Shown here: one piece after another, positions 1 through 64,000 of the stretch
How positions within the stretch are numbered: the first letter of the stretch is position 1
Layout of the letters: each line of letters begins with the position of its first letter
Source of the DNA: a virus
Strand: one strand, 5' to 3'
IMG/VR virus record: IMGVR_UViG_3300045988_123324
Coordinates: 1-64,000 of that record
Length of the DNA stretch: 64,000 nucleotides
The notes under the pieces: generated by a model
Database searches by the model: none
Told to the model about the DNA's origin: nothing
The model's input: only the letters and a program-made list of their open reading frames with translations
Program-made: the position numbers and the translations under genes

Positions 1-147
1 AAGAACAATCTTCCCACCTGCTTTTTTATACTTCTTCATTACCTCAATAGCTCTATAGTTCACAGACTCTACATAAGGATATGTTTCTGGTGTAGTATAA
101 GCTACAGTCCCATCAAAGTCTAGTGCTACACTCTTATGTTTAAGCAT
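1..147 (-). CDS. HAD-superfamily phosphatase/hydrolase, N-terminal fragment (gene continues past the left edge)
   Basis: ATG at 145-147 opens MLKHKSVALDFDGTVAYTTPE...; DFDGT matches HAD motif I (DxDxT); frame still open at nt 1. Confidence 0.5.
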   Translation of the reverse strand, partial: MLKHKSVALDFDGTVAYTTPETYPYVESVNYRAIEVMKKYKKAGGKIVL

Positions 148-259
148 GATAGATCCACGCCCCAATTTCTTCACAAGCCCTGCTGGATAGCTCACCAACA
201 AACACAAAGAACTGTAAAAAACAAATGATAGGCGCACAGATAACCAGCTTAATATTCAT
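140..259 (-). CDS. small hydrophobic protein (39 aa)
   Basis: Below the ORF-track size cut-off. ATG shares a base with the TGA of the upstream gene (TGATG) and its end overlaps the HAD start. Hydrophobic core LVICAPIICFLQFFVFVG. Confidence 0.3.
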   Translation of the reverse strand: MNIKLVICAPIICFLQFFVFVGELSSRACEEIGAWIYHA

Positions 260-576
260 CAGAGCCACCGATTTCTGCTCCTCTCCATTGTCTCTTCATA
301 CCGTCTCTGCAAGACCTTTTCAAACTCCTTGAGAACTCGTGTCTTTGCTTTGTCAAATCGACGATTAAGGTCACGGATAGCAATACGCTTGCCAACTTCA
401 ACGTCAAACACATCAGTTGGATACAGTCTCGCCTTGCCAGAGAAACATACAGTGCTGTTAATCACCTTGTCTACAATTTCATCTCTTTCCCATCTTCCAA
501 GGAGATCGTTTACATCAACATTATCTAGGGTTCTACCCAAGACATCTGCCCAATAACCACGATTGTCCTTATCCAC
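259..576 (-). CDS. hypothetical protein
   Basis: ORF track (GTG start at 576). The frame stays open upstream (577-636) to the TAA of the previous gene, behind GGAGG at 632-636, so the true start may be a non-canonical codon near 625-627. Confidence 0.55.
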   Translation of the reverse strand: MDKDNRGYWADVLGRTLDNVDVNDLLGRWERDEIVDKVINSTVCFSGKARLYPTDVFDVEVGKRIAIRDLNRRFDKAKTRVLKEFEKVLQRRYEETMERSRNRWL

Positions 577-636
577 ATACCGTGCAATAACAACACCTGC
601 ATTAAGATTGACTGTGAATTTCGTAATCCTTCCTCC

Positions 637-819
637 TTAAATTTGCTCCACATTTTCAACATAGTTGCCGCTGTTAGTATAGCACACATCACGTAGACGG
701 TCAACAAAATTATCAATGTCTCCATCCTCTACTTTTGCTTGTGCTTCCCATTCACTGTCTGCTGTGACCGTGACAGCAGCTCTAACTTCTGTAGTTAGTG
801 TAACCTCGTATTTATTCAT
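637..819 (-). CDS. small hypothetical protein, paralogue of 2393-2578
   Basis: ATG with GGAGGAG RBS. Aligns along its full length with the 61-aa ORF on the other side of iscB (MNxYE[IV]T..T.V.A.V.V.A.S..EA...VE..D...FV). Confidence 0.6.
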   Translation of the reverse strand: MNKYEVTLTTEVRAAVTVTADSEWEAQAKVEDGDIDNFVDRLRDVCYTNSGNYVENVEQI

Positions 820-843
820 TAAATCTCCTCCGCAATCTAAAAA

Positions 844-2106
844 TCAATAAGAAACTAATAATGCCTTGCGGCTTTCTAAGTGCTTTAACTTTTTATAGTT
901 GATATTTGGTTTGATTTTCTCACCATTTAGTTTACGAATGTCAAACGATCCACTAGAACGCCTTGCGAAGATAAAACCTTCCTGTCCTAGACACATAACT
1001 CTATCAAAAAGTTGATAGCCGAACACAAATTTTGGTGTCTGGTTCATCTTCCTCGTGCCACCTTTATTGATCTTGCATTTGTGAATTTGACGGTTATGTT
1101 GTCGTTTCGGAACTATCAACAAAGCCTTTTCTAGTCTTTCTGCATCAAGATTCTTTGCTATCACAAAGGCATCACTTATATGTGTCTTGGTGATATTTTT
1201 CTTCTCGCGCCAGTATTTTGTAATGTAGCCATAAATGCTACAAATATTTATGTCTAGGAACATATTGTGAAGCCTTTCTATCAGTGTCTTTCGCATGATT
1301 CCCATAAAGGTAGCGTCGCGAGTAGACCTTCTCTTACGCTTTGTCGTTGGTAGTGCAACAGTCCCAGCATGATACCCTGTATGACAATCTTCACAAAGAG
1401 TTATCAAGTTGTCAGGAGCGTTACCGCCCGTCTTGCGGGTTTCCAGATGGTGAACATGGAGTTTTACCTTCTTCTTATCTGTGCTATGAGCACCGCAACA
1501 CTGGCAGGAATAGCCATCACGGTGTAGAACATACTGTCTCACATTGTAGTGTCCATACATCTCTCCGAGTTGATAATCTTTACCAACTGGAATAGGCTCT
1601 CCTGCTTCCAAAGCCTTGAGTCTCTGTAAGTCAAATTCTGCTGTTTCTATGCAGATAGTTTTAATAGGCAAAAGTTTTGTTATCAACTTAATACCTTGAA
1701 TATGATTCCAGATTTTTACTTCAACAGATGGTGCAAGCCATCCTTTGTGTTTAGAGTGAATCCTATTAAGAAAACGAGCTTGACGATAGCGTGTAGTCCT
1801 ACTTCTACGAGAACGCCGTAACTCTCGTCTTGATGACATCAAATTTACGACATCATTTCGTGGGCGAAGCTCTGCTGCAAATAACTCCTTCTTTTCTGTC
1901 GAAGCTGATAGACCAACGTGTTTAGATCCTGCATCCACACCGAGCGTTATCTCCTGTGTGTACGTTTTGCTTGTACTGACCAACTGTATTGTGAATGGTG
2001 TTCTTTTGACAACCCTTGCCTTATTTGATTTAAGAAGTAGACGAACCTTTGCATGGTTCTCTGTTGGCATTATTGGCTGTCCTTCTTTGCTTATTACATA
2101 AACCAT
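844..2106 (-). CDS. iscB: IscB RNA-guided nuclease (Cas9 ancestor family)
   Basis: 420 aa with ordered hallmarks: PLMP domain (VYVISKEGQPIMPT...RTPFTIQL), RuvC-I (LGVDAGSKHVG), Arg-rich bridge helix (RRELRRSRRSRTTRYRQARFLNR), RuvC-II (ICIETAEFD), HNH (CQCCG..HVHH..NLITLCEDCH), RuvC-III (THISDAFVIA), and a C-terminal beta-rich domain. AAGGAG lies 9 nt upstream of the ATG. Confidence 0.9.
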   Translation of the reverse strand: MVYVISKEGQPIMPTENHAKVRLLLKSNKARVVKRTPFTIQLVSTSKTYTQEITLGVDAGSKHVGLSASTEKKELFAAELRPRNDVVNLMSSRRELRRSRRSRTTRYRQARFLNRIHSKHKGWLAPSVEVKIWNHIQGIKLITKLLPIKTICIETAEFDLQRLKALEAGEPIPVGKDYQLGEMYGHYNVRQYVLHRDGYSCQCCGAHSTDKKKVKLHVHHLETRKTGGNAPDNLITLCEDCHTGYHAGTVALPTTKRKRRSTRDATFMGIMRKTLIERLHNMFLDINICSIYGYITKYWREKKNITKTHISDAFVIAKNLDAERLEKALLIVPKRQHNRQIHKCKINKGGTRKMNQTPKFVFGYQLFDRVMCLGQEGFIFARRSSGSFDIRKLNGEKIKPNINYKKLKHLESRKALLVSY

Positions 2107-2391
2107 ATTATATAACTCCTTGTTTCAGCACCTATCAAAGCAGGTGTTATCTCCTAGTAATCTAGGGTTAGTTGTCCGTAGCCAATGTTATTCCAAGGTT
2201 TTATATGCTTACAGCACTGTTCCTACCTCTCAGAACTGTTTAACTGCAAGCCGCAGAGTTCGGGATTCGGACTCACGTCCCAAAGTGCCTATATATTCTC
2301 AGATAACGTAGTTCTCATGGAACTTAGGCTAATCAGTAAGGGATTGTAAAATCCCACGACTAAAGTCGTTGGTTACTGATCAAACTTAGCC
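2107..2391 (-). ncRNA. putative omega-RNA scaffold for IscB (guide predicted just upstream, ~2392-2407)
   Basis: 285 nt with no credible minus-strand ORF. Nested helices: 2387-2391/2327-2331 and 2373-2380/2332-2339 enclose hairpins 2356-2369 and 2340-2355. Further hairpins at 2310-2324, 2269-2280 (GTGA loop), 2244-2256, 2153-2166 and 2129-2146. Position immediately 5' of iscB fits known omega-RNAs. Confidence 0.7.
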
Positions 2392-2392
2392 A

Positions 2393-2578
2393 TTAAATAA
2401 TCTCCCTTACGTGTTCTACTTCCAAGTCCCAGTTGCTATAGCTGAAATCATATGCTTTATGAACAAAGTCATACACATCACTGTTTTCAACGCGTTCCAT
2501 AGCCTCTTCGGCTGAGTTTGCTTTTACTTTAACACTAGCTTCTACCTGTGTTCTGAATGTAATTTCATAGGTGTTCAT
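2393..2578 (-). CDS. small hypothetical protein, paralogue of 637-819
   Basis: ATG at 2576-2578 behind GAAGGAGG; the track start at 2581 is TTG. Paralogy with the 60-aa ORF downstream of iscB. Confidence 0.6.
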   Translation of the reverse strand: MNTYEITFRTQVEASVKVKANSAEEAMERVENSDVYDFVHKAYDFSYSNWDLEVEHVREII

Positions 2579-2906
2579 CAAATACCTCCTTCATTTTCTT
2601 AAAAGTCTTTTCGTCCAATACAAAATAATTTGTGCCATCTTCTTCAAATTGGAACACAAGGGCTGAATAAGGTATCTGCAAATCCATTCGCTCTCGTTCA
2701 TTTTTCTCAATCCACTCCTTTTTAATAGAGAATGATTCTTTAGGCTTCATGGATGTTTTACACTCAAACCCAAAATCACCTGCAATAACGTCAAGGGCGT
2801 TAAAGTGTGCAGCTCCACTATTACTGGTACACCTACCATCCAACAACTTAGCAACATACTGTTCTTGTTTACTAGAAAAATATCTAGTAGTTCCTTTCTT
2901 AGCCAT
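2565..2906 (-). CDS. PD-(D/E)XK nuclease, Hjc-like Holliday-junction-resolvase fold (putative)
   Basis: 113 aa. Pattern G..QE..VAKLL...SG....DVIAGDFGFECK matches the D..(E)xK core of Hjc/Hje-type resolvases. AAGGAGGG RBS. Confidence 0.5.
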   Translation of the reverse strand: MAKKGTTRYFSSKQEQYVAKLLDGRCTSNSGAAHFNALDVIAGDFGFECKTSMKPKESFSIKKEWIEKNERERMDLQIPYSALVFQFEEDGTNYFVLDEKTFKKMKEVFDEHL

Positions 2907-3357
2907 GAAACCCTCCTTTTACTACTCTTGACATGAAGTCATACAGCGGCTCATTTTCAATAACAACATCTTCTTTTGGATATCTTGCTTTAACTTTGTT
3001 TGTAGGGACAATATATTGATTCTCAAACAAATTATATAAGTCTAGTCTTGCGGCAAAGTAAAAATCTGTTGGGTAAAGAAACCAGTGCTCATTCGTTTTT
3101 CTAAAATCGCTTGCATTTGGTGGTAGGTAAGGTGTTTTCTCAGTAAAATAAACACAAGGATTTTCCTTAAATTCAGCCGAAAACATATATGATTTTAGTT
3201 GATTAAATCCAATAAGCCCTAGGAGACACTTATACAAAGAATCACTGACACAGATTCTAGGAATGTCTCCTTCTTCATCTTTAACAGCACTTTCTGGGAC
3301 TTTTGGCATAAATGTTTTCTTATTACCGACAAACTCTCTTGAGATATGAAACCACAT
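2899..3357 (-). CDS. hypothetical protein
   Basis: ORF track; ATG overlaps the stop of the upstream small ORF (TAATG). Confidence 0.6.
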   Translation of the reverse strand: MWFHISREFVGNKKTFMPKVPESAVKDEEGDIPRICVSDSLYKCLLGLIGFNQLKSYMFSAEFKENPCVYFTEKTPYLPPNASDFRKTNEHWFLYPTDFYFAARLDLYNLFENQYIVPTNKVKARYPKEDVVIENEPLYDFMSRVVKGGFHG

Positions 3358-3464
3358 TAGTCCTCCAACTCACTAGGGCGCAATAGTAGATATACTCCAT
3401 CTTCTACTACATATACCTCAATATATCCATCTTCTCTAATCGGATTATGTGGCACCCAGCACAT
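3357..3464 (-). CDS. small hypothetical protein (35 aa)
   Basis: Fills the otherwise empty 3358-3495 gap: MCWVPHNPIREDGYIEVYVVEDGVYLLLRPSELED. Stop overlaps the next ATG. Below the track size cut-off. Confidence 0.3.
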   Translation of the reverse strand: MCWVPHNPIREDGYIEVYVVEDGVYLLLRPSELED

Positions 3465-3495
3465 CTTTCCATTATACTTCTTGTATTCTTCCTTC

Positions 3496-3990
3496 TCAGT
3501 CCTTATCCGAAAAACGTACATCGAGTGCCTCCTTCAAAGATCTTTTCAAATCTGCTACTGTACCATTGTTATAAATAGTAAAGTCTGGTTCATAGTCATC
3601 AAGTGCGTGCTCTGATATGTCTGACATTTCCGAAACGTCTCGGATAATCCTAATGGTAGTTACATCCCTAAAGTAATCCTTGATGATTTGAATTTCATTT
3701 GGAAACCTACAATCGGTAACAACAGCAATATTAGGCATATCATGTTCAATAGCCTTGGCTACCTTTAACGCCCAGAATCCTTCTTTATAGGCTCTTACAG
3801 TTTGTCCTATGCCTTGTAGTAGCTTTCTTCCACGTTCATCCTTCCTGCCATCCCAACCCATCTCATAGGCAAAGGTTTTAAGTCGGTCAGCAAAGGCGTA
3901 TCTTTCAGCAGTAGGATAAAGTTCTTTGATACACTTGTAGGATTCATCCTTGCCCGCCCCTGCTTTTCCAATCAACAATACTACTTTCAT
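3496..3990 (-). CDS. deoxynucleoside monophosphate kinase (phage T5-type dNMP kinase family)
   Basis: P-loop LIGKAGAGKDE near the N-terminus and the DCRFPNE motif typical of this family. ATGA overlap with the upstream gene. Confidence 0.7.
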   Translation of the reverse strand: MKVVLLIGKAGAGKDESYKCIKELYPTAERYAFADRLKTFAYEMGWDGRKDERGRKLLQGIGQTVRAYKEGFWALKVAKAIEHDMPNIAVVTDCRFPNEIQIIKDYFRDVTTIRIIRDVSEMSDISEHALDDYEPDFTIYNNGTVADLKRSLKEALDVRFSDKD

Positions 3991-4358
3991 TCTTCAACCA
4001 CCTTAAAATGCTCATAGGCGTTAAAATCATTGGGAATACGTAGCTTGATGAGGTTATAAATATCATCTAGCTTCTTTGATAGTTCTTGAACTTCCATTGG
4101 TACTGCAATCATTCTATGTACTGCTACCTTTAAGATGTTTTGAAAACTACTTGCATAAAGAAGATTCTTGTAGCCTAGTGGCTGTTTTTCATTTACCTCT
4201 CTAAGAATCCACTGTAAGCCATCTGTGGCGATAAAAAGATCTGGTGTAAGAGCAATACTGCCTTTAGGATTATTCTTGCCCTTACGTTTAGGATTCTTTG
4301 CTAGATCCTTGATGTAATCATCTGTTGTACTGCTAACAACTTTCTTCTTCCTACCCAT
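3987..4358 (-). CDS. hypothetical basic protein
   Basis: ORF track trimmed to the ATG at 4356-4358 (MGRKKK...), 1 nt after the upstream stop; the track start is TTG. Confidence 0.55.
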   Translation of the reverse strand: MGRKKKVVSSTTDDYIKDLAKNPKRKGKNNPKGSIALTPDLFIATDGLQWILREVNEKQPLGYKNLLYASSFQNILKVAVHRMIAVPMEVQELSKKLDDIYNLIKLRIPNDFNAYEHFKVVEE

Positions 4359-4359
4359 G

Positions 4360-4578
4360 TTATAGCCCCCATACAATAAATGTTACAATCCATGCAGGAA
4401 GTCCAAAATGCCCAACACCAGGAATAAGTGCAAGCAATAAACACTTCCAATAAGCGACATACTCAATACCAGTCCAACACTCAATATTATATTGCCACAT
4501 GAACCCTAGAATTGCAGAAATGATTGCATAAACCCACAAAGGCGAGATGGCAATAATGAAAGAAACGAATTTACTCAT
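4360..4578 (-). CDS. small integral membrane protein
   Basis: Trimmed to the ATG at 4576-4578 behind TAGGAGGA. Two or three hydrophobic helices (FVSFIIAISPLWVYAIISAILGF, LLLALIPGVGHFGLPAWIVTFIVW). Confidence 0.5.
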   Translation of the reverse strand: MSKFVSFIIAISPLWVYAIISAILGFMWQYNIECWTGIEYVAYWKCLLLALIPGVGHFGLPAWIVTFIVWGL

Positions 4579-4612
4579 AAGTCCTCCTAATATAGAAATT
4601 AACCCTATGAAA

Positions 4613-4651
4613 ACAATAGCATAAATAAAGAGCCTTGTCAATAGGCTCTTT
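4613..4651 (-). terminator. hairpin after recA, with an embedded promoter-like TTGACA-17-TATTGT
   Basis: 8-bp stem 4627-4634/4644-4651, followed on the minus strand by TTTATTTAT. The loop carries TTGACA (4636-4641); TATTGT at 4613-4618. Confidence 0.4.
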
Positions 4652-4656
4652 ACAAT

Positions 4657-5781
4657 TTATTTCGTAATAATAGTATTAACTGCTTCCTCTAGCTCCTTAA
4701 ACACATCTTCATGTTCTTCCATGTATTTAATAACATTGGCTAGTCCCTGCCACTTGAGCGCGTTTCCGTTGCTGTCTATTTTTGCGTCCCCATTTTCATC
4801 TGAGATTGAGAACCATGCACCAGCTTTTTGAATAAGTCCTTGTGCAATAGCAAGATTGATTGTGTCATTCTTTCCATCAATACCCTTGGATGGAGTTATG
4901 CTAAAACGCGACATCTTTCTTGACGGATTTCCTGTTTTATTTTTTAAGCACTCAATCATACTGTAATGCCCGTAGAACACGTCTGGATGTGCATTTAGCT
5001 TGTTATATGATTCATCATAGTAGCTATCCCGCTTTAGAAAAAGTCGAATAAAACAGGTGTGCTTCCACATTCTACCACCAGTGCTAATAATTCTGTTGTA
5101 GTTTGACATATCATCCCGCATTTGATTTATACCAATAAAGGTTATATTATACTTTTTAACGATTGGTGACATTTTAGCACAGAATGTGGTAAGAGCGGCT
5201 GCAATTCCACCCATAGTTTTTTCTTCCATTGTTTTGTCCATAGCTTGTTGAGATACTAACATAGGGATAGAGTCAAGGACAACCATGCCAACCCCGCCAC
5301 TATCCATAAGGTCAAGAAGAATTTGAAATAGCTGTTCTGCTGTTTGATTTTCTGGTGCAATATAGATTAGATTATCAATATCTACACCAAGTTTTGTAAG
5401 CCATTCCTCATCAGAACTAAACTCTGAATCCAGAAGAACACAACGCATAACTCCTCGGTCTTTGAGATATTGTAGCCGCTCTTTCTGTTCCTTGTTTGGT
5501 TTTTCCATAGATTCAATTTCTGCAACTTCTTCGTCATACTCTTTTTGAAATTGCTTTTGTGCTTGTCCAATCATTGAATAGCAAAAGCAACTCTTTCCAG
5601 AAGACTCAGCCCCCAAGACCTCCATAATAGTTCTTGGAAGTCCACCATGAAACAAATAGGTAAATGCAGGAGAAACAAAAGGTATATTGCCAAAGTTTTT
5701 CTTCTTTACTGCTGATGTGCCTACAAGATTAAATTTATATTGCTTATTTATGTTTTTAATTACATCATCTAGTTTACTCAA
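4657..5781 (-). CDS. recA: RecA-family recombinase (RecA/UvsX-like)
   Basis: GGLPRTIMEVLGAESSGKS (Walker A, close to RecA GPESSGKT) and Walker B VVLDSIPMLV. TTG start 7 nt after GGAGGA. Confidence 0.85.
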   Translation of the reverse strand: MSKLDDVIKNINKQYKFNLVGTSAVKKKNFGNIPFVSPAFTYLFHGGLPRTIMEVLGAESSGKSCFCYSMIGQAQKQFQKEYDEEVAEIESMEKPNKEQKERLQYLKDRGVMRCVLLDSEFSSDEEWLTKLGVDIDNLIYIAPENQTAEQLFQILLDLMDSGGVGMVVLDSIPMLVSQQAMDKTMEEKTMGGIAAALTTFCAKMSPIVKKYNITFIGINQMRDDMSNYNRIISTGGRMWKHTCFIRLFLKRDSYYDESYNKLNAHPDVFYGHYSMIECLKNKTGNPSRKMSRFSITPSKGIDGKNDTINLAIAQGLIQKAGAWFSISDENGDAKIDSNGNALKWQGLANVIKYMEEHEDVFKELEEAVNTIITK

Positions 5782-5794
5782 ATATATTCCTCCA

Positions 5795-6550
5795 TCAATA
5801 GTTAGTTCCTATGATCTCTTTTACTTTTCCTCTTTTGGTCTTGTCACAATTAACCTGTCTGCCAACTTCAACATAGTGAATGTTATAATCTTTATACAGT
5901 TCTTCTGCATGAATACTGTTAGAGAACATTACCATAACACCATCATTGGTGAGTTTATCTATGAACTCCTTTAGCTCTTGGTGACTGAACTTATTTTTAA
6001 CATAATTAGTGAAGTTATCCACATATGGTGGGTCAATGTAAACAAAATCACCTTCTTTTGGTGTGATTGATTCATAACTCATACATTCAATGTTTACATC
6101 TTGTAGATATTTAGACATTTCTAATATTGCGTCATAATCAATTACTTTACCATTTTCTATCCACGGAACATTAAACTCACCCTTACTGTTTTCTCTATAA
6201 AGTCCATTGAAACATTTCTTATTCAGATAAATAAATGACGCTGCAATAGTAAGAGAATCATTTGTTGTATTAAACAAATCTCTCACTCTATAGTATTCTT
6301 CTTCTGTATTATTAAATGTCTTTATCAGATCAATAACTTCTTGTGGATGTTCTCTTACTTCTTTATACATAGTAATAAGCCTATGGTTTATGTCAGAGAG
6401 GTGTCTCTGCCCCCCCCCTAGGATTGAAAATGCAAGTGCTCCGCTGCCTAGAAATGGTTCGTAGTAATCATTATACTTCTTTGGCATAAGTTCTTTTAGT
6501 TTTGGAACTAGCCGTGACTTACCACCAACCCAATGTACTAATAGTTTCAT
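5795..6550 (-). CDS. dam: DNA adenine methyltransferase (Dam, D12 class N6-A)
   Basis: WVGGKSRL, EPFLGSGALAF (AdoMet motif), DINHRLI, and DPPY near the C-terminal third. Confidence 0.9.
   Translation of the reverse strand: MKLLVHWVGGKSRLVPKLKELMPKKYNDYYEPFLGSGALAFSILGGGQRHLSDINHRLITMYKEVREHPQEVIDLIKTFNNTEEEYYRVRDLFNTTNDSLTIAASFIYLNKKCFNGLYRENSKGEFNVPWIENGKVIDYDAILEMSKYLQDVNIECMSYESITPKEGDFVYIDPPYVDNFTNYVKNKFSHQELKEFIDKLTNDGVMVMFSNSIHAEELYKDYNIHYVEVGRQVNCDKTKRGKVKEIIGTNY
6410..6418 (-). repeat. G9 homopolymer (C9 on plus strand) inside dam
   Basis: Encodes GGG GGG GGG (Gly45-47), followed by CAG. Confidence 0.95.
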
Positions 6551-6843
6551 ACTTGTTCCATTTCTCCTAAGTCATAGTCACATAAATCTGCAAAAGAAAC
6601 AATAATTTCTGCTATATCATCTGTAACATATACATAGTTTTCCTCGTTGCAATATCCTACTATCTGAGTAAGACCATGATATTTTTCTCCCATAGCTTTA
6701 ATCCTATCAATCTGACAAAAGAAATGGTAGCCAATAGGAAAGTTATTTAAGTCCTCCGTCATAGTTCTTGTATTTTCTTTGACATTCTCTAAAACCTCTA
6801 AGCAGATGGTTTTTAGACGATCTGTACTGTTAAACTTAACCAT
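6547..6843 (-). CDS. hypothetical protein
   Basis: ORF track; ATG; 4-nt overlap with dam. Confidence 0.6.
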   Translation of the reverse strand: MVKFNSTDRLKTICLEVLENVKENTRTMTEDLNNFPIGYHFFCQIDRIKAMGEKYHGLTQIVGYCNEENYVYVTDDIAEIIVSFADLCDYDLGEMEQV

Positions 6844-7126
6844 TATCTACCTCCGCAATAGGTTCTAACTTTGTTGACGTAACCCATGTTTTATCATAAG
6901 GCAAAAGAACCTTACTATTGTGTCTCGCAAGGTCTAGCATCTCTTTTAGTTCTTGTAATTCTCTAATGCAGTCAGCCATCTCAAGAACAACATCATAATA
7001 ATCAACGCCACAAAACTTAAAGTTATTTGCTTCTTCCATGTATGCGTCAATCTCTAATGAAATACTGCTGATTTTATCTTCAACATCTTTGGCTAACTGC
7101 TCAGTATCATGGCACAAGTACCGCAT
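6836..7126 (-). CDS. hypothetical protein, M[KR]Y[LV]CxD family
   Basis: ORF track. N-terminus MRYLCHD and ARHNSKVLL resemble 9792-10106 (MKYLCND, ARSNSRLLI). Confidence 0.6.
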   Translation of the reverse strand: MRYLCHDTEQLAKDVEDKISSISLEIDAYMEEANNFKFCGVDYYDVVLEMADCIRELQELKEMLDLARHNSKVLLPYDKTWVTSTKLEPIAEVDNG

Positions 7127-7385
7127 TTACATCACCCTCATCAATTACCAACATATCTCCGACAGTGCTATAGCTTTTATGAGAAAGACGCAACATAAGG
7201 TCAAACTCTCCGCTATCCACTACATACACAACAGCAGTAGGAAATGCCATATGTGGTTTTATCTTGAACACTTTTTGTATTCCTTCTACTACTGATTCTT
7301 GATATTCCGTTAGGTCTTGATGTAATGCACTTTTGCAACATTCAAGAACTAAATCACGCTTTGACATTGGTATTGCTACTTTCAA
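7107..7385 (-). CDS. hypothetical protein
   Basis: Trimmed to the TTG at 7383-7385, 5 nt after AAGGAGG and overlapping the upstream stop (TTGA). Confidence 0.5.
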   Translation of the reverse strand: MKVAIPMSKRDLVLECCKSALHQDLTEYQESVVEGIQKVFKIKPHMAFPTAVVYVVDSGEFDLMLRLSHKSYSTVGDMLVIDEGDVNAVLVP

Positions 7386-7591
7386 TGTTTCCTCCTTGTC
7401 ATGCGAAAGCAAGATAGAAGTATCCGCATCTCATAGTCCTCAATCACAAGTTGTGTACCGATAAGTTCACAGCCAGCTTTAATATCTTTAATAACAGCTA
7501 GGTCTGCATAGTTAGGCGTATATATTAAGGAATTAAGTATTGCATCACATATATTGATATATCTTTGCTTGTCAGCAATGATGTGCTTCAC
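7382..7591 (-). CDS. hypothetical protein, related to 9521-9808
   Basis: Trimmed to the GTG at 7589-7591, overlapping the upstream stop (GTGA). VKHIIADKQRYINI resembles MIVICEDKRYTIKI. Confidence 0.5.
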   Translation of the reverse strand: MKHIIADKQRYINICDAILNSLIYTPNYADLAVIKDIKAGCELIGTQLVIEDYEMRILLSCFRMTRRKH

Positions 7592-8208
7592 GTTGCATAC
7601 CCCCAAAACGGATTACATTCTTGCAATGTAACATATTCAGCAGTTGTGAGTTCTTTTCCTTGTTCATACTTCTTGAGAATATCATAAAGCCTATTTTGTT
7701 GGTTCTCAATGAACTCAATGGAGTTCTCGATAAGTTTAAGATTCACAGGTTCAGTGCCAACATAATTGCTTTTTGAATACTTCTTAATAAGGTCAACAAT
7801 ATACCCACTAATCGGTGCTCTATGTCCCTTATACTTTTGAAGTGCATCTGTCACCTGTTGAAACATTGAAAAGGATTCACCAGCATCCTTAACATCTTTG
7901 CAGATACGATCAAGAGCATAGTTGCAACAATTCTCAAAAATATCTTTATTTGTAACAATGTGTTTCATTATATTAGCACCATCTTCTACTCTATAACCTG
8001 TGTAGATACGTAATAACTCTTTAGCATTATATGACACTTCTTGTGTAATATAAGCATCACAAACAGTAGCAAACCACTTTTTTCGCGAGTCAATCATTCC
8101 AGTAATGGATTCTGCTTCTGCATCATCTTCTGGTGACATACTAGACAATTCTTCAATTTCTGCCATGATTTTATCAAGCGTTTCAAGACATTTTGTTTCA
8201 AATTCCAT
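7588..8208 (-). CDS. hypothetical protein
   Basis: Trimmed to the ATG at 8206-8208 behind GAAGGAGA. Confidence 0.6.
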   Translation of the reverse strand: MEFETKCLETLDKIMAEIEELSSMSPEDDAEAESITGMIDSRKKWFATVCDAYITQEVSYNAKELLRIYTGYRVEDGANIMKHIVTNKDIFENCCNYALDRICKDVKDAGESFSMFQQVTDALQKYKGHRAPISGYIVDLIKKYSKSNYVGTEPVNLKLIENSIEFIENQQNRLYDILKKYEQGKELTTAEYVTLQECNPFWGYAT

Positions 8209-8210
8209 AA

Positions 8211-8696
8211 TTAAATCTCCTTCTGTGCAATCTGCCACTCTTGCATTTTAGCACTAATGATCTTCTTTACTGCGTCACTAAGACGTTCAATCGCCGCACA
8301 CTTGCCTTTGATAATCTTATATACGTTTCCATACACAAGTTTAACAATAGCTTCTTCTTTAGCCATCTCCTCTGCTCTTGCTGTCTTACTGGCAATCGTA
8401 CCACCTTGGAGGTTCATATAGCTCTCATTGAACTTCTCATCGTATACAAGCTCTGAAATACTTGCCCTAAGAGAAGCTAGTTCTTGCTTACTGATAAAGA
8501 AGTATGCGTATGTAGTGAGCCTAACAAGGATTCTATTCAAGTCCTCAATGGTTAAGTCTCCGCTATCTTCAAGAACGTCCTTAATCTTTTGGATGTATGT
8601 ATCTGCTTCATCAGTGTACTTACTTGCAATCTCCTCAACAATCTTTGATAGATTCTCTGACTGCTCCTCAACTCTTGTTTGGATTTCTGTATTCAT
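8211..8696 (-). CDS. hypothetical protein (helical, acidic N-terminus)
   Basis: ORF track. Confidence 0.6.
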   Translation of the reverse strand: MNTEIQTRVEEQSENLSKIVEEIASKYTDEADTYIQKIKDVLEDSGDLTIEDLNRILVRLTTYAYFFISKQELASLRASISELVYDEKFNESYMNLQGGTIASKTARAEEMAKEEAIVKLVYGNVYKIIKGKCAAIERLSDAVKKIISAKMQEWQIAQKEI

Positions 8697-8856
8697 TTAT
8701 CCTCCTTCTAAGATTTCCTTCCCACGTAAAAGTGTATGTCTCAAACAAATCATATATAGTGCCAACTAATATATTAAACATAGACAGTATAGCGATAGCA
8801 GTCAGCATAAATTTTCCTTTAAGTGTATAATACTTATACAAATGTATGTCTATCAT
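8668..8856 (-). CDS. small membrane protein
   Basis: ORF track; one hydrophobic helix (MLTAIAILSMFNILVGTIY); start uncertain. Confidence 0.4.
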   Translation of the reverse strand: MIDIHLYKYYTLKGKFMLTAIAILSMFNILVGTIYDLFETYTFTWEGNLRRRINEYRNPNKS

Positions 8857-9059
8857 TTATCTGCCTTTCGTATCGCAAACCATTTATCTGCCTTGTCACA
8901 AACTACTATACTTTTATCCATTAAATAATCTATGAAGTCAAGAACAATAATCGGAACTGCTGTTAATACAAGAATAAACTTTCCTAAATACGTAAACTCA
9001 TTCCAATACTTGATAAACTGTTTCTTAAATGTAGAACAATAGTTCCCAATTCCATTCAT
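8853..9059 (-). CDS. small membrane protein
   Basis: ORF track; helix LGKFILVLTAVPIIVLDFI. Confidence 0.5.
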   Translation of the reverse strand: MNGIGNYCSTFKKQFIKYWNEFTYLGKFILVLTAVPIIVLDFIDYLMDKSIVVCDKADKWFAIRKADK

Positions 9060-9519
9060 AGTAAACCCTCTTTTTTGTTCCTGTTATTTCTACGATTCTC
9101 TTATCCTCATGGTCATATCTTATGGACTTCTTACCATCGTTAATTAGCTCCTTGATAACGGATATAGGAATGGCTCTGCATGCCTCTTTATCATAGTACC
9201 ACACAATAACATAGCTGTCAATACCAAACTTTATAAAAGATTCCCATAAACTCTTTAACTGATAATCTGATATGTTCTTAAATGGCAAAGAAGCTCCTGC
9301 TGTTGTTTTACACTCAATCATATACATATTAGGTTTGTAATAACAAAAGTAATCACAAGGATTTGAGATGCCCATATAGTTAGAGTAGTCTAGAATCCTG
9401 TAACAATACACATCTCCTAGTGCTTCTACTTGTTCTCTGAATAGCTTTTCAAACTGTTTCCCTTTACTGATAGTATCACCCCCAAGGTATAGTATATCAT
9501 AGACAAATAAAAAAGGCAA
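9025..9519 (-). CDS. recU: RecU-like Holliday junction resolvase
   Basis: GKQFE...DYF..YK..MYMIECKTT..SLPFKNISDYQ...G..SYVIVWY...KKSI follows the RecU pattern. Trimmed to the TTG at 9517-9519, 5 nt after AAGGAG. Confidence 0.75.
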   Translation of the reverse strand: MPFLFVYDILYLGGDTISKGKQFEKLFREQVEALGDVYCYRILDYSNYMGISNPCDYFCYYKPNMYMIECKTTAGASLPFKNISDYQLKSLWESFIKFGIDSYVIVWYYDKEACRAIPISVIKELINDGKKSIRYDHEDKRIVEITGTKKRVYYEWNWELLFYI

Positions 9520-9520
9520 G

Positions 9521-9808
9521 TTAGCTCCTTGCCAGCTCACCTGCAAATGTAAACTTCTCTACGTTGATACTATATCTCTCCGCAATTTCATAGTATAGAT
9601 TACTGGAAATAACTGCTTTCTCAGAGTGAGACAACAGATAATAATGTTGCTGTGCTTCGTCTGCAAGAACTACCAGTCTAGTGATTCTCATTTCTGTTTC
9701 CTCACTACCAATATCAGTTGCAAGAAACTTTACTGCTTTCCATAAATCTCTGATAAGTTTATGCAGTATCTTTATAGTATACCGCTTATCTTCACATATA
9801 ACAATCAT
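9521..9808 (-). CDS. hypothetical protein, related to 7382-7591
   Basis: Trimmed to the ATG at 9806-9808 behind GAGGAAG. Confidence 0.5.
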   Translation of the reverse strand: MIVICEDKRYTIKILHKLIRDLWKAVKFLATDIGSEETEMRITRLVVLADEAQQHYYLLSHSEKAVISSNLYYEIAERYSINVEKFTFAGELARS

Positions 9809-10106
9809 TTTCTTCTTCCTCAATGCTGATAAATTTAATCCAGTCAAACATTTTAGACGTGCGTAAAAGTAGCACGGTTTCTGCTGTGATGAGAAGTCTG
9901 CTGTTACTTCTTGCTTGATAGTACAGAGTTTCTACACACTCATGCTTTCTTGTAGCATCTACAATATCTACACAGAGAGCAATAACATCTGTCTCCTTCT
10001 CATCTTTATACTCTCTTAGGAGACTATTTAGCATCTTCTCATATACTTGCATTTTGTCCTTGCACAAGTTCATAAGATAGTGCATATCATTACATAAATA
10101 CTTCAT
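9792..10106 (-). CDS. hypothetical protein, M[KR]Y[LV]CxD family
   Basis: ATGA overlap with the upstream gene; MKYLCND N-terminus. Confidence 0.6.
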   Translation of the reverse strand: MKYLCNDMHYLMNLCKDKMQVYEKMLNSLLREYKDEKETDVIALCVDIVDATRKHECVETLYYQARSNSRLLITAETVLLLRTSKMFDWIKFISIEEEENDCYM

Positions 10107-10399
10107 GTTTCCACCATCCTTAGTCTGTCAACCCAATCCTTCATCTTTGGCTCGTGCTGACGAAGAAACTTATACTGATCTTCTGAAAGCACAATACTAT
10201 CATCCATGTTCCACTTCAACGTCAATGCTATATCGTACTTCTCATATGAACTCATGACATCGAACAAATTATTCATTAGATCTTCTTGCCCCATCTGCAA
10301 TAGTTTTTCAGTTACGGCTTTTGTCATATCTTGTTCTATACGCTTACAGACCATAAATATATTTTTTCTAAACTCTTCTTTTGGTTTATATATCCACAA
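10103..10399 (-). CDS. hypothetical protein
   Basis: ORF track start is GTG. The TTG at 10397-10399, 5 nt after AGGTGA, is preferred. Confidence 0.5.
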   Translation of the reverse strand: MWIYKPKEEFRKNIFMVCKRIEQDMTKAVTEKLLQMGQEDLMNNLFDVMSSYEKYDIALTLKWNMDDSIVLSEDQYKFLRQHEPKMKDWVDRLRMVET

Positions 10400-10775
10400 T
10401 GTATTCACCTACAATTTCAACCCCTGTCTGCACAAGGTCAATGCCCCTCTTACTTGCCCAATGATAAACTGCACAGTTGATATATTCTTCAAGATCTTCC
10501 ATGTCCTCATCCGAGAACCGTTCTTCATAGGTCATACCAACCTCTTCAACAGGACAATTACATTCAAGATACGCCGTCATAGCTCTTGTTACTTCACTTG
10601 CCCAAATATGTGGATAATACGCATGGATTTCTCCGATGTAAACAATATGCCCATCATCTTCAAAATCATCTTCACTAAGATCAGCCCTTGCTGCGTTGAG
10701 ACACTCATCAATGGAGTTAAAATACTCAGTGTCATCCCAATGAGAAGGATCTGTCGTGTAAGTATAAAATTTCAT
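10386..10775 (-). CDS. strongly acidic hypothetical protein
   Basis: ORF track; D/E-rich runs (SEDDFEDDG, SDEDMEDLEE). Confidence 0.6.
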   Translation of the reverse strand: MKFYTYTTDPSHWDDTEYFNSIDECLNAARADLSEDDFEDDGHIVYIGEIHAYYPHIWASEVTRAMTAYLECNCPVEEVGMTYEERFSDEDMEDLEEYINCAVYHWASKRGIDLVQTGVEIVGEYIVDI

Positions 10776-10780
10776 AAGTC

Positions 10781-10975
10781 TTACTCACTTTCAATCTCGC
10801 CTAACATATCGTCTACGGCTTCATTGATGTCACCATACTCAGCAAAAGACTCTTCATAGCCAAACCAATTATCTACTCCACCACATTCCAGCGCATTTAA
10901 GCGTTCACTATCCATTAAGAGATCGCGAAGTTCTTCCAATGTGAGTTTATACATTCCATCTTTTGTCTTAATCAT
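10781..10975 (-). CDS. small acidic hypothetical protein
   Basis: ORF track; ECGGVDNWFGYEE motif; acidic tail. Confidence 0.6.
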   Translation of the reverse strand: MIKTKDGMYKLTLEELRDLLMDSERLNALECGGVDNWFGYEESFAEYGDINEAVDDMLGEIESE

Positions 10976-10993
10976 GTTTTTATCCTCCCTTGC

Positions 10994-11164
10994 TCACAAT
11001 AATCTACCACTAACGTCATGCAGAGAGTAAATATCCTTATACCCATACATATATTCCTCGGCGGCTTTCTTTGATGAGAAAAACACTGCACATACTCCGC
11101 ATAGAGAATCATAGAATACAACATATTTAGCCTTGTGACCCTTGGAACAAAGATTGAATTTCAT
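10994..11164 (-). CDS. small hypothetical protein (56 aa)
   Basis: Track ORF 10994-11395 trimmed to the ATG at 11162-11164, 8 nt after AAAGGAG. The long N-terminal extension overlaps the next gene. Confidence 0.45.
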   Translation of the reverse strand: MKFNLCSKGHKAKYVVFYDSLCGVCAVFFSSKKAAEEYMYGYKDIYSLHDVSGRLL

Positions 11165-11219
11165 ATCAACATCTCCTTTCATGACTATATTATCACGAAA
11201 ATGTAGATATGTCAATATT

Positions 11220-11417
11220 TTATTTATACACGCTCTCCAATATGTCAATCTTTCTCTGGTAAATATGCTTAATTTCTTCAACAACATCATCTTCAATAAC
11301 AATGATATTACCATGTAGCAGGTTCTTAAAGGCAAGTTTGTTCCTCTTGCACTTCTCAAGCCAGTCGAGAATGTCTTTATTCTTTCTGATTTCATATGAT
11401 ATATTTCTTTCCACCAT
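11220..11417 (-). CDS. small hypothetical protein
   Basis: Trimmed to the ATG at 11415-11417 behind TAAGGAGA. Confidence 0.5.
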   Translation of the reverse strand: MVERNISYEIRKNKDILDWLEKCKRNKLAFKNLLHGNIIVIEDDVVEEIKHIYQRKIDILESVYK

Positions 11418-11542
11418 GCTTAATCTCCTTATACCAGAATATGTCAATGTATATATCTCTATCTGTATTGAACCATCAAATCACTCACCTCACTTAGTAT
11501 TCTAACCTCTCTGTGCAAAACCCATCATCATTTTATCATATA

Positions 11543-11953
11543 TTACTGTAAAACTTCGTGACAATATCCATCTGAACTCGTATAATATATATCTTTAATA
11601 CCTAATTCCTTTATGTAAGAACTACAAGCAGGGCAAGGTCTCGACATCCTAATCTCTCCTGCTTTATTTACCCTATAAACATATATAGATACTTTTGACA
11701 TATCTAAATCCTTTAGATAAGGTCTAGCGTGCAAAAGAGCGAGCATCTCTGCGTGTAGACAACCCTTATCCTTATCATCTTTCCCAAATCTGTACTTTTC
11801 GTTACGTTTTTGTTGCAGCGGATTTCCTTTAGTAGTGTTCCACCCCACTCCTATGATTCTGTTTTTATATACCACTACTGAGCCAAGGAAATATTTTGCA
11901 TGGTCACTAAGCCTACTAGCATCTCTTGCCTTTTCAAAAAATTTCATTTTCAT
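11543..11953 (-). CDS. dCMP (deoxycytidylate) deaminase
   Basis: Zinc motifs CLHAEMLAL and PCPACSSYI (HAE...PCxxC), at the size typical of ComEB/dCMP deaminases. Confidence 0.85.
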   Translation of the reverse strand: MKMKFFEKARDASRLSDHAKYFLGSVVVYKNRIIGVGWNTTKGNPLQQKRNEKYRFGKDDKDKGCLHAEMLALLHARPYLKDLDMSKVSIYVYRVNKAGEIRMSRPCPACSSYIKELGIKDIYYTSSDGYCHEVLQ

Positions 11954-11989
11954 TTCTATTATTCTCCTGCTTTCGCTACTTCAAAGTAT

Positions 11990-12304
11990 TTAACATTCGC
12001 TGTAGACACACTTACAAATCCTTTCCATATTTGGATTGTATTTCATCAGTTTATGAAAGGTTCCAAACGCAAGCACAGCACCGCAAGGAGTTTTCTTAAT
12101 ATTGTTTTCAAGTGCAATTACTTTTTTATAATCGTCGGTAATCCCCCAAATTTTTGAAGCGTATTTCCCAAGCTCTGTATCTCCACACTCGTCAAGGTTT
12201 CTGAACACTCTCATAACATTCCTGAGTTCTTTTTCAATAGCACGCTGAACTATCAATAGCTCATCAAGGAACTTTTCAGTATCATCACATACGTATTTAA
12301 TCAT
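11990..12304 (-). CDS. hypothetical protein, M[KR]Y[LV]CxD family
   Basis: Trimmed to the ATG at 12302-12304 (MIKYVCDD). Confidence 0.5.
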   Translation of the reverse strand: MIKYVCDDTEKFLDELLIVQRAIEKELRNVMRVFRNLDECGDTELGKYASKIWGITDDYKKVIALENNIKKTPCGAVLAFGTFHKLMKYNPNMERICKCVYSEC

Positions 12305-12315
12305 TTTCTCATCCC

Positions 12316-12582
12316 CTACACACACCAACAACACTCACCAAAGCTAAATAATTCATTTAACTGTTCTATAATTTCATCATAATCATCTAATGAAATATTA
12401 TACTTCTTCAACACATTTTCTTTCGATGTCTTTGGCGTGAAGCCCATAAGCAAACAGGAATAGTTACCAATTCCTTTAACATTTACTTCCCCAAAATCGT
12501 CCTTACTTGCCTCAATTCCGTTGATAGTAAACACCTCATCTTCACAGGGTAGTGCTCTATATGCTCTAATTTCAAGATTCAT
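12316..12582 (-). CDS. hypothetical protein
   Basis: ORF track; ATG. Confidence 0.55.
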   Translation of the reverse strand: MNLEIRAYRALPCEDEVFTINGIEASKDDFGEVNVKGIGNYSCLLMGFTPKTSKENVLKKYNISLDDYDEIIEQLNELFSFGECCWCV

Positions 12583-12745
12583 TTTAATCTCCTCAAATAC
12601 TCAAAAAGATTTTTATGCACTTTATCAATATCTTTCCCCGCCTCATATAAAATTGCAGGAAATTTATCATCAAATGCTTCCATGTCGTATAATATATACA
12701 TTGATTCTTCCAATAAATCACATATCTTCTTTACACGATCTTCCA

Positions 12746-13054
12746 CTAAACCACAGCCTCCCGAATGATTAAATCATCTGGATAATCTACGTTATACTTA
12801 TTCAAATACACAAGTATTTGAATACTTGCATACACAACATCTGGTTGATGGTATCTTATCTCATTTATCAAATCAATGATTTCATCTTTAGCCTTTCCCA
12901 ATTTTGTTATTTCATACGCAATACTACCAGTACCCGCTAATTTGTCTGATTTATACTCAAGAAGTCTATTTGTTGATTCAAGATCTATAGCTGTTATTGT
13001 ACTTCTTAGATATTGAATTAACTCCTCTGGTCTATCACATCTTATTCTGAGCAT
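12746..13054 (-). CDS. hypothetical protein (possible distant member of the MxYxCxD family)
   Basis: ORF track; MLRIRCDRPEEL N-terminus. Confidence 0.55.
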   Translation of the reverse strand: MLRIRCDRPEELIQYLRSTITAIDLESTNRLLEYKSDKLAGTGSIAYEITKLGKAKDEIIDLINEIRYHQPDVVYASIQILVYLNKYNVDYPDDLIIREAVV

Positions 13055-13077
13055 TTAGATCATCTCCTTTAATGATT

Positions 13078-13329
13078 TCAGTTGTGATCCTCATATTCAA
13101 TATCTCTCTTCAAAACATCAATGTCACCCATAATAAGTTGCTTGATATATTCAAGGAACTCTCCCTTTAAAGTTGCTTTGATCGGCGCATTTTCATAGGT
13201 AAAAACAAATTCATCTGCCTCGCACAGATAATCAAGGCAAGCTGTTAGTTGGTGAATCCTATTAAACTTATCCTCATACGCCTTAATTGCTTCTTTAACG
13301 TCATTGATATTCTTTGTAGTTACCTTCAT
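13078..13329 (-). CDS. hypothetical protein
   Basis: Track start is TTG. The ATG at 13327-13329, 8 nt after GAGGAGG, is preferred. Confidence 0.55.
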   Translation of the reverse strand: MKVTTKNINDVKEAIKAYEDKFNRIHQLTACLDYLCEADEFVFTYENAPIKATLKGEFLEYIKQLIMGDIDVLKRDIEYEDHN

Positions 13330-13411
13330 ATTTTCTTCCTCCTCATAATTATCCAAACCATCTTTTGTCTATACACTAACATAGTATTTTATACTTGTCA
13401 AGTGCTTTTGC

Positions 13412-13445
13412 AAAAAAAAAATAAGAGGAATTTTTCATCCTCTTA
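13412..13445 (-). terminator. rho-independent terminator closing the structural/lysis transcription unit
   Basis: On the minus strand: TAAGAGGA-8 nt loop-TCCTCTTA followed by T10. Stem 13422-13429/13438-13445; the stop codon of the last lysis gene sits in the loop. Confidence 0.8.
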
Positions 13446-13917
13446 CTGCAATAACTCCGATAAGTCCAATGACTGCTATTTTTAGTATTTTATTTTTAAA
13501 CTCAATGCTCTTTCGCTGATTCTCTAGCTTTTTCAATGATTTGCTTGCTTCTGCTAATTCTTTGTTCGCTGTCTCTAGCGAGTTCTTGGCTTCGCTTGTT
13601 GATTTCTGCGCTTCGATCAATAAGTTCCTGAGTTCTCTGATTTGTCTCTGAGATTCTATCAGTTGTCCTTGTAGCACTGTTAATTGATTCTTCAACTCCG
13701 TTGAGTTTTGACTGGCTGCCATCAAGGATTCGTTCTGTTCTTGTAATAGACTCAGTAGCCCTCTGTTGTTGTTCTCTAACTGTGTCAAGTTGTTGCTCAG
13801 TTCGTCTAACTCCGTCTCTGATATTGTTATCTGAGAACATAGCCCATAAGAAGAACAAGCAAGCAATAACGCAACCGCCAAGAATGAAATACTTGCAATT
13901 TTTCTTAAAAAATTCAT
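13435..13917 (-). CDS. lipoprotein-signal + coiled-coil + C-terminal TM protein (unimolecular-spanin-like candidate)
   Basis: MNFLRKIASISFLAVALLLAC has an n-region, an h-region and a lipobox-like LLAC. The centre is heptad-rich. The C-terminus ILKIAVIGLIGVIAVRG is a TM helix. Last gene of the lysis cassette. Confidence 0.6.
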   Translation of the reverse strand: MNFLRKIASISFLAVALLLACSSYGLCSQITISETELDELSNNLTQLENNNRGLLSLLQEQNESLMAASQNSTELKNQLTVLQGQLIESQRQIRELRNLLIEAQKSTSEAKNSLETANKELAEASKSLKKLENQRKSIEFKNKILKIAVIGLIGVIAVRG

Positions 13918-13922
13918 TCAGC

Positions 13923-14111
13923 TTAAGTCACCCCGATTCTTTTAAACTCTCCCTCTAGCAAAATCAAAAATGTTTTTAATGAGCTTTCGTCTTTTCTTGT
14001 CATATCTGCTAACAACCAACTCATCATAATCAAAAGCTCTGCACTGTTTCCGTGTAGTTCTTCAATATGATGTTCGTCATTTTCAATATACATATTTATT
14101 ACTGTTTTCAT
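13923..14111 (-). CDS. small hypothetical protein in lysis cassette
   Basis: ORF track; 4-nt overlap with the amidase gene. Confidence 0.5.
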   Translation of the reverse strand: MKTVINMYIENDEHHIEELHGNSAELLIMMSWLLADMTRKDESSLKTFLILLEGEFKRIGVT

Positions 14112-14716
14112 AGTTGATTTCCATAAAAATTAGCTTTACCTCTAAGAATATTTCCACCATTTCTAGGATCATCATAACTGTCAGGAAAGCATGGTGATTC
14201 TGGTGTTCCTAGGAACAAATTATCCCATCGCTCGCAAGTAGAAAACGCACCATAGTCCTCATGAACATTTAGTCCATCATAGTTATCTGCGGCTTCTGAA
14301 TGAGTCATAACATGGTATTTGTCAATAGTTAACCACAGTGCCTTTGCTACTACTGCAATCACCTGTGCCATCATTTCAATCTGCTTTTCAGTTGGTGCAT
14401 ATTCTCCTAGGTCTTGTGTTGTTGCTCCATAACAAGCACATAGAGTAATTCCTACCGCCCCAGAATTTCTCATATATGTATGTGATAATACATCTGCAAA
14501 ATCATCTGTTGAAACCCAACAACGCCCTTCACCGTCAATATTGATGTGGTAATCCTCGAACTTCTGGTCGTAACGTCCTGCGCTCCAATGCAAAATGCAC
14601 GTAGCGTCTCTACCATACTTCTTAGCTAATGCCCAAATATCTTCTCTACTATCTTCTGCTATCTGTCTTACTTCATCTAGTGTTACGTATCTTCCCAAAA
14701 TATCAACCCCCTGCAT
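14108..14716 (-). CDS. N-acetylmuramoyl-L-alanine amidase endolysin (Amidase_2/PGRP, T7-lysozyme-like)
   Basis: ILHWSAG...H...N..AVGITLC...VMTHSE...C pattern of the zinc amidase family. ATG at 14714-14716; sits next to the holin. Confidence 0.8.
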   Translation of the reverse strand: MQGVDILGRYVTLDEVRQIAEDSREDIWALAKKYGRDATCILHWSAGRYDQKFEDYHINIDGEGRCWVSTDDFADVLSHTYMRNSGAVGITLCACYGATTQDLGEYAPTEKQIEMMAQVIAVVAKALWLTIDKYHVMTHSEAADNYDGLNVHEDYGAFSTCERWDNLFLGTPESPCFPDSYDDPRNGGNILRGKANFYGNQL

Positions 14717-15032
14717 CACTATTATTATACTTAGGTAGTTCTCCTTCTTTACTGTTAAATGTGCTGTCTATCTTATATTTTGAATGAACATTATATGCTA
14801 GTGTACCCAATGTTGTTACTGCTGTTGACATTATGGTTAAGAACCCATATGCTGCATTTAACTCGAAATGTGTTCCATATAAGCCGTTCATCCAGAAAGC
14901 CGCAAGTAGACTAGCACACCATATTAAAGTAAAAAATAGGATAATGGACGCTACAAATATAAGTAACGTCTCTTGATTTGCTTGCGCCCATCTTCCTAAT
15001 TTTAATATATTTCTTTTAATTGATATAATCAT
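14703..15032 (-). CDS. holin (putative)
   Basis: 109 aa with hydrophobic helices (TLLIFVASIILFFTLIWCASLLAAFWM, AAYGFLTIMSTAVTTLGTLAY) and a polar C-tail. Immediately upstream of the endolysin; ATGA overlap. Confidence 0.6.
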   Translation of the reverse strand: MIISIKRNILKLGRWAQANQETLLIFVASIILFFTLIWCASLLAAFWMNGLYGTHFELNAAYGFLTIMSTAVTTLGTLAYNVHSKYKIDSTFNSKEGELPKYNNSDAGG

Positions 15033-15334
15033 TTTAACTTATTCTTCCTAATATGAAATTCATCATCTGTTATAATTGGTAGTTTTATTGTTGACTTATA
15101 CAGTGCTTTTACTGCACCATTACCATTTAGTAGCTCGTAAGAACTTTCTAGCCCATCAATATTTTGTAGTTGTGTTATGGTTATTCCACCTACTTGTGAA
15201 ATAAAGTTACAACTTTGTACGATTCTGTCTTTCAGCAGTGCTCTTAGTCCATTCTTTAATGCTATATATTCTTCGTCCCTACGTTTTGATTCTGCATCGT
15301 GTCTGGCTTCTCTTGCTTTGAACTTTGCTACCAT
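15029..15334 (-). CDS. hypothetical protein, possibly N-terminally membrane-anchored (see findings)
   Basis: ORF track. An in-frame hydrophobic segment lies upstream of the annotated ATG. Confidence 0.5.
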   Translation of the reverse strand: MVAKFKAREARHDAESKRRDEEYIALKNGLRALLKDRIVQSCNFISQVGGITITQLQNIDGLESSYELLNGNGAVKALYKSTIKLPIITDDEFHIRKNKLK

Positions 15335-15399
15335 CCACCCAACTAATGCTACTACTATTGCATTAGCTGCTGCTAATAATATTTCCGTAGTTAATCACC

Positions 15400-15855
15400 T
15401 CATCTCATCCGTCTCATCCTATATTGTTTTTTATGTATAAATTTCAATGGACATTCTGGTTCATTTGAACAACTAATAGTTTCTTCGATAACAAACCCAA
15501 ATTTTTTATACATATTGATAGCTATATAGTTATCCGTAAATACATTAAGTACAATGTCTTTATTACCAAATTTATTTATTGCTAACTGCAATAAAGCTGA
15601 ACCAATCCCACAATTTTGAAAAGATTTATCAACAAATAACATATTTATTGAATATACATCTAATGATTTTATTCTAATAAATCCACGCATTATGTTGTTT
15701 ATGAAATATCCATATGTTATTCCAGAATGAAATAAACTAAATATAGTATCTTGTTCATCTGTATTGAACTCGTCTAACTTATATAACCAACCTAAAAACT
15801 TTGTATTTGTATAATCTCTTTCTGTGACTAATTTTATATTTACATTTATAGCCAT
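15400..15855 (-). CDS. GNAT-family N-acetyltransferase
   Basis: Acetyl-CoA motif A: VDKSFQNCGIGSALLQLAI (Q/R-x-x-G-x-G/A), plus the downstream Y..FGF element. Confidence 0.8.
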   Translation of the reverse strand: MAINVNIKLVTERDYTNTKFLGWLYKLDEFNTDEQDTIFSLFHSGITYGYFINNIMRGFIRIKSLDVYSINMLFVDKSFQNCGIGSALLQLAINKFGNKDIVLNVFTDNYIAINMYKKFGFVIEETISCSNEPECPLKFIHKKQYRMRRMR

Positions 15856-15858
15856 GCG

Positions 15859-17733
15859 TTATTCTCCTAGCGCATAGTTAATTTTATAACTTCCTGCGTT
15901 ATTCAGTGTTACGTCTAATGTTTCGTTATCAACAAAATCTGCAAGGTAATAATCCCCTGGTCTTACTTGTCTCCATTTACCTTTTTGGTTTACTGTTAAT
16001 GCTAAGTTATCTATATTAACGTCACTATTGCTATATGTTTGAGATAGACTAAATGCAACGCCTAGTTTATTTGTTACTATTGTGTCATTTTTTGTTATTA
16101 GCTTGTGCCACTTCTCTGTTGTTATCGCCTTTACTGATACATCAGTCATTCCCTTTGTTGGAATTTCATCTGGTTGTATCTCTACCCAATCTGTTGTATA
16201 TGTTAGATATTTTTCCCCGTCTACTGTAAACGCATATCTTATATCACTTTTTTGTGTCTTGTACGCTTCTGTTGGTGGCGTAAATTCGCTTGTCCATTTT
16301 GCATAAGGTACTACACTAAACTCATCTATTATTCCTTTTATATACGTTCCTGCTGTCCCACTTACTGATGTGCCAATACCACAAACTCTAAAATTTAGGT
16401 CTTTTGCACTATCTATAGTCTTTACTAGGTGTCCATCTTTATATAGATAAAACACTCCATCTTTTCGTACAAGTGCTATATGGTGCCAATTTCCATCCAT
16501 CAATGGATCAAACTTATTTTCATCCTTATACGTACCATCTGTAGAAAAATGTGTGTTTGTAAGTTTTATTGTGCCATCATAACTTGAGAATAATGTAGGA
16601 TTTGCTTGTGGTTGTGTAGCATCACATTTCTGCCAGAAGTCTACAGTAACATCTTCTTTGCCATAAACACAATCATTGTTGGTAAGATATATACAATTAT
16701 TCGCAGAGAATTTTATTGCCTTACCACCAAATTTACTATCCTCTGTGAACTCTGCTGTGTGTTGTGAAGTAGTAGGATTCCAATATTCATCGTCATAATC
16801 ACCATCAAAATGAAATAACATATTCGGCTTGACACTATTATTAAAATTAGATTTCGCTTTTTGTGTTGGAACAATACTTACTATATCTTCAACCTGTTTT
16901 ATACTGATTAGGTCTTTTGGTAATACTATTTGTGGTTTCATAGCCCCAAATATATATGGAGATGCTTGAACATTGTTCTCTGTAAATGTTGCAATCTTAA
17001 ATTTTCCCAATTCTTTTAGTTTTTCTGTTCCTCTTACAGAGCTTTTATTAAATAAATTCTCTTTATCTGTGTCAGATAGAGTAGTCCAATTATCCGCGAC
17101 TTTTTCTACTTTATCATTATACACATTGTTATTTTCTGTAATGTATAGTACACTTTTTGCTTTAGGTATTTCTATATCTGGTACTCCTGTGAATGGTCTT
17201 GCATAATCCCACAAAATCACATCCGATACTTTTCCATCAAATAATGGATATGATGCTGTCCCACCTACTTGTAAGCTACTGATAGCAAGAACGTAACTAT
17301 AATAACTATTTTGATAGATCTCTCCATTAATATATATAGTTCCTCGCCTATTATAGCCATTAAAGTATATATATATGTGAATCCATGTTCCAGTATCAAG
17401 TAATAGTTGTTTTTCGCTTCCAAAAGCAAAATAGGATCTGACATATTGTGCAGAACCATCACAGAAATATAAAGAATCTGAACCATTTACTGCAACTGGT
17501 TCAGCCCACACTGTTCTATTTCTCATATATGCCCAATATGAAATTGCCCAACTATTTACTGGTGTTTTGAACTGAACATAAACAACACTTTTGCCATCTG
17601 TCTTGTCTAGGCATCTTTCTCCATATTTGCCAGTTCCTATCTGTGGATTGCCTAATGGATATGATATTGTATTTTCTGTGTTATAGTCCTTAAACTTACC
17701 GTCACTATCTACATATATTCTACTCTTATACAT
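15859..17733 (-). CDS. tail fibre / receptor-binding protein with two LamG (concanavalin-like) domains
   Basis: TGTWIHIYIYFNG..GTIYINGE and DGNWHHIALVRKDGVFYLYKDGHLV are typical LamG beta-sandwich signatures. Follows the large fibre gene. Confidence 0.65.
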   Translation of the reverse strand: MYKSRIYVDSDGKFKDYNTENTISYPLGNPQIGTGKYGERCLDKTDGKSVVYVQFKTPVNSWAISYWAYMRNRTVWAEPVAVNGSDSLYFCDGSAQYVRSYFAFGSEKQLLLDTGTWIHIYIYFNGYNRRGTIYINGEIYQNSYYSYVLAISSLQVGGTASYPLFDGKVSDVILWDYARPFTGVPDIEIPKAKSVLYITENNNVYNDKVEKVADNWTTLSDTDKENLFNKSSVRGTEKLKELGKFKIATFTENNVQASPYIFGAMKPQIVLPKDLISIKQVEDIVSIVPTQKAKSNFNNSVKPNMLFHFDGDYDDEYWNPTTSQHTAEFTEDSKFGGKAIKFSANNCIYLTNNDCVYGKEDVTVDFWQKCDATQPQANPTLFSSYDGTIKLTNTHFSTDGTYKDENKFDPLMDGNWHHIALVRKDGVFYLYKDGHLVKTIDSAKDLNFRVCGIGTSVSGTAGTYIKGIIDEFSVVPYAKWTSEFTPPTEAYKTQKSDIRYAFTVDGEKYLTYTTDWVEIQPDEIPTKGMTDVSVKAITTEKWHKLITKNDTIVTNKLGVAFSLSQTYSNSDVNIDNLALTVNQKGKWRQVRPGDYYLADFVDNETLDVTLNNAGSYKINYALGE

Positions 17734-17734
17734 T

Positions 17735-20700
17735 TTAATATATCACATCCTCTATCATTGAATAATCCTCTGGATTTACATAATCAGATACACTAACATA
17801 GCCACTCCCTAGTGCTGTTTGCGCTGTGCTGTTTATCTTATGGTAAGTATTCGGTCTTACCACTGAATCAAATGTTACTTTATCGTATTTGAATTTACTT
17901 CCATCACCTACATCAAATGTATATACATTCATAACCATTCCAGATGTTCCTGGCTGTAACTGCAACACACTTATTGGTGGGAAACAAAAAGTTAATGTTT
18001 CTTTGAACTTTATTGTTACTTTTGTACCTGTTGGTGCATTTAGCTTAGTAACTTGTTTCCATCCTGCTACTGAGCCACTTCCACCACCTGATAGATTTTC
18101 CCACTTATCTTGGTTAAAGTCTGAAATTGATGTAAATGCTTCTTTTGCTTTCCACAAATTACCATTATAGGTTATTACTGCACCTTTGATATATGGTGTA
18201 TTTGCGTGCCATTCTTCAATCGTTGTTGGTTTTACTATTGCATCCCACTCTGTTTCATTAAATGTTGTTGCTGTGTTCTGCTTTGCTCTATATACAATAC
18301 CATCTTTTATCACAACTTCATTTAGTGAATATGATATTCCTGAATAATAGTCTTTTATAAACGCGCTACCATTTACATAGCCCCATTGTGCTTGAAATGT
18401 TGGAGATTTTGATATATCTGATACTGTTCTATATAAACTTCCTTGATAAAACACTAAGTCATTGGCTTTATAGTCTTTATTACTTGACCAATCTTCTATT
18501 CTTGTTTGTTGTGGCTGTGGTGTTGATGAGCCAGAGCCACTTGTTCCACTTGTTATTGATTCCCAATTTTCATCTTTAAACTCTACTTCGTCCTCGTGGT
18601 CTTTCTTGCATCTATAAATGTTTCCATCATGAACAACAACTGTATCCTTTTCATACTTTTTATACTTTTGCCAATTTTCTATCTTTGTCATATCGCCTAT
18701 TAACATCCAGTTATCATTTTTGTACCTTGCCTGTATGTCACTAATGATTATATAAGATCCACCGCTATCAAAACCAAAATTATTATATCCTGCATATCTT
18801 CCCTCTTGCTTTATAATAAATTTTTTGACTTTATCATAAATTTTTAACGGTTTTGCTGGTGGATATGCGCCATCATATACTTCGGTTTCGACATTATCTA
18901 TACCAACCTTTATTACTCTAAAATGTTGGTAGTGTGTCCAGTCTGGACGTGCAATACCTACCACAAAATTCAATGTGTAAACCGTACCACCACCAACATA
19001 TAGGTCAATTACATCATCCCCCAAATTTGATTGATGCCCAGTGGTATTTACAACACCAATTCCATCTGGATGTTCTGACCGAAACCTATTGCATATATCA
19101 ATACCGCCAGCAGCTCCATTTACTGACTTATGTGTTTCTATACACTTATATAGTTTTCCTTCACTGACTACTGTTACGCCTTTTTTGTAGTTTGCTCCTT
19201 CTTTCCACTCAGCTATGCTTGCATATTGTGGATCTACATGATTAAATTCAGAACTAAAAACTGCCTCTGTATCAAAATCTTCTTTTACTTGATAACTAAC
19301 ATCATATATAGTTATTAACGAATCTTTTTCATATATTGTATTTTTTGCCCACGGTCTTATTGCTTGTGAGTAATTTAGTATATCCCACTGTGACTGGTCA
19401 AATACTGAATTAGCAGCTACCAGTCCTCTTGCTCTATATAGTTTACCATTATATCTTACAATGTCATTTTGGCTATATGCTCGACCATCAAAATCATTGA
19501 TTACAACAAGTGGGAACAGGTTTGGTGTTCCACCTATGTCAACGTGCTCTGACGTTGCAGTAAAATTGTGCATTACATAATAAAAGGTATTCGCTGTTGC
19601 TAGTTTTACTATTTCACCGACTTCATAATTATTGCCTACAGTATATGTGCCTACTTTTATTGTTCCATTCTGTGTTAGTTTTTCCCATTTACTTATACTG
19701 AATGTTGCTTCTTTTACATTTTCTTTTGCTCTATATAGGTCATTTTGATACCAAACAACATCACCACTGTAATATTGCGTATCTGCCACCCAATTATTAA
19801 GGCTCCCCATCTTTCTCCAATAGTCTGATGTTAAGTCCTTGCCTTTTACATTATCAATACTGTAGTAGAATCCACCGTCTGTGTGCCTTACTACACTTCC
19901 TACTGGATAATATGAATCCTTCTTCCATTGTGGAATACTTGCATACATTACGTGGTATTTATCTTCTTGTACTGCCGCACCAGAATTATGTGCTACAGAT
20001 GATTTTACAAGCAGATCTTTAATAGCTATGGGCTGTTCTTCTGAATAATCTGTATTCTGTTTCCATTCTCCAAAATCGCCATTAACAAGTTTTTCCCACT
20101 TTGTTATGTCAAATGTAGTATCTTTACTGTCTGATTTCGCTCTATAAATGTCTTTATTCTTTGTAACAATGTCATTAACAGAATACTGCTTGTTCTGCTC
20201 CCAATCCTTGATATTTGCAACTGGCGTTACTTTCTTCCATAGTGTAATATCGTCTATAGGCTTATTCGCTTCTATGTCTTTAATGGCAAAATAGATATTT
20301 CCATCATCTGTTCTTACAACGGAATCTTTTTTATATGGTTTAGTCTTATCATGCTTATTTATACTAGCATCTACTTCGATAAATTTTGTGAAATCAATAT
20401 CAGTTCCAGATGTGTGTTCTTTTGCTCTTAATAGTATTCCATTATACATTACAAGCTGATTTTCTGTATACTTTGTATTTGCTCCCCAATCATATACAGT
20501 AGCACTTGCTCCACCGCCCAGTGTCTCCCACTTGCTTGTATCTGTTACAGATTCTCCGTTGGTATCTTCTTTTGCCCTATAGATAGAACCACTGTGAAAT
20601 ACCATTTCTCCTGCTTTATATGGTTTTGATTCATATTCAGTTATTTGATTATTGCTTATTTTCTTCCATGAACCTGCTTTGACTGCTTTTTCAAATGTAT

Positions 20701-21700
20701 TATAATCCTGTTCCTTGTCATTCAGTAGCTTTTTATATATAGAACCATCTTTCTCAACAACACTACCTATCGGATATACTATTGCAGATGTGTCATATGC
20801 CGCAATAGATGCATTGATTGGTTTTGTGTTGCTCCCTAAATCAGAAGTCCCTATATTTTCAACTGATACAAGTGTATTATGAACTACTGCTGTGTCTCCA
20901 TTCACATAAGGCTCATTCCTGTTTACATCCCAAAGCTTAATTACGTCCGTTAATTTATCCCAGTCTGAAAGGTCAAATGCTCGTTTAGAGTTTCTTTTTG
21001 CTTTATATAGGTTTCTGGCGTACTTAACCACATCACCTGTATAATACTGCCTATCAGGAACAAAATCTGCTCCTACATCATTTATCCTTTCCCAATTTAT
21101 GTCATCAAAGGTATCACCCGATGTATGTGCTTTCTTGCATTTATATGCCACAAAGTCAACAAGTACAGAGTCTCCAACATTATAAAATGTTTTCTTTTTC
21201 CAATTTCTTATACTAGCAAATACTTCTTGCCAGTTATCTTTATTATCTTCAAATGTTGTTGCATCATGTGGTCTTGTGCATCTATATATTACGTCTCCGT
21301 AATACACAACGTCACCACGCTTGTAATATGCTCCACTAAGCCATGTTGCAATAAGTCCATCTTTTGATGTCCCTGTTGCAATATCTAACACTTGGAATTT
21401 AGCTGTCCCAGATGTAAAAATAGAACCAGTAACATTGTTACTAGGTTCTACTGTATCTGTTTGTCCTGCTACTGTGCAATAAGCATATTGAGATGATCTT
21501 AAATTAGGATACCTTACAATATCTCCCACAGTATAGTCTGTATTCTTTTTCCAAAGTGTCCAATGGCTCTTATCCTGTACGTGAGATATTCCTACTAGCT
21601 TATCGTCTGCATCATCTATAAAGCGGTTAAAACTTTCTTCTGCAAAATACCATTCAGAATTTATTCTGAGCAAATCCAGCTTTCTTGTTCTATCTGCCAT
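17735..21700 (-). CDS. large tail fibre with ~20 CBM5/12-like (W..Y..GD.V.Y.G..YR.K) repeats
   Basis: 1321 aa. The repeated unit W-x3-5-Y-x2-G-[DE]-x-V-x5-9-Y-[RK]-[AC]-K recurs every ~45-55 aa. A non-repeat insert and a distinct C-terminal domain are present. Confidence 0.7.
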   Translation of the reverse strand: MADRTRKLDLLRINSEWYFAEESFNRFIDDADDKLVGISHVQDKSHWTLWKKNTDYTVGDIVRYPNLRSSQYAYCTVAGQTDTVEPSNNVTGSIFTSGTAKFQVLDIATGTSKDGLIATWLSGAYYKRGDVVYYGDVIYRCTRPHDATTFEDNKDNWQEVFASIRNWKKKTFYNVGDSVLVDFVAYKCKKAHTSGDTFDDINWERINDVGADFVPDRQYYTGDVVKYARNLYKAKRNSKRAFDLSDWDKLTDVIKLWDVNRNEPYVNGDTAVVHNTLVSVENIGTSDLGSNTKPINASIAAYDTSAIVYPIGSVVEKDGSIYKKLLNDKEQDYNTFEKAVKAGSWKKISNNQITEYESKPYKAGEMVFHSGSIYRAKEDTNGESVTDTSKWETLGGGASATVYDWGANTKYTENQLVMYNGILLRAKEHTSGTDIDFTKFIEVDASINKHDKTKPYKKDSVVRTDDGNIYFAIKDIEANKPIDDITLWKKVTPVANIKDWEQNKQYSVNDIVTKNKDIYRAKSDSKDTTFDITKWEKLVNGDFGEWKQNTDYSEEQPIAIKDLLVKSSVAHNSGAAVQEDKYHVMYASIPQWKKDSYYPVGSVVRHTDGGFYYSIDNVKGKDLTSDYWRKMGSLNNWVADTQYYSGDVVWYQNDLYRAKENVKEATFSISKWEKLTQNGTIKVGTYTVGNNYEVGEIVKLATANTFYYVMHNFTATSEHVDIGGTPNLFPLVVINDFDGRAYSQNDIVRYNGKLYRARGLVAANSVFDQSQWDILNYSQAIRPWAKNTIYEKDSLITIYDVSYQVKEDFDTEAVFSSEFNHVDPQYASIAEWKEGANYKKGVTVVSEGKLYKCIETHKSVNGAAGGIDICNRFRSEHPDGIGVVNTTGHQSNLGDDVIDLYVGGGTVYTLNFVVGIARPDWTHYQHFRVIKVGIDNVETEVYDGAYPPAKPLKIYDKVKKFIIKQEGRYAGYNNFGFDSGGSYIIISDIQARYKNDNWMLIGDMTKIENWQKYKKYEKDTVVVHDGNIYRCKKDHEDEVEFKDENWESITSGTSGSGSSTPQPQQTRIEDWSSNKDYKANDLVFYQGSLYRTVSDISKSPTFQAQWGYVNGSAFIKDYYSGISYSLNEVVIKDGIVYRAKQNTATTFNETEWDAIVKPTTIEEWHANTPYIKGAVITYNGNLWKAKEAFTSISDFNQDKWENLSGGGSGSVAGWKQVTKLNAPTGTKVTIKFKETLTFCFPPISVLQLQPGTSGMVMNVYTFDVGDGSKFKYDKVTFDSVVRPNTYHKINSTAQTALGSGYVSVSDYVNPEDYSMIEDVIY

Positions 21701-21720
21701 TAAATCACCCCTTACGCTAT

Positions 21721-21749
21721 ATTATAACACATTATTATTAAAAAATCAA
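21721..21749 (-). promoter_or_regulatory. sigma70-like promoter upstream of the fibre gene
   Basis: Minus strand TTGATT (21744-21749) - 17 nt - TGtTATAAT (TATAAT at 21721-26, extended -10). Confidence 0.5.
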
Positions 21750-24700
21750 GATTTGACATACAAATCATACTTTATAACATTTCCACTTCTTATTCTAAAA
21801 TAATCTGTTGTGTTGTTGCCAAAACTATTAAAATTATTTCTGAATATAAATTCTTCTTCCATTACTATCTTATGGTATATTGGATGTAGGATTGGTGGAT
21901 GCGTGCTGTTGTCTATATCCACTCCGTCAAGTCTATATGCAACATAGCCAGAAATATCATACATTTGCCCATCTTGTCCCTTAACAAGGTTGGTAGTACC
22001 ACCCTTCTTTCCAATAAGCACTAGCGCACCATCATCAAATAGCATCGTCTGTTGTTTTGATACTGTTGTATCAGGTATGAATATATTAGTCTCTCTAACA
22101 ATACTGTCCATATAATCTTGAACATCTTCAACACGTTCTACAATACCAACAATTCTTGGGACATTTATGATTATATCTTTCTCATACTTATCATATGAAT
22201 ATAGTCCTTTTGCACTATCATAAGTAAGTATTTCTATATGTGCTTGATTTGAGTCCATGATTCTGTTTCTCATCTTAGAACAAAATTCTTCCCACTTAGA
22301 GAAAAACTCCCCATTATTTGTGAGGTCATAGCTCATTTCAAACTCTCTGCCGTTACACGATACTCTGACAATTCCTACAGTAGAATTTGGTATATCTACT
22401 GGGTTATCAAGATGTGACTTAATTCCAATATCTGAGAACTTGTTTCTATTGTTAAACTTAAATCTCAACCCACAAGTAAATACTGTACCAGCAGGGAAGT
22501 TGTATTTGAATACTGACTTATTGCCTTTATTTGCACTAAACTGTAGATTGCCCATGATAGATGGTGATTCACTACGTCTAGCTGTCAGAATATTCGTTGT
22601 CTTATCTTTATCAAAGTCTTGTGCCTTTTCTGTTGTTGCACTTGTAACTTCCAGTGATTCTTTTGATGTCATTCCTGCACGGGCTACTGGTCTATTCTTA
22701 TTAACGTCTCTCTTAGTATCAAAGAAATAGCAATATGATGTAGCAAAATGCTTTCTTGGTACTGTGTCATACACACCACGAATAACATCTTTCAGCACAA
22801 AATTACCATTAGGAAGTTGATCTATACTTCCATAAGACATTATCTCACCGTCTGCAACAAACAGATTCATTCCACTTCGATTATTGATTGATTGTGGATT
22901 ATCCTTAATGTCTGCCATCTTTTTCTTTAGTAGTTCATCTGTCTGATTGCCAATAGCTTTTATCTCTATCGAGTTATCTATTCCATAATTTTCATCTGTA
23001 CCTGCAATCATTCTTCCGACCATAGACCAATTCGATGTTGTTTCATTCTTGTTATATGTACCATTCTCATATCGCCAAATAGACCAAGAATATGCTACAT
23101 CATTTGGTCTAGCCGCCCAAGCATCAATATATGTATCTAGTGACATTGTTGTTTCATATGGCATTTCCATAAACAAGAACTGCTTGATTTCTTCTGGCAA
23201 CTTTTCTGGTTCAGTCCAATCAGGAATACTTGCATATCTGTAGTCCGTAAGTTCAAACCCAAATACATCTTCTACTGCCGTAATACTGATCTGACCATCT
23301 GTCAAAGAGCCATAGTCTACGTCTGTTACTCGGTAAACTTGCTTGTCAATTCCATATGGTTCCCATGATACCATTATAGGATCTCCAATAGTTACATCAT
23401 GTCCATATCTATTACACTTAAAGTTGATTGAAGATAGTGGATATGCGGCTGTAAGTAACTGTGTCTTAGCCATATATCTAGCATTTTCAACTGTTGTAAA
23501 ATATGAGCCGTCTACAGTGCTTTCTTTATTTCTCTTTGTTATTAGTGTATTAGCAAGGTCATTAACTGAAAGTGTTCCTTCGTCATATTTATTCTCTGCA
23601 TCTGTAAATGTAAGAGATATAGAGGATGTTGTTTCCGACCAATCAAGTCTTGAAAACTCCATGCCTACACAGTTTGATGGATCAAACACTTTTATCTCAT
23701 TTACGTCATAGTCATTTCTTAGTAACTTAAATGTTAGCTTTCCTGTCTTAGGATCATCATACTTAACTCCACTGATATGAACCATTATATTATTAATGTA
23801 GTCTCCTGCTTTTGATACATTATTTATTAAACACGATATTCCTAATTTTTCTTTCTGGCACGTAAGCCCTAGTTTAATCAGACTCTCCTCATCAATAACA
23901 TCTTCGTCTGTGTTATAGTCACATCCCCAATAGTTATTTACAAGAATTTCGTAGATAACCTCTGCTGGGTTTGCGTCTTGTCCTATCTTTATTTCAAGTC
24001 CGCGATTCGGATATTTCTTTGATAGCCTGTCAGGATAGTTGGCTACTTCAAACCACATTTCTGGTATAGTCGCTTGCTTTCCTATATACGCCCCTCTGCT
24101 TTTATCTTTATCAGAAATAACACAAGTTAGATACATTGGATATTGTGGTGTTAAGCCTTTTAGATCTGCTGGTATTTTATCTGATTTTGTCATTTGCTCA
24201 ATCATCCACTGATCTTTCGGTTGGTGTCTATTGCCAAAATAATACCTTACTTCACCAACAAATCCACCGCCCTCGTCAACTCCACCAAACATTCCTTCAT
24301 CATTGATAAAGGCAGTAATACCATCTGTATTATCATTTTCCCATGCTATACTGTTATTGTTGTCCCAAACGCCTTTCTCTGTTGATGCTTCTACTTTGCT
24401 ATCGTACACATTCATCCATAGACGTTTTACACCAATGTTATCACCTGTCCAACAAATAATATGTTGCCAACCAAGATAATATTTAAATCCCTTCTGTATG
24501 GTGGTTCTGCCAAAGTGCTTATTAAACAGCCACATTAGCAGCGTTAGAATTGCATTATATACGGCACTCATCATCATCTTATTTTTCCACTTCTGGTCAA
24601 TTTCCTTTGCTGGCTTACCATCAGAGGTGATAACTTTATTTGGTGTTGCCAAGATTAAAATAATTTCAATGAGTAGGGGAATCAGTATATCCTTTACATT

Positions 24701-24988
24701 TAACTTGCTGTGCATCCCATATTCTTCTGTATATGGGTCTGCTCTAAATGCACCATAGTAAGATACAATAGGATTCTTTATCAACACTCTGCCTAATGCT
24801 ACGGGTATTGGACTTCCTATGCTGCTTGTATTATCTGATGTATATTTTGATGCTTTTTGTGTGGCTGTACTTCCACTCTTTTTACCTCTATTAAATAACA
24901 TCAATAGTAATGTACTAATACCCCAGCCCACAAATGGATTCAATCCATGAGACTTTTCTCCTGCGGATACAACTTGATACTGTTCCAA
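21746..24988 (-). CDS. tail tip / host-specificity protein (GTA g15 / lambda J-like)
   Basis: 1080 aa. N-terminal hydrophobic segment followed by SIGSPIPVALGRVLIKNPIVSYYG, resembling the G.PIP.vyG..r..G motif of GTA g15/J-type proteins. Sits after the gpL-like gene. TTG start behind GGGGGTGA. Confidence 0.65.
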   Translation of the reverse strand: MEQYQVVSAGEKSHGLNPFVGWGISTLLLMLFNRGKKSGSTATQKASKYTSDNTSSIGSPIPVALGRVLIKNPIVSYYGAFRADPYTEEYGMHSKLNVKDILIPLLIEIILILATPNKVITSDGKPAKEIDQKWKNKMMMSAVYNAILTLLMWLFNKHFGRTTIQKGFKYYLGWQHIICWTGDNIGVKRLWMNVYDSKVEASTEKGVWDNNNSIAWENDNTDGITAFINDEGMFGGVDEGGGFVGEVRYYFGNRHQPKDQWMIEQMTKSDKIPADLKGLTPQYPMYLTCVISDKDKSRGAYIGKQATIPEMWFEVANYPDRLSKKYPNRGLEIKIGQDANPAEVIYEILVNNYWGCDYNTDEDVIDEESLIKLGLTCQKEKLGISCLINNVSKAGDYINNIMVHISGVKYDDPKTGKLTFKLLRNDYDVNEIKVFDPSNCVGMEFSRLDWSETTSSISLTFTDAENKYDEGTLSVNDLANTLITKRNKESTVDGSYFTTVENARYMAKTQLLTAAYPLSSINFKCNRYGHDVTIGDPIMVSWEPYGIDKQVYRVTDVDYGSLTDGQISITAVEDVFGFELTDYRYASIPDWTEPEKLPEEIKQFLFMEMPYETTMSLDTYIDAWAARPNDVAYSWSIWRYENGTYNKNETTSNWSMVGRMIAGTDENYGIDNSIEIKAIGNQTDELLKKKMADIKDNPQSINNRSGMNLFVADGEIMSYGSIDQLPNGNFVLKDVIRGVYDTVPRKHFATSYCYFFDTKRDVNKNRPVARAGMTSKESLEVTSATTEKAQDFDKDKTTNILTARRSESPSIMGNLQFSANKGNKSVFKYNFPAGTVFTCGLRFKFNNRNKFSDIGIKSHLDNPVDIPNSTVGIVRVSCNGREFEMSYDLTNNGEFFSKWEEFCSKMRNRIMDSNQAHIEILTYDSAKGLYSYDKYEKDIIINVPRIVGIVERVEDVQDYMDSIVRETNIFIPDTTVSKQQTMLFDDGALVLIGKKGGTTNLVKGQDGQMYDISGYVAYRLDGVDIDNSTHPPILHPIYHKIVMEEEFIFRNNFNSFGNNTTDYFRIRSGNVIKYDLYVKS

Positions 24989-25001
24989 AATATATCACCC
25001 C

Positions 25002-25901
25002 CTAAACTCCCATTGTATGAATCCTGCCATGAGTATCACGTTCTATCACAGCATCATCAATCCAATATCCAGGTCTATTATCTACTGGATGTTTAAACGC
25101 ATCATATGGTTGTATATATGGTATGCCACTAAAGTTATCTGTATTTTTAAACTTCCTATGGCAAGCACTAAACAAACAATCACATCCTGGATACACCATA
25201 AATTCACTCATTCTATCGCTTGGATTGATTGGATATTTTATAGTAATAAATTCACCCTTATGCTCTTTAATCGCTCTAATGGCATGTCCCATGACAACGT
25301 ATCCGTTTGTAAAGTATCCATCTTCTTTTGTTGCAAGTTCATGAGACTGTATCTTTAGATGTTGAATACCACCAAATCCACCAACAGTCCAACAACGCAA
25401 CCCATAATCATCTTTATTCAAGTTGCATTTAGCATCATATATTCTATTCTGACAAAAATAAGAGAGTTTACCTACTGGTATCTCTCTATTTAATACATTT
25501 TCAATCGTTATAGTCAGTGTTGCTTCACTGTTGTTAAAAGATACTTGACTTACTATGCCTCTGAGTATTCTAATGTATTCTCCTTCGTGCATACGAAATA
25601 TTTCAACTCTTACAGAATCTTGCTCTGGTGGTGCTCCTTGGTAGAGGAGAGCTACATTATTTGTGCGGTTTACTGTTATTGAACAATTTTCCATAGTACC
25701 ATTACTATTTCCAAGCTTTAGGCTGTCACTTCTTTTTATATAGTCTGGTATAAAGTTATGCCAAACATTATCTATACTTACCTGCTGATATCTGTAACTA
25801 CTTGTATAAGCAAATTCTTCTCCATTATATTTAAATAAATATAGCTCTATCGGCGCAGCATCTTCTACTGATACTTCATGTGCTTCATACACTACCTGCA
25901 C
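25002..25901 (-). CDS. tail hub protein (lambda gpL / DUF2163 + phage BR0599-like)
   Basis: C-terminal YPGCDCLFSACHRKFKNTDNFSGIPYIQP matches the BR0599 Cys-rich signature. Earlier FCQNRIYDAKC supplies additional Cys. Confidence 0.6.
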   Translation of the reverse strand: MQVVYEAHEVSVEDAAPIELYLFKYNGEEFAYTSSYRYQQVSIDNVWHNFIPDYIKRSDSLKLGNSNGTMENCSITVNRTNNVALLYQGAPPEQDSVRVEIFRMHEGEYIRILRGIVSQVSFNNSEATLTITIENVLNREIPVGKLSYFCQNRIYDAKCNLNKDDYGLRCWTVGGFGGIQHLKIQSHELATKEDGYFTNGYVVMGHAIRAIKEHKGEFITIKYPINPSDRMSEFMVYPGCDCLFSACHRKFKNTDNFSGIPYIQPYDAFKHPVDNRPGYWIDDAVIERDTHGRIHTMGV

Positions 25902-27210
25902 CTTCTTTCTTCTCTTTCATCTTCCGTGCTTCTGCTCTCTTCTTTTTCTTTTCTTCCTCGGTCAATATCTCTGGATCATTCACTTCTCGCACAGAGAACT
26001 GAACTTCTGCAACAATATTTGATTCGTAGTTTAACTGTATTGCATCATCATTGAATCTAACACAATTAAAATAGGAGCACATCAATATGTCCTCTTTCTT
26101 CGCATTAAACCCTACGGCACTATCAAAAATTAACTTACCATAAGTTATATCGTCCTTTAATTTTTCATACGTATATGATTCAATCTTTAATATGTATGAC
26201 TTAAAGTCTTTTGTAAAGATTACAAGATATTTCTTTCTTGTGTTGGATAAATAAAACTTATACATTTTGTTGTATGTTGTGTATATTGCATTATCAGACG
26301 CTTCTACATCTCTGTCTATTTGAAAATCATTTACCCATGTTGGCATATAAAAACTCTTATACATCCCGCACATACGTCTAAAAAACTTCTTAAAGTTTGC
26401 TATCTGCTCATGACACATAAGATAGATGTCATAGGTATGTATATCATAGCTGTTACAGTTGATAAGGTCATATGTAAATATTCCTGTTGCATTATCTAAT
26501 CTAGCAACACCTTTATCAACAGTCAAGCCAACTGATGAATCATCTATCCATTGTGGATTATTAAAAAACACTTCTTTTCCATTGAATGTCTGTGGTAGTT
26601 TAAATGTATTATAGTGCTTGATATTCTCTTGATATTCAAACTCATCTTTGTAAGGAAGTTGTGTCTTTACTGATTCATTAAGATCCTCAAAAGATAATCC
26701 AACTTCTGTACCATTACTATATATGTATTGAAGTCCTGCATTTGGCTGTACGGAACATTTCTTTAGACCAAAAATCCATGTATTTTCTTTGAGTAGCGGT
26801 CTTGGTATCTTTTTGATGAGCATTATCTTTTCGTCATCATATCTTTTTACTTGTTTAACAATATTTATTCCTGTCTGGTTTACATCATCTCTCACAAATA
26901 TTTCTATATACTCGCAGTCAAGAAGATTATAAATGTATTTTGTATCTATGTATAATGCCTTGCCATTCTTGATAAAATCCTCTTTTAGATATACTGGTTG
27001 ATGCCACATTGGTATGTAATAAACGTCTGTGTGTCTCATTCGCAATATCCCTCTTAGATATTGTGCCTGATATGTGTCCATAGCCGAATAATCATAAGTG
27101 AGATAATGTCTAGGAACCTGTCTTGTCTTTATCCTTTGCTCGTCTCCATTATACATTTTTATTATATCTGTTTTGTATTCAAACTTTTCAGTGATTTTTG
27201 TATTAGACAT
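25885..27210 (-). CDS. tail tip/distal tail protein (lambda gpM / GTA g12 DUF2460-like position)
   Basis: N-terminal KTDIIKMYNGDEQRIKTRQVPRHYLTYDY resembles T.i....G.EQR......R.y.y of DUF2460 proteins. Synteny with the gpL-like gene. Confidence 0.4.
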   Translation of the reverse strand: MSNTKITEKFEYKTDIIKMYNGDEQRIKTRQVPRHYLTYDYSAMDTYQAQYLRGILRMRHTDVYYIPMWHQPVYLKEDFIKNGKALYIDTKYIYNLLDCEYIEIFVRDDVNQTGINIVKQVKRYDDEKIMLIKKIPRPLLKENTWIFGLKKCSVQPNAGLQYIYSNGTEVGLSFEDLNESVKTQLPYKDEFEYQENIKHYNTFKLPQTFNGKEVFFNNPQWIDDSSVGLTVDKGVARLDNATGIFTYDLINCNSYDIHTYDIYLMCHEQIANFKKFFRRMCGMYKSFYMPTWVNDFQIDRDVEASDNAIYTTYNKMYKFYLSNTRKKYLVIFTKDFKSYILKIESYTYEKLKDDITYGKLIFDSAVGFNAKKEDILMCSYFNCVRFNDDAIQLNYESNIVAEVQFSVREVNDPEILTEEEKKKKRAEARKMKEKKEGAGSV

Positions 27211-27222
27211 TAACTCACCTCC

Positions 27223-28167
27223 TTAATAAGCCCAGTTCGGTGACAAGTCGAGAAATTCTGGAAGCAGCTCATTTTCTTCCTCGTCTCTCTTTAGTGTTAA
27301 GAATTTATATACTCCCCAAATTAACCACGGTTCATATACAGGTCTGTTGTTTAAGAACTCATCTTGACGCAATATTGGACATAGCCACGGGAATAGCGTT
27401 ATTGACAGTAGTGGCAACAGTATGTGGAACTGTAGTGCCTTGCCTTTGAATATCTGCTTATTATGTTTTGCGTCAACCGCTCTTATACTATGTCCGTATA
27501 ATTTATTTATTTCTGGTGAATATTCTTCATTTCTCGGCAGTCTCCATACTTGACCTACATTATATATTTCAGAAATAACAAGATTCTTTTTAACTGTGTA
27601 GGTCTTAAATCTTGTAGGTGCATAAGGTATAATGCTTCTTCTGACTTGATAATTATGCTTATCATCAATACTATATTTATCTCTTTTTTCTGCAACAACA
27701 ATGTTCATTATTGGAGATTCGCCATAGTTCTTCTTTTTTAGTTTTGCAGGAATTAAAAATGTTCCTTTTAATGCTCTTGCATCTATTATTATAATAAACT
27801 GATGGCTCTTATGCACCTTAAAATCTATGTGCATATCTGCTATACTTTTTACATTAGGTACATTATAGACCACTGTCCCATGTTCATCATATATCTTAAA
27901 CTCATGCCTACTTGCGTGGTATATGTACTTATATCCATTGATTAGTGTCCACACTCTTTGTCCGTCTGGTTTACCATATTTTAGATTTAATAAAAACCAT
28001 ACTTTTAGTGGTATCTGATCTCCATGTAATGTCCTTATTCCATGATCTAGCACATCACAGTCTTGAACAAATATTCCATTAAAGTATGGTTTTGCGAACC
28101 AAATCAATTCATCTGTTGATGGCATGAGTGACTGAGTAATGTCTAGTATACACGCCTTTGTACCCAT
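27223..28167 (-). CDS. hypothetical protein, last gene of the paralogue block
   Basis: ORF track; ATG; no recognisable motifs. Confidence 0.55.
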   Translation of the reverse strand: MGTKACILDITQSLMPSTDELIWFAKPYFNGIFVQDCDVLDHGIRTLHGDQIPLKVWFLLNLKYGKPDGQRVWTLINGYKYIYHASRHEFKIYDEHGTVVYNVPNVKSIADMHIDFKVHKSHQFIIIIDARALKGTFLIPAKLKKKNYGESPIMNIVVAEKRDKYSIDDKHNYQVRRSIIPYAPTRFKTYTVKKNLVISEIYNVGQVWRLPRNEEYSPEINKLYGHSIRAVDAKHNKQIFKGKALQFHILLPLLSITLFPWLCPILRQDEFLNNRPVYEPWLIWGVYKFLTLKRDEEENELLPEFLDLSPNWAY

Positions 28168-28170
28168 AGA

Positions 28171-29508
28171 TTACACCCCATAGGTTCTTGTTGTATCTGT
28201 TGTTATATCTCCTGCAAAGCTATCGGAATCATCCTCATTCTGTCGAATACTAATCGCATCATATCCAAATCTTCCACGTCTCATTGAGTGCGAGAATATC
28301 TGACATAGATCCCCCGACCTTGGATAACTCATTTCATACACGCCTGTTGACTGCATATTTAAGCTACAAGCAAAGTATACACCTGCTACTTGTCCTGCCC
28401 CAGCATAGTTATTAAGTATATCTGGATCTACTCTTACTGCCACATATATTGGCATATTTAGTGTTAAGCAGTTCAGTGTATTTATATCTCTTCCCCAATC
28501 AAGATTTCCATTTGACTGCAAGTCCTTATAATGTGGAATCTCACCATTTCCACCGCCTAGCACCCTTACTGGAAGTGACATTGGTTTCCCAGTTACATTA
28601 TCTGTTCCACTACTTGCCCACCTTACTTCTCCACGCTCTTTGTATGGTGCTTCATCAATATCTATTCTTAGGAATGTGTTTGAAATCTGTCCACTACTCA
28701 ATACTGGCAATATACTACCATCTGCTATGGCATGGAATGACGCATAATCCTTTCTTGGATGACCGTCCTTATCAAGAGGTAGTGGATTAGCCGAGTAATC
28801 ACGTTCAATCCTAAAAATATTTCCTGCCTCTTTCATTAGGTTCGGTACAGATGATCCACTGAAAAACATTCCACCTTCCCAAGAATCATATTTATATAGA
28901 TTACCAAACACTAGATGAACGCATCTATAATCATGTCCAACTCTCACATCACCGCCAATATTTTCTGCAACTACCGAAAATACAAGTGTGTCATTTGGCT
29001 TTAACACATTATTGCAATATAGCTTATACTTATTCTTGTTTACTATCTCTGGTGTGTCAGATTTAACAAGTGTCTGCTCCGTATCCTCTCTAGGGATGAC
29101 TGGAATCCACACTGCCTGTACTTCTTTATTTCTGAATTTTGTAGGTACTTGAAACTGATTATACCATCTCTGTTTCTTTGAATACCCCTCTCCTACTGTT
29201 GCACCTATCCCATAAAAGTTCTTGTGCTTATGCTCGTCCTCAATGGTGCTATCATCTATTGCATCCATATCTGCATCATCATTTAGCCCAAAAATATCTG
29301 TACCATTTGCACTTCTTAGATATATAAAATATGTATTAGTTCTATCCATAAATACGAACTTCTTGCCGTCCACTGAATCTCTCTTATATATGTTCGTATC
29401 ATCCTTCAAATCCTCTACTACGGAATACCCTCTTGATTTTATATATTCTACCATCTTGGCAAGAACTTCATTTGGATTTTTCAGATTCTCATAAACTACA
29501 TATGCCAA
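28171..29508 (-). CDS. paralogue-block protein (shared core family)
   Basis: Track ORF starts at 29550 (ATG, 38-nt overlap). The TTG at 29506-29508 behind GGGGGT fits the family N-terminus better. Shares the HLVFGNLYKY..GG and GVY...RRGRFGYDAISIRQNE motifs with its neighbours. Confidence 0.6.
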   Translation of the reverse strand: MAYVVYENLKNPNEVLAKMVEYIKSRGYSVVEDLKDDTNIYKRDSVDGKKFVFMDRTNTYFIYLRSANGTDIFGLNDDADMDAIDDSTIEDEHKHKNFYGIGATVGEGYSKKQRWYNQFQVPTKFRNKEVQAVWIPVIPREDTEQTLVKSDTPEIVNKNKYKLYCNNVLKPNDTLVFSVVAENIGGDVRVGHDYRCVHLVFGNLYKYDSWEGGMFFSGSSVPNLMKEAGNIFRIERDYSANPLPLDKDGHPRKDYASFHAIADGSILPVLSSGQISNTFLRIDIDEAPYKERGEVRWASSGTDNVTGKPMSLPVRVLGGGNGEIPHYKDLQSNGNLDWGRDINTLNCLTLNMPIYVAVRVDPDILNNYAGAGQVAGVYFACSLNMQSTGVYEMSYPRSGDLCQIFSHSMRRGRFGYDAISIRQNEDDSDSFAGDITTDTTRTYGV

Positions 29509-29512
29509 TTTA

Positions 29513-31183
29513 TTACCCCCTAACCCCGACAATGCTTGTAATCTTAACATCGCCGGTATCTGCTATTTTAAGCGTCCGATCTGTTTCTATAGTTACATTA
29601 TACACTAAATTAGCGTCTCCTGTCAAGTTTACTGACAGATTAGCTAAGAACGCATTTTCTAATTCTTCTGATGTTATTATGTGTTTTGTATTCTTATTTG
29701 TTGTGACAATAATTTTATCATATGACAATATTTTATCACTCAACATAATCAAATCCATGTCTATTAATGACAATATTTCCTGCTTTTTATAATACTCAAA
29801 CATTACTATTACTTGATTTTTGTTGAAAAACTTTCCCATTAAAATATACTTAGATACATTATTATTATCTCTCTCAACAATCACATCAAAATTATGCTTC
29901 CCAACACCAGATATTAAACTAACACAATCATTTTCCAGTATTGCGGATAATGTGTTTGTATCAAATGGTTGTCTTGTGACATAATATATTAATGGGAATC
30001 TTGTTGTTGTGTTGTCTAATGATGATAACAATTTATTATCATTTCTATGTCTATTATAATCATCTTCTGCTGAAAAATCTGATGTTGCATCCATCTTTGG
30101 TATACCACCTATAGAATAATACTTCTTACTTACTGGTGGATCATTTACTTTATATGTGCTGTTTGCACTATAAAAATCATCCTGTAACACAAACGATGTA
30201 TCTAACCTATTCTTCAAATACCTTCGTACACATCTTATAACCCCCCGCTTATATGGAACATTATACCATGTTAAATAATTCGTCTGTGTTTTTGCCATGT
30301 AGAAAAAATGAAATCTCTTATCATCTCTCCAATTCTTATCCATAGCCAACACCCTATTTGTTGCAACTAAAATATCATTACTGTCCAGATTTAATATATA
30401 TTTATGTTGGTATATAAACGTTGATGATTCAGTATAGAACTCCCTCTTTGGATTATTATAGAATATAGAAATAAATCCTTTATTCTTAACTATCAAAATA
30501 GAATCGCTACGACGCAATTCTCTGCTAAATATGAAGAATCTATATACAGCTATCATACCATTAAATATCTCTGGTTTATAGTTTGCACCAAACTCAAAAC
30601 ACTTTTCTAACTCTTTTTCATCCGCAACTATTTGTGGTACTGCATCTGATATACTAGCCCCATATTTCTGCTCTTGATACGTTTTTGTCTTATCATACTC
30701 AAATAATATATCATACCACAAATCATACTGCCTATCTCTATGTGAGTTGCATATTTCTATGTAAAGGTATGAGTTGGTTTTCTTGTCATACAGAACAACA
30801 TATTCCTCTATTATTCGATTTAAGACATCAACTATATTTGTGTCATTTCCTATTGCGTCTCCTGTCCTAGCATACTGAGACCTATCTGCCGCCACCATAT
30901 CTATATATGGTTTCTTTTTCGTACATGCTACAAACGTGGTTGAATCTTTTGGTGATGTATCGTCTGACTCTATATATAGTCTATCATCGTCTGGGTCATA
31001 TGGAAATTTAGTCCCACCATTTTTTGTTTTGTCAACCTTCCACTGTTGCGTTTCCTCCACAACTGTTAGTCCAAACTCAATCATGGCATCTTTTATTATT
31101 TTCAGTAACTTCTTTTTAACATCAAGTTCGTTGGAGAAGTCCATTATATTTTGTAGGTCACTGCTTGTGTATTCTATTTTCAT
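29513..31183 (-). CDS. paralogue-block protein (divergent member)
   Basis: ORF track; ATGA overlap with the upstream gene; weak similarity in N-terminal and C-terminal elements. Confidence 0.55.
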   Translation of the reverse strand: MKIEYTSSDLQNIMDFSNELDVKKKLLKIIKDAMIEFGLTVVEETQQWKVDKTKNGGTKFPYDPDDDRLYIESDDTSPKDSTTFVACTKKKPYIDMVAADRSQYARTGDAIGNDTNIVDVLNRIIEEYVVLYDKKTNSYLYIEICNSHRDRQYDLWYDILFEYDKTKTYQEQKYGASISDAVPQIVADEKELEKCFEFGANYKPEIFNGMIAVYRFFIFSRELRRSDSILIVKNKGFISIFYNNPKREFYTESSTFIYQHKYILNLDSNDILVATNRVLAMDKNWRDDKRFHFFYMAKTQTNYLTWYNVPYKRGVIRCVRRYLKNRLDTSFVLQDDFYSANSTYKVNDPPVSKKYYSIGGIPKMDATSDFSAEDDYNRHRNDNKLLSSLDNTTTRFPLIYYVTRQPFDTNTLSAILENDCVSLISGVGKHNFDVIVERDNNNVSKYILMGKFFNKNQVIVMFEYYKKQEILSLIDMDLIMLSDKILSYDKIIVTTNKNTKHIITSEELENAFLANLSVNLTGDANLVYNVTIETDRTLKIADTGDVKITSIVGVRG

Positions 31184-33447
31184 ACTAGAATCTCCCCCAA
31201 TCTTATGAGTGTTCTATATAGAATCTTATTCCGCTTTTCGTCCATTTTCTTCTTTTCATATTCCTCAACTGTATCAAGTGGTTTCCATTCTTCATTTACA
31301 ACTTCAAGGTGTACTTTATAGTGATAAAGTCTCTCATCCCACACGCAAGGTAGATTCAAATACATTCCATCATTAAATTCTATTAATCCAAGTGGCATTA
31401 AGTAATCATAATGTATATATACGTTTGGAACACTACCAAGAAAATAATGAGCCTTATCAACACCATTGGCAACAATAGATATATCATCCATCTGTATATT
31501 ATACTCTCTAGCTTCTTTCTTTATTGTGTTATACTTCTTTTTAGTATTAATAAAAAATCTTTTCTTTTGGCTCATTGGATTTTTAGTTATCATAAAATCT
31601 GGTGTAAAATTACTTGGCTTTGCTAATCTTGTTGCATATGTTGGTGATGGTGCTCTACATTCAGGATAACCCACTGTCTCTGCCCCCTGTGATAGTGTAT
31701 ATATGCTTCTCCATTTTGAATCCTCACACAACACTTTGAAATTACTCCACCTAGCATTATAAAACTGTGTTGGGTTCACAATATCTGAGTTTGACATAGC
31801 TATATTTTTAACATTTAGATCATACACGTTACCATCTGTATAGGTTATACCTCCTTCTGATTGATATACATATATATCATTAGCAAGTCCCGTTGCTCCT
31901 CCTGCCACATATAATGAATACCTTGTGTTGGTTTCTCTGTGTGACTGTTCAAATCTACCAAATGATATTGCTGAGAATATTTCTTTCTCTCCTGTGTCTG
32001 TTTTATCTAAGTGCATTACTATACTTGCTGATGTGTTATCACGCCTAACTATAAACTCTATTGGGCATTTTACATCATTTCTACTTTTGTATTGCTCCTT
32101 GTTTTCTTCTGATATTACAAACCAAGGACAACCAGTTCCATGAAAAACTGGTGGCGGTATCATCTGTACCTCATGACCTCCTGGTGGACACCACTGACGA
32201 ATTTTTAATAAGTTACAAAACTGTTTAACACCGTCATTTGCTGTCACCCATTCATCATATCCTGTCGCTCCAAAATATTCGCATGAAAATAGGTTCTCAC
32301 TAAATCCAAGAGAAACACTTACTGTTATAAACTCACCGCTATTCTTGAATAAGTTCCAATGAGTTCCATCATTACAATATTTAGACTCCCATCTCCATGA
32401 TCCATGTATATCACCAGTTTTATATGATTGCTTATTTTGCTTTCCGTCTAGTGGATATTTACCATGAGTTCCAAAATATTTTGCATAAATGGTATCATTC
32501 ATATTGCTTCCGACAAAATAATGATTGAATGTTATATAATAAGAATTTTTCTTTATTCCAAATAATTTCTCTATTACTTTTCTCTTTATTTTATCATATA
32601 TGAACTGTAAATATCTCTTTGTGTAGTTTTCAGTTTCTACATAATAATGTTCAAAATACTTCTGCGATAATGGCTCATCTTCATTAGTTTTATATAGCCA
32701 CCCATATTCTCGCTCTATCTGATCTCCTGTATATGTTCCCTCTACATGGCACTTAAACTTTATTATATTTATGTGCTTATAAATATATTCTGCAATATCA
32801 AATATCAACATCTCATAATCATTTTGTCTTAACTCATTTATATGTGAAGTAAAATCATTCAATGTATTTGGTACTGTAGTAACTACACAACACTTTATAT
32901 TATTTTCTGAACACAGAACATCAAGTTCTTTTAGCTTATCTCTTTTTGGCTCCGACGTATTACACACAAGGTAATCTATATCTTTATGTGCTTTTACATA
33001 ATCAATCACTTTATCTAGTGTATTTAGTTCTGTAGCCCCATTTGAATAGTCTCCAACAACGTCTATTTCTGCATTTGGGAATATATCTTTTATTTCATCC
33101 TTTACAGAATAATACTTTGTGACCGCCCACCTATTATCTAATTCTGTCATTATTCTATTATATTCTGGATTTCTATATAGAATATTTTCTGACATCAACC
33201 ACTTATCCCCAACTATTGCCACTTTAATGGCTTCTTTTCTTTGTGTTGGTGGTTCTAGTGGCACTTCATATGTACTACCATAAAAAGAGTGGAAGCGGTC
33301 ATCTACCTGCTCCCACTTCTGTAATTTATTCCCATGATCTTCTGAGGAATCAAACTTAAAGGTATCACCAATCACATAGGAGTTGGCGATATTAAAAAAG
33401 TATTTGTCAAATTCTGCAAAACTTGTCATTTTATTTATTGCATACAT
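31180..33447 (-). CDS. paralogue-block protein, close paralogue of 35495-39046
   Basis: Collinear matches: FHSFYGSTYEVPL / SFFGSTLKIPL; HGTGCPWFVISEENKEQY / PGTGCPWLTISNRNKSQY; LYVAGGATGLA / LYVAGGNQALV; FKVLCEDSKWRSIY / FRVLCYDGKWRDVF; VWDERLYHY / GWDERLWHY. Confidence 0.65.
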   Translation of the reverse strand: MYAINKMTSFAEFDKYFFNIANSYVIGDTFKFDSSEDHGNKLQKWEQVDDRFHSFYGSTYEVPLEPPTQRKEAIKVAIVGDKWLMSENILYRNPEYNRIMTELDNRWAVTKYYSVKDEIKDIFPNAEIDVVGDYSNGATELNTLDKVIDYVKAHKDIDYLVCNTSEPKRDKLKELDVLCSENNIKCCVVTTVPNTLNDFTSHINELRQNDYEMLIFDIAEYIYKHINIIKFKCHVEGTYTGDQIEREYGWLYKTNEDEPLSQKYFEHYYVETENYTKRYLQFIYDKIKRKVIEKLFGIKKNSYYITFNHYFVGSNMNDTIYAKYFGTHGKYPLDGKQNKQSYKTGDIHGSWRWESKYCNDGTHWNLFKNSGEFITVSVSLGFSENLFSCEYFGATGYDEWVTANDGVKQFCNLLKIRQWCPPGGHEVQMIPPPVFHGTGCPWFVISEENKEQYKSRNDVKCPIEFIVRRDNTSASIVMHLDKTDTGEKEIFSAISFGRFEQSHRETNTRYSLYVAGGATGLANDIYVYQSEGGITYTDGNVYDLNVKNIAMSNSDIVNPTQFYNARWSNFKVLCEDSKWRSIYTLSQGAETVGYPECRAPSPTYATRLAKPSNFTPDFMITKNPMSQKKRFFINTKKKYNTIKKEAREYNIQMDDISIVANGVDKAHYFLGSVPNVYIHYDYLMPLGLIEFNDGMYLNLPCVWDERLYHYKVHLEVVNEEWKPLDTVEEYEKKKMDEKRNKILYRTLIRLGEILV

Positions 33448-35493
33448 TTACATTATCTCCTCTCCTATGTAATATGCCAATCCATAATTATTTAGATAAC
33501 CATATCCATCATCTGTTTTTATTGGTGAATCTATATGATGAGCACCTGTAAACTGTATTTTTTCACTACACCACTTTTGATTTAGTGTCCACGGATTCTT
33601 TCTCTTGCCCAATGAAAAACAACCATGATACTCATTTACTGTCTCTCTAGGTGTTAATACTGCCAAACTACTCATATTAAACATACTACAAAAGTTTATA
33701 TCATTAGTCATTCCAATCTTACTGAATGTTCCAAAGGAATCATCTTTTGGATCATCTTTACCTTCATCCTTTAATCCTACTGGGTTTCTCCTAACATAGA
33801 ATATAGTAGGTAGTAACTCAGTGCTTGTGTTTGCTGTATTTATATCCGCATTACATTTTCCTGCACTTTTTGATATAGTCTGTGTTATAAACTTATTTTC
33901 ATTATAGTTTGGAACTTCTTGTGTAAATTGATATGATTCTAGATCTGGATTCCAAAACACACCAACACCATCTTCTGTTGTGTGTTTAGTTATTGATGTA
34001 AATAATGGCTCTGCACTAAAATTACAATTCATTGGAGATGATACATTCCCACCAAATTTTGTGTGTACGAGTGTGCCAGTCTTTCTCTTACTTGCATCAT
34101 ATCTAGGCAGGTGGTCATAGAAATTCGTCACAAACCATGTGCTTGTACCATGAACATCTACCATCTTCTTTGTTGCCATATTTAACATCTTTGTAGTCTT
34201 TTTATCCGAATCATCAACAATAACTTTTATTGCCCCCATTAGATAGTTATTATTTTCGTCTCCAAAAGAATCTATTGCCATTACATTAGTATTTATACTT
34301 ACTCCATCTATATCATCACTATCTGGCGCAATTTCAAGATTTACTATATTGTGTGTAAAATCTCCATGCCATAGCTTATGAATCTCTTTAAGCAACTCAT
34401 CTGATGGATGCTTTTTATCTTTCATCTTATCATATAAGTCTTTAATTTGCTTTTTCATTTGTTCTACGTCTTCTTTTATTGCATCCTCTAGTTGCTCATT
34501 TAGTGGTTTTGGTGGTGGTGCATATATATCTGGCTGTGTGTGATATGCTTCATCCATTTTCTGCTGCTTTGCTTTTTCCATGTAGTCTTTAGTTTTTTGT
34601 GTTATTGACTTCTTAAACTCGTCCATTATCTTATTAAGTGCATTTTTAAATTCTGAATCATCTTGTATAGGCTCATTAGCTTTTGCAAGTTCATACATCT
34701 TTATCAGATTCACTAACTTTTCTGCATCTTCTATTGCTTTATCGTATTCCTTAACTCTAACATTTCCAACACCTAAGTTAGTATATAATGGCGTAACATC
34801 ATCATATTCATCTAATCCGTATCCACTTCCATGAAAATTAGCCTTTTGTGCAAGTATAGCAAATCCACCTTTTATTAGCTTATCTTCTTGCTCAAAAAAT
34901 CCAAAAGTATAGTGGGTTGAAGTCTTTGGATACTCATTTGTTGTTAATATAAAAGAAAACAACCCACTATTATAATAACAGTCTAGGCATAGCACATTTT
35001 CATTTTTTGGAACATACAGAGAAAATGTCACCCTAACTGGAAATTTACCAGTAATTCTTCTCGGAACTTTCTTAAACTTTCTTATCTTTGATATACTTTT
35101 AGATATTTCATCCCTATAATATTCATCCGCAAATTCTTTATAATATAATCTAGTTTCTTTTATTATACTATATGCTTTACCATTTGCTTCTTCTACTTTA
35201 GCCCTTGCTTTTGCTGTCTCAACATCATCCAACTCATTAACCTTCATATCTATATGTTGATGTGAGTATATCATGTAGTCTTGTGCTTCCTCTCTTTTAT
35301 GTGGGCTATTAGTAAAATATGCGGAAGCACTTAATTCAGAATCAATATTGACCTTGACATACATTTCCTTTTCTGGATATTCAATTTTAAGAATACTACC
35401 AGAATCGATTATCTTCCTATCTGGTAGCATATCTTTTATAAACTGCTTTGCTTTTTCCTGCCAAGAATCAACATTCATATATCTTTTGTGCAT
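33448..35493 (-). CDS. paralogue-block protein (divergent member with long helical insert)
   Basis: ORF track. HYTFGFFEQ..GGFAIL and the C-terminal YGLAYYIGEE echo the family core and tail. Confidence 0.55.
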   Translation of the reverse strand: MHKRYMNVDSWQEKAKQFIKDMLPDRKIIDSGSILKIEYPEKEMYVKVNIDSELSASAYFTNSPHKREEAQDYMIYSHQHIDMKVNELDDVETAKARAKVEEANGKAYSIIKETRLYYKEFADEYYRDEISKSISKIRKFKKVPRRITGKFPVRVTFSLYVPKNENVLCLDCYYNSGLFSFILTTNEYPKTSTHYTFGFFEQEDKLIKGGFAILAQKANFHGSGYGLDEYDDVTPLYTNLGVGNVRVKEYDKAIEDAEKLVNLIKMYELAKANEPIQDDSEFKNALNKIMDEFKKSITQKTKDYMEKAKQQKMDEAYHTQPDIYAPPPKPLNEQLEDAIKEDVEQMKKQIKDLYDKMKDKKHPSDELLKEIHKLWHGDFTHNIVNLEIAPDSDDIDGVSINTNVMAIDSFGDENNNYLMGAIKVIVDDSDKKTTKMLNMATKKMVDVHGTSTWFVTNFYDHLPRYDASKRKTGTLVHTKFGGNVSSPMNCNFSAEPLFTSITKHTTEDGVGVFWNPDLESYQFTQEVPNYNENKFITQTISKSAGKCNADINTANTSTELLPTIFYVRRNPVGLKDEGKDDPKDDSFGTFSKIGMTNDINFCSMFNMSSLAVLTPRETVNEYHGCFSLGKRKNPWTLNQKWCSEKIQFTGAHHIDSPIKTDDGYGYLNNYGLAYYIGEEIM

Positions 35494-35494
35494 A

Positions 35495-38400
35495 TTATAC
35501 TATCAACTCCTTAAATGTTAATTCTGGATTTGCTTTACTGAATTTATCTATCTGCTCTTTCTTACAGTAGAACGGATAATGTTTCATATTTCCACTCATG
35601 TCTACTACGTGGAAAACTGTGTCTGAATATATATTAAACCTTATCTTATTATCCTTTTTAGGTTCTGGGAAGTGGTCTACATACAATAACTTTACTCTCT
35701 TACATAGATGTATTTGAACATCCCAATATTCTATATTGTGAACATCTAAATATACAGAATCTCTTACTCCCTTAAAATATATATTCTTGAATGTACTTTC
35801 ATATATGTGAATCCATGATTTTTTATCATCAACAATATTCTTCTCATAGAAATAAAAATCTGTCAAGTCATTTGGATCTTTTCTTTCGAGATTCGCTGTT
35901 CTCATTTTCCCGCCAAAGAAATCACTGCAAAAATCTTCTTTTAGTTTATTGGTCTCGCCAGTTCTCTGTAGAATCATCCACCATGTCTTGTCCTGATTTT
36001 CAAATATATCCTCAAACCTACCATTAAGTTGATAATTTACAAGACTACCTAGCCAATTACTTGATATAATCTTTTCTTCTTGACTATATCTTTCTTTCTC
36101 TCCATTTGATTCTCCTAATAATGGTTGATCTGGAACTACAAACTCTTTTCCTTCTGCATCCAGTTCAGTTTGAACTAATCCATCAATATTATACATCTGA
36201 CCTATATTTGGTTTATGATCTAAATCAAACTTTGGTCTTTCTACTGTATAATAAAAATCTGGATTTATCTTATAGTCAATTTCATCATTTTCTCTCGGAA
36301 CTGTTGCTCCATCTATACTCAAGCCACCACAAAACTTCATCACAGAGTCTACTATCTTCTTCTTATCAGTTAGCTTTTCTTTTTCGTCATATACAGGTAA
36401 TTCTTTTCTTACTGGCACTTCTGCAAAGAACTGAACAATTCCTTGATGTCTGTCTAAGTCTTCATGTAACTTAAATGTATTCTTATAACTATCATTATTC
36501 TCTGCATATATAGTGATTACATAATTTCCTTTATCTTGATATATGTGTCTCATTCGTGTTCTATATCTTCTCTTATTTACCCCATCACTATAATGTCTGT
36601 ATTCAGTTAGATTCTCCCACCCAGTGTAATACTGATACTCTGAGCCATCTCCCCAATCTACTAGTAATGTTCTTCCATCTGCATAGAATTGAAGTTCTGT
36701 TATCGTTGGATAATCAATAAACTCTATCTTATAATCTTTGGTATCGTCCCCAGTGTTGGAAATTCTTGTGATAATTTTCCGTGTTATTCCAACTGGTTTT
36801 TCTATGTGAATATATAATTCCATTAGTTTTCTTCTCTGTTCAGTATTTTCATTATCTTTTGTGATATTATTTTCTGCCCCTAAATCAAAATCTCTTATAT
36901 GTTCTACTTCACCAGTTTTTAATAACAGTTTAGTATTTATTTTATTTTCATTTCCCTCATAGTGATTTTCTCTATCATGATATGATTTATATGCTTGCTC
37001 GTTAGAAACCTGTGTGTTATAAACAGCACTATTTATTCCTGCCGCATTTTCTCCACCCCAATATATTCTTCCAACATACCAAGGATAATGCCACAGTCTC
37101 TCATCCCATCCATTAGGTACTAATACATATCTACTGTCTTTAGTCTCTAATTCTCCGCTCTCTTTATCAAAATCTGGAACTATGTAACAATTATCTATAA
37201 CGCCATGTATGTTGTGCTCGTCCTCACCTTCTTTTGGCTTTATAGATACCTCTACTGGATTCTTTAATAGGTGTCTATCCTTCAAATTATACTTTGGCTT
37301 ATTTGGTCTATACACCTCATCAAGATGTTGTTTTGGCTTATGTATGTGACTTGAATTACTATCTATATATGAGTGTTGATTTACTGGAACTCCCCATTGA
37401 TATATAGGTGCTCCGCATACATCAAAATATTTATACTCTGAATATGTCTGCTGCATACTAAACACATCTCGCCATTTACCATCATAACACAGCACTCTAA
37501 AATTAGACATATGTGATCCACCAAAATCTGTTGGATATGCTAAATTACTACTCGATAAGCATGGATTCTTCATGTCTAGCAAATATCTTAATCCGTTTAC
37601 GTGTAAATCTGGGGAAAAATAAACCCATACGTCTGGCACTAATGCTTGATTACCTCCTGCCACATACAGTGGTGGTATGGTTGAATATGTATCATATTTA
37701 AAGCATCCAAATACAAGTGTCTGCCAACAATCAGTATATATTCTACTCTTATCCATTATTCTGAACACTATAGTTGCACACTTATTAGACTTTGAAAAAT
37801 AATACTTTATCTTATTGTCTTTATCAATACCATACTGTGATTTATTTCTGTTTGATATGGTTAGCCAAGGGCATCCTGTTCCTGGATATTCTGGTATATC
37901 AAGTCTTTGATAAGGCGTTCCACCTCTAAAATCCCAAAATGGTAATAGGTTCATATGATTAGTTCCATCGTCTGCCTCTGCTTCACAGGTTATATTTCCT
38001 TGTTCTGTCATCCACAAATCTCTATCATAGGACATATGCAGTCCTACTGCAATCATTTCACCCGCATCATTAAACGCTTGTATACCATCTTTGCCGCGAA
38101 TAGATCTATTTCCAACACCTTCAACCTTGTTTATTTCTTCACTCATCACATCATGTTTTGTGCGGAAAAATTCTTCATAACTCCCACCAGTGATGTTTCT
38201 ATATTGAAATGATGTGTAATATACAGGTCTAAATGTTTTTAACATGATGTTCATGATTATGTCTATCTTTTTCATGAATCTGCTGAATGATTCTTTTCTT
38301 GGTCTATCTAGTACAGACTGTTCTTCCTCTTTTTCATTTCTATCCTTAAAGTGTTTCGGAACATCTTTCTCTCTCCAATAGATTGTAAAATTTGAAAAGA

Positions 38401-39046
38401 ATATGGAGTCATTCTTTCTCTCATACTCTTCTTGTACCCCCACAACCTCTTCCATCGGGTCATTTAGTATTTCGTCCCTAAAATAGAAAAACTGATGCTT
38501 AGACTCTCTAACATCATCTTTATACTTGTTCTTTCCATCATGACTGAAATAGAATAGTCTTAATTCTATCTTCTTTTCTTTGCACCAATCTACAAGTGCG
38601 TCATAACTATCAATGTTTCCATCTGCAAGCATTGTTTCAGTAATCCCACCAAAAAACGCAACATCTGGCAGGTCTGTTTGTTTCTTTAATGCTTTTAGTA
38701 AATTGGTTGCTGTAGCCTTATCTTCTATATTTACAACACTTATATGACTTCCATCTAGCATTTTTTCAAACATAGGAACTAAACTATCCATATGTATTGA
38801 TTTATTGTCATCAAATACTACATTATCAAAGAAATCAGATGAGTTTATCATCCATATTTTCTTATCCCTATACCCCGTGTATTTATATTCCCCAAGCGGT
38901 ATTTTTAAGGTTGAACCAAAAAATGAATCTGATCTATCATCAATGAGTTGCCATGAGACAGTAGATTCATTATATTTTTGAGCAAACACCAAAAACTTGT
39001 CCAACATTTCCTTTAGGGATATTGCTTCCCCTGTCTCATACATCAT
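35495..39046 (-). CDS. paralogue-block protein, largest member, with a PKD-like domain in the C-terminal extension
   Basis: Family core as above. LLVDWGDGSEYQYY...HIYQDKGNYVITIYAEN (about 36480-36720) fits the PKD signature WDFGDGS...H.Y...G.Y.V. Confidence 0.65.
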   Translation of the reverse strand: MMYETGEAISLKEMLDKFLVFAQKYNESTVSWQLIDDRSDSFFGSTLKIPLGEYKYTGYRDKKIWMINSSDFFDNVVFDDNKSIHMDSLVPMFEKMLDGSHISVVNIEDKATATNLLKALKKQTDLPDVAFFGGITETMLADGNIDSYDALVDWCKEKKIELRLFYFSHDGKNKYKDDVRESKHQFFYFRDEILNDPMEEVVGVQEEYERKNDSIFFSNFTIYWREKDVPKHFKDRNEKEEEQSVLDRPRKESFSRFMKKIDIIMNIMLKTFRPVYYTSFQYRNITGGSYEEFFRTKHDVMSEEINKVEGVGNRSIRGKDGIQAFNDAGEMIAVGLHMSYDRDLWMTEQGNITCEAEADDGTNHMNLLPFWDFRGGTPYQRLDIPEYPGTGCPWLTISNRNKSQYGIDKDNKIKYYFSKSNKCATIVFRIMDKSRIYTDCWQTLVFGCFKYDTYSTIPPLYVAGGNQALVPDVWVYFSPDLHVNGLRYLLDMKNPCLSSSNLAYPTDFGGSHMSNFRVLCYDGKWRDVFSMQQTYSEYKYFDVCGAPIYQWGVPVNQHSYIDSNSSHIHKPKQHLDEVYRPNKPKYNLKDRHLLKNPVEVSIKPKEGEDEHNIHGVIDNCYIVPDFDKESGELETKDSRYVLVPNGWDERLWHYPWYVGRIYWGGENAAGINSAVYNTQVSNEQAYKSYHDRENHYEGNENKINTKLLLKTGEVEHIRDFDLGAENNITKDNENTEQRRKLMELYIHIEKPVGITRKIITRISNTGDDTKDYKIEFIDYPTITELQFYADGRTLLVDWGDGSEYQYYTGWENLTEYRHYSDGVNKRRYRTRMRHIYQDKGNYVITIYAENNDSYKNTFKLHEDLDRHQGIVQFFAEVPVRKELPVYDEKEKLTDKKKIVDSVMKFCGGLSIDGATVPRENDEIDYKINPDFYYTVERPKFDLDHKPNIGQMYNIDGLVQTELDAEGKEFVVPDQPLLGESNGEKERYSQEEKIISSNWLGSLVNYQLNGRFEDIFENQDKTWWMILQRTGETNKLKEDFCSDFFGGKMRTANLERKDPNDLTDFYFYEKNIVDDKKSWIHIYESTFKNIYFKGVRDSVYLDVHNIEYWDVQIHLCKRVKLLYVDHFPEPKKDNKIRFNIYSDTVFHVVDMSGNMKHYPFYCKKEQIDKFSKANPELTFKELIV

Positions 39047-39053
39047 ATAGTCA

Positions 39054-39974
39054 TTACTCCTCTATCTTTATAGCAAAATATGTATTTGCCCCTCTATCCA
39101 TCTGTGTGTCAAACACTATAAACTTGCTTCCATCATACTGTAAGATTCTTTCTGCATCAATATCTCTTGCGCCAGAAATCCAATAGCATCCTCTAAGTAG
39201 TCCATTTAAGTCTACAGGATCATTTGTCTGTAGCATTATTGGAATGAGCAAGAAGTTATCCTGATTGATGCTATCAGTTTCCTTGTAGTTAGGAATCAGC
39301 TTTGTGTTGTGTGAAGCATACGGGAATACTGTCCCTGTTGATGAGGGACTTGGATTTGGCTTTGTTGCATTAAACGCTCTCCAATTCCCGTCTGCTCTGC
39401 GTAGCCATCCACTGCCACCATTAGGGAATACAAACGATCCTAATCCTTGTGCTGTCCACTCTTTAGTTCCTGCTACTGTATTACCACAAACATACATTGG
39501 ATATGGATACTGCCTCTCTGATGCAATAGGGTTGAGGAATCCTAGATACATTGATTCATATACGATTGACATTCTACATACAACAACGATTCTGTATGTA
39601 TCTACAAATATCCAATAGAAAAATCTTTCATTCTTAGTTATTGTGAAAGCAGGTTCATTTGCCTTGTACTGTGGTGCAAAATTTTCTTTCTCATCATCAT
39701 ACTTGCCCTCAGACTTTAGATATTGCTGTAGGCATCCTGGCTGTTCAAAGAACCCTAGCTTATCATCGTATCCAACCGCCGAATCAATTATAATCTTATT
39801 CTCTAAGTTGTGATAACTAATCATTATATAAATCTTATCTTGCCCACTACCTGTTCCACAATAAATATAAGTATCCTCTGATAGCTTATATGGTGTCCAT
39901 CCAACTGCCACCAATGCCTTTCTTATCTCATCAAATAGTATGCCTATACTATAGGTATTTCCTGTTACATACAA
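39054..39974 (-). CDS. paralogue-block protein, minimal (core-only) member
   Basis: 306 aa with TTG start 7 nt after AAGGAGTGA. MYLGFLNP...YPMYVCGN, ADGNWRAF, LLRGCYWISG and YFAIKIEE align with the larger members. Confidence 0.6.
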   Translation of the reverse strand: MYVTGNTYSIGILFDEIRKALVAVGWTPYKLSEDTYIYCGTGSGQDKIYIMISYHNLENKIIIDSAVGYDDKLGFFEQPGCLQQYLKSEGKYDDEKENFAPQYKANEPAFTITKNERFFYWIFVDTYRIVVVCRMSIVYESMYLGFLNPIASERQYPYPMYVCGNTVAGTKEWTAQGLGSFVFPNGGSGWLRRADGNWRAFNATKPNPSPSSTGTVFPYASHNTKLIPNYKETDSINQDNFLLIPIMLQTNDPVDLNGLLRGCYWISGARDIDAERILQYDGSKFIVFDTQMDRGANTYFAIKIEE

Positions 39975-39981
39975 TTATCAA

Positions 39982-40239
39982 TCACTCCTTTACAATTCCA
40001 TTAAGAAACTTACTCAGATCTAGTTGACTAAAATCTAGATCTTTCATCCCGTCCATTACAGTAGCTCTAATTTCAATTTCCTGCATATTGCTAATATTCA
40101 TTAAAAGCTGTGATAGCTTATAAGCTACATCAATATTATGATCTTTTGCGTCACCATAAACATTCTTTGATGCAACTCTCTTTAACTGCTCGTTAAAATA
40201 CTCCTCAATTCCACGCACAATCTCTTTTTCTATCTTCAT
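39982..40239 (-). CDS. small hypothetical protein, first gene after the internal promoter
   Basis: ORF track; ATG behind GAGGTGG. Confidence 0.55.
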   Translation of the reverse strand: MKIEKEIVRGIEEYFNEQLKRVASKNVYGDAKDHNIDVAYKLSQLLMNISNMQEIEIRATVMDGMKDLDFSQLDLSKFLNGIVKE

Positions 40240-40250
40240 ATTTCCACCTC

Positions 40251-40304
40251 AAAAAAAAATAAACCTACCAATATCACTAATTATTATAGCATATTAGTAG
40301 GTTT
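40251..40304 (-). terminator. possible terminator/attenuator hairpin after the tape measure gene
   Basis: 12-bp stem with one mismatch (40261-40272/40293-40304), 20-nt loop, then T9 on the minus strand (A9 at 40251-40259). Confidence 0.4.
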
Positions 40305-40311
40305 TTGTCAA
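40283..40311 (-). promoter_or_regulatory. consensus sigma70-type promoter for the paralogue block
   Basis: Minus strand TTGACA (40306-40311) - exactly 17 nt - TATAAT (40283-40288), starting 1 nt after the tape-measure stop codon. Confidence 0.6.
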
Positions 40312-40312
40312 T

Positions 40313-43300
40313 TTAGTTACTAAAGCTCATCTGTGCAAATGCACGTCCTGTTCCTCTCACTGTATCTAGTATATATCTTTCTCCCTTAGTTTTCATGAAG
40401 TGCTCCATAGCCTGTTCTTTATTATCAACAACTGCTATACTCATGTTGTTTGTAGTGGACACGCTTGTTCCAACCTTTTCAGCAAATGAGGTCATTCCTC
40501 TTGCTGTTTCTTGTTGTGCGTCTCCTACTGTACCACCATCTGCGAATCTTGGTAGATGTGCTCTAATCTTTGAAAGATTTCCATTATTTACTGCATTGAG
40601 GAAGTTTGTTCCCATCTGTCTAACTGCGCTAGCCTTTACAACAAATTCACCATTACTTAACATAGCAGGTATGCTGTCAGATGTTCCAGTTCCAATGCCT
40701 GAAATCAATCCACCATCTGCGTGCTTTCCTAAACTTGGCTTTGCACCTCTATTACCGCCACCAATTCCAAAACCTGTTATTGGTAGTCCCCCTAGCATCG
40801 ATCCACCGCCGAATCCCATACCTCCTAGGCTGTTGGTTATAGTGTTTATTGCTTGCACTAGCCCTTGTCCTGCCATCTCAAGATTTTGTCCTATGGTCTG
40901 AGTTACTTGAGCAATCTGATTTCCTGCGTCATCTCCGACTGCACTATTTGTGATGCTTTGTGCCATATCTTGTGTTGCCTTTGTTGCAGAATCCGTTCCT
41001 GCGCCAAAGTTTCCTAGATATAGTGTTGCATTTTGTAGCTGTGTGCCAAATCCAGTTAGGCTGTTTAGCGCATTACCTTTATAATCGACTTTATCCAAAG
41101 GCGAGTTTTTAACTTGAAATGCACCTTTTTTCTCCCACGGATGTAGATTTGGTTGACTAATGTCTATTCCCTGCATTGGTGAAATCGTTGTCATAACAAG
41201 AGGATTATTCTGTAACTTATGTCTACCCTGCCAAATTTGTGAGGATGTGGATTCTCCACGTAATGCCATTGTTGAAGCATACTGATCTTGTGGATTGCCA
41301 TTTTCATCGGTGCCATACTTTCTTGCACTTCTTGTTGGGAATAAAGTCTCCATTAGATTTGTGGTAAGCCTATCTGCAAAGAACTTCTGCATTGTTTTTA
41401 AGAAGTCAACAATCATGTTTTTAAGTGCATCACCAAGACTATTAGCGGAATTTATACCGTCAGTTAAGAACTTATTAAGACCATCTGCAAACGCTTGTTT
41501 TGCTTCTTTTCTTAAATCCCTTAGAAGTTCTGGTTGATGACTTTCCTCCTCTGCAAGCAGCTTTGCTGATTTTATGTCTTGACCGCGCATAACAAGTTTC
41601 TGCTTTTGTAGTCTTAATCCTTCTTGTTCACTTTTTAGAACAGCAATTTTATTTCTATATTCATTCTTCTCATTTGCGTCTTTTGCAAGTCTCTCTAGTT
41701 CGATATATTTAGCAAGACTGTTGTTTACATTCGTAAGTTGTTCGTCATACTGACCAAGTGACTTGTTTACAGCTTCAAGCCATGTTCCATATACCTGTGC
41801 TTTTTGCTCATTTTCTCTTGCTTTAATTTCTCTATGTGCAAATGTTTTCTGATAACTTGTCATATCAGTGGTGTCAACCCACTTGTCATAATTTCCATGA
41901 TATGTGGTAATTTGATTTATGTACTGATTAAATATTTCTCCAAGTGTATCAAACGCTTTTAATATTTTTTCTCTTAAATCTTGCGCTTTATCTACTTGCC
42001 CTATAGCTTCAAAGTCTCTAACCTTAGACCACATCTTATCCATTACAAAGGATGGAGACAGTGGGTTATTTACATCATCGTAAAAATACTTCATGTATTT
42101 CTGCATAAATGTAGATAGATCCATTGATCCTGGGTTTCTCTGGAATGTTTCAAATCCAGCATATTCACCCCATGTTTTAGCAGCTTTTAAGTTATAGTCC
42201 AATCTTCTTTCGAGTAATCCAGATTCAGCCTGATTTAGTTCTGCTAAGAAATTAGTTTTTAATGCCACAAGTAGCTTATCTCTATCTGCACCTTCTGGCA
42301 TCTCTGTTAATATCTTTTTAGCTACTTTTTTATATTTTTCTCTTATCTGTAGCGTCTTTGCAGCAAGTGCGGCTTTATAATCTTCTCCATATATATCTAA
42401 TATGTTTGATTGTGAATCTGCTGTTATTTGAAGTATATCTTCGTTAAATTTTTCTAGCTGTTTGTTTGTTTCAGATTCTATCTGTGTATTGCTTGCGTGT
42501 GTCTGATAAGAGCCACCTGGAACAAGACTACCACTTTGCCATCTGGCACCCATCATCTTATTATACCAATCTTCACCAGTGCTATTTGCTGTTATCTGCT
42601 GACCGCCGACACCACCCTTACCAAAGGATACGTCCCAGTGATCTCCTTCCCATCCAGCACCTACGCCGAACTGTCTAAGCAATTCTTCAAGAACTGCCTT
42701 ATTCATTAGTTTGGAGACATCCATTTTCCATCCTTGGTAGTGTCCCCAATTTCCACCGCTACTATGCTTGTCGCTACCAGTAAAGCTAGTTGGCTCTAGT
42801 CTTTCATGTGTTTGTTCATAATACATCTTAGCCAGCAAGTTGACAGCCATTCTTACATTTTCTTGTACTCTGTCTAGGCTCTCCCCAGATTCATTGAAAT
42901 CATCAAAGTTCAAATACCTTGTATCAAAACCATGAAAGTTATGCTCTTTGTCTGGTGTATATCCCATCAACTCGCCACTACTAGAAACCAATGTTTTTTC
43001 TACACCTTCCATTTGTGAAGATGCGTTATTCATGGCTTCTGCCGCGCTCTGCTGTGCTGATGCAGCTCTGTTTTGAGCATTTGCACTTGCTAAAATGTCA
43101 TTGATCGCTGGTAAGAATCTTTGTCTGCCTATTCCTTCTCCTTCTTTGTCTGCGGGTCTTTCTACAAACTTAGTGAAAGCATATGTCATAGCTTCTGCTG
43201 TCTGACCATTTTCGTTATAGTAAGCAAGTGCTTCTTCAAAATATGCTTTCTGTGTATCATTAAGCTCTTTTACTAAATATGCAAGCTGTGTAAGGATGTG

Positions 43301-46300
43301 ATATGGATCACTGTTATTTTGCGCCGCAAATTCAAACAAACCTTCACGCCGTTCTTTCCTCCACTGTGCAATTCCTGTTGCAAGACCAGCAGGTGAGCCA
43401 TCTGCATAATGATCCATATGTTCATTTTGTGGATTATCTAATGATTCGCCCTTTAGAGCAGCTATGATTCCTCTTGCAATAGCATCACTATATCCCTGAG
43501 AAGTAAGGAATCTATATGCTATTTCTTCATTTGTCATTCCTTGTGTATTTTCCGCATTAAGACCTATTGCTGGCGGTTGTCCTGGAACTGCAACACTTTT
43601 CTTTGATGACGTTGGCATACCATAACCGAATACAGCATTTATCATATCATCTCTTGATTGCTCATTTCTTGCTATTGCCTCTGATACACCACGGATTCCA
43701 TCTACTGCATTTCCAAGTTTCTTTTCATTTTCTCGTATTGCTCGTTCTACATCATGAAGTGCTTTTACTTTTTCATATTCATTATTAAACTGAGAGCCTT
43801 GTATTGTCTTTAATTCTTCTTGCGCTTCTTGTAGCCTTAGTTCAGCTTCTTGCTTTTCAATTTCTGCCTTTTGTGTGTAATAGTCTTTAATTGACATGAA
43901 TCCTTCGTCAAAGGCTATTTTGTTTTTATCTAGAATATCTTTTAAATCATCAAGTGATTCTTTCAGTGCATCTTTTAAGCCTTGAATATGCTCCCTCATA
44001 GCCGCCTGTGATGCCTTTATTGCTTCTTGCCGTGCTTTCTTATTTGCCTTTTCATCACTCTCTGGATTAGGATTACCTTTTACATCATTTAGTCCAACCT
44101 TTTTAGCCGAGCCTGTTTGACGCTCCATAGTCTTTTTAAGGTCTTTTATTCCTTGTTCTAATGATTCTGTTAATGTACCTTTCTTACTTAGTTCCCCGTA
44201 TCTTTCAGTTAAGTATTTCTGAAAACTATACCCGTCGGCTGACCATGTTTTTTCTGAAAGGTTATGATTCCATTCTACTGAATTTTTAAAGTCTTTTGCA
44301 GAATTTAGCGCCCAATTATTCACACGCCCAAGAGATTCTTTTACCCCAGTATCATCTATGCCGAAAAATTTCTTAACCCCGCTTGGTAAAGCATCAACTG
44401 CTGAAAGTAGTGCCTTTGCAATACCTGCTCCAAGCATAACAAAGGAAGAATAAAGTATTTTTACTTTCGCACCAATTAGTTGGAGTAACCTAATAACAGC
44501 CATTATTGGGGCTTCCATAATGGTAAATGCTTCAACAATTACGTCTCCAACCCATGTTGCGGCTCTTGCAAGTTCAAAGAATATTTGAATAGCATCCTTG
44601 ACAAGTTCAATAATTGCATCTATCGGATCTTCTGTTCCAGTGAGTTGTTCCAAAAATGCAATAAATCCATCTGCCAATTCTGCAATCATTTCTATTATTT
44701 CAGGCAGTGCTTCTTTTAGTTTCTCTATTGCCTCTGTTGGAATAAATTTTGCTTCTCCAACTTCACTATCTACATCAAGTCCACCTTGAACAATGTTCTT
44801 TTGTGCATCTAGTCCATAATCTTTTCCTTTTTGTTTCCACTTATTATCGACAATATCGAACTCGTTGCCCATCTCGTCTACCCATTTACCAGTAGCATTG
44901 GTAATGGTGTTAAATAGTCCCATAAACATTGGGGCTACATTTTCAACAATATCTGAGCTTACTTTTAACAATCTATCTTGCATACGTTCAAATGCACCGA
45001 CAGGTGTATTTGAATATTCTTCTAACATTTCTTTGTAGCTTTCAAACTTCTGCATTAGATAGTCAAATCTTGCATCTACATCGTCACCGAATTTTTTCAA
45101 ATCATCATTTGTAATATGTAGTGCATTTGCTACCTGTGATGAACGAGATGTTATACTATTCTGTGCTATATCTCTTGTTTCTTGAAGAACCTGATTTGGT
45201 GCTAACTGTAGTGTCTTTGCCGTCGCAGCTATGCCTTTATTTACTCTATATGCTTGGTCAAGGCTCATGCCCTTACTCATTAGCATTGGTAGAGTACCCT
45301 GCAAAGATTCAATTATTTCTGAAAAATCAAATACTGATTTTTCTGCATCAAGCATAGCCTTATTCATTAGTTTTTGGGATAGTGTTATGGAAGTTGCACC
45401 AGAAGCTTCACCATAGGCATCTTTAAATCCTTTTCCGCCAACATATCCCTGTGACTGTATCGCCGCAGCCATACCATATGTAGCCTTAGACTTCTTTACA
45501 TATAGTTCTATTCCTGGTTTTAACGCTTCATATATAAGCGACACAAGTTGCATTAGTGCATGTCCAAGAGAAGATGTAATGCTTAATAGTGATGAAAACG
45601 CCGCAAATACACCAGTAAGAACAGCAATCCCAGGAAGAATCCTAGCAGCAAATGTTCCAATAGCTCCGCTTGCTCCACCAGTGCCAGCATTTTTAGCAAG
45701 TTCTCCTAGTTGATATGCCGCAACTTCTAGTGCTGAACCAAAGCCCTTACTTGCGCGACCGATTGAGTAGATAGCATTGGAAGATGCTTTTGCATACCAA
45801 GGTGCCTCGTCAATATGATTATCTTTTCTTAGCAGGTCATCAACTTCGTATTCTCTTCCACCAGTATGTCTTTGTAGTCTACTCCTAGACCTGCGATTAG
45901 TTCCATCAGACAATCCAGTTTCTACCCTATTTGCTCTTGCATTTATATTTATATTACTGTTTCTCTTAATATCCGCAATCGCGTCTCTTATCTTTCCTAG
46001 AGTGCTTAATACGCCTTTATCTTCTAATGTTGTTGTAATCTTCTTATTTCCAGTTATTGAATCTAGGATCTTGCCAAGAGATACTGCTTTTGAGGTTGTA
46101 TCTTCAAACCCGCTTGGTTTAATGTTTACAGAATTACTCCCAGATAGTCCTTTTAATGCACTGCCTACTCTTGAGATTGCGCTCTCTGCACCCCTTGCAC
46201 TAGACGCATCAATATTTATTGACTTTCCCCTAATATTGTCTAGTTGCTTTCTAATGGATGCTATTTTTGACGTTACTTCTTTATCATCAAAATTAGTCTT

Positions 46301-46507
46301 TATCTTTGCAGTAAGTCCATCAAGTTGCTTTCTTAAACTGCTTAGTTCTTTATCTACTGATGCACTATCTACTCCTAATTTAATATTTCCTTGAAGTGAC
46401 TTTGTTGCGCCCTCTATTGCTTTGTTTAATTCTTTTATCTCTGCAATAGCTTTATCAGCTTTTGCTTTAAACTCAACTTCTTGTACTACTTTTGCCAAAC
46501 TATTCAT
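40313..46507 (-). CDS. tail tape measure protein with embedded cell-wall hydrolase domains
   Basis: 2064 aa, mostly coiled-coil/Gly-Ala-rich, directly after the G/GT chaperones. Contains a tail-lysozyme-like segment (AALKGESL...GLATGIAQWRKERREGLFEF) and an M15-like GHYQGWKMDV...GDHWDV segment. Confidence 0.9.
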   Translation of the reverse strand: MNSLAKVVQEVEFKAKADKAIAEIKELNKAIEGATKSLQGNIKLGVDSASVDKELSSLRKQLDGLTAKIKTNFDDKEVTSKIASIRKQLDNIRGKSINIDASSARGAESAISRVGSALKGLSGSNSVNIKPSGFEDTTSKAVSLGKILDSITGNKKITTTLEDKGVLSTLGKIRDAIADIKRNSNININARANRVETGLSDGTNRRSRSRLQRHTGGREYEVDDLLRKDNHIDEAPWYAKASSNAIYSIGRASKGFGSALEVAAYQLGELAKNAGTGGASGAIGTFAARILPGIAVLTGVFAAFSSLLSITSSLGHALMQLVSLIYEALKPGIELYVKKSKATYGMAAAIQSQGYVGGKGFKDAYGEASGATSITLSQKLMNKAMLDAEKSVFDFSEIIESLQGTLPMLMSKGMSLDQAYRVNKGIAATAKTLQLAPNQVLQETRDIAQNSITSRSSQVANALHITNDDLKKFGDDVDARFDYLMQKFESYKEMLEEYSNTPVGAFERMQDRLLKVSSDIVENVAPMFMGLFNTITNATGKWVDEMGNEFDIVDNKWKQKGKDYGLDAQKNIVQGGLDVDSEVGEAKFIPTEAIEKLKEALPEIIEMIAELADGFIAFLEQLTGTEDPIDAIIELVKDAIQIFFELARAATWVGDVIVEAFTIMEAPIMAVIRLLQLIGAKVKILYSSFVMLGAGIAKALLSAVDALPSGVKKFFGIDDTGVKESLGRVNNWALNSAKDFKNSVEWNHNLSEKTWSADGYSFQKYLTERYGELSKKGTLTESLEQGIKDLKKTMERQTGSAKKVGLNDVKGNPNPESDEKANKKARQEAIKASQAAMREHIQGLKDALKESLDDLKDILDKNKIAFDEGFMSIKDYYTQKAEIEKQEAELRLQEAQEELKTIQGSQFNNEYEKVKALHDVERAIRENEKKLGNAVDGIRGVSEAIARNEQSRDDMINAVFGYGMPTSSKKSVAVPGQPPAIGLNAENTQGMTNEEIAYRFLTSQGYSDAIARGIIAALKGESLDNPQNEHMDHYADGSPAGLATGIAQWRKERREGLFEFAAQNNSDPYHILTQLAYLVKELNDTQKAYFEEALAYYNENGQTAEAMTYAFTKFVERPADKEGEGIGRQRFLPAINDILASANAQNRAASAQQSAAEAMNNASSQMEGVEKTLVSSSGELMGYTPDKEHNFHGFDTRYLNFDDFNESGESLDRVQENVRMAVNLLAKMYYEQTHERLEPTSFTGSDKHSSGGNWGHYQGWKMDVSKLMNKAVLEELLRQFGVGAGWEGDHWDVSFGKGGVGGQQITANSTGEDWYNKMMGARWQSGSLVPGGSYQTHASNTQIESETNKQLEKFNEDILQITADSQSNILDIYGEDYKAALAAKTLQIREKYKKVAKKILTEMPEGADRDKLLVALKTNFLAELNQAESGLLERRLDYNLKAAKTWGEYAGFETFQRNPGSMDLSTFMQKYMKYFYDDVNNPLSPSFVMDKMWSKVRDFEAIGQVDKAQDLREKILKAFDTLGEIFNQYINQITTYHGNYDKWVDTTDMTSYQKTFAHREIKARENEQKAQVYGTWLEAVNKSLGQYDEQLTNVNNSLAKYIELERLAKDANEKNEYRNKIAVLKSEQEGLRLQKQKLVMRGQDIKSAKLLAEEESHQPELLRDLRKEAKQAFADGLNKFLTDGINSANSLGDALKNMIVDFLKTMQKFFADRLTTNLMETLFPTRSARKYGTDENGNPQDQYASTMALRGESTSSQIWQGRHKLQNNPLVMTTISPMQGIDISQPNLHPWEKKGAFQVKNSPLDKVDYKGNALNSLTGFGTQLQNATLYLGNFGAGTDSATKATQDMAQSITNSAVGDDAGNQIAQVTQTIGQNLEMAGQGLVQAINTITNSLGGMGFGGGSMLGGLPITGFGIGGGNRGAKPSLGKHADGGLISGIGTGTSDSIPAMLSNGEFVVKASAVRQMGTNFLNAVNNGNLSKIRAHLPRFADGGTVGDAQQETARGMTSFAEKVGTSVSTTNNMSIAVVDNKEQAMEHFMKTKGERYILDTVRGTGRAFAQMSFSN

Positions 46508-46516
46508 CTCCTCCTA

Positions 46517-46548
46517 AATAAAAAAAAGCCCTACTTTTGCAGGGCTTT
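46517..46548 (-). terminator. hairpin + T-run between the chaperone and tape measure genes (attenuator?)
   Basis: 8-bp stem 46525-46532/46541-46548, then T-rich run (TTTTTTTTATTT) and AGGAGGAG-ATG of the tape measure gene on the minus strand. Overlaps the stop of the T frame. Confidence 0.5.
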
Positions 46549-47241
46549 ATTTTCTCATATCCTCAAGAAGTTTCGGTATCTTCTTACTTCCACCAAACGC
46601 ACCAGATATTCCGACCATTACGCCCTCGATAAAGTCGGCGTTTTGTCTCATATCATATTTTATGCACTTCTCATAAAACATGGAAATCTCATCTTTTGAG
46701 TAGGTATGTATTATTTTTTCTTTATCATGACCATGAGCAACAAGTGTATTTATTGCATCATATATGGTTACTTCTACTTCTCCTTTTTTGATCTCTTCTT
46801 CTTTGGAGTCAGGTTTGCGTTTAGCTTGCTCCAACAATTCACGAAAAAACCCTTGTTTATCTTGTAAACCTCGGTAAGTAGATCAACACCCTCAAGGCAA
46901 TCGACACTCTCTACTTCTTCCTCTGTCATATTAGTTGATTTAAGAATGATGTATCTAATAATGTCAACACTATCATCACCAATAAGTCCAAGAAGGTCTA
47001 TAATACCTGTCATGCGAACTCCATTGATTTCTTCCTGTGATGCTCCCTCTTTTCGATACATAATCTTATTGAGTGAAATATCAAATATCTCTGGATTACC
47101 TAGCACCTTTGCAACAAGATCACTAATCTTAGCCGCAATTCGGATGGTGTCAAGAAGCGCAATGCGCTTTACTGTAACCATCTTACCCCCTACACTCATC
47201 TCTTTTTCTGAGAGAAGTAGATCCATCTCTTTATTTTCCAT
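46547..47241 (-). CDS. tail assembly chaperone GT fusion (needs -1 ribosomal frameshift)
   Basis: Two overlapping frames (46774-47241 and 46547-46837) immediately upstream of the tape measure gene. The downstream frame is -1 relative to the upstream frame and lacks its own ATG. Confidence 0.7.
46774..47241 (-). CDS. tail assembly chaperone G
   Basis: Trimmed to the ATG at 47239-47241, 8 nt after AGGAGG (MENKEMDLL...). The track start at 47301 lies further upstream. Confidence 0.7.
   Translation of the reverse strand: MENKEMDLLLSEKEMSVGGKMVTVKRIALLDTIRIAAKISDLVAKVLGNPEIFDISLNKIMYRKEGASQEEINGVRMTGIIDLLGLIGDDSVDIIRYIILKSTNMTEEEVESVDCLEGVDLLTEVYKINKGFFVNCWSKLNANLTPKKKRSKKEK
46783..46789 (-). 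promoter_or_regulatory. -1 frameshift slippery heptamer A AAA AAG
   Basis: In the G frame: tcA AAA AAG gag aag TAG. The -1 frame continues AAA AAA GGA GAA GTA... A second candidate, G GGT TTT, lies at 46846-46852. Confidence 0.6.
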
Positions 47242-47307
47242 GTTTATTTCCTCCTGATAATCGTTATATTTAATTATATCACATTTATCTTTATTTGTCA
47301 AATACCG

Positions 47308-47616
47308 CTACCACCAGCAGGTATAAAAAACTGCCATACCGTTCTTTAGTTCAGCAATAGCTTCATCTACAAGTTCACTATCTTCTGGGTTTTCTTTGGC
47401 TATTTCTCTAAGATCTTTTTCTGTAAGGAATGTTATAGAACAATTAAAATCGTCATAATTGCCTCCTTTTTCCACGAACAATCTTTGCACAAAATCATTC
47501 AGTTTATGATTTTTTCTCCAATAAGCCAATTCGTAAGATCTAAAGTTTTTGTCTTTCTTGATATTAGACAACTTTGCTCTCGCGTCTGTTGAATACATCC
47601 ACGCATCAAGCCCCAT
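47308..47616 (-). CDS. hypothetical protein
   Basis: ORF track; ATG behind GGAGG. Confidence 0.6.
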   Translation of the reverse strand: MGLDAWMYSTDARAKLSNIKKDKNFRSYELAYWRKNHKLNDFVQRLFVEKGGNYDDFNCSITFLTEKDLREIAKENPEDSELVDEAIAELKNGMAVFYTCWW

Positions 47617-47618
47617 TT

Positions 47619-49103
47619 TTATGCCTCCGTATTAAGATTCATTATCCATTTCGTGTTGCCAGCTCTGTAAACTTTTTTAGCACCAAGTCTGCCCATAATA
47701 AAATCTTCTTTATTGTTTGCGTTTTCTGTTACTGCCTCTGCATATAAATCTCCATATAATTCTTTCAACAAATGCAACTGACAAGAAGTTCTTTTTAGTT
47801 CCCTGTTATTATAAAACCAGTAATAGTTTTCTGAAACACCACAATTAGAAAATCCTAACTTTTTATATACATCACCACTAAAGAAGTCATTATCAGAATA
47901 ACTTTTTATGCTTTCTGGTTGATGGTCATTGATAAAATGTTTCAATAGTTTTTCAGCCCCACCAACAATAAAATATTTATCGCTAACTACATATCTATGC
48001 AACTCATATTGATTACCACCACTTTTTGCGAACCTTGGAGTCCCAAAAGACATCAAAGAGATCAACTCATTATTATAATATAAACCATAATTTATCTTGC
48101 ATAGTCTATACCACCCCTGCAAGTGATGTTTTTCAATAAACATTTTTGCAACTTGTAAGTCCACTAATCTAACTGAACAGTTTCTTGCAAAAACCCTTTC
48201 TTTTTGTATCAACAACGATCTTATATATGTTTTTATTTTTTCTTGTTTTTCTGACTTCCAGTCCACGTCAAAAATATTCAAAAGTTTAATTCCCATTGAT
48301 AGTGCAACAGAAAATTTATCATAATGATACGTTTTATTCACATTCTTAAATGCTCCGTTTATTGTGGCATGAAATGGGCTTCCATTATACTCAATTCCAA
48401 TTTTTAGCTGTGGGATATAAATATCAATTTCTTTTCCGTTCAAAATTTTTGCCTTTTCAATGTTTTTATCACCAATAATAGAACAGATAAATTCCTTTAT
48501 TTCTTTTTCTTCTTTTGACCCACAAACATGAACAACACTATGTCCACAAGATGTTGTATGTCCTCTCCTCAGATTATTAGCAGTTACTACAACTTCTTTT
48601 CCACAAGAACATTTGCATTTCCACATCGAGTGTAGATTTTTTCTTCCTACAAATTCAACAACTGTAAGCTCCCCATATGTATGCCCAGTTAAATCATTAA
48701 ACCACTCCGTTTTTGTTCTTTCTTTGTTTATACACCCACACGATGTAACCGCACCAGAAGTAAGGTTATATCCCTGAACAATAGTTTTATTCCCACAAGA
48801 ACATATGCAATTCCAATAATCTTTTCTGTTTTTATCAAAATGGCTAAATGAAACAACACTAAGTCTACCAAACGGTTTTTTCCCCAACAGCCTTGTTGTA
48901 TTTCCATGTTCTTCTTTCCGCAAACATCCACAAGACTTTATTCTTCCAGAATTTAGTCTATCTGCTCTTACTTCACACTCATTTCCACAATCACATTTAC
49001 AGTGCCATTTTTTATTTTCGTCATTAAACCACAACGGAACAAGTCTTTCAAATCTTTTCCCTGTCAAGTCAACAAAATTCCACGGACGTTTATTCCCACT
49101 CAT
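47619..49103 (-). CDS. homing-endonuclease-like protein: three Zn-ribbon repeats + restriction-endonuclease-like (Vsr/DUF559-type) core + C-terminal domain
   Basis: Three copies of L.G..FG.L.V......W.C.C.CG......L..G...SCGC. Then EIDIYIPQLKIGIEYNGSPFH (D..[IL]P....IEYNG). Free-standing between polA and the tail genes. ATG at 49101-49103. Confidence 0.5.
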   Translation of the reverse strand: MSGNKRPWNFVDLTGKRFERLVPLWFNDENKKWHCKCDCGNECEVRADRLNSGRIKSCGCLRKEEHGNTTRLLGKKPFGRLSVVSFSHFDKNRKDYWNCICSCGNKTIVQGYNLTSGAVTSCGCINKERTKTEWFNDLTGHTYGELTVVEFVGRKNLHSMWKCKCSCGKEVVVTANNLRRGHTTSCGHSVVHVCGSKEEKEIKEFICSIIGDKNIEKAKILNGKEIDIYIPQLKIGIEYNGSPFHATINGAFKNVNKTYHYDKFSVALSMGIKLLNIFDVDWKSEKQEKIKTYIRSLLIQKERVFARNCSVRLVDLQVAKMFIEKHHLQGWYRLCKINYGLYYNNELISLMSFGTPRFAKSGGNQYELHRYVVSDKYFIVGGAEKLLKHFINDHQPESIKSYSDNDFFSGDVYKKLGFSNCGVSENYYWFYNNRELKRTSCQLHLLKELYGDLYAEAVTENANNKEDFIMGRLGAKKVYRAGNTKWIMNLNTEA

Positions 49104-51354
49104 ATGGTTCTCCACTCCAACATTTTGATACCTCTACATCACATCTTAGTGCTGCGTCTATTCCTACACCACCAGCAAGAAACTCTTTTTTCAAAATAGG
49201 TATTGCTTCTTGTAAATGTTCTTTTGGAACGCTCATTCCACATTCGTCATGTATTGTCAGAAGTATATATACTCCAAGCTCTTTTAATCTTTCATTCCTC
49301 GCAATATTTAGCATAGCCCTCTTTGTAATATATGCCGCTGTTGATTGAACAGGGTAATTATAGCATAATCTTTCTGCCTGTGCAATAAATCCACCATTTT
49401 GTTTTATCAGTATTCCTTTGCGTTCTGCTTCACTGATAATTTCTTTTTTCTCGTCTTGTCCCCAAGCATTTTTCATCTTATTCCAGTATAGATTCCTATA
49501 GTAATCAAACTGCCTATCTGTAAGAATCTTATCTTTTTGTGTTATTTCATACTCAGGAAGATTTAAGTCTGGAAGTCTGCGCCGTCCACCATAGAAGTTT
49601 TCAACGTATCCATGCTTTCTCCCAAATTCTACAACATTTTTTAGATATCTAGCAAGATCTGGAAAAGCAACCATAATAGAATCTTTTATTTCCTGTGCCT
49701 TTTCCTTTGATACGTTTAAATCCTCTGCAATAGCCTTTACTCCCTTACCATAGCAAATTCCAAGACAAATTGCCTTTGCATGCTTCCTGCGCTCTTTACC
49801 CTCTTTGTTTGTTGTCCCGTCTGCATTAAACTCTAAGCAGTCCTCATACTTTTTGTTAAATGCAATAGACGCAACATGGCTATAAATGTCTCTGCCAAAA
49901 TTAAACGATTCTAACATCTTTTTTTCATCTGCCAGTGATGCTACTGCCATCATCTCTTGTTGACTGAAATCTAAAAACACAAACACTCTATCCTCACCTG
50001 CGACAAACATATTTCTTATGTCCTTATTTTTCGCAGGGATCTGCTGGGCGTTGGGATTACTGCTTGAAAAGCGCATCGTATCGGTTCCGCACTGATTGAA
50101 ATTCGGATGAATCTTTCCACGGTGTTCAAGTGCATCTTCTGTGAGTTTATCAATGAAAGAACTTATGAGTTTATCATATTTCTTTACTTCTTCTAGTGCT
50201 GAAAAAATTTCCCTTACTCTTGTTCCTTCATATTTTTTCTGCCCCATTACTGCATTTATGACATGTTTTCCTGTCCCTCTTGGTTCTTTTTCAAATATTA
50301 CACCAGTTTTCATAATATCATAAATCAGTATTTGAAGTTGCTTTGGGCTATTGAAATTTACTGGATATTCAATATCTCCCATGACTTCCATGCGGGCGCG
50401 TATTTCTGATTCTAGCGGTTCTATTGATTTAGCAAATTTATGCTGTGCGTCAACCAACAATTTAGTGTATTTTTCTTTTAGCTTATTTGCTGTACTAAAA
50501 TCGAAATTAATCCCGCGAACCTTCATGTCACATACTAATTTCTGTATTGGCATCTCTACTTCCCAGAACAACTTTGAAATACGCTCAAGTTTATAGTCAC
50601 TACACTCTTTTGTTCCTACAGTGAGATATGGTCTAAAGAACTCTCCTAAGTCTAGGCTCATGTCAGCATCTTTAGCCGCATATGGAAAACCAACTTCAGG
50701 TGGTATATAGTTAAATGGTATGCCATCGAACAATTCAGCGAATTTATCTGCTTTTTTACCACCACTACAATACTTACCATATAGATATTTTAACCCATGC
50801 TGTTCGTTCTCATTAAGGAGATGAGATGCAATTAGTGTATCAAATGTAGCCCACAGCCATATACCAAACTGCACCTTAATCAATACTGTATCAAAGTATG
50901 CGTTGTGCATATATATGTCTGCTCCACTATCTGCAAGTATCTGTAGACCCTCTTTTACTTTTTCTTTACTGATCTGTTTATCCAATAGCATATCTGTTAT
51001 TGGGCTTGTATGTCCTATTGGAATATACATGGCTTTCTGAGACGGGCTTTTCATAGACAGACCAACAATATCACACAATATGTTATCCAGAGAAGTAGTC
51101 TCAGTATCAATAGCAAATACACCGTCTTTTGCAGCTTGTCTACAATAGTCCAACCACCAATCCTCATCTGTAATAAGAAGAAAGTTATTTTTTTCTTCTC
51201 CAAGGTTTTTTTCAACGAGCCTACTGATTGATGCAATCTTTTCTATAAGTGTTCCTTTTTTGAGTTTTATCTTTGGTTTGTGTGTTTCTTGTGTTTTCTT
51301 TAATATGTTATGTATATTCTCAGTTGTCCGACATGGTAACTTGAACAATGCCAT
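49090..51354 (-). CDS. polA: family A DNA polymerase (Pol I-like, with 3'-5' exonuclease domain)
   Basis: Exo I FAIDTETTSL; motif A VFLDFSQQEM; motif B RRKHAKAICLGICYGKG; motif C LLTIHDEC. Confidence 0.9.
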   Translation of the reverse strand: MALFKLPCRTTENIHNILKKTQETHKPKIKLKKGTLIEKIASISRLVEKNLGEEKNNFLLITDEDWWLDYCRQAAKDGVFAIDTETTSLDNILCDIVGLSMKSPSQKAMYIPIGHTSPITDMLLDKQISKEKVKEGLQILADSGADIYMHNAYFDTVLIKVQFGIWLWATFDTLIASHLLNENEQHGLKYLYGKYCSGGKKADKFAELFDGIPFNYIPPEVGFPYAAKDADMSLDLGEFFRPYLTVGTKECSDYKLERISKLFWEVEMPIQKLVCDMKVRGINFDFSTANKLKEKYTKLLVDAQHKFAKSIEPLESEIRARMEVMGDIEYPVNFNSPKQLQILIYDIMKTGVIFEKEPRGTGKHVINAVMGQKKYEGTRVREIFSALEEVKKYDKLISSFIDKLTEDALEHRGKIHPNFNQCGTDTMRFSSSNPNAQQIPAKNKDIRNMFVAGEDRVFVFLDFSQQEMMAVASLADEKKMLESFNFGRDIYSHVASIAFNKKYEDCLEFNADGTTNKEGKERRKHAKAICLGICYGKGVKAIAEDLNVSKEKAQEIKDSIMVAFPDLARYLKNVVEFGRKHGYVENFYGGRRRLPDLNLPEYEITQKDKILTDRQFDYYRNLYWNKMKNAWGQDEKKEIISEAERKGILIKQNGGFIAQAERLCYNYPVQSTAAYITKRAMLNIARNERLKELGVYILLTIHDECGMSVPKEHLQEAIPILKKEFLAGGVGIDAALRCDVEVSKCWSGEPYEWE

Positions 51355-52105
51355 CTGATTTACACCTTTTCTTATACCTACAATATTGACAAACTTTTCT
51401 ATCTACGTCTGGTTTCTCTGGAATAGTATTTTCGTCCGCGAACTTATTCGCTCTATATATCAAATCCCTAATATCATTCTTTTCTTCTTGTGTTGGTGTA
51501 AAGACCATAGCTTTCTTTGTAAGTAGATCTCTATCCTCAAACAAAAACATAACATCAGGAATCTGCATTAAGTAACTATAGCACGTTGCTTGAAGTTTAT
51601 ACTCATCTGGTATTTCATCTTTGATTTTCATAAACTTCATGCTCATCATAGTTTTTATCTCTAATATAAAATATTTTCCATTATTATTTTTGATTATGCC
51701 GTCACACATATATGATACTCTATTTTTATCATCATATAGATGTAATTCATGGTCTGTCTTTTCACCAATGCGAAGATCTAGTCCTTTTTCTTTAACATAT
51801 TCTTCAACATCTACGAACTCCCACGACGGCATATGTGTGATATACTCTTGAAGTGTCTCATGCCTATATGTTCCTATTTCTGTTATTCCCCTGAGATTGT
51901 AACTTCTCTTTTCATCCTCAACAGGTGTTGATAACAATTTATATACAATCTGCCTAATACACTTGAGGGAAGAAGGTGTTATATTTGCTGATGGAGGTCT
52001 TTCTTCCCCAAACTTCTCTATATAATTAGTAAGAGAAAACAAAAACTCTTTAGCATCATCTTTCTTTGCAGATGCAAGCAACTCATATAATGACTTTCTC
52101 CCCAT
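51320..52105 (-). CDS. PD-(D/E)XK exonuclease, Cas4/RecB-like with Cys cluster
   Basis: CDGII...YFILEIKT (D...ExK), plus N-terminal Cys (LKCIRQ) and C-terminal CQYCRYKKRC, as in Cas4/AddB-type Fe-S nucleases. Confidence 0.7.
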   Translation of the reverse strand: MGRKSLYELLASAKKDDAKEFLFSLTNYIEKFGEERPPSANITPSSLKCIRQIVYKLLSTPVEDEKRSYNLRGITEIGTYRHETLQEYITHMPSWEFVDVEEYVKEKGLDLRIGEKTDHELHLYDDKNRVSYMCDGIIKNNNGKYFILEIKTMMSMKFMKIKDEIPDEYKLQATCYSYLMQIPDVMFLFEDRDLLTKKAMVFTPTQEEKNDIRDLIYRANKFADENTIPEKPDVDRKVCQYCRYKKRCKSDGIVQVTMSDN

Positions 52106-52111
52106 GATTTA

Positions 52112-52381
52112 TCAAATAGCTCCCTCTACAACATATGGAACAATTTGATATTTTGATGTTATTCCACCAAAAAGTTCCTTTTCCTTTCGATTAAGTTCAC
52201 TAATTCGCACATACGCATCTGCCTCTGTCTCAAACACTTCTGGTTTATTACCAATAGTAACATATTCAACACCATTATCTGTGTCAGAAATAATAGCATA
52301 CATATTTTTCTGCACATAAACTTTCTTTGTCGATATATCAAATATATTCGATGTCTTTTTCTTTCTTGCCAAATTTATCAC
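52112..52381 (-). CDS. hypothetical protein
   Basis: ORF track. Confidence 0.55.
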   Translation of the reverse strand: MINLARKKKTSNIFDISTKKVYVQKNMYAIISDTDNGVEYVTIGNKPEVFETEADAYVRISELNRKEKELFGGITSKYQIVPYVVEGAI

Positions 52382-53403
52382 TCCATTACTGAAATAATGT
52401 ACCTTCCTAGGTCATCTTCAATACAAATAAAATCATCTTCAATATATAGCCTTATATCATTCTCCATGTTTTTCAGAGTACCTAGAACATAGTCCGTCTT
52501 TACAACTGCCACACGGTTTTCCATATTCACTTCTACATCAATACGCTCCTCAGATGTCCCCTGTGTATTCCTAACAACAAGACTTCTGTCCTCAACGCAA
52601 AACTTCACTGTTGGTTCTTCAAATGGATTTCTAAATACAGACTGTCTCTTTATTACATTCAACATATCTTTTTTTGACAGTATTATAGGCTGATTTTCTG
52701 AAAAATCCATCTCTATAAATGGTTTAACCACGTCAATAGGAAAATCATCCCATACCTTGTTGTTAAACTGTATTTCAAAGTTATCACAGTGCGCCCTATA
52801 TTTTCCCATGAGTATATCATTATCTAGTTTTGACAGAGACTCCACAATAAATGGTTTGATTGCACCCGTGGGAAGATTAGGTATTTTTGTCACAGCCAAA
52901 ATCATACTATTTGTAGTTACAAGTAAGCCATTATAGTTATAATACAACTTGAAATCTTCATGGCTGTCTCCATCATAAACAGCAACCTTATTTCTCTTTA
53001 TCGCAAGCTCAAAATCACTAGGCTTATATACAACCTCATTAGACAAATCATCCATAGATAGCGGCAGAACAATATCTGATCCATCCGCTTCTAACTGTAT
53101 CGGTATTTTGTATTTTCCATTCCCTTTAAACTCAATATATTTACCCATGTTCTTTATTTCTACAGTGTCTTTTGTTGTTAGTTTAAGTAGTTTAAGTAGA
53201 ATAGATAAAGAAATTACCGAATTATCAATGTCATTTTCACAATCGACCTTTGCCACAACTGTTGTAAATCCGTCAGTAGAACCAAGTTTCATTATTCCTT
53301 CTTTTGCATATAACTCAACTAACCCAGTAATAGGTTTTATAGGATTATAGGTTATCAGCGAATGTATCATTGTCACCGTGTTCAATAGCTCTTTTGTATT
53401 CAC
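52378..53403 (-). CDS. DNA polymerase sliding clamp (DnaN beta-clamp-like, putative)
   Basis: ~340 aa. The N-terminal pattern KELLNTV.....L......KPITGLVELYAKEGIMKLGSTDG mirrors DnaN (..P.L..v.l......l.l.aTD). Replication-module context. Start uncertain (GTG at 53401-53403 behind GAGGAA). Confidence 0.5.
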   Translation of the reverse strand: MNTKELLNTVTMIHSLITYNPIKPITGLVELYAKEGIMKLGSTDGFTTVVAKVDCENDIDNSVISLSILLKLLKLTTKDTVEIKNMGKYIEFKGNGKYKIPIQLEADGSDIVLPLSMDDLSNEVVYKPSDFELAIKRNKVAVYDGDSHEDFKLYYNYNGLLVTTNSMILAVTKIPNLPTGAIKPFIVESLSKLDNDILMGKYRAHCDNFEIQFNNKVWDDFPIDVVKPFIEMDFSENQPIILSKKDMLNVIKRQSVFRNPFEEPTVKFCVEDRSLVVRNTQGTSEERIDVEVNMENRVAVVKTDYVLGTLKNMENDIRLYIEDDFICIEDDLGRYIISVME

Positions 53404-53638
53404 GCTGTTTCCTCTCATAATCAAACACTATGTCACCACTATCAAACAACTCTTCTAGCGTTTTATATGGTGTCATATTTTCTAAAAACCAGTATGTCCA
53501 GCAATCATTATAGACACCAGTTGGTTTATGTATACCTGGCGCCCATCTTCTATTCTTTGGTTTTTTCACACTATCCCTCTGTGACGATACTTTTGAAGAA
53601 CTTTCCCATAATTCGTCTATCTTCATGTTTTCAAACAA
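53345..53638 (-). CDS. hypothetical protein
   Basis: ORF track; overlaps the neighbours at both ends. Confidence 0.5.
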   Translation of the reverse strand: MFENMKIDELWESSSKVSSQRDSVKKPKNRRWAPGIHKPTGVYNDCWTYWFLENMTPYKTLEELFDSGDIVFDYERKQREYKRAIEHGDNDTFADNL

Positions 53639-54648
53639 TCACCTCCACTCAATGCTTCTTTTATACCACCTAAAACATATGTAGCACAAGGAATAGCAAT
53701 ACCATTTCCAATGGCTTTATATCTTGCTGAACTCCCTCCGTGAGCAGTATACCCAACTGGAAGTCCCTGTAGTTTTTCACATTCTGACAGTGACAACTTC
53801 CTAAGTATTCCAGAACGGCTTGAACTATTATATGTATGGATAACAGGTATTTGATTTCCACCCGTACCCATTCTTGCGTTTAAGGTCTGTATACAGTCCT
53901 CTCCAACATATCTAAGGGCTTCATTTGCATGAGTCATATCATAGATTGTATTTTTAATGTATCCATTAGTTCCATCGACAGAAGTATCTGATTTTCTCTC
54001 ACTCTCCGAAGTATTCCAAGACACGCTTTTGGACTTAAATAATACTTCTGCAAACCTTCCTTGCCCCCCCCCGTTGTTTGGTCTAAAATCTGCGACAAGG
54101 AAGATTCTCTTTCTTCTCTGGGGAACTCCCCAACCTCTTGCATCAGTGAGCCTCCACGAAATGTCACAGTTTTTGCTTCTAACCAATCCTGCGTTTGCCC
54201 ATCTTCCAGATCTAGGTATTGGAATATTGGTTTCTGAGATTTCTTCAAGCACAGTTCTAAAATCATTCCCTTTATTGGTTCCAAATGCGTTTTTGACATT
54301 TTCCCAAACAATGAACTTTGGGTATTCTCCATTAGTCGCTTCCCTCATCTCTCTTATAATGCGTATAGCTTCATGAAACAAGCTACTTTCTTTTCCATGT
54401 AAACCAACCCTATTTCCTGCAACACTCAAATTTTGACAAGGACTAGAGAATGTAATAATATCAACCGTCTCAATCTCTTTTCCATTAATATGCCTAATAT
54501 CTCCTAACTGTTTAACATATGGAAAATGAGCATTGCTTACTTTCATTGGAAACGCTTCAATTTCACTACTCCACAGCGGCTTTATTCCAAGTCTCTCTGC
54601 CACAAGCATCCAAGAACCAATGCCGTCAAATAGGCTTCCTAGTGTCAT
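53623..54648 (-). CDS. dcm: DNA (cytosine-5)-methyltransferase
   Basis: Motif I LFDGIGS, motif IV SSPCQNLS, motif VI VWENVKN, motif VIII QRRKRIFLV, motif X GNGIAIP. ATG at 54646-54648 behind AAGGAGG. Confidence 0.9.
   Translation of the reverse strand: MTLGSLFDGIGSWMLVAERLGIKPLWSSEIEAFPMKVSNAHFPYVKQLGDIRHINGKEIETVDIITFSSPCQNLSVAGNRVGLHGKESSLFHEAIRIIREMREATNGEYPKFIVWENVKNAFGTNKGNDFRTVLEEISETNIPIPRSGRWANAGLVRSKNCDISWRLTDARGWGVPQRRKRIFLVADFRPNNGGGQGRFAEVLFKSKSVSWNTSESERKSDTSVDGTNGYIKNTIYDMTHANEALRYVGEDCIQTLNARMGTGGNQIPVIHTYNSSSRSGILRKLSLSECEKLQGLPVGYTAHGGSSARYKAIGNGIAIPCATYVLGGIKEALSGGDCLKT
54064..54072 (-). repeat. G9 homopolymer (C9 on plus strand) inside dcm
   Basis: Encodes GGG GGG GGG (Gly199-201 of the track ORF), followed by CAA. 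Located in the variable region after motif VIII. Confidence 0.95.
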
Positions 54649-54672
54649 TTTTCTTCCTCCTTGCACATAGCA

Positions 54673-54701
54673 AGTATAACATATTTATGGATTTTTGTCA
54701 A
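54673..54701 (-). promoter_or_regulatory. sigma70-like promoter upstream of dcm
   Basis: Minus strand TTGACA (54696-54701) - 17 nt - TATACT (54673-54678). Confidence 0.55.
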
Positions 54702-54703
54702 AC

Positions 54704-54727
54704 AAAAAGGCAGGTTTTATCCTGCCT
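54704..54727 (-). terminator. rho-independent terminator after the SSB-like gene
   Basis: 7-bp GC-rich stem 54708-54714/54721-54727, 6-nt loop, then TTTTTGTTT on the minus strand. Confidence 0.6.
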
Positions 54728-54734
54728 AATTTTA

Positions 54735-55493
54735 TCAAAATCCGTGGTTCACCGACCGTGCGCGTGGTGTAACAACTTCCTGCGGTGTTTCCTTCTTACC
54801 AGAGGGATATTCACCAGTCTCAAGATATTGATTCATTTGCTCCGCTGTCCAATTCTTGATATAAGAATCAGCGCGACCAAAAATATCGTCATTCTGTACG
54901 TTAAACTTCGCACGCAGACTTGCAACACTCTCCGATGTATCCAGTGCATTCCCTTCAAAGTCCTTTCGTGCTTCAAACAGATTCCACTGTGTCTGCGCTG
55001 GTGTTGCACCATTCACACGTTCAATCTCAATATAGTTATCAATTCCATACCGTGTCATAAACCCCATTAGATTTGTGCGATAATAATTTGTTGACCGAGA
55101 GAACAATTCATAATTATCTTCCCTCTCTCCCTTATAGTTATAAAGGCTGATAACAGGTGCATAGAAAGAATCATTCACTCGTGTAACCATCTGCGGGAAT
55201 GGATCAGATGCAAACTTCTTTGCAGCTTCACATAGCGGGCATCCATCACCAAGGCAACTAACCTCCACTGGATATGTTTTTCCATTCTTACGAGTCATTC
55301 GTACTGTATGGGTGCTATAAATCTCAATGTCCTCTGGTTTATCAACAAGCATCCGAACAATAGTGTGTGCCTTATTCTCCTTTAGCTGTACCTTATTCAA
55401 AAACTTTCGTGTAGTATTCTCAGCATGTGTATTATCATTCTTTGTTCGCTTATCAAGTCTCGCGTTCATTTCTTCAAAACTAATTCTCGCCAT
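54735..55493 (-). CDS. single-stranded DNA-binding protein, T4 gp32-like (putative)
   Basis: Architecture parallels gp32: TIVRMLVDKPEDI (cf. AVIRFLP), H...NGKTYPVEVSC....GCPLC (cf. H..KKNGKWYIETC...CPVC zinc site). Sits between the primase and methylase genes. Confidence 0.55.
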   Translation of the reverse strand: MARISFEEMNARLDKRTKNDNTHAENTTRKFLNKVQLKENKAHTIVRMLVDKPEDIEIYSTHTVRMTRKNGKTYPVEVSCLGDGCPLCEAAKKFASDPFPQMVTRVNDSFYAPVISLYNYKGEREDNYELFSRSTNYYRTNLMGFMTRYGIDNYIEIERVNGATPAQTQWNLFEARKDFEGNALDTSESVASLRAKFNVQNDDIFGRADSYIKNWTAEQMNQYLETGEYPSGKKETPQEVVTPRARSVNHGF

Positions 55494-55495
55494 AA

Positions 55496-56503
55496 TCAAA
55501 TTCCTCTTTCTTCTTTACAATAATTCATAAAATCATCAAATGTTTCTAAATAACCATAGTCATTTATATCTTTTCCTTTTTCCTTTATGACTAATTTAGA
55601 TATAAATTTATTTCTATCCAATTTTCTGCACAGCTTATTGCTCGCCATTTCTCCTGCTGAATCATTATCCAGACATAATATTATCCTCCTGTAGTCCAGC
55701 TCCCTTAACATATTTATCTGATAATCACTGCCTGTACCTAACAAGGCAACAGCAGGTTTACCCCATTTAACCAACATAAGTGCATTTAGTATGCTTTCAC
55801 ACACATATAGTTCAACAGATTTAGAAAAATTCTTTAACACTTGATATATCCCATATAAAGGCTTATCAACACCATCTGGTATATAAAATCTTTTTCCTCT
55901 AACACTTCTCTTAACAATAAACAAGGATCTTCCTTTTGTGTCGTGTACTGGAAAGGTTATGCAGTCAGTCAACTTATCATATCCAACATCATAGTCAACA
56001 ATCTGTTGATATTCCAGATACCGTTCTTTCATATATGGATGTATAAAGGAATATTTTGCTAGCTCATCTTCACTAACATATTCTTGTTTCTTTTCTGTAC
56101 TTTCTTGCTTGATTGGTGTAAAGAAACAAGCACGATTGTCAACGTCAGATGTAAACCTATCTATTAACCACCTAGCACCAAATGCACCACCGTCATTTAA
56201 GCCAAAACAATGAGAAATGAATTTTTCTATTGTGACCTTTTCATGACAACTGAAACAATGACAATATCCAATAGGTATAACCCTATTTATTTTCTTTATT
56301 TCTCTTGTTGTCATTCCCATAGACGGCTTCTTCTCTATGCCGCCACCATGATACGGGCAAGTAAGCATTATGCTTCCAGTATTTGCAGTCTTATAATTTA
56401 TATCATGGAGAAGATTACTGCCTGACATCCTAAGTTCTGTTTGTAATAATCTTAATATATCAGGAATATTAGCCAAAATTGGCACATCATCAACTATTAT
56501 CAT
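55496..56503 (-). CDS. dnaG: DNA primase (DnaG-type: zinc finger + TOPRIM)
   Basis: CPYHGGG....CHCFSCH zinc ribbon. TOPRIM elements YVCESILNAL and ILCLDNDSAG. Confidence 0.8.
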   Translation of the reverse strand: MIIVDDVPILANIPDILRLLQTELRMSGSNLLHDINYKTANTGSIMLTCPYHGGGIEKKPSMGMTTREIKKINRVIPIGYCHCFSCHEKVTIEKFISHCFGLNDGGAFGARWLIDRFTSDVDNRACFFTPIKQESTEKKQEYVSEDELAKYSFIHPYMKERYLEYQQIVDYDVGYDKLTDCITFPVHDTKGRSLFIVKRSVRGKRFYIPDGVDKPLYGIYQVLKNFSKSVELYVCESILNALMLVKWGKPAVALLGTGSDYQINMLRELDYRRIILCLDNDSAGEMASNKLCRKLDRNKFISKLVIKEKGKDINDYGYLETFDDFMNYCKEERGI

Positions 56504-56684
56504 TGCTATCCTCTAATATATCATATTTAACACTGACCCGTGTTTTCAATATATCAATCAGCGTATCTTTTATGTAATCATTCCATGAATTTAAGTTGCA
56601 CTTTTCTTCTGGAATGACAAGAGTTATTTCTTTTGGTAGATGCTCTGTAACACTCTTCCAATCAAGACTTGCTTTAACTTCCAT
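56490..56684 (-). CDS. small hypothetical protein
   Basis: ORF track; ATG behind GCAGGAGGTGA; first gene after the promoter. Confidence 0.5.
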   Translation of the reverse strand: MEVKASLDWKSVTEHLPKEITLVIPEEKCNLNSWNDYIKDTLIDILKTRVSVKYDILEDSNDNS

Positions 56685-56708
56685 ATAATCACCTCCTGCT
56701 AAAAGATG

Positions 56709-56737
56709 ATTATATCACAAAAAGCTGAAAAAGTCAA
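56709..56737 (-). promoter_or_regulatory. sigma70-like promoter (extended -10)
   Basis: Minus strand TTGACT (56732-56737) - 17 nt - TGaTATAAT (TATAAT at 56709-14). Confidence 0.55.
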
Positions 56738-56797
56738 TCTATCACAGCAAGTAAGATTCCAATTATTGCAAAAACAACAACTGTCCCAAATATCATT

Positions 56798-57673
56798 TTA
56801 GAACAACTCCTTCATTGTTTCCTTGATCTTATCTGTAACCATAACATTCAATAACTTAAAATTAACATTTGGATTCTTATACTTCTTAACGAAGTTATAC
56901 GTTTCTTCTTTTACAAACTCACGCCACACAACGCCAATAAGTCTAGGAATCATTTTACTGTTCCACTCACCAGCATCATTCACAATCTTCTCATACTCTT
57001 TTCGGATAAACTGCTCTGTGCAAAAGTTATCAACTATATCCTTTTCAACACTCTTACCATCAATAGGTTTATTTGCTTTCTTTGTCTGCTTAAACTCCCC
57101 GCGAACTATCTTAGCCCATGTAGTTCGACCATATTTATTTGTGTAGTCATATCGCTTTACACAAATACCCTCGCCAAGATTTCCTTCTGTTTGTAGAAAT
57201 GTGCATTTATCAACATATTCTCTTACTTGTTCCTCTGTCGGATTTTCAGGTTTTGCAATCAGCGGAATATACTCAATTCCAAATTCTTCGAGCATCGGAA
57301 CATATTCTTCATAAGCAAGATATGAGCCATCCTCTCGCATAACATCAAAAACATACAGCTTTCTCCAAGCATCCTCTTCGTATGTGCGAATATGGTGCTT
57401 TACAAGCCATTCACCATACAGATAAACATTTGTGTGTTTCTCAAAAAACTTCTTGAATTTTTCTTGGGATAATACATAAGCATATGATCCTGCATTATCA
57501 TTTTCTATAGTAAGTTGTCTGTTTCTGCTTCCTCCACATACAACACCATCTTTATCAAACAGCACCATGTTACTTCCATCCAACTTCGTAAACAGATACA
57601 CAGTTCCATTAAGTATTCCTTCAACCTCTGACGTTCCAAGTCTTTCGACATGCTGATACTTCTGATAAATCAT
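56798..57673 (-). CDS. ATP-dependent RNA ligase (RNA_ligase/Rnl family nucleotidyltransferase)
   Basis: Motif I FTKLDGSN (KxDGxN as in RNA ligases, not KxDGxR), YLYGEWL, EGICVK, WAKIVRGEFK. Confidence 0.65.
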   Translation of the reverse strand: MIYQKYQHVERLGTSEVEGILNGTVYLFTKLDGSNMVLFDKDGVVCGGSRNRQLTIENDNAGSYAYVLSQEKFKKFFEKHTNVYLYGEWLVKHHIRTYEEDAWRKLYVFDVMREDGSYLAYEEYVPMLEEFGIEYIPLIAKPENPTEEQVREYVDKCTFLQTEGNLGEGICVKRYDYTNKYGRTTWAKIVRGEFKQTKKANKPIDGKSVEKDIVDNFCTEQFIRKEYEKIVNDAGEWNSKMIPRLIGVVWREFVKEETYNFVKKYKNPNVNFKLLNVMVTDKIKETMKELF

Positions 57674-57683
57674 AAATATACTC

Positions 57684-57866
57684 CTATCTAATTATTTTAT
57701 ACGCAGACCACGCTATTGCTCCAAACAATGCGTGATTAACAATAGTAAACTCTGTTCCAATAAGTAGATTGCTTAATGCAAAAACTGTGCCGAATATGAA
57801 GAAATAAATCATTAAAGACACTAGAACTACTGATATTTCATAAGCAATTTTATTCAAAAGTTCCAC
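57684..57866 (-). CDS. small membrane protein
   Basis: ORF track (GTG); two hydrophobic helices. Confidence 0.45.
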   Translation of the reverse strand: MELLNKIAYEISVVLVSLMIYFFIFGTVFALSNLLIGTEFTIVNHALFGAIAWSAYKIIR

Positions 57867-58294
57867 ATCTTTCTTGCTTTAATAAGACTGTCAATATCTG
57901 TAAAATAGTTATTAAGAGATTGGCTTTCAATAAAGCCGAGAACTTCTTTAAGATCTGATATTCGTCTGTAATCATCTTCAAATAGCGCCTCTGCTTTTAA
58001 TCTGTTTATTTCACTTGAGACAGTCTTTGCCAGTTTCTTTCTCATTTTTCTATATCTATTTGCAACATTTATCTGCAAATGGCATTTACACGGCTTTTCA
58101 TTCTTTCGCAATTTATATGCTGTCATTCTATGTAATTTGCCACAAAACAAGCACTTACATATGCACCTGTGTCGCGTTCTTCTACTTTCATTGGTATAAA
58201 ACATATCTTCTAATACGATATACCCATTTATAATTTTCCCCTTTAGCTTACTTATTCGCGGTTTATTTTTAGGTTTTTCCCCTACAAAAATCAT
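57854..58294 (-). CDS. Zn-ribbon protein (single copy of the repeat seen in 47619-49103)
   Basis: LKGKIINGYIVLE......RHRCICKCLFCGK......KL....KPCKCH matches the L.G....L.V...W.C.C.CG...L..G..SCGC unit. Confidence 0.55.
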   Translation of the reverse strand: MIFVGEKPKNKPRISKLKGKIINGYIVLEDMFYTNESRRTRHRCICKCLFCGKLHRMTAYKLRKNEKPCKCHLQINVANRYRKMRKKLAKTVSSEINRLKAEALFEDDYRRISDLKEVLGFIESQSLNNYFTDIDSLIKARKMWNF

Positions 58295-58306
58295 ATAATC
58301 ACCAAC

Positions 58307-59590
58307 TTAAAACATATGCTTCAATTCACTTTTTAGTTCTTCCAACTCTTCCTTTGACGTATCGTCACTCTCAATATCTTCAAGGCTAGGAATAAACGTA
58401 TAACTCATTCTATCAATATCAAAACTATACGTATATGTTTTCCCAGCAATATTCCCACGATTCTTTGATATATAGAATTTCAGTGCATTTTCTGACTTAT
58501 TGATTGACACCATCTTTGTTGCCGCCCTGCTTACATCATAGCTATCGGCAATAGACTCTGAATCATCAAGCGCCTCATCTTCTGAACGCTTTTCTGAACT
58601 TCGTCTACGCGACTGTGCAACAACAACAACAGGAATCTTAAAGTCATTAGACAGTCTCAATAACTGCCTAGCAGCCATACCCATCTTTGCACTGATTGAC
58701 AACTTCCTTGTGTCACCATCTGGTTCAATATATACAAGACCATCAATAAACAATATATCAAGTCTCTTTGATTTAATAAACTGTCTACATTTTGAAATGG
58801 TTATATTACCATCAAAATCTTCACTGTCTGCAACAAATACGTGTTCCTCTGATAGGTTCAGTTCATCAAAATACTTTTCATACCCATTGATTAGTAGCCC
58901 CTTTTGCATGGCAGAATTAGAAAAATGTGTTCTCGAACTATCCCACCTAAAACCAATGGACTGCGTGCTCATCTCTGGGGAAATAAACCCAACTCTATTC
59001 CCCAGCTTTGATGCGTGTTCCGCACACATAGTAAGAGCGACACTCTTTCCCACGTTCGATTTAGCGAAGAACACAAACAATTCTTCACCACGTTGAAACC
59101 CAAGTAGATCTTCATTCAATTCCTTAAATGGTATCTCAATAAAGCTACTTTCAGGATCTCTCTGTCTACGTTTCCATTCCTCTAGCCTTGACCTGTCATG
59201 AATGATGTCAGTACATGAAAAATCCTCTTGTGGTTGTAGCTTATCAATCTGCGATAACAGATATTTGCTTGCTTCATTTGCATTTTTCTCATAGAGTTTT
59301 GATGCTTTATTTATAACATCCACCGCTCTGTTAAACAATACTTGCTCTCGAAGATCATCAACTATAGATTTATCTGTCTGTGTTACAATAAAAAATTCAA
59401 AGTTAGGAAATTTCTCTATAAACTTCTCTTTATCTGGGACACTACCATATTTTTTATAGAAGTCACTTAGGTATTGGAACTCTTTCTTTACCCTAGGAAG
59501 ATATTCCTCTGTAATCAGATTATCTTCAACTATATTAAAGCTCTTGTCGGAGAGGATTTTATTGATTAGCTGATATTCTCCTACGCTCAA
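58307..59590 (-). CDS. dnaB: replicative DNA helicase (DnaB family)
   Basis: Walker A FFAKSNVGKS, Walker B ILFIDGLVYI, RecA-like C-terminal domain with VVVVAQSRR. TTG start behind AAAGGAGA. Confidence 0.85.
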   Translation of the reverse strand: MSVGEYQLINKILSDKSFNIVEDNLITEEYLPRVKKEFQYLSDFYKKYGSVPDKEKFIEKFPNFEFFIVTQTDKSIVDDLREQVLFNRAVDVINKASKLYEKNANEASKYLLSQIDKLQPQEDFSCTDIIHDRSRLEEWKRRQRDPESSFIEIPFKELNEDLLGFQRGEELFVFFAKSNVGKSVALTMCAEHASKLGNRVGFISPEMSTQSIGFRWDSSRTHFSNSAMQKGLLINGYEKYFDELNLSEEHVFVADSEDFDGNITISKCRQFIKSKRLDILFIDGLVYIEPDGDTRKLSISAKMGMAARQLLRLSNDFKIPVVVVAQSRRRSSEKRSEDEALDDSESIADSYDVSRAATKMVSINKSENALKFYISKNRGNIAGKTYTYSFDIDRMSYTFIPSLEDIESDDTSKEELEELKSELKHMF

Positions 59591-59593
59591 TGT

Positions 59594-60292
59594 TTATTCT
59601 CTCCTTTCATACGTTGCAACTCCTTTTCTTCTTCCATCGCCCTTGAGTTCAATTACTATATCCGTACAAGCCCTATCTGCAATTCTGCTGTTTATTTTAT
59701 ATAGTTCATCTGGATGCAGATTTGAACTATATAGCGTAGACAACGATTTTGCATATCTTGTGTTGATTATATTGGTAAGTACAGATATGTCATACTCTGA
59801 AGTTCTTACTGCTCCAATATCATCTAATATACACAACTCTCTTTTCATCAATGCCGAAATATGCTCATTTGCAGTTTCTCTATCTTCAAAGTTCTTTGCT
59901 GTCAATAGGAACGTCGGAATAAATTCAAACCAACACCTATCGGAAAATTCATTTCCTACACATATAGTAGCCATATAGGATTTCATTAACTTTGTCAGCC
60001 ACTCAGTCTTTCCATTCCCATAATTATAGCTCCAAAGATATAATGTTCTTCCATTCTTTACAAAGTTTTCTATATCATCTTTTATCTCTGCCAAAGTTGT
60101 AAAAGCATCTATATCTTCAACTGATGGAAATAACTTCTTAGCCACTTCATATCTTTCTGGCAAATTACTTGTTTTCAGTAGGTAATAAAATTCTGGCTGA
60201 ATCGTACATGACGGATCACATCCAAGTTTTTTCTCCCTTGGACACCCGCCCTTAAACACACAATTCTCTGTGTATCTATATTCCAATAACAT
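59594..60292 (-). CDS. helicase loader, DnaC/DnaI-like AAA+ ATPase
   Basis: Walker A YNYGNGKTE, Walker B ILDDIG, N-terminal Cys cluster. Directly upstream of dnaB. Confidence 0.7.
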   Translation of the reverse strand: MLLEYRYTENCVFKGGCPREKKLGCDPSCTIQPEFYYLLKTSNLPERYEVAKKLFPSVEDIDAFTTLAEIKDDIENFVKNGRTLYLWSYNYGNGKTEWLTKLMKSYMATICVGNEFSDRCWFEFIPTFLLTAKNFEDRETANEHISALMKRELCILDDIGAVRTSEYDISVLTNIINTRYAKSLSTLYSSNLHPDELYKINSRIADRACTDIVIELKGDGRRKGVATYERRE

Positions 60293-60309
60293 TACCTCCT
60301 CTCATATAG

Positions 60310-60338
60310 ATTCTACCACAATACAAAAAGAAGGTCAA
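60310..60338 (-). promoter_or_regulatory. sigma70-like promoter overlapping the terminator 3' arm
   Basis: Minus strand TTGACC (60333-60338) - 17 nt - TGgTAGAAT (TAGAAT at 60310-15). Confidence 0.5.
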
Positions 60339-60353
60339 GTGTTTTCTTGACCT
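60321..60353 (-). terminator. rho-independent terminator
   Basis: 8-bp stem 60332-60339/60346-60353, 6-nt loop, then TCTTTTTGTAT on the minus strand. Stop codon of the upstream ORF lies inside the stem. Confidence 0.6.
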
Positions 60354-60544
60354 AATTCATAGTAATCTTTCATTTTCTTTGATCGCCGTATTGCCAACTG
60401 TAACTTTGAAATCAATTCCTCTTTCACAACACCATATTCCATTGACTTTACCATATCTATAATACTTTTATATGGTGCTCTAATTACTATGGTGTCAGAA
60501 GCACAATCAGCAAACACGCTCGTTTCAATCACTATATTCTCCAT
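60335..60544 (-). CDS. small hypothetical protein
   Basis: Track ORF 60335-60637 trimmed to the internal ATG (MENIVIETS...), because its first 31 codons lie inside thyX. Confidence 0.45.
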   Translation of the reverse strand: MENIVIETSVFADCASDTIVIRAPYKSIIDMVKSMEYGVVKEELISKLQLAIRRSKKMKDYYELGQENT

Positions 60545-61157
60545 ACTCCTTATAAATATCTTCAAAAAACACTGGATACATTCCATGCACAAGTTCAAGC
60601 AGATCATACATAACCACACGAATATCTCTTTGTGCATGACTATCCAGCCGTAGAGTTAGAATATGTCGGAGTTCTCTAAAATTAACGTGCATAAATATAG
60701 TAGTTGCTAGGCTCTGTGGAAGTACACTCCTTGCAACCTCTGCCGACACCTTATCTTCTTGAATCATCTTCATGTAGGCTGTTTCTGCCATCAACATACT
60801 TGTATGCCATGTAGCGTATGCGTGATTATTAAGTCCTTCTGGGACGATTACCTTGATTTCACCAGACTTATTATAGTTACAGTATCTTGTAGATTCTATG
60901 CAAAATGTGGCAAGCCTATGTCTTGTTAGTTGTGCCATTGTCGCTCTGTCGATAACTAACTTTATAGTCACGCCTGCAAACTCAATCGGTGTTAAGTGTC
61001 TATTTTTAATAAGGAATCTAACTATTTTCTCTGCGCTACCCACTGAAATCTTATCTCCACTCTGATAGCAATTCCTTGCAGCTTGTTCAACTGTATTTAA
61101 GGCTTCGTCATACGAAATAGGATTTATTAGTTCAACACTTTTCTTAACTTTAAGCAC
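60525..61157 (-). CDS. thyX: flavin-dependent thymidylate synthase ThyX
   Basis: ThyX motif RHRLATFCIESTRY (RHRxx[ST]xxxxSxR). GTG at 61155-61157, 6 nt after AAGGAGA. Confidence 0.85.
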   Translation of the reverse strand: MLKVKKSVELINPISYDEALNTVEQAARNCYQSGDKISVGSAEKIVRFLIKNRHLTPIEFAGVTIKLVIDRATMAQLTRHRLATFCIESTRYCNYNKSGEIKVIVPEGLNNHAYATWHTSMLMAETAYMKMIQEDKVSAEVARSVLPQSLATTIFMHVNFRELRHILTLRLDSHAQRDIRVVMYDLLELVHGMYPVFFEDIYKEYGEYSD

Positions 61158-61837
61158 TTTCAATCTCCTTTAGTCTACCTACTGCTATGTTGTAGTATTT
61201 TGGGTCAATTTCACACCCAACAAAATCTCTATTTAGTTTCTTACACGCAATGGCTGTTGTTCCAATTCCAAATGCAAAATCACACACAACTTCTCCTTGT
61301 TTTGACGAATTTTCAATAAGAATTTCCATCAATTCCACTGGTTTACTTGTATCATGAAGGTTATTTCCATGTTCATCCTTTAATTTTACGTTCGGAACAT
61401 CAAGAACATCGGCGGTTCCACAGTTATTTATTTTTACCGCTTTTCCTTTTCTGAAAAATAGTATATACTCGAAACTATTCATGTAGTACAGTCCAGCAAC
61501 CTTGTTTCCCTTATTCCATATAAGAGATTTTATGAAATGGAAACCACAATTTTGTGCAACCGTTAAAAACTCGTACAAATTTGTATGGTTACACATAATA
61601 TAGCAATGTCCACCATCTTTTAGTACCCTAAAACATTCTGGAAACCACTCTTCACATTTAACATTATTGTGTCTAAAAACAGTCCCGTCCATACCACGCT
61701 TAGTTGCGAGAAATCCATGATTTTATGCAATTACCTCTTGCAGTAATCTTATATGGAGGGTCACATACAATTAAATCTACAGACTCATCTTTTATCTGTT
61801 TAAAGAAGTCCACGCAATCTGCATTTTCAATAATCAT
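61150..61837 (-). pseudogene. N6/N4 DNA methyltransferase (N6_N4_Mtase family) split by a 1-nt frameshift
   Basis: 45-codon ORF 61700-61837 (MIIENADCVDFFKQIKDESVDLIVCDPPYKITARGN...) carries DPPY. ORF 61150-61692 carries the rest (EWFPECFRVLKDGGHCYIM...DTSKPVELMEILIENSS..GEVVCDFAFGIGTTAIA). The frames differ by +1 around the A4 run at 61721-61724. Confidence 0.7.
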
Positions 61838-61905
61838 TTTTTATACCAACAACCACATCATACAGAACGTATATAAAAAACACAGATGTAAACAGATACA
61901 CTATA

Positions 61906-62151
61906 TCAAATATAATCATGCTCAATCACCGAAAACCTCTGAACAACATCTAGCCAACCACCATTTTTTCCTTCTTCATAAGCCTCTGTAAATGCTTTAT
62001 CAAAGTTATTCTTGTTCTTTATGTCAGAATATTCAAACATCATCTGCTTAATATCCTTATAGATATTTGGTCGCTTTCCACTTACATATTCGTCAACCAT
62101 TTCACTGATTCTATTGTATAAGTTTCCTACCTGTACTTTCAATTTCACCAT
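61906..62151 (-). CDS. hypothetical protein
   Basis: ORF track. Confidence 0.55.
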   Translation of the reverse strand: MVKLKVQVGNLYNRISEMVDEYVSGKRPNIYKDIKQMMFEYSDIKNKNNFDKAFTEAYEEGKNGGWLDVVQRFSVIEHDYI

Positions 62152-62170
62152 TCTCCTTAATCAAAAACAA

Positions 62171-62557
62171 TCAATCAATTTTCTCTTTCGCAAGTCCTCT
62201 CCTACGAATGATCTTAATTGCCAAATCTACTGGGCTATTTTCTCCATACTGTAGCCTATGAGGGCTTCCAGACGCTCTAAGCCTTGTACCATTCTTCAAC
62301 TCAACTGTAGTACCTGTAATAACATACCACTTCTCTTTTGTATTGACAATAACCCCCATCGCTGTCACCACATCAATGTTAGTGTTATCCACAAGCATAT
62401 TAAATCCATACAGAGAGCCACATTTATAAATATCTGTGTTTCCCATATATGTATAGATTCCATCTTCCTCACCAACGAAGATAAGTCCAGTATCCTTTGC
62501 TGAACACACACCGACAAGCATCATCATTGCAAATACAAATGATACAATCGTTTTCAT
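62171..62557 (-). CDS. secreted/exported hypothetical protein
   Basis: Trimmed to the ATG at 62555-62557. Signal-peptide-like MKTIVSFVFAMMMLVGVCSA-KD. Confidence 0.5.
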   Translation of the reverse strand: MKTIVSFVFAMMMLVGVCSAKDTGLIFVGEEDGIYTYMGNTDIYKCGSLYGFNMLVDNTNIDVVTAMGVIVNTKEKWYVITGTTVELKNGTRLRASGSPHRLQYGENSPVDLAIKIIRRRGLAKEKID

Positions 62558-62558
62558 T

Positions 62559-63023
62559 TTAAAGTCCTTTCTTGAACAGTCGAATATTTTCTTTTCCAAT
62601 AGGATCAATCACAGCATAGTCACCACTCGTTTCATTTGCTGTGTATGAACTCCTGCCGTGTGTAAAATAGTATGTCTTACCACCAATATATCCTGCAAAG
62701 AACGCTGGCTTCCAGACGCCGCCAATCCTCACTTCAACCTTTGTGTCAACAGGGATGCGTTCCCAATCAACACCAGACGCATCAAAGCATGGAGGAATCA
62801 ACTTTGAAACATTATCAATAGATTCATATAGTGCTGGATAATCCCACACCTTATCAATCTTAACCTCACGGAGAGGGATTATCTCTGTCTTTAGATACAG
62901 ATAGCCACCAAATGCTATGCCGATCTGCCCAGTTGTGAGCCTAACTATTGATCTATCTGGTACATTTTCACTTGTAATCGGCTTTCCTTCATTGTCATAC
63001 CCATAAATAAAAAAGTTCTTCAT
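62559..63023 (-). CDS. hypothetical protein
   Basis: Track start is GTG. The ATG at 63021-63023, 8 nt after GAGGAG, is preferred. Confidence 0.55.
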   Translation of the reverse strand: MKNFFIYGYDNEGKPITSENVPDRSIVRLTTGQIGIAFGGYLYLKTEIIPLREVKIDKVWDYPALYESIDNVSKLIPPCFDASGVDWERIPVDTKVEVRIGGVWKPAFFAGYIGGKTYYFTHGRSSYTANETSGDYAVIDPIGKENIRLFKKGL

Positions 63024-63027
63024 TCTA

Positions 63028-63162
63028 TCACTCCTCACTCAATACTACAATTCCAATAAACATCATGTTTAAAATATCTTGCAACAGTCTAATTTCTGTC
63101 ACCTCTCCAAATATAGCGGAAAGAAGAATTAATGATCCAAGAATCTTAAAAATGGTTTTCAT
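63028..63162 (-). CDS. small membrane protein (44 aa)
   Basis: Below the track cut-off. ATGA overlap with the dut stop. MKTIFKILGSLILLSAIFGE...FIGIVVLSEE. Confidence 0.35.
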   Translation of the reverse strand: MKTIFKILGSLILLSAIFGEVTEIRLLQDILNMMFIGIVVLSEE

Positions 63163-63602
63163 TTTCCCGTGCTCCCAATTCCACCAACTCTTGTTCCAGT
63201 AGGGTTATCATCATCTGTTGTAAAATACTTCATAAAAATACCCTGTGCAATCTTTGCCATCGGAGGAATTACTTGTGTTTTATTCCCAATGTTTGTAATG
63301 GCAATATGGATATGCCCCTCATTATCTGTATTATTATAGTACGAAGAATCAATAATTCCTGTCCCGTTACTCAAAACAAGCTGTTGCTTAAACCCCATCG
63401 AGCTACGAACGTACATCATAAGGACTTCATCTTCTGGAAAACAAGCCTTGATCCCTGTCTCAAAATACACAGTCTCCTGCGGTTTTATGTATGTGTCATA
63501 GTTTCTTGTGATATGAAAGTCATATCCACAACTACCAGTATCATTTCTTGTTGGTATCTTTGCTACATCTTCATACCCTGTTACTACTTCAAATTTACGC
63601 AT
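63159..63602 (-). CDS. dut: dUTP diphosphatase (trimeric dUTPase)
   Basis: Motifs GSCGYDF, VRSSMG, GIIDSSYYN, and the C-terminal GGIGSTGK. ATG at 63600-63602 behind GGGGGT. Confidence 0.85.
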   Translation of the reverse strand: MRKFEVVTGYEDVAKIPTRNDTGSCGYDFHITRNYDTYIKPQETVYFETGIKACFPEDEVLMMYVRSSMGFKQQLVLSNGTGIIDSSYYNNTDNEGHIHIAITNIGNKTQVIPPMAKIAQGIFMKYFTTDDDNPTGTRVGGIGSTGK

Positions 63603-63966
63603 TTTTACCCCCATATATTTTTATCTCACCAGAACCTTGTGTATCTACTGAGTGCAAAATTCCCATGTCTGCAAGGATGCTACTTAAAAGACTTGTTACA
63701 GTTTCATCTTGTGTATAAATAGTTCCTTTCCCTTCATCTATGAGGTCTTGAATGGCTTTCCTTGCTTTATTCTTGCTAGTCAAAGCTATACTAGCAAGTT
63801 CCGTAGATGTGATTCCCACTCTGTAACCCCCTAAAGAAAGCATGGATATGGTCAACAAGCACGCCCATATTCTGAAAATCAACATATTTATGAAATACTG
63901 GATTTGCATAATCAATTTTTCCGTTCTTTTTGCATTTAAAGAACATAAGCTCACAGTAGTTGTCAA
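63595..63966 (-). CDS. hypothetical protein, possible winged-helix DNA-binding domain
   Basis: ORF track. ITSTELASIALTSKNKARKAIQDLIDEG looks like an HTH recognition unit. Start uncertain. Confidence 0.4.
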   Translation of the reverse strand: MTTTVSLCSLNAKRTEKLIMQIQYFINMLIFRIWACLLTISMLSLGGYRVGITSTELASIALTSKNKARKAIQDLIDEGKGTIYTQDETVTSLLSSILADMGILHSVDTQGSGEIKIYGGKNA

Positions 63967-64000
63967 GCTTTGCTAAACTACAATGGTATACAGTTCCACG

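Follow-up and report, generated by a model that had tools for sequence, protein, structure and literature searches.

IscB together with its guide RNA constitutes an RNA-guided DNA cutter ancestral to Cas9, and an HNH domain inserted in RuvC separates IscB from IsrB. The TAM of OgeuIscB reads NWRRNA. OgeuIscB and its omega-RNA (Altae-Tran et al. 2021; 7UTN, 7XHT, 8CSZ) show the same domain order and catalytic residues as the phage-encoded protein described here. Both proteins are compact and lack a REC lobe, and in both systems a HEARO-type omega-RNA carries the guide at its 5' end. However, the phage protein is shorter (420 aa as compared to 496 aa) and can be aligned over the N-terminal ~350 residues only, the C-terminal TAM-reading domain having diverged. 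In ISGst5 of Geobacillus stearothermophilus (Meers et al. 2023, PMC10055086), the omega-RNA of IscB adjoins one transposon end, the guide derives from the flank and tnpA is absent in cis, all of which also applies to the phage element. The ISGst5 nuclease cuts the element-free allele, and its phage counterpart may do likewise. Yet ISGst5 has kept both ends recognized by TnpA, whereas the phage element is devoid of the IscB-distal hairpin. In ISGst5 the TAM TTCAT directly flanks the element and the element-free allele is a simple 'donor joint', which is not the case in the phage, where the element carries along a recoded duplicate of 26 nt. The target is presumed to differ as well, being a rival phage genome instead of the sister chromosome. 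Nearly all IscB genes are transposase-less, and the only tested role that could account for their persistence, restoration following excision by TnpA, cannot apply where excision is impossible.

Further parallels exist with the T4 nucleases SegF, SegB and Mob, which perform 'intronless homing' (reviewed in PMC13565253). Here as there, the nuclease gene is intergenic, belongs to a variable block and is present in some relatives and absent from others; relatives without the nuclease have the target in the neighbouring gene, and the site of the carrier is altered. Flank co-conversion and recombination breakpoints at the nuclease gene add to this likeness. The T4 homing endonucleases rely on protein-DNA contacts for specificity, whereas the phage IscB would rely on a 16-nt RNA guide plus a putative TAM, a specificity that is therefore changeable by flank rearrangement. 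IStrons (Zedaveinyte et al., PMC10690162) resemble the phage element in that the OMEGA nuclease resides in a gene-dense genome and comes with built-in sparing of the host gene. Unlike IStrons, the phage element contains no intron, and the interrupted gene is kept at the DNA level via a ribosome-binding site and a start codon that are newly supplied.

The stretch of DNA analysed here, referred to as the window, comprises 64 kb and is the genome of an uncultured tailed phage, which encodes tape measure, tail proteins and DNA polymerase according to a PHROGs scan (72 of 78 ORFs on the minus strand; GC content 35.5%). The IscB module lies within a block of small paralogues that is hypervariable (Table 1). 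Megablast searches with positions 1-6000 of the window yielded zero matches among GenBank phages, and the nearest bacterial IscB homologues are found in Veillonellaceae and Selenomonas MAGs.

The initial annotation had called the 420-aa ORF an IscB protein on account of its domain order, and Pfam, NCBIfam and the alignment to OgeuIscB all bear out this call. The NCBIfam profile NF040563 (guided_IscB) scores 321.2 bits, well beyond the cut-off of 175. The N-terminal PLMP/RRXRR domain (RRXRR, Pfam PF14239) is detected at residues 2-167 with 190 bits, and its PLMP-type motif reads PIMP (residues 11-14). Then follow RuvC-I (D58), the Arg-rich helix (RRELRRSRRSR, residues 93-103), RuvC-II (E154), the HNH domain within RuvC (Pfam PF01844, residues 201-247; H219/H220, N233, H242 and H246 conserved) and RuvC-III (H309, D312). 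Alignment to chains 7UTN/7XHT equates D58, E154, H309 and D312 with catalytic residues of OgeuIscB, and neither the RuvC nor the HNH catalytic residues have been lost. The ~100 aa beyond RuvC-III are conserved among the phage copies and lie outside the coverage of all profiles and of the PDB alignment. Eight phage copies were compared, all of which are full length with 420 codons and no indels, and their dN/dS ratios range from 0.03 to 0.13 at dS values of up to ~2. IscB is under strong purifying selection.

The structured, ORF-free stretch reported to precede iscB is also real (2107..2392, 286 nt) and contains the omega-RNA. Directly upstream of iscB and on the same strand, the Rfam covariance model HEARO (RF02033) matches over its full length with 128.4 bits (gathering score 83, E = 1e-27), which is far above chance. 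RNAalifold analysis of 15 phage copies predicted 53 base pairs, 29 of which are supported by compensatory changes. RF02033 does not include the downstream structural elements (Meers et al., PMC10055086), and in the window two short hairpins follow the core. The boundary between guide and scaffold (2380/2381) is set by covariation of the first scaffold base pair, while the guide length of 16 nt was adopted as an assumption from characterised IscBs. The presumed guide combines the stop codon with which the upstream small gene ends and a 13-nt relic of a gene-2 start, ATGGCTAAGTTTG ('MAKF'). In a promoter scan, the sequence immediately upstream of the omega-RNA showed no sigma-70-like site. In IMG/VR, an exact omega-RNA 31-mer produced zero matches, and a degenerate junction pattern returned nothing beyond two loci already known; an exact degenerate 30-mer pattern found zero members of the omega-RNA subfamily in 185,579 representative genomes. 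Judged by its sequence, the region 2396..833 is a genuine and intact IscB/omega-RNA (OMEGA) module.

Table 1. Features of the IscB/omega-RNA locus and its flanks (window positions)
Feature	Position	Strand	Description or basis
Small gene 2, 'MNKY-EVTL' allele	637..819	minus	60 aa; weak DpnD/PcfM-like Pfam match
Intact site within gene 2: TTGAT + AATTTTGTTGACCGTC	696..716	minus	Sequence comparison
Diverged second left-flank copy: ribosome-binding site + ATGAATAAATACG	807..832	minus	Junction comparison with L058
Conserved element tail TTTTTAGATTG	833..843	minus	Last sequence common to copies in different contexts; no end hairpin after it
iscB	844..2106	minus	420 aa; catalytic residues all present
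Omega-RNA 3' extension (two short hairpins) and iscB ribosome-binding site	2107..2166	minus	Sequence inspection; conserved in close copies
Omega-RNA scaffold (HEARO core)	2167..2380	minus	Rfam RF02033, RNAalifold
Presumed 16-nt omega-RNA guide TTAATGGCTAAGTTTG	2381..2396	minus	Directly 5' of scaffold
Small gene 1	2393..2581	minus	62 aa; paralogue of gene 2; 3' end and stop codon extend into guide

No Y1 transposase (Y1_Tnp, PF01797) was detected among the window ORFs searched with Pfam, which comprised nearly all of those <450 aa; the ten largest ORFs were covered by the PHROGs scan only, and a 459-aa ORF (28171..29550) lies outside both scans. For the ORFs scanned, the previous statement that TnpA is missing holds. 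However, this absence is not the peculiarity it was taken for, but the rule for IscB: tnpA resides nearby in only ~1.5% of iscB genes, leaving ~98.5% without (Meers et al., PMC10055086). The unusual trait of the window element is rather that its subfamily, unlike the closest relatives elsewhere, lacks a transposase-type hairpin at the end distal to IscB. There, only 11-14 conserved nt follow the stop codon, and the right-end DNA does not fold (z = -0.5). In contrast, the elements in L001-L003, whose IscB proteins are 71-81% identical, possess a CCCC..GGGG right-end hairpin (-13 to -17.5 kcal/mol). The hairpin on the opposite side, at the 5' end of the omega-RNA, is present in the window element. 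The element is non-autonomous.

Comparison with the related phage L058 revealed a missing block of 1574 nt, composed of the segments 807..832 and 833..2380. The former segment supplies the working gene-2 start and forms an imperfect direct repeat with 2381..2409. Interpretations of this 26-29-nt repeat as a target-site duplication or as the result of Campbell-type circle integration were discarded, as IS200/605 or IscB chemistry is not known to produce such outcomes. Because the flanks in the upstream regions are unrelated, nhmmer was used to locate the omega-RNA starts.

Comparison with related phages showed that the element is not fixed, contrary to the initial annotation: in close relatives it is absent, located elsewhere or reduced to a remnant. 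Sister phages without the element (L051, L052, L059, L058, L074 and L075) are ~90% identical to the window phage, and in L061, L062, L066 and L071 the element sits at other junctions. Copies ~90% identical to the window element occupy three other junctions in the same small-paralogue block, which makes four junction types with identical element ends, and these exact ends are common to copies in at least six contexts. Junction type A carries the 26-nt diverged duplicate and in type B ~60 nt are replaced. Only a 3' scar is left in L053, and in L073 an internal deletion has removed most of the ORF; these remnants show that the element is dispensable. L058 has an exact empty site in which ATGGCTAAGTTTG is directly followed by AGGTTACAC, corresponding to the left flank of the window joined to its right flank. 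We initially read this site as ancestral and dropped this reading. L058 combines the AKF start with EVTL codons otherwise seen only together with the element, which makes secondary loss or a direct insertion target the more likely interpretation.

We also compared the divergence of the element with that of its flanks. The elements of the window and L072 are 98.5% identical, while the left flank reaches 89% and drops to 66-80%; in the pair L066/L071 the element is 98.1% identical and the flanks ~85-93%. The element is closer than the flanks in these two phage pairs only, and ordinary mosaic recombination is an alternative cause. Among junction types the element is 86-90% identical as compared to 77-92% for the phage backbone. 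Being about as diverged as the backbone, the element would fit mostly vertical descent.

The guide matches the gene-2 starts of relatives at 15/16 positions in L058, at 14/16 in L074 and L066, and at 13/16 in L051, the last value being counted by eye. The IscB-less phages L058, L074, L075 and L051 retain matches of 13-15/16. No second good match exists elsewhere in the window, and no perfect match was found among the sampled IscB-less relatives. Imperfect matches could reflect escape, or the guide could be a passive flank. Taken by itself, the guide match is weak evidence, because every guide that originates from a flank is bound to match the homologous region in relatives; only the recoding of gene 2 and the identity tracts go further. 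Nucleotides 4-27 of the gene-2 coding sequence (816..793) are hyper-divergent, differing from AKF alleles at 9-11 of 24 positions as compared to 6-11% in the remainder (binomial P = 6e-4 to 9e-8). This recoding falls exactly over the protospacer and the adjacent bases. The recoded working site reads TTAATGAATAAATACG, then AGGTTA, and has five mismatches to the 16-nt guide, three of which lie in the six bases beside the putative TAM. The relic gene-2 start in the carrier is followed by scaffold, which starts with ATCAGT, instead of the native neighbour sequence. All occurrences of the recoded NKY allele lay downstream of the junction type of the window. However, recombination with a diverged paralogue, in place of selection for immunity, could have produced the recoded start.

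With respect to the TAM, A(T/A)GA(A) follows the element in canonical relatives, while AGGTTA or AAGTTA is next to the guide-matching sites in rival phages; directly past the conserved tail, no TAM is common to the right flanks of the six contexts. ATGA(A) agrees with the canonical relatives as well as with the next start codons, AGG with five right flanks if the tail is taken as 14 nt, and NNGNNA with the native sequence beside three guides. None of these motifs was accepted as established. They are confounded by the position of the junctions, all of which sit right before a ribosome-binding site and a start codon.

Taken together, we see about an even chance that the module is a transposase-independent RNA-guided nuclease of the homing or competition type. 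It may be transcribed, omega-RNA included, together with the surrounding minus-strand operon. The 16 nt at the 5' end of the omega-RNA would then steer IscB to the unrecoded gene-2 start of co-infecting related phages. DNA of the carrier would be protected twice, i.e. by the scaffold following the relic copy and by recoding of the working gene-2 start. Repair of the break in the rival from the carrier would copy the element and the recoded start (homing with co-conversion); alternatively, the break may merely lower the yield of the rival (marker exclusion). The module would then act in the manner of the free-standing homing endonuclease genes of phages, with its specificity held in RNA. Among the functions listed in the initial annotation, the comparative data point to homing into, or cutting of, relatives and do not favour the others. 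In the literature, the concept is supported in theory and by work on plasmid-borne TnpB (review PMC13565253); beyond this theoretical category and the TnpB-on-plasmids report, our literature searches found no experimental account of phage-borne IscB homing. Several observations speak against homing: it offers no explanation for how hairpin-less copies arrived at four junctions with exact ends, no sampled IscB-less relative has a perfect guide match, L073 and L053 show dispensability, and the element has diverged among junction types about as much as the backbone.

The exact ends in at least six contexts resemble transposition, and the element could be an ordinary non-autonomous IscB insertion sequence of the IS200/IS605 family that is mobilized in trans by TnpA of the host or another element. 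Its guide would then be a chance flank and the nuclease would serve only 'restorative homing' after excision. The family and the architecture, with the omega-RNA at one end and iscB next to it, are canonical, the hairpin at the omega-RNA 5' end is kept, and ~98.5% of iscB genes lack tnpA anyway (PMC10055086). Nonetheless, we consider this scenario unlikely: the IscB-distal end is devoid of the hairpin that TnpA requires and that close relatives have, six contexts reveal no common TAM directly past the conserved tail, simple insertion does not account for junction types A and B, and the exact degenerate pattern failed to find the omega-RNA subfamily in the representative genomes.

Strong purifying selection in the absence of transposition machinery would also be expected of a domesticated phage weapon or regulator, vertically inherited and beneficial in another way, e.g. 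against host DNA, mobile elements or unrelated superinfecting phages, with the position at gene 2 being incidental. Such a role agrees with element divergence following backbone divergence among junction types and with guides varying between lineages. However, the guide is phage sequence, namely the gene-2 start, and is not host-like; a search of host genomes with a 16-mer is meaningful only with a TAM. Recoding and identity tracts point to sister phages, and repeated loss (L053, L058, L073) speaks against an important benefit, which in sum renders this role rather improbable. That the element is the decaying remnant of an ancient insertion, devoid of present activity, as might be suspected from the lost end hairpin, the scarred or deleted copies in L053 and L073 and the lack of a perfectly matching sampled relative, is hardly credible in view of the low dN/dS ratios maintained over dS ~2, eight full-length copies with intact catalytic residues, and omega-RNA pairs preserved through compensatory changes.

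If the homing or competition reading is true, RNA-guided DNA cutting would have served virus-versus-virus conflict before CRISPR, the persistence of TnpA-less OMEGA nucleases would be explained, and guide reprogramming would have a simple natural route. The locus, with a compact nuclease of 420 aa, yields a specific target prediction and a recoded, putatively immune allele, and constitutes a small natural test set with four junctions, empty sites, scars and a rival IStron with TnpB inside gene 2. A broader proposal, which we regard as possible but doubtful, holds that this IscB/omega-RNA subfamily has abandoned TnpA-driven transposition in favour of RNA-programmed 'intronless homing' and marker exclusion in phages, obtaining its guides from scaffold-anchored rearrangements and engaging, between co-infecting phages, in a natural arms race of RNA-guided nucleases with IStron-TnpB. 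New guides would arise when a rearrangement exactly at the 5' end of the scaffold fuses a fragment of the upstream gene to it, as may have happened at the four junctions, and each such event would shield the carrier and target sister phages with the intact gene. A rival lineage may have replied with an IStron-TnpB, its guide spanning the same 16-17 bp within gene 2. At the site equivalent to 696..716, the sister phages L051, L052 and L059 harbour an inserted IStron, which combines a group I intron with TnpB, and the guide of the L061 IscB copy consists of the same 16-17 nt as this site in the window.

The initial annotation had assigned the module to IscB and an omega-RNA, and both profile searches bear this out. 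The ORF matches the Pfam profiles RRXRR (190 bits) and HNH as well as the NCBIfam equivalog 'RNA-guided endonuclease IscB' (321 bits as compared to a cut-off of 175), whereas the ORF-free 286 bases upstream of iscB contain a full-length match to the omega-RNA family HEARO of Rfam (128.4 bits; gathering score 83). Alignment to the solved OgeuIscB chains revealed that D58, E154, H219/H220, N233, H242/H246 and H309/D312 are all present; that is, the RuvC and HNH catalytic residues, whose loss had been named as evidence against the assignment, are retained. Across 15 aligned phage copies, two-sided changes preserve 29 of the 53 predicted omega-RNA pairs. The first scaffold pair covaries as well (A-U, G-C or U-A), and therefore the scaffold starts at 2380 and the guide ends at 2381. 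iscB is under strong purifying selection (dN/dS 0.03–0.13, dS up to ~2, among eight copies of exactly 420 codons each). That the module is a real and intact IscB/omega-RNA is thus hardly in doubt. As the family is already known, its identification by itself adds one more member.

Features of the IscB locus in the window, in sister phage contigs and related loci (L numbers), and further genes mentioned in the text
Feature	Record	Position	Strand	Description
iscB	window	844..2106	minus	420 aa ORF
omega-RNA	window	2380..2167	minus	HEARO match
ORF-free region	window	2392..2107
Presumed guide	window	2396–2381	minus	TTAATGGCTAAGTTTG; 16 nt upstream of scaffold; gene 1 stop codon plus first 13 nt of 'MAKF' gene-2 start
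Small gene 1	window	2393–2581	minus
Small gene 2	window	637–819	minus
No element	L074, L075, L058, L051/L052/L059
Type A	window, L060, L072			gene 1, 13-nt relic start ATGGCTAAGTTTG, element, new ribosome-binding site plus ATGAATAAATACG, remaining gene 2
Type B	L061, protein P0128			gene 2 codons 1–42, element, gene 3
Type C	L066, L067, L071			whole gene 2, element, gene 3
Type D	L062, L063			another paralogue's 11 codons, element, further paralogue
IscB-less scar	L053	14755–14790		~35 nt from the iscB 3' end and the element tail (GTATTATTGGTTTCTTATTGAATTTCAAATTG), preceding gene 3
Type-A copy, internal deletion	L073	1–160		omega-RNA 3' part joined to last ~25 iscB codons; nearly whole ORF gone
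Type-B guide	L061	3708–3724		ATTTTGTTGACCGCCT
IStron	L051 (also L052, L059)	13502–15281		inserted at equivalent of window 711/712
IStron TnpB guide/target	L051; window	15282–15297; 711–696
TnpB	L060	7447–8562		371 aa; OrfB_IS605 and Cas12f1-like_TNB
RecA-like	window; L074	4657–5781; 1–1223		374 aa; 718 aa
DNA methyltransferases	window	5795–6550, 52378–53424, 61150–61692		Dam-like D12, C5 cytosine, N6/N4
HNH/homing endonuclease	window	47619–49115	minus	498 aa; PHROG 559 and 3339, E ~1e-70
DNA polymerase	window	49090–51354

IscB is not rare in phages. Searches by tblastn found homologues in 31 GenBank phage records and at 50 IMG/VR loci (47–81% identity, omega-RNA upstream in all), and more than 7,300 are present in a large protein collection at E < 1e-50. 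The absence of a transposase, claimed for all 64 kb, was confirmed among the window ORFs scanned with Pfam, none of which has a Y1 (TnpA) domain. tnpA lies nearby in about 1.5% of iscB genes (Meers et al., PMC10055086), and the TnpA-less state is the rule for iscB rather than a peculiarity of the window. The transposon end is another matter. The closest homologues outside the phage group (L001–L003, IscB 71–81% identical) carry a nested CCCC...GGGG hairpin of -13 to -17.5 kcal/mol located 25–70 nt past the stop, as is typical of IS200/IS605 ends. No IscB-distal hairpin was found in the window subfamily, whose right end is no more stably folded than shuffled sequence (z = -0.5), and in the window the next start codon follows the IscB stop after only 24 nt. 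Because the end hairpin is missing and TnpA was not found, TnpA-type excision of the element is implausible. Since purifying selection is strong despite this, IscB must be maintained by something else than post-excision rescue. Judged by comparison of sequences, the element departs from the known kind, lacking the transposon end and bearing the signature of a phage homing or competition element. In most phage-borne copies among the IMG/VR loci L001–L050, the next gene's start codon, (T)ATGA(A), follows directly after the element, often with a ribosome-binding site inside the element end; phage IscB elements apparently land between genes, in gene orientation, and leave the downstream gene unsilenced. 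Two copies are present in several contigs (L005, L009, L034, and L007 with L049).

Relatives were retrieved via the neighbouring RecA-like gene, small gene 1, and near-identical IscB and gene-2 proteins. The ancestral order is a 113-aa gene, small genes 1 and 2, which are paralogues of ~60 aa with weak DpnD/PcfM similarity, and gene 3 (121 aa). The search for related phages lacking the element was successful, and the element, initially described as fixed, is absent, relocated or reduced to a remnant in sister phages; it is therefore polymorphic. In all four junction types the left junction lies exactly at scaffold base 1 (ATCAGTAACC), and the common right end 11–14 nt past the iscB stop codon. 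Two further contexts (L064/L070 and L068) occur in another phage group at 86–87% identity. The remnant in L053 is a deletion scar, indicating that the element was once present there. Removal of a 1574-nt block, comprising the element and the 26-nt recoded start, from the window gives the L058 arrangement, whose junction shows 2 nt of microhomology. L058 combines the AKF start (MAKF) with EVTL codons that are otherwise found with the element; it represents either a secondary loss or the allele that is targeted directly. The gene 3 start lies immediately downstream of the element in types B and C. This start (window 622–624, minus) reads ATGAAATTC in relatives (MKFTVNL...) and ACGAAATTC in the window and L060; in the window, the longest gene 3 ORF runs from GTG 576 and encodes 105 instead of 121 aa.

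In every relative without a type-A element, gene 2 starts with the presumed guide sequence. The guide matches L058 at 15 of 16 positions, L074/L075 at 14 (one mismatch five bases from the presumed target-adjacent motif, TAM), L066 at 14 (both mismatches distal) and L051 at 13, as counted by eye; scanning of the whole window revealed no other good match. Such matches would also arise if the guide were merely passive flank, as any flank-derived guide matches relatives trivially. In the window, the scaffold adjoins the relic start, and the working gene 2 starts 1.57 kb downstream with ATGAATAAATACG (MNKY), mismatching the guide at 5 of 16 positions. Relative to AKF alleles, 9–11 of 24 bases differ at CDS positions 4–27 as compared to 6–11% elsewhere in the gene (binomial P 6e-4 to 9e-8), most of the residue changes being conservative (A to N, F to Y, I to T, F to L). 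The NKY allele was seen nowhere but immediately downstream of type-A elements. This recoded start might have been acquired by recombination with a diverged paralogue. The TAM of GstIscB is TTCAT (PMC10055086); in canonical relatives A(T/A)GA(A) follows the element, which agrees with TTCAT on the opposite strand, and AGGTTA or AAGTTA follows the candidate protospacer in rival alleles. TAM candidates could not be told apart from the ribosome-binding sites and start codons after every junction.

In the mechanism that we consider the likeliest, homing or competition, the omega-RNA would be produced from read-through operon transcripts; a promoter scan found no promoter-like site directly upstream of it. 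IscB carrying the relic-start guide would then cut the unrecoded gene-2 start in co-infecting sister phages, and carrier-templated repair would copy the element together with the recoded start, or the cut would only handicap the rival. We consider the chances of such a mechanism to be evenly balanced. Free-standing phage homing endonuclease genes follow the same logic, the difference being that specificity is here held in RNA. A 2026 review counts 'non-restorative homing', with co-infecting phages or plasmids as recipients, among the theoretical possibilities and cites spread of a TnpB element without TnpA in a plasmid population (PMC13565253); no experimental report on phage IscB homing was found in the literature. 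Between the type-A copies of the window and L072, the element is 98.5% identical, the left 300 nt 89%, sequence further left 66–80% and the right flank 93–99% for ~600 nt; for the type-C pair L066 and L071, the values are 98.1% and ~85–93% for the flanks. Between junction types, element (86–90%) and backbone (77–92%) diverge about equally, which argues for a mostly vertical history in which the element was occasionally transferred or became the site of breakpoints. We speculate that hairpin-less copies arrived at several junctions with exact ends through scaffold-anchored rearrangements, which make new guides and are kept by selection.

In the sister phages L051, L052 and L059, small gene 2 hosts an IStron, inserted right after TTGAT, in which a group I intron (Rfam RF00028, 75.9 bits vs 50) is combined with a 368-aa TnpB (OrfB_IS605, Cas12f1-like TNB, HTH). 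Its target site is intact in the window (716–696). The type-B guide covers the same 16–17 bp as the IStron TnpB guide/target, and in L061 the IscB element joins the gene 17 nt past the TTGAT TAM, roughly at the TnpB-type cut position; the overlap may be a coincidence (~1 in 40) or reflect a TnpB break linked to the IscB junction. Another OMEGA nuclease, the TnpB of L060, which is the contig of the window itself, is encoded by the same phage ~1.3–2.5 kb beyond window position 1.

The window represents a tailed-phage genome (GC 35.5%; 72 of 78 ORFs on one strand) with genes for tape measure, tail proteins and DNA polymerase. No close cultured relative was found: megablast gave no match, and no GenBank phage exceeds 27% identity to the tail protein. 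The nearest IscB homologues in species-representative genomes (75–80% identity; none of at least 84% was found) belong to uncultured Veillonellaceae and Selenomonas MAGs (L076–L078), a hint that this phage group infects Negativicutes. ThyX, dUTPase and dCMP deaminase are encoded in the window besides three DNA methyltransferases. The DNA of this phage may carry modifications, and these could affect cutting by IscB or TnpB. The DNA polymerase gene overlaps at its end with that of the HNH/homing endonuclease, the second selfish nuclease of the window, which is protein-only. Finally, the longer RecA-like product of the IscB-less L074 has Hom_end and LAGLIDADG_3 matches, its extra length probably representing an intein.

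Follow-up and report, generated by a model that had tools for sequence, protein, structure and literature searches.

The 64-kb stretch of DNA that was analysed in this work, referred to below as the window, contains two intact genes for DNA methyltransferases and a third, broken methylase gene, and each of the two intact genes carries an uninterrupted run of nine guanines (G9) in its reading frame. The features that are of main interest are as follows:

5795..6550, minus strand: gene for a D12-class N6-adenine DNA methyltransferase (Dam-like, referred to as Dam), 251 aa, PF02086 at 1.4e-45
6410..6418, minus strand: G9 tract of the Dam-like gene, nt 133-141, codons Gly45-47, then CAG
53623..54648, minus strand: gene for a C5 cytosine DNA methyltransferase (referred to as Dcm), 341 aa from the ATG at 54648, PF00145 at 7e-45
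54064..54072, minus strand: G9 tract of the C5 methylase gene, nt 577-585, codons 193-195 (from the ATG at 54648), then CAA
61150..61837, minus strand: broken gene for a PF01555 (N6_N4) methylase, N fragment 61700-61837, C fragment 61150-61692

The assignment of Dam to the D12 class is based upon a full-length match to PF02086, in which residues 7-230 align with positions 1-250 of the 253 positions of the profile, and upon the presence of the FxGxG AdoMet motif (motif I, FLGSGA) and of DPPY. The closest solved relative of this protein is M.DpnIIA (2dpm, 6.9e-51), while E. coli Dam was matched at 1.7e-27, and from these GATC-specific solved relatives the enzyme is predicted to be specific for GATC. 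The protein corresponds to DAF57427.1 of Myoviridae sp. ctqfO1, the contig of which measures 119,021 bp, and its gene is bordered by small ORFs on one side and by the gene for a UvsX/RecA-like recombinase on the other; a scan for promoters and terminators around it revealed no enrichment. Similarly, Dcm matches positions 1-323 of the 324 positions of the PF00145 profile and contains the motifs that are characteristic of the C5 class, viz. PCQ of motif IV (as SPCQ), ENV of motif VI (as WENV) and QRR of motif VIII (as PQRRKRIF), and it matches M.HhaI at 1.6e-21. It is identical to DAF57422.1 of the same Myoviridae species. Its reading frame is already open at a GTG at 54666 (53623-54666), the start in the database being the ATG at 54648, and the gene lies between an SSB-like gene and one that is sliding-clamp-like. 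As no nuclease gene could be recognised among the neighbours of either methylase, both enzymes are considered to be orphans. A search for paralogues within the window detected no further D12 or C5 copies.

The genome from which the window is derived is that of a human-associated, uncultivated phage of roughly 119 kb, the window being matched at 100% identity by ERR589645_594, a Logan contig of 109 kb, as well as by a 118.9-kb contig from ENA. Among the gene products of this genome are a DNA polymerase of family A, a DnaB-like helicase, a Toprim primase, clamp-like and SSB-like proteins and a UvsX-like recombinase, and also RecU, ThyX, a dUTPase and NrdD, and with this gene content the source is recognisable as a large phage that supplies its own machinery for replication. 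When the two gene regions were compared by megablast with the phages of GenBank, no match was obtained, and in protein searches the nearest methylase homologues in cultured phages, which were from phages of Firmicutes, showed no more than 49% identity. No tRNA genes were found in the window. An attempt to name the host by means of the TnpB gene of a relative, which was compared with 185,579 species genomes, gave as the best match a Succinivibrio MAG (66%), followed by Veillonellaceae and Mogibacterium (55-63%), which are too distant for this purpose.

A census of nucleotide runs in the window, the G+C content of which is 35.5%, identified exactly two G/C runs of seven or more nucleotides. On the plus strand they are C9 at 6410-6418 and C9 at 54064-54072, and no runs of 7 or 8 were observed; since the genes of the window are all on the minus strand, both of these runs are G9 in the coding sense. 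Both tracts are in frame as GGG GGG GGG CAR. The original prediction had placed the first of them at Gly45-Gly47 of Dam with a CAG codon next to it, had pointed to a second run of equal length in another methylase gene and had given C6 at 30241-30246 as the longest run elsewhere, and the census and the reading of the ORFs agree with it in each of these respects, this C6 being the sole further G/C run of six or more in the window. The two stretches of this genome that adjoin the window, one of 9.2 kb and the other of 9.6 kb (18.8 kb in total), contain no G/C run of six or more. Among A runs, the window has an intergenic A9/A10 at 13412 and at 40251. The additional claim that such runs are found only in methylases thus holds for 82.8 kb of this genome, where the two methylase tracts are the only G/C runs of seven or more, but it does not extend to the relatives of this phage, in which poly-G was also observed beyond the methylases, where a RecU gene contains G8 and a TnpB gene has G13 beside it.

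The placement of these two tracts is non-random and it is unlikely that they have originated by chance. The codon GGG accounts for 14.6% of the Gly codons in the window, where it is the second-rarest codon for this amino acid. Of ten Gly-Gly-Gly tripeptides encoded by the window, the eight that lie outside the methylases use GGG for none of their 24 codons, whereas the two inside the methylases are GGG throughout. When the codons were subjected to 1000 genome-wide synonymous shuffles and the G/C runs of nine or more were counted, the mean number of such runs was 0.071, and two or more of them were obtained in 3 of the 1000 shuffles. As the two methylases make up 2.9% of the codons of the window, the occurrence of both runs within this small fraction contributes roughly another factor of 1e-3. 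In relation to composition and codon usage the repeats are, therefore, over-represented, as is expected of contingency loci. The conservation of synonymous third positions across the G9 alleles was by itself not significant, and four-fold sites in these alleles differ by 19-33%.

In the proteins, the tracts correspond to regions where changes in length are readily accommodated. The original prediction had located the Dam tract in the loop after the AdoMet motif, and an AlphaFold2 model (mean pLDDT 85.7) likewise depicts residues 43-48 as a coil between the motif I region and the strand 49-53. The homologues of Dam vary in both length and sequence at this position and contain indels there, M.DpnIIA having a one-residue gap. 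The tract in Dcm lies within a clade-specific insertion of 3-4 residues, directly after motif VIII (QRRKRIFLVADF), where a variable region starts. As both sites are variable loops in which the homologues contain indels, the three glycines are dispensable for the fold of Dam and of Dcm, and the full-length nature of alleles with G6 and G12, which are described below, indicates that extra or missing glycines are tolerated at these sites. A slip by a single nucleotide had been predicted to truncate Dam, and translation of the altered sequences is in accordance with this, giving predicted stubs of 53 aa for G8 and 52 aa for G10 in comparison with the 251 aa of the complete protein. For Dcm, the predicted products are of 237 aa (G8), 204 aa (G10), and 203 aa (G7). 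Both genes, hence, contain within their ORFs a homopolymer of the hypermutable kind (about seven or more G/C) in which a gain or loss of one nucleotide shifts the frame, which is a characteristic of contingency loci.

These observations also bear upon the possibility that the tracts function at the level of RNA or protein, either because a loop of three glycines is needed or because transcriptional or ribosomal slippage leads to regulated or alternative products. Long homopolymers can cause RNA polymerase to slip, and slippage of this kind would make frameshifted (OFF) alleles leaky, which is possible as an additional effect. However, the homologues substitute or delete the three glycines, which in these genes are specified by a rare codon, and both alternative frames of Dam stop within a few codons with no alternative product being evident. 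Additionally, the lengths of the tracts vary among genomes in the DNA itself. In view of these facts, an explanation at the RNA or protein level appears to us quite improbable.

The variation in length was studied in relatives at 78-95% nucleotide identity, the sequences of which were obtained from IMG/VR, ENA, Logan, and JGI. The alleles that were identified are listed below under our own handles for these sequences, with ON denoting a gene whose frame is kept and OFF a frameshifted one:

Dam G9: window, L057, L001; ON
Dam G10: L060, L061, P0257; OFF
Dam G8: P0266; OFF
Dam G5: L058, P0258; OFF
Dam G6TG3: P0259; OFF
Dam G12: P0261, 252 aa; ON
Dam G3AG5 (Gly-Arg-Gly): L118, P0004; locked ON
Dam tract-less ACTGG, two codons shorter: L062, L002; ON
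Dcm G9: window, L066; ON
Dcm G10: L005, P0251, P0252; OFF
Dcm G7: P0245; OFF
Dcm G6: L063-65, P0246, P0247; ON
Dcm GGGGGGCGG (G6CG2), Gly-Gly-Arg: L003, L004, P0242; ON, Gly to Arg
Dcm tract-less TGTGGA: L067; ON

The comparison of tract length among related phages had been proposed as a check, and its outcome is a series of five uninterrupted lengths for Dam (G5, G8, G9, G10, and G12) and of four for Dcm (G6, G7, G9, and G10). The length is not invariant among the relatives, nor are the glycines encoded there simply by mixed codons, since the interrupted and tract-less alleles are found beside a full series of lengths. Length differences that are both in-frame and out-of-frame are, thus, present among close relatives (in clusters of at least 84-90% identity), as is typical of contingency loci. 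The truncated proteins in the databases match the C-termini that are predicted from the frameshifts, the exception being an Ile/Thr substitution flanking the tract in the Dam G10 stub P0257. The Dam stubs end in GGGAE(I/T)PL (G10, 52 aa) and GGGRDTSLT (G8, 53 aa), and those of Dcm in NNGGARKVCRSII (G7, 203 aa) and NNGGGARKVCRSII (G10, 204 aa). Among the 15 members listed for the Dam cluster at 90% identity, there are at least six distinct OFF C-terminal halves versus five full-length forms, and for the corresponding Dcm cluster at least three OFF alleles versus ten full-length forms were found among the 15 members listed. A pattern scan for further alleles added one, G3AG5, from JGI metagenomes, and a DNA-pattern scan of IMG/VR revealed no alleles beyond the loci already found.

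As homopolymers are prone to error and all of these sequences are metagenome assemblies, an artefact of sequencing or assembly at the homopolymer has also to be considered. The alleles were read from short-read consensus assemblies, and errors of the consensus may account for a small share of the +/-1 calls at G9/G10. However, the tract is present at the same codons in independent assemblies from different samples, which were made by independent assemblers (JGI, ENA, Logan, TPA), and its flanks are conserved and in frame. Further, the in-frame lengths G6 and G12 and the substitutions G6CG2, G3AG5, and G6TG3 are unlike read errors of the slippage type. An assembly artefact, which the original prediction had named as a result that would speak against a switch, is on this evidence exceedingly improbable.

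The distribution of the alleles provides some insights into their history. In Dcm, the G10 allele of L005 and the G9 allele of L066 are 95.3% identical, the G9 allele of the window and the interrupted allele of L003 are 95.4% identical, and with respect to similarity the ON alleles are interspersed among the OFF ones. The two Dcm G9 alleles are mutually only 84.5% identical, and G9 has been retained across sub-lineages that are 84-86% identical. In view of this divergence and interleaving, G9 is an old state from which other lengths have repeatedly arisen within the sub-lineages. With regard to the combination of states, both Dam and Dcm are ON in the window, Dam is ON and the phrog_757 methyltransferase gene (see below) is OFF in L001, and both of the latter genes are OFF in L060. 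For two further contigs the pairing of alleles is deduced from the agreement in length of the longest contigs listed; on this basis, a contig of 119,087 bp combines Dam G9 (ON) with Dcm G6 (ON) and one of 119,589 bp combines Dam G12 (ON) with Dcm G7 (OFF). The ON and OFF states at different loci, including phrog_757 in the relatives, hence combine freely, and the loci appear to switch independently.

The phrog_757 gene, which encodes a small methyltransferase, is located between Dam and UvsX in some of the relatives (1e-51 to 1e-52), and a G9 at its tract site would be in frame. The alleles of this gene are:

phrog_757 in L062: tract-less, intact
phrog_757 in L001: G10, OFF, plus a TAA replacing the Glu of the ENP motif
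phrog_757 in L060/L061: G8, OFF

With tracts in the D12, C5, and phrog_757 genes, three unrelated methylase folds have acquired the same device in one clade. The possibility that the three tracts are flanked by a common motif, e.g. the site of a nuclease or a recombinase, was considered and rejected, as they have in common only a 3' CA. Poly-G is also found in unrelated phage/prophage C5 methylases (G7/G8 in L022/L050 and G11 in L048). The PF01555 gene of the window is broken by a lesion of another kind, one extra A that gives A4 at 61721-61724 versus A3 in L054, and when this is repaired the protein spans positions 1-220 of the 221 positions of the profile (6.7e-38). In L054, the copy of this gene has a TAG at codon 14, where the window has CAG. 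Recoding of this stop codon was considered for L054 and rejected, since the TAG is an isolated instance, a suppressor tRNA was not observed, and recoding would not account for the TAA of L001. Since methylase genes have repeatedly been lost by such ordinary mutations, methylation is evidently sometimes disadvantageous; this loss fits with fluctuating selection and it fits with simple decay too.

The latter consideration leads to the main alternative, according to which the tracts are tolerated mutational hotspots that are not under selection, chance poly-G being purged from essential genes and kept in dispensable methylases, so that the observed alleles represent decay. The ordinary lesions noted above (the A4 frameshift in the window, the TAG in L054, and the TAA that accompanies G10 in phrog_757 of L001) are consistent with this, as are the common occurrence of tract-less and interrupted alleles, the poly-G in RecU and near TnpB of relatives, and the Dam G5 allele, which was seen on 4-6 contigs and is probably a dead end. 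Together, the lesions outside of repeats and the dead-end G5 indicate that simple loss of dispensable genes occurs too. However, as a general explanation for the tracts, decay is at variance with several observations. The window has small accessory ORFs by the dozen that contain no G/C run of seven or more, and the Gly-Gly-Gly sites outside of methylases, as noted earlier, avoid GGG. Three methylase families have converged on the same design of an in-frame G9, which persists in the sub-lineages of 84-86% identity with the derived alleles lying inside each of them. Lastly, most of the OFF alleles are devoid of a second lesion and their downstream ORF is intact. We therefore regard unselected decay as an unlikely, though by no means negligible, explanation for the tracts.

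The reading that we prefer is that each G9 run is probably a switch of the slipped-strand (simple-sequence-repeat) contingency type, located within the gene for an orphan DNA methyltransferase of the phage. For Dam, an ON/OFF switch of this type had been suggested from the sequence alone, and the natural occurrence of both in-frame and frameshifted length alleles in the relatives lends support to it. During replication, for which the phage has a family-A polymerase, clamp, helicase, and primase of its own, the nascent and template strands would misalign within G9:C9, leading to the gain or loss of a G. Lengths of 6, 9, and 12 would keep the frame and yield a full-length enzyme, while other lengths would lead to a stop within 6-45 codons and a null allele. 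The OFF stub of Dam would end before the DPPY motif, and that of Dcm would not contain the target-recognition region and motifs IX-X. With the loci apparently switching independently, a population would be a mixture of Dam+/- and Dcm+/- genotypes, in which the progeny of ON genomes would be methylated at the sites of the enzyme and those of OFF genomes would be unmethylated. As the enzyme acts in trans, the methylation state of a new variant would be expected to appear one infection cycle later. The slippage rate and reversibility of the tracts, their methylation targets and their fitness benefit are features that we infer.

That the phage is under pressure from restriction is evident from the extreme avoidance of restriction sites in the window. 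The sequence GGCC was observed 0 times versus 43.7 expected, CCGG once versus 29.5, GAATTC 0 times versus 13.8, CCATGG 0 times versus 10.8, CTGCAG 0 times versus 9.8, TGTACA 0 times versus 11.4, and ATGCAT once versus 17, and many 6-bp palindromes are absent from the window. The number of GATC sites is merely halved (109 observed versus 208.6 expected, ratio 0.52), which is consistent with these sites being covered by the Dam-like enzyme, given its predicted specificity, and not removed. The selective value of the switches most likely lies in a trade-off, where methylated DNA would evade classical restriction but would be exposed to Type IV/DpnI-like nucleases, and unmethylated DNA would have the reverse properties. 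The alleles described here suggest that variants with and without methylation are maintained side by side in the phage population. A broader proposal, which we put forward tentatively and to which we would give slightly less than an even chance, is that this virulent-type phage of the human microbiome keeps a combinatorial 'epigenetic phasotype', in which two to three orphan methyltransferases, each with an independently slipping G9, would generate 4-8 virion methylation types per burst, and that, in view of the poly-G in unrelated phage/prophage C5 methylases, this represents a widespread and as yet uncatalogued anti-restriction strategy of uncultivated phages that could be read from ON/OFF frequencies in metagenomes.

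If these inferences are correct, poly-G in orphan methylases would provide a sequence-only marker of anti-restriction bet-hedging in viromes, with ON/OFF ratios obtainable for each sample, and the frequent annotation of split or truncated methylases in phage metagenome assemblies would be explained. For annotation, the 'proteins' of 52, 53, 191, 203, and 204 aa in the databases are to be viewed as phase-OFF halves of one gene and not as separate genes. Should the tracts switch as predicted, they would be a case from nature in which phage contingency loci have DNA methylation as their target. To our knowledge, the only phage contingency loci for DNA modification that have been demonstrated to date concern glucosylation in T-even phages of the laboratory.

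Among known systems, the phasevarions of bacteria are similar in mechanism. In Haemophilus, Neisseria, Helicobacter, and Campylobacter, poly-G or other repeats in mod/hsd genes are toggled ON and OFF by slipped-strand mispairing, and the present genes have in common with them a repeat tract within a methylase ORF and a slippage-type ON/OFF design. However, phasevarion genes reside on the chromosome as parts of Type I/IIG/III R-M systems and exert their effect via the regulation of host genes, whereas the genes described here are carried by a phage and encode orphan enzymes, Type II-like and of the D12 and C5 classes, that have no nuclease partner. Phasevarions require that the methylase belong to a Type I/III R-M system encoded by the chromosome of a bacterium, and these genes, which reside in a phage replication/recombination module, are for this reason not phasevarion members.

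A closer parallel is provided by the agt gene of phage T2, where a run of nine A's is subject to +/-1 slips that produce null alleles, and these revert about 1000-fold faster than a point mutant (bioRxiv 10.1101/2025.10.21.683753). The frequency of agt mutants is about 7e-4 (Gomez, Barrick and Waters, bioRxiv 10.1101/2025.10.21.683753), and the switch toggles DNA glucosylation, trading sensitivity to TgvAB against that to McrA/BC (McrBC) (bioRxiv 10.1101/2025.10.21.683753). In both cases a homopolymer of 9 nt is present within a phage DNA-modification gene. The T2 example, however, concerns a cultured coliphage in which an A9 run within a glucosyltransferase gene has been tested experimentally, whereas the phage described here is uncultivated and its G9 runs are found in two orphan methyltransferase genes (three in relatives), with natural allelic variation as the evidence.

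Poly-G in phage ORFs has also been reported for two other systems. In the Campylobacter Fletchervirus group, hypermutable poly-G tracts of 7-11 bases in receptor-binding genes reportedly give rise to subpopulations (Sorensen et al., 2021, Cell Rep 35:109214). For Bordetella phage BPP-1, poly-G is reported to be present in a methylase gene (Liu et al., 2004). BPP-1 resembles the present case in that a methylase is likewise affected, whereas the tracts of Fletchervirus are in receptor-binding proteins, and neither system is known to have several switching methylases in one lineage along with a population allelic series. New in the phage studied here is the combination of several methylases that appear to be independently switchable in one uncultivated phage lineage with an allelic series that is read from metagenomes.

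The third DNA methylase gene of the window, of the N6_N4 type (PF01555; 61150-61837, minus strand), is broken in two by one surplus A, which lies within an A4 run (61721-61724). The copy of this gene in the related phage locus L054 has A3 at the corresponding site, leaving the frame intact there; its codon 14 is an in-frame TAG, where the window has CAG. Because the two lesions differ (an extra A versus TAG), this methylase was inactivated independently in the two lineages.

In related phages from metagenome assemblies, the slot between Dam and the recombinase gene UvsX holds a small DNA methyltransferase of family phrog_757, which is absent from the window. In one relative (L058), an HNH endonuclease gene occupies this slot. 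The copies observed were as follows:

L001 3770-4391 (equivalent to L052 1500-2120): methyltransferase with a G10 tract
L060 2759-2766: G8 tract
L061 2271-2278: G8 tract
L062 10763-11383: intact methyltransferase lacking the tract

The L001 copy carries a second change, TAA replacing the Glu of its ENP motif. Poly-G was also found outside methylases in the relatives, as an in-frame G8 close to the 5' end of a RecU resolvase gene (L062 5240-5247) and as a G13 (L058 19143-19155) within an ORF of 38 aa that lies upstream of a gene for TnpB (OrfB_IS605). The longest A runs of the window, each a T run on the coding strand, are these:

13412-13421, plus strand: A10
40251-40259, plus strand: A9
46520-46527, plus strand: A8

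All of them are in gaps between ORFs, a short way past the end of a gene, the place where the U-tracts of terminators are expected.

The phage lineage of the window is one in which mobile elements are active. Its relatives have one or two TnpB/IS605-type genes, at differing positions, and the window region has none:

L057 3360-4475 and 13070-14251
L058 19513-20484
L062 8420-9571
L119 13447-14562

In further DNA of the window's own genome, about 1-4 kb past position 64000, the gene nrdD for anaerobic ribonucleotide reductase was called in three pieces (L120 5670-8918) with an HNH_3 endonuclease ORF between them, which suggests a homing insertion of the intron or intein type. In the window, the gene next downstream of that for the DNA polymerase encodes a 498-aa HNH/homing-endonuclease-like protein (47619-49115, minus strand; phrog_559, 1.5e-72). 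Against the Mom DNA-modification family (PF25680) this protein gave a weak match of 19.4 bits, below the cutoff of 27.1.

Restriction-type palindromes are extremely avoided in the window, whereas the depletion of GATC is milder, at about half.

Observed and expected counts, window 1-64000
GGCC: 0, 43.7
CCGG: 1, 29.5
GAATTC: 0, 13.8
CCATGG: 0, 10.8
CTGCAG: 0, 9.8
TGTACA: 0, 11.4
ATGCAT: 1, 17
CTTAAG: 1, 15
GATC: 109, 208.6

Some C5 methylases of unrelated phages or prophages likewise bear poly-G. In a prophage family of 41% G+C (L022, L050), the gene with G7 is intact and encodes 387 aa (about 25 loci), and G8 in L050 (3711-3718) splits it. In a viral contig of 58% G+C (L048), G11 (3356-3366) similarly splits the C5 methylase gene, and the frame would return at G12.

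Follow-up and report, generated by a model that had tools for sequence, protein, structure and literature searches.

A probable six-gene expansion of the JBD30-type gp47/gp48 side-arm family between the tape measure and tail-tip genes of a phage

The window analysed here is the whole 64,000-nucleotide stretch of IMG/VR record IMGVR_UViG_3300045988_123324. It belongs to a phage clade with no known cultured relative, and a search of 185,579 species genomes for a prophage copy found none. The minus strand of the window carries a 13-kb block of eight ORFs (85, 306, 1183, 681, 755, 556, 459 and 314 aa) that separates the tape measure gene from the GTA-type tip genes; all eight lie where the initial annotation had placed them (Table 1). 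The tape measure protein contains an internal Phage_lysozyme2 domain (Pfam PF18013, 3e-18). The distal tail complex is of the GTA/lambda type, with DUF2460, BR0599 and Phage-tail_3 hub proteins in this order (p441, p299, p1080). Fibre genes are present downstream of the block: p1321 contains six CBM5/12 repeats, and p624 contains a LamG domain. Translation of p459 probably begins at position 29508, with a TTG codon served by an AGGGGG ribosome-binding site.

Table 1 Genes and regulatory features of the block and its flanks (positions in the window)
Feature	Coordinates	Strand	Remarks
Tape measure protein, 2064 aa	40313-46507	-	Upstream block boundary; PHROG tape-measure families 4e-18 to 2e-5
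Promoter P1: TTGACA, 17-nt spacer with TGn, TATAAT	40283-40311	-	12/12 match; 1 nt past tape-measure stop
Terminator-like hairpin	40261-40304, then A + U9 40251-40260	-	-10 box of P1 in loop
p85, 85 aa	39982-40239	-	
p306 (A), 306 aa	39054-39974	-	Full-length JBD30 gp47 homologue
p1183 (A'), 1183 aa	35495-39046	-	gp47-like core
p681 (B'), 681 aa	33448-35493	-	gp48-type C-terminal domain
p755 (A''), 755 aa	31180-33447	-	gp47-like core
p556 (B''), 556 aa	29513-31183	-	gp48-type C-terminal domain
Promoter P2: perfect TTGACA-18-TATAAT	29597-29626	-	Inside p556 3' end, ~90 nt ahead of p459 start
p459 (B), 459-aa ORF	28171-29550	-	gp48-like with insertions; with probable TTG start, 28171-29508, 445 aa
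p314, 314 aa	27223-28167	-	Adjoins Dit
Dit, p441	25885-27210	-	PHROG 1082, 2.5e-47; DUF2460
gpL-like BR0599 protein, p299	25002-25901	-	PHROG 778; PF09356
Hub (Phage-tail_3), p1080	21746-24988	-	PHROG 1101, 8e-114; PF13550

As judged from sequence comparison, six of the eight ORFs belong to the gp47/gp48 superfamily, p306, p1183 and p755 being gp47-like (A-type) and p459, p681 and p556 gp48-like (B-type). In phage JBD30 (Casadabanvirus), gp47 and gp48 are tail-fibre-forming proteins (PDB 8rk3/8rk5; Valentova et al. 2024, PMC11445458), paralogous in fold; their genes separate the tape measure gene from the distal tail genes (PMC11445458). Cryo-EM resolved gp47:gp48 heterodimers, three per arm in three lateral arms (PMC11445458); the arms, which bind type IV pili, are docked on the distal tail and upper baseplate proteins (PMC11445458). 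A gp47/gp48-like pair has been proposed also for the Yuavirus-like phage Lydia (PMC11946847). Our survey of isolated phages located one A-B pair between the tape measure and Dit in seven genera (Casadabanvirus, Yuavirus, Foxquatrovirus, Salvovirus, Kilunavirus, a Queuovirinae Vibrio phage and a Sphingomonas phage), exemplified by BILI, Lydia gp67/gp68, FoX4 gp29/gp30, Xylella phage Salvo gp47/gp46, Burkholderia phage KL1 gp22/gp23, Vibrio phage AL-2 and Sphingomonas phage Birtae. Matches of the A proteins of these phages to the gp47 profile range from 1e-48 to 1e-90, the B proteins match the gp48 profile, and the A and B families are themselves mutually related (97.6-98.6%). The earlier premise of tip genes immediately after the tape measure in lambda/GTA-like tails does not hold for these seven genera, which carry two genes there.

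The initial annotation had been unable to connect the block to any named family; p306, however, matches both PHROG 687 (6e-30), which holds gp47 as well as gp48, and the structurally solved JBD30 gp47 (PDB 8rk3 chain c, 4e-8). Alignment of p306 with gp47/gp48 of PaMx73 and BILI by hhalign gave 99.2% (E 1e-19), and 674 relatives were recovered at E up to 0.001 among 1.84 billion representatives. p306 is the only member of the compact, single-module size of ~300-330 aa, the others measuring 445, 556, 681, 755 and 1183 aa. The gp47-like core of p755 was located at residues 462-710 (nt 31318-32064; deep gp47 profile, hhalign 96.0%, E 4.9e-9) and that of p1183 at about residues 409-652 (nt 37091-37822; 94.6%, E 7e-8), while reversed controls reached at most 0.4%. 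Alignment of both cores to the p306 family makes the FG...Y..V.GG, DG.WR and C-terminal motifs all visible. The core, DG.WR and C-terminal elements described from the sequence alone are real. The same is true of the collinearity of p755 and p1183 (BLASTP 1e-37; hhalign 100% over residues 1-753 and 2-714, respectively). The N-terminal ~30-aa element claimed for the family was recovered in p1183 (69%) and p459 (48%) but is weak in p755 and absent from p681 and p556. The N-terminal half of p755 has an inserted alpha/beta domain, and its AF2 model is poor (pLDDT 50), such that the fold is not judgeable from the model. The C-terminal ~470 aa of p1183 are variable, give a weak PKD-like signal (0.024) and are replaced in relatives of 1116-1425 aa; the A' protein of one relative carries a GDSL esterase. 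JBD30 gp47 has been classed in the nitrilase superfamily (PMC11445458). The Pfam search of the window proteins gave no match to the nitrilase (CN_hydrolase) domain model: with a limit of E 0.1, p306, p755 and p459 had no match at all, and p1183 and p681 gave only unrelated weak ones.

The B-type proteins p459, p681 and p556 have a ~90-aa C-terminal domain in common (hhalign 93-99% via intermediates), which occupies residues 527-636 of p681 (nt 33586-33915) and residues 376-447 of p556 (nt 29843-30058). Against the gp48 family, a merged profile of this domain scored 85.6% (E 5.6e-6); against the gp47 profile it scored 57%, and reversed controls stayed at or below 0.3%. Searched against 411 real and decoy ORFs, the merged profile recruited the gp48-like protein of BILI (E 1e-4) and then FoX4 gp30 (7e-5), with no decoy below 0.5. 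Direct comparison with the gp48 family gave 73% (E 3e-5) for p459, a weak 23-28% at collinear positions for p681 and a weak 7% for p556. p681 aligns with the p459 family (95.6%) and with intermediate proteins (98.3%), and p556 aligns with the p681 family (93.2%). Controlled HMM searching gave E 0.0037 for p681 and HMM round 1 gave E 2.8e-6 for p556; the local HMM classification was trained partly on the very sequences that it classified. The link of p681 and p556 to gp48 lies in the common C-terminal domain and in nothing beyond it, the 370-520 residues on their N-terminal side having no assignment; the middle of p681 is a charged helical region of ~130 aa. The AF2 model of p459 (pTM 0.83) was compared with BFVD by Foldseek, and the best match was a 321-aa virion protein of Xanthomonas phage FoX4 (E 3.7e-9, TM 0.64), a target that was linked by its length to gp30, the second gene past the FoX4 tape measure. 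Six further phage proteins of 270-353 aa matched at E below 2e-4, as did the BFVD model of p556 (E 1.9e-4, probability 1.0), and the p1183 model was matched as well. Against the PDB, Foldseek returned nothing below E 0.3 for the p459 model, and the JBD30 chains were not returned. These results bear out the earlier count of five, probably six, paralogues, in the form of six distant paralogues with graded profile-alignment support; the idea of one shared family stands as regards relatedness, but the family is not uniform and divides into gp47-like and gp48-like subfamilies.

The remaining two ORFs, p85 and p314, are by the same comparisons unrelated to the gp47/gp48 family. p85 has no Pfam or PHROG match and evolves fast: its identity is 27-47% in most of the close relatives, in which p306 exceeds 90%. 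Its position is kept, always directly past the tape measure in the clade (62-94 aa). p314 is clade-specific and always beside Dit; it has no Pfam, PHROG or PDB match, and hhalign against every other family reached at most 0.5%. Its middle accepts insertions, with relatives that bear a GDSL esterase insert or are ~1275 aa long.

The perfect TTGACA-17-TATAAT promoter reported 1 nt past the tape-measure stop, overlapping a hairpin and T9, is real and conserved. The TAA stop occupies 40315-40313 and is followed after one base by TTGACA at 40311-40306. The window holds three perfect promoter matches versus 0.12 expected, and none of 100 shuffles reaches three. A perfect P1 just past the tape-measure stop also occurs in 10-12 related loci, distant ones included (L003-L012, L022, L023), and in L021 the -35 box at this site matches 5/6. 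The overlapping hairpin (18 bp, -19.2 kcal/mol, z = -3.86) was not equalled in folding by any of 200 shuffles, and the same hairpin-promoter design, with differing stem sequences, is present in L004, L011, L012 and L021. The relative place of P2 is retained in L003-L009, even in L008, where p556 identity is only 42%.

Copy number does vary across relatives, the question for which the initial annotation had proposed a survey of synteny. The window, in which n = 2, and 16 metagenomic loci of uncultured relatives, in which n is 1 or 2, follow the arrangement A-(A'B')n-B-p314-Dit. In 16 of these 17 places there are as many A-type as B-type genes; the exception, L010, combines two genes of the A type with three of the B type, and strict 1:1 pairing is therefore not universal. 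Among close relatives p306 and p459 are 88-99% identical, versus 52-96% for p1183 and 42-97% for p556, the most variable member.

We consider it probable that the block is a six-gene expansion of the JBD30-type two-gene side-arm family, and hence an enlarged form of an attachment device already known rather than a new system. Among the three options of the initial annotation, an expanded baseplate module is the best supported. One A-B pair would have grown into three A-type plus three B-type genes in the order A-(A'B')-(A''B'')-B. The products may pair, as their JBD30 counterparts do, into A:B heterodimers, here of three distinct kinds; by this analogy, the likeliest reading is that these make up a lateral baseplate arm of enlarged form. 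The small, highly conserved p306 and p459 would form the part docking on the baseplate, where Dit, the gpL-like protein and the hub may serve as the docking partners that they are for the arms in JBD30. The large variable members would be exposed, with additional domains that bind the host or modify surfaces. Transcription of the module may start from its own sigma-70-type promoter, which appears to be built into the terminator ending the tape-measure transcript, with a second putative promoter ahead of p459. We infer the virion location and the stoichiometry of the block proteins by analogy with JBD30, and we also infer the heterodimer pairing, the placement of each pair, the receptor and the terminator-promoter behaviour. 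Type IV pilus binding is known for the JBD30 arms and is putative for those of the window.

The six proteins could instead be independent receptor-binding fibres or tailspike-like proteins, with the gp47/48-like domain merely a baseplate anchor, without A:B heterodimers or a composite arm, and with the expansion simply adding alternative receptor specificities. The C-terminus of p1183, which is swapped among close relatives, its weak PKD signal, the GDSL esterase on a relative's A', the high variability of p556 and the unequal counts in L010 are all in keeping with such fibres. However, we regard this explanation as unlikely: A and B counts agree in all of the 17 places but L010, the units occur as adjacent A'B' cassettes, as obligate partners would, heterodimers are what the solved homologues form (PMC11445458), and dedicated fibre genes, p1321 and p624, already lie downstream.

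A role outside the adsorption device, as tail-tube or tail-tip decoration or as assembly factors such as scaffolds for a very long tail (the tape measure has 2064 aa), appears improbable. p85 and p314 are indeed without recognisable relatives and the block's own promoter makes regulation apart from the tape measure possible, but six of the eight have homologues among the lateral-arm proteins of the mature JBD30 virion, and relatives with tape measures of 1966-3465 aa have n = 1 or n = 2 with no obvious relation to tape-measure length. It is highly improbable that the block encodes cargo or ejected proteins that enter the host with the DNA. This earlier suggestion found nothing in its support, its only arguments being the size of the proteins and their position beside the tape measure, itself ejected. 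No member matches internal or ejection protein families in Pfam or PHROG, the homologues are situated on the outside of the baseplate (PMC11445458), and the enzymatic domains found in relatives, SGNH esterases, are typical of tail proteins that act on surfaces.

Comparison of the window with JBD30 reveals the same superfamily (p306 is assigned by sequence, p755 and p1183 by profile, the p459 group by fold search plus profile), the same slot from the tape measure to the DUF2460 distal tail protein with a GTA-type tip core downstream, and the same co-occurrence of two fold-related subfamilies, A and B. The window differs in having six genes rather than two, and five of these six members are 1.4-3.8 times longer than the ~310-aa prototype, with domains inserted or appended. 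Its array is flanked by two additional clade-specific genes, p85 and p314, its Dit is ~120 aa shorter and its module has its own promoter. The other A-B phages share the order TMP - A - B - Dit - gpL-like - hub, but they contain exactly one pair of ~280-370 aa proteins (507 aa for BILI A) and lack A'B' cassettes, p85 and p314. In RcGTA (g12-g15) and lambda (gpM, gpL, gpJ), the tip genes come directly after the tape measure. The tip core of the window is of their type (DUF2460, BR0599, Phage-tail_3), whereas 13 kb intervene in the window between the tape measure and the tip genes.

The eight block ORFs lie, like all genes in the window, on the minus strand, and their reported coordinates and sizes (85, 306, 1183, 681, 755, 556, 459 and 314 aa; proteins are named here by length, p85 to p1183) proved correct. 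The single refinement concerns p459, whose translation most likely begins at TTG 29508, judging from its sequence context. This TTG lies 5 nt past the p556 stop with an AGGGGG ribosome-binding site 6 nt upstream, p459 relatives begin with the matching 'MAYV', and the ATG at 29550 is without a comparable ribosome-binding site.

A Pfam scan of the eight block proteins returned no family. In the PHROGs, p306 was assigned to phrog_687, 'structural protein' (6e-30), and among PDB sequences it matched 8rk3 chain c, a 318-aa 'virion structural protein' (E 4e-8). The 8rk3 entry is the baseplate of Pseudomonas phage JBD30 (PMC11445458). In the JBD30 genome, the genes for gp47 and gp48 follow that of the tape measure, gp46, and precede that of gp49, the distal tail protein; the two proteins have similar folds and form heterodimers, three per arm, in three lateral arm-like tail fibres. 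Anchored on the distal tail protein and the upper baseplate protein, these fibres clasp the type IV pilus (PMC11445458). Homologues of both gp47 (A-type) and gp48 (B-type) are taken in by phrog_687. The order tape measure - A - B - distal tail protein (Dit) - gpL-like - hub is annotated in PaMx73 (D3112-like), BILI (Yuavirus), FoX4, Salvo, Birtae, Vibrio phage AL-2 and KL1, and an A-B arrangement after the tape measure has likewise been discussed for phage Lydia (PMC11946847). Because an A-B pair fills the slot between tape measure and Dit in JBD30-type and these other phages, the premise of the initial annotation, that tip genes always stand directly behind the tape measure, fails for this widespread tail type. 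The observation itself is confirmed and its interpretation partly supported: of the options offered, an expanded baseplate module has the best support, and the family left unnamed can be named through p306.

Sequence links among the block proteins were scarce at first sight. Pairwise BLASTP gave only p1183-p755 (1e-37), and hhalign with shallow profiles from seven close IMG/VR relatives found no link beyond it. Since shallow alignments gave nothing new, distant relatives were needed, and the alignments were enriched with intermediate sequences from distant loci retrieved through p459 homologues; PHROG scans of these intermediate proteins did not match PHROG 687. With enriched alignments, hhalign linked the p306 family to gp47/gp48 at 99.2% and p755 1-753 to p1183 2-714 at 100%, which bears out the proposed collinearity of the latter pair. 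A phmmer search of p306 against 1.84 billion representatives yielded 674 relatives at E <= 0.001, 143 of which were used for a deep gp47-type profile. This profile matched the cores of p755 (residues 462-710; 96.0%, E 4.9e-9) and p1183 (residues 409-652; 94.6%, E 7e-8), with reversed-sequence controls at or below 0.4%, and its alignment with the p755 core contains the motifs noted initially (FG...Y..YV.GG, DG.WR and the C-terminal tail). The deep profile is specific for the gp47 type: gp47 homologues reach ~1e-80, those of gp48 1e-12 to 1e-15, and FoX4 gp30 goes undetected. Searches for p755 homologues by single sequence and by alignment returned the same 9 close relatives with no added depth, and an AlphaFold2 model of p755 (10 sequences, pLDDT 50) retrieved only generic alpha/beta matches from the PDB (E > 0.006). 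Pfam gave only weak PKD signals on long relatives, and the p1183 C-terminus had no match among PDB sequences.

The B-type proteins p459, p681 and p556 have in common a C-terminal domain of ~90 aa (p459 residues 338-430, p681 527-636, p556 376-447). Over this domain, hhalign with enriched alignments linked p681 to p459 (95.6%) and to p556 (93.2%), and the intermediate proteins to p459 (99.4%). We then seeded an iterative HMM search of 411 real and decoy ORFs with the C-terminal domain of the p459 family only. Round 0 recovered intermediate proteins (1e-23 to 1e-13), p681-like proteins (1e-9), p681 itself (0.004) and p556-like proteins (0.005-0.01); p556 (2.8e-6) and the gp48-like protein of BILI (1e-4) followed in round 1 and FoX4 gp30 (7e-5) in round 2, with no decoy below E 0.5. 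At collinear positions, a seven-member gp48 family profile matched the p459 family at 73% (E 3e-5), the p681 family at 23% and the p556 family at 7% (hhalign). A merged C-terminal-domain profile reached 85.6% (E 5.6e-6) against the gp48 family and 57% against the gp47 profile, with reversed controls at or below 0.3%. An AlphaFold2 model of p459 (26 diverse sequences; pTM 0.83, mean pLDDT 75) was compared with predicted viral structures (BFVD). Besides its own near-identical entry, 'Myoviridae sp. ctqfO1' (99% identity), the model found a virion structural protein of 321 aa from Xanthomonas phage FoX4 (target TM-score 0.64, E 3.7e-9, probability 1.0). It also matched six further phage proteins of 270-353 aa (E < 2e-4) and, from ctqfO1, the models of p556 (probability 1.0, E 1.9e-4) and p1183 (E 0.01). 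The FoX4 match is equated with gp30 by length alone (gp29 324 aa, gp30 321 aa); gp30 is encoded by the second gene behind the tape measure, the gp48 position. Foldseek found nothing in the PDB for the p459 model at E < 0.3, and neither the p459-family profile nor p556 and p681 had a match among PDB sequences.

As a possible seventh paralogue, p314 was rejected, with hhalign at or below 0.5% to every family and a best HMM E-value of 0.5. Its family had no match among PDB sequences, and Pfam, PHROG, profile and PDB searches detected no relation of p314 or p85 to anything. The suspected paralogy holds, to differing degrees, for six proteins and does not extend to p314 and p85. The proposed N-terminal helix element was supported for p1183 (69%) and p459 (48%), weakly for p755, and not for p681 and p556.

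Every ORF of 19 loci was assigned with family profiles, and L003, L005 and L009 were added as close relatives (L numbers denote metagenomic loci related to the window). The arrays can be written as A-(A'B')n-B, and a synteny survey, as had been proposed, demonstrated that copy number varies (n = 0, 1 or 2). Seven isolated phages carry A-B alone (n = 0). L011, L012, L021, L022 and L023 carry small ORF - A - A' - B' - B - p314-like - Dit (n = 1), and the window, L003-L009, L013, L014 and L024 carry small ORF - A - A'B' - A''B'' - B - p314 - Dit (n = 2), which in the window corresponds to p306 (A), p1183-p681 (A'B'), p755-p556 (A''B'') and p459 (B). The added units are adjacent A'B' cassettes, and in 16 of the 17 metagenomic places, the window included, there are as many A-type as B-type genes; L010 has one extra B. 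SGNH/GDSL esterase domains in tail proteins of relatives suggest deacetylation of surface polysaccharides during adsorption; the tail proteins of the window have no such domain. The neighbouring tape measure ranges from 1966 to 3465 aa among relatives, its lytic domains differ (SLT + glucosaminidase in L010, SLT in L022), and its C-terminal part alone is conserved (39-47% in L004 and L007, where the adjoining p306 exceeds 90%). The TnpB insertion of L013 lies between the p459-like and p314-like genes, with its own perfect promoter upstream.

Coordinates and properties of features in the window and in related loci (identities are those among close relatives)
Feature	Location	Strand	Remarks
Tape measure protein, 2064 aa	40313-46507	-	PHROG tape-measure families; Phage_lysozyme2 domain
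p306			identity 90-99%
p1183			identity 52-96%; C-terminal part replaced
p681			identity 71-94%
p755			identity 67-97%
p556			identity 42-97%
p459	28171-29550	-	probable length 445 aa; identity 88-98%
p441			tip core after block; DUF2460, PHROG 1082 (Dit)
p299			tip core; BR0599, gpL-like
p1080			tip core; Phage-tail_3 hub
1321-aa protein			tip region; six CBM5/12 repeats
624-aa protein			tip region; LamG
Perfect promoter, 18-nt spacer	29597-29626	-	within 3' end of p556, ~90 nt ahead of p459
Perfect promoter, 17-nt spacer	47273-47301	-	ahead of tail assembly chaperone gene
HNH/homing-endonuclease-like protein, 498 aa	47619-49115	-	weak Mom-like region; between DNA polymerase and tail chaperone genes
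DNA methyltransferase genes	5795-6550, 53623-54666, 61150-61692	-	at least 3 in 64 kb
SGNH/GDSL esterase domain	L011 1933-4647		in A' protein
SGNH/GDSL esterase domain	L013 13118-14743, L024 11602-13206		in p314-like protein
SGNH/GDSL esterase domain	L013 16932-21128		in hub
Extra tip-module ORF, 229 aa	L006/L009 16288-16977		no match to families defined here
Extra tip-module ORF, 385 aa	L008 15239-16396		no match to families defined here
Extra tip-module ORF, 519 aa	L024 9947-11506		no match to families defined here
Hub (Phage-tail_3, 1207 aa)	L012 12294-15917		ahead of p314-like, Dit and BR0599 genes; rearranged tip order
TnpB/IS605 OrfB (Cas12f-like)	L013 11595-12812, L014 from 20976, L015 from 11870		within or beside tail module

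The promoter said to overlap a hairpin 1 nt past the tape-measure stop was found as described: the stop (40315-40313) is followed by 1 base, TTGACA, a 17-nt spacer ending in TGn, and TATAAT. Perfect TTGACA-N16-18-TATAAT matches in the window number three, all on the coding strand, where 0.12 are expected from shuffling and none of 100 shuffles reached three. The match ahead of p459 is retained in all close relatives, even in L008 with its only 42% identical p556. The TTG at 47301, taken as a start by the ORF caller, is the -35 box of the promoter ahead of the chaperone gene. For RNA at the tape-measure-end promoter, folding gives an 18-bp hairpin (z = -3.9, -19.2 kcal/mol) with A and U9 behind it; its 5' arm falls in the spacer of the promoter, and its loop contains the -10 box. 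In 10 related loci, including distant ones with proteins only 45-55% identical, a perfect promoter stands right behind the tape-measure stop, and in an eleventh, L021, the -35 box at this place matches 5/6. The hairpin around the -10 box recurs in L004, L011, L012 and L021 with different stem sequences, which argues for selection on structure; in L022 terminator and promoter are separate. Transcripts of the tape-measure operon would terminate at the hairpin and U9, and polymerase initiating at this promoter would start within the 3' arm, so that the terminator hairpin presumably could not form and transcription would read on. The element may therefore act as a compact insulator, ending tape-measure transcripts and restarting transcription at one spot, and this conserved promoter inside a terminator is of interest as a compact regulatory design.

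Upstream of the tail-tip module (46774-64000) are replication genes, for a DnaB-like helicase, DnaC-like loader, primase, PolA, Cas4-like exonuclease, processivity factor, RNA ligase and HNH endonuclease, and downstream (1-15855) come genes of lysis and recombination, with an endolysin, a weak Rz-like spanin match, a resolvase and a UvsX-like protein, as well as several methyltransferases. The 64-kb window contains no capsid/head, tail tube or sheath genes, and the tail-tip module stands apart from other structural genes. The number of methyltransferases suggests heavy anti-restriction investment. A Gram-negative host outside the Bacteroidota is suggested by the consensus sigma-70 promoters together with the weak spanin match. 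A p459-family scan of genome contigs from 185,579 species genomes found no prophage copy, and no host was therefore assigned. Among phage records, tblastn found no cultured phage with a p459 homologue and megablast no match to the block. The lambda/GTA-type tip suggests a siphovirus, and we take the 'Myoviridae' label of ctqfO1 to be an automated name. The group is widespread, uncultured and of ~100-150 kb, with 232 relatives for p459 alone and gut-metagenome samples included.

The block represents a new and larger form of a tail-tip module that is already known and whose structure has been solved; from the combined analysis we infer that it codes for a lateral arm module of the JBD30 type in expanded form. 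By analogy with that structure, A and B proteins should then pair, and the equal A and B counts as well as the cassettes agree with this. Of the pairs, p306 with p459, both conserved, would sit next to the baseplate, and the large variable ones (p1183 with p681, p755 with p556) would lie exposed, with added parts for binding or enzymatic activity. Fibres that act independently and use a gp47/48-like domain as their anchor, decoration or assembly proteins without a part in adsorption, and cargo, which the initial annotation had also considered, are less well supported than the lateral arm.

The JBD30 arm places three copies of one gp47:gp48 heterodimer at three non-equivalent positions. It is conceivable, if rather unlikely, that tandem A'B' duplication within the original A-B pair gave each arm position its own heterodimer. 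This would have allowed the inner pairs to reach up to 1183 aa and to pick up additional domains, esterase and PKD-like ones among them. In that case the arm would be a modular adsorption organ of multiple specificities, and the clade a natural series from homo-repeat to hetero-assembly. The A-(A'B')n-B series makes it testable how a repeated homo-assembly can be partitioned among paralogues, and the identification opens 13 kb of genes called 'hypothetical' to structural and functional study. Its main relevance is to the host range of uncultured phages and to paralogue expansion in multi-subunit assemblies. The solved example greatly understates the plasticity of the JBD30-type arm family, in which A:B pairs number 1, 2 or 3, large insertions occur and enzymatic domains have been added; the block genes are therefore prime candidates for host-range determinants.
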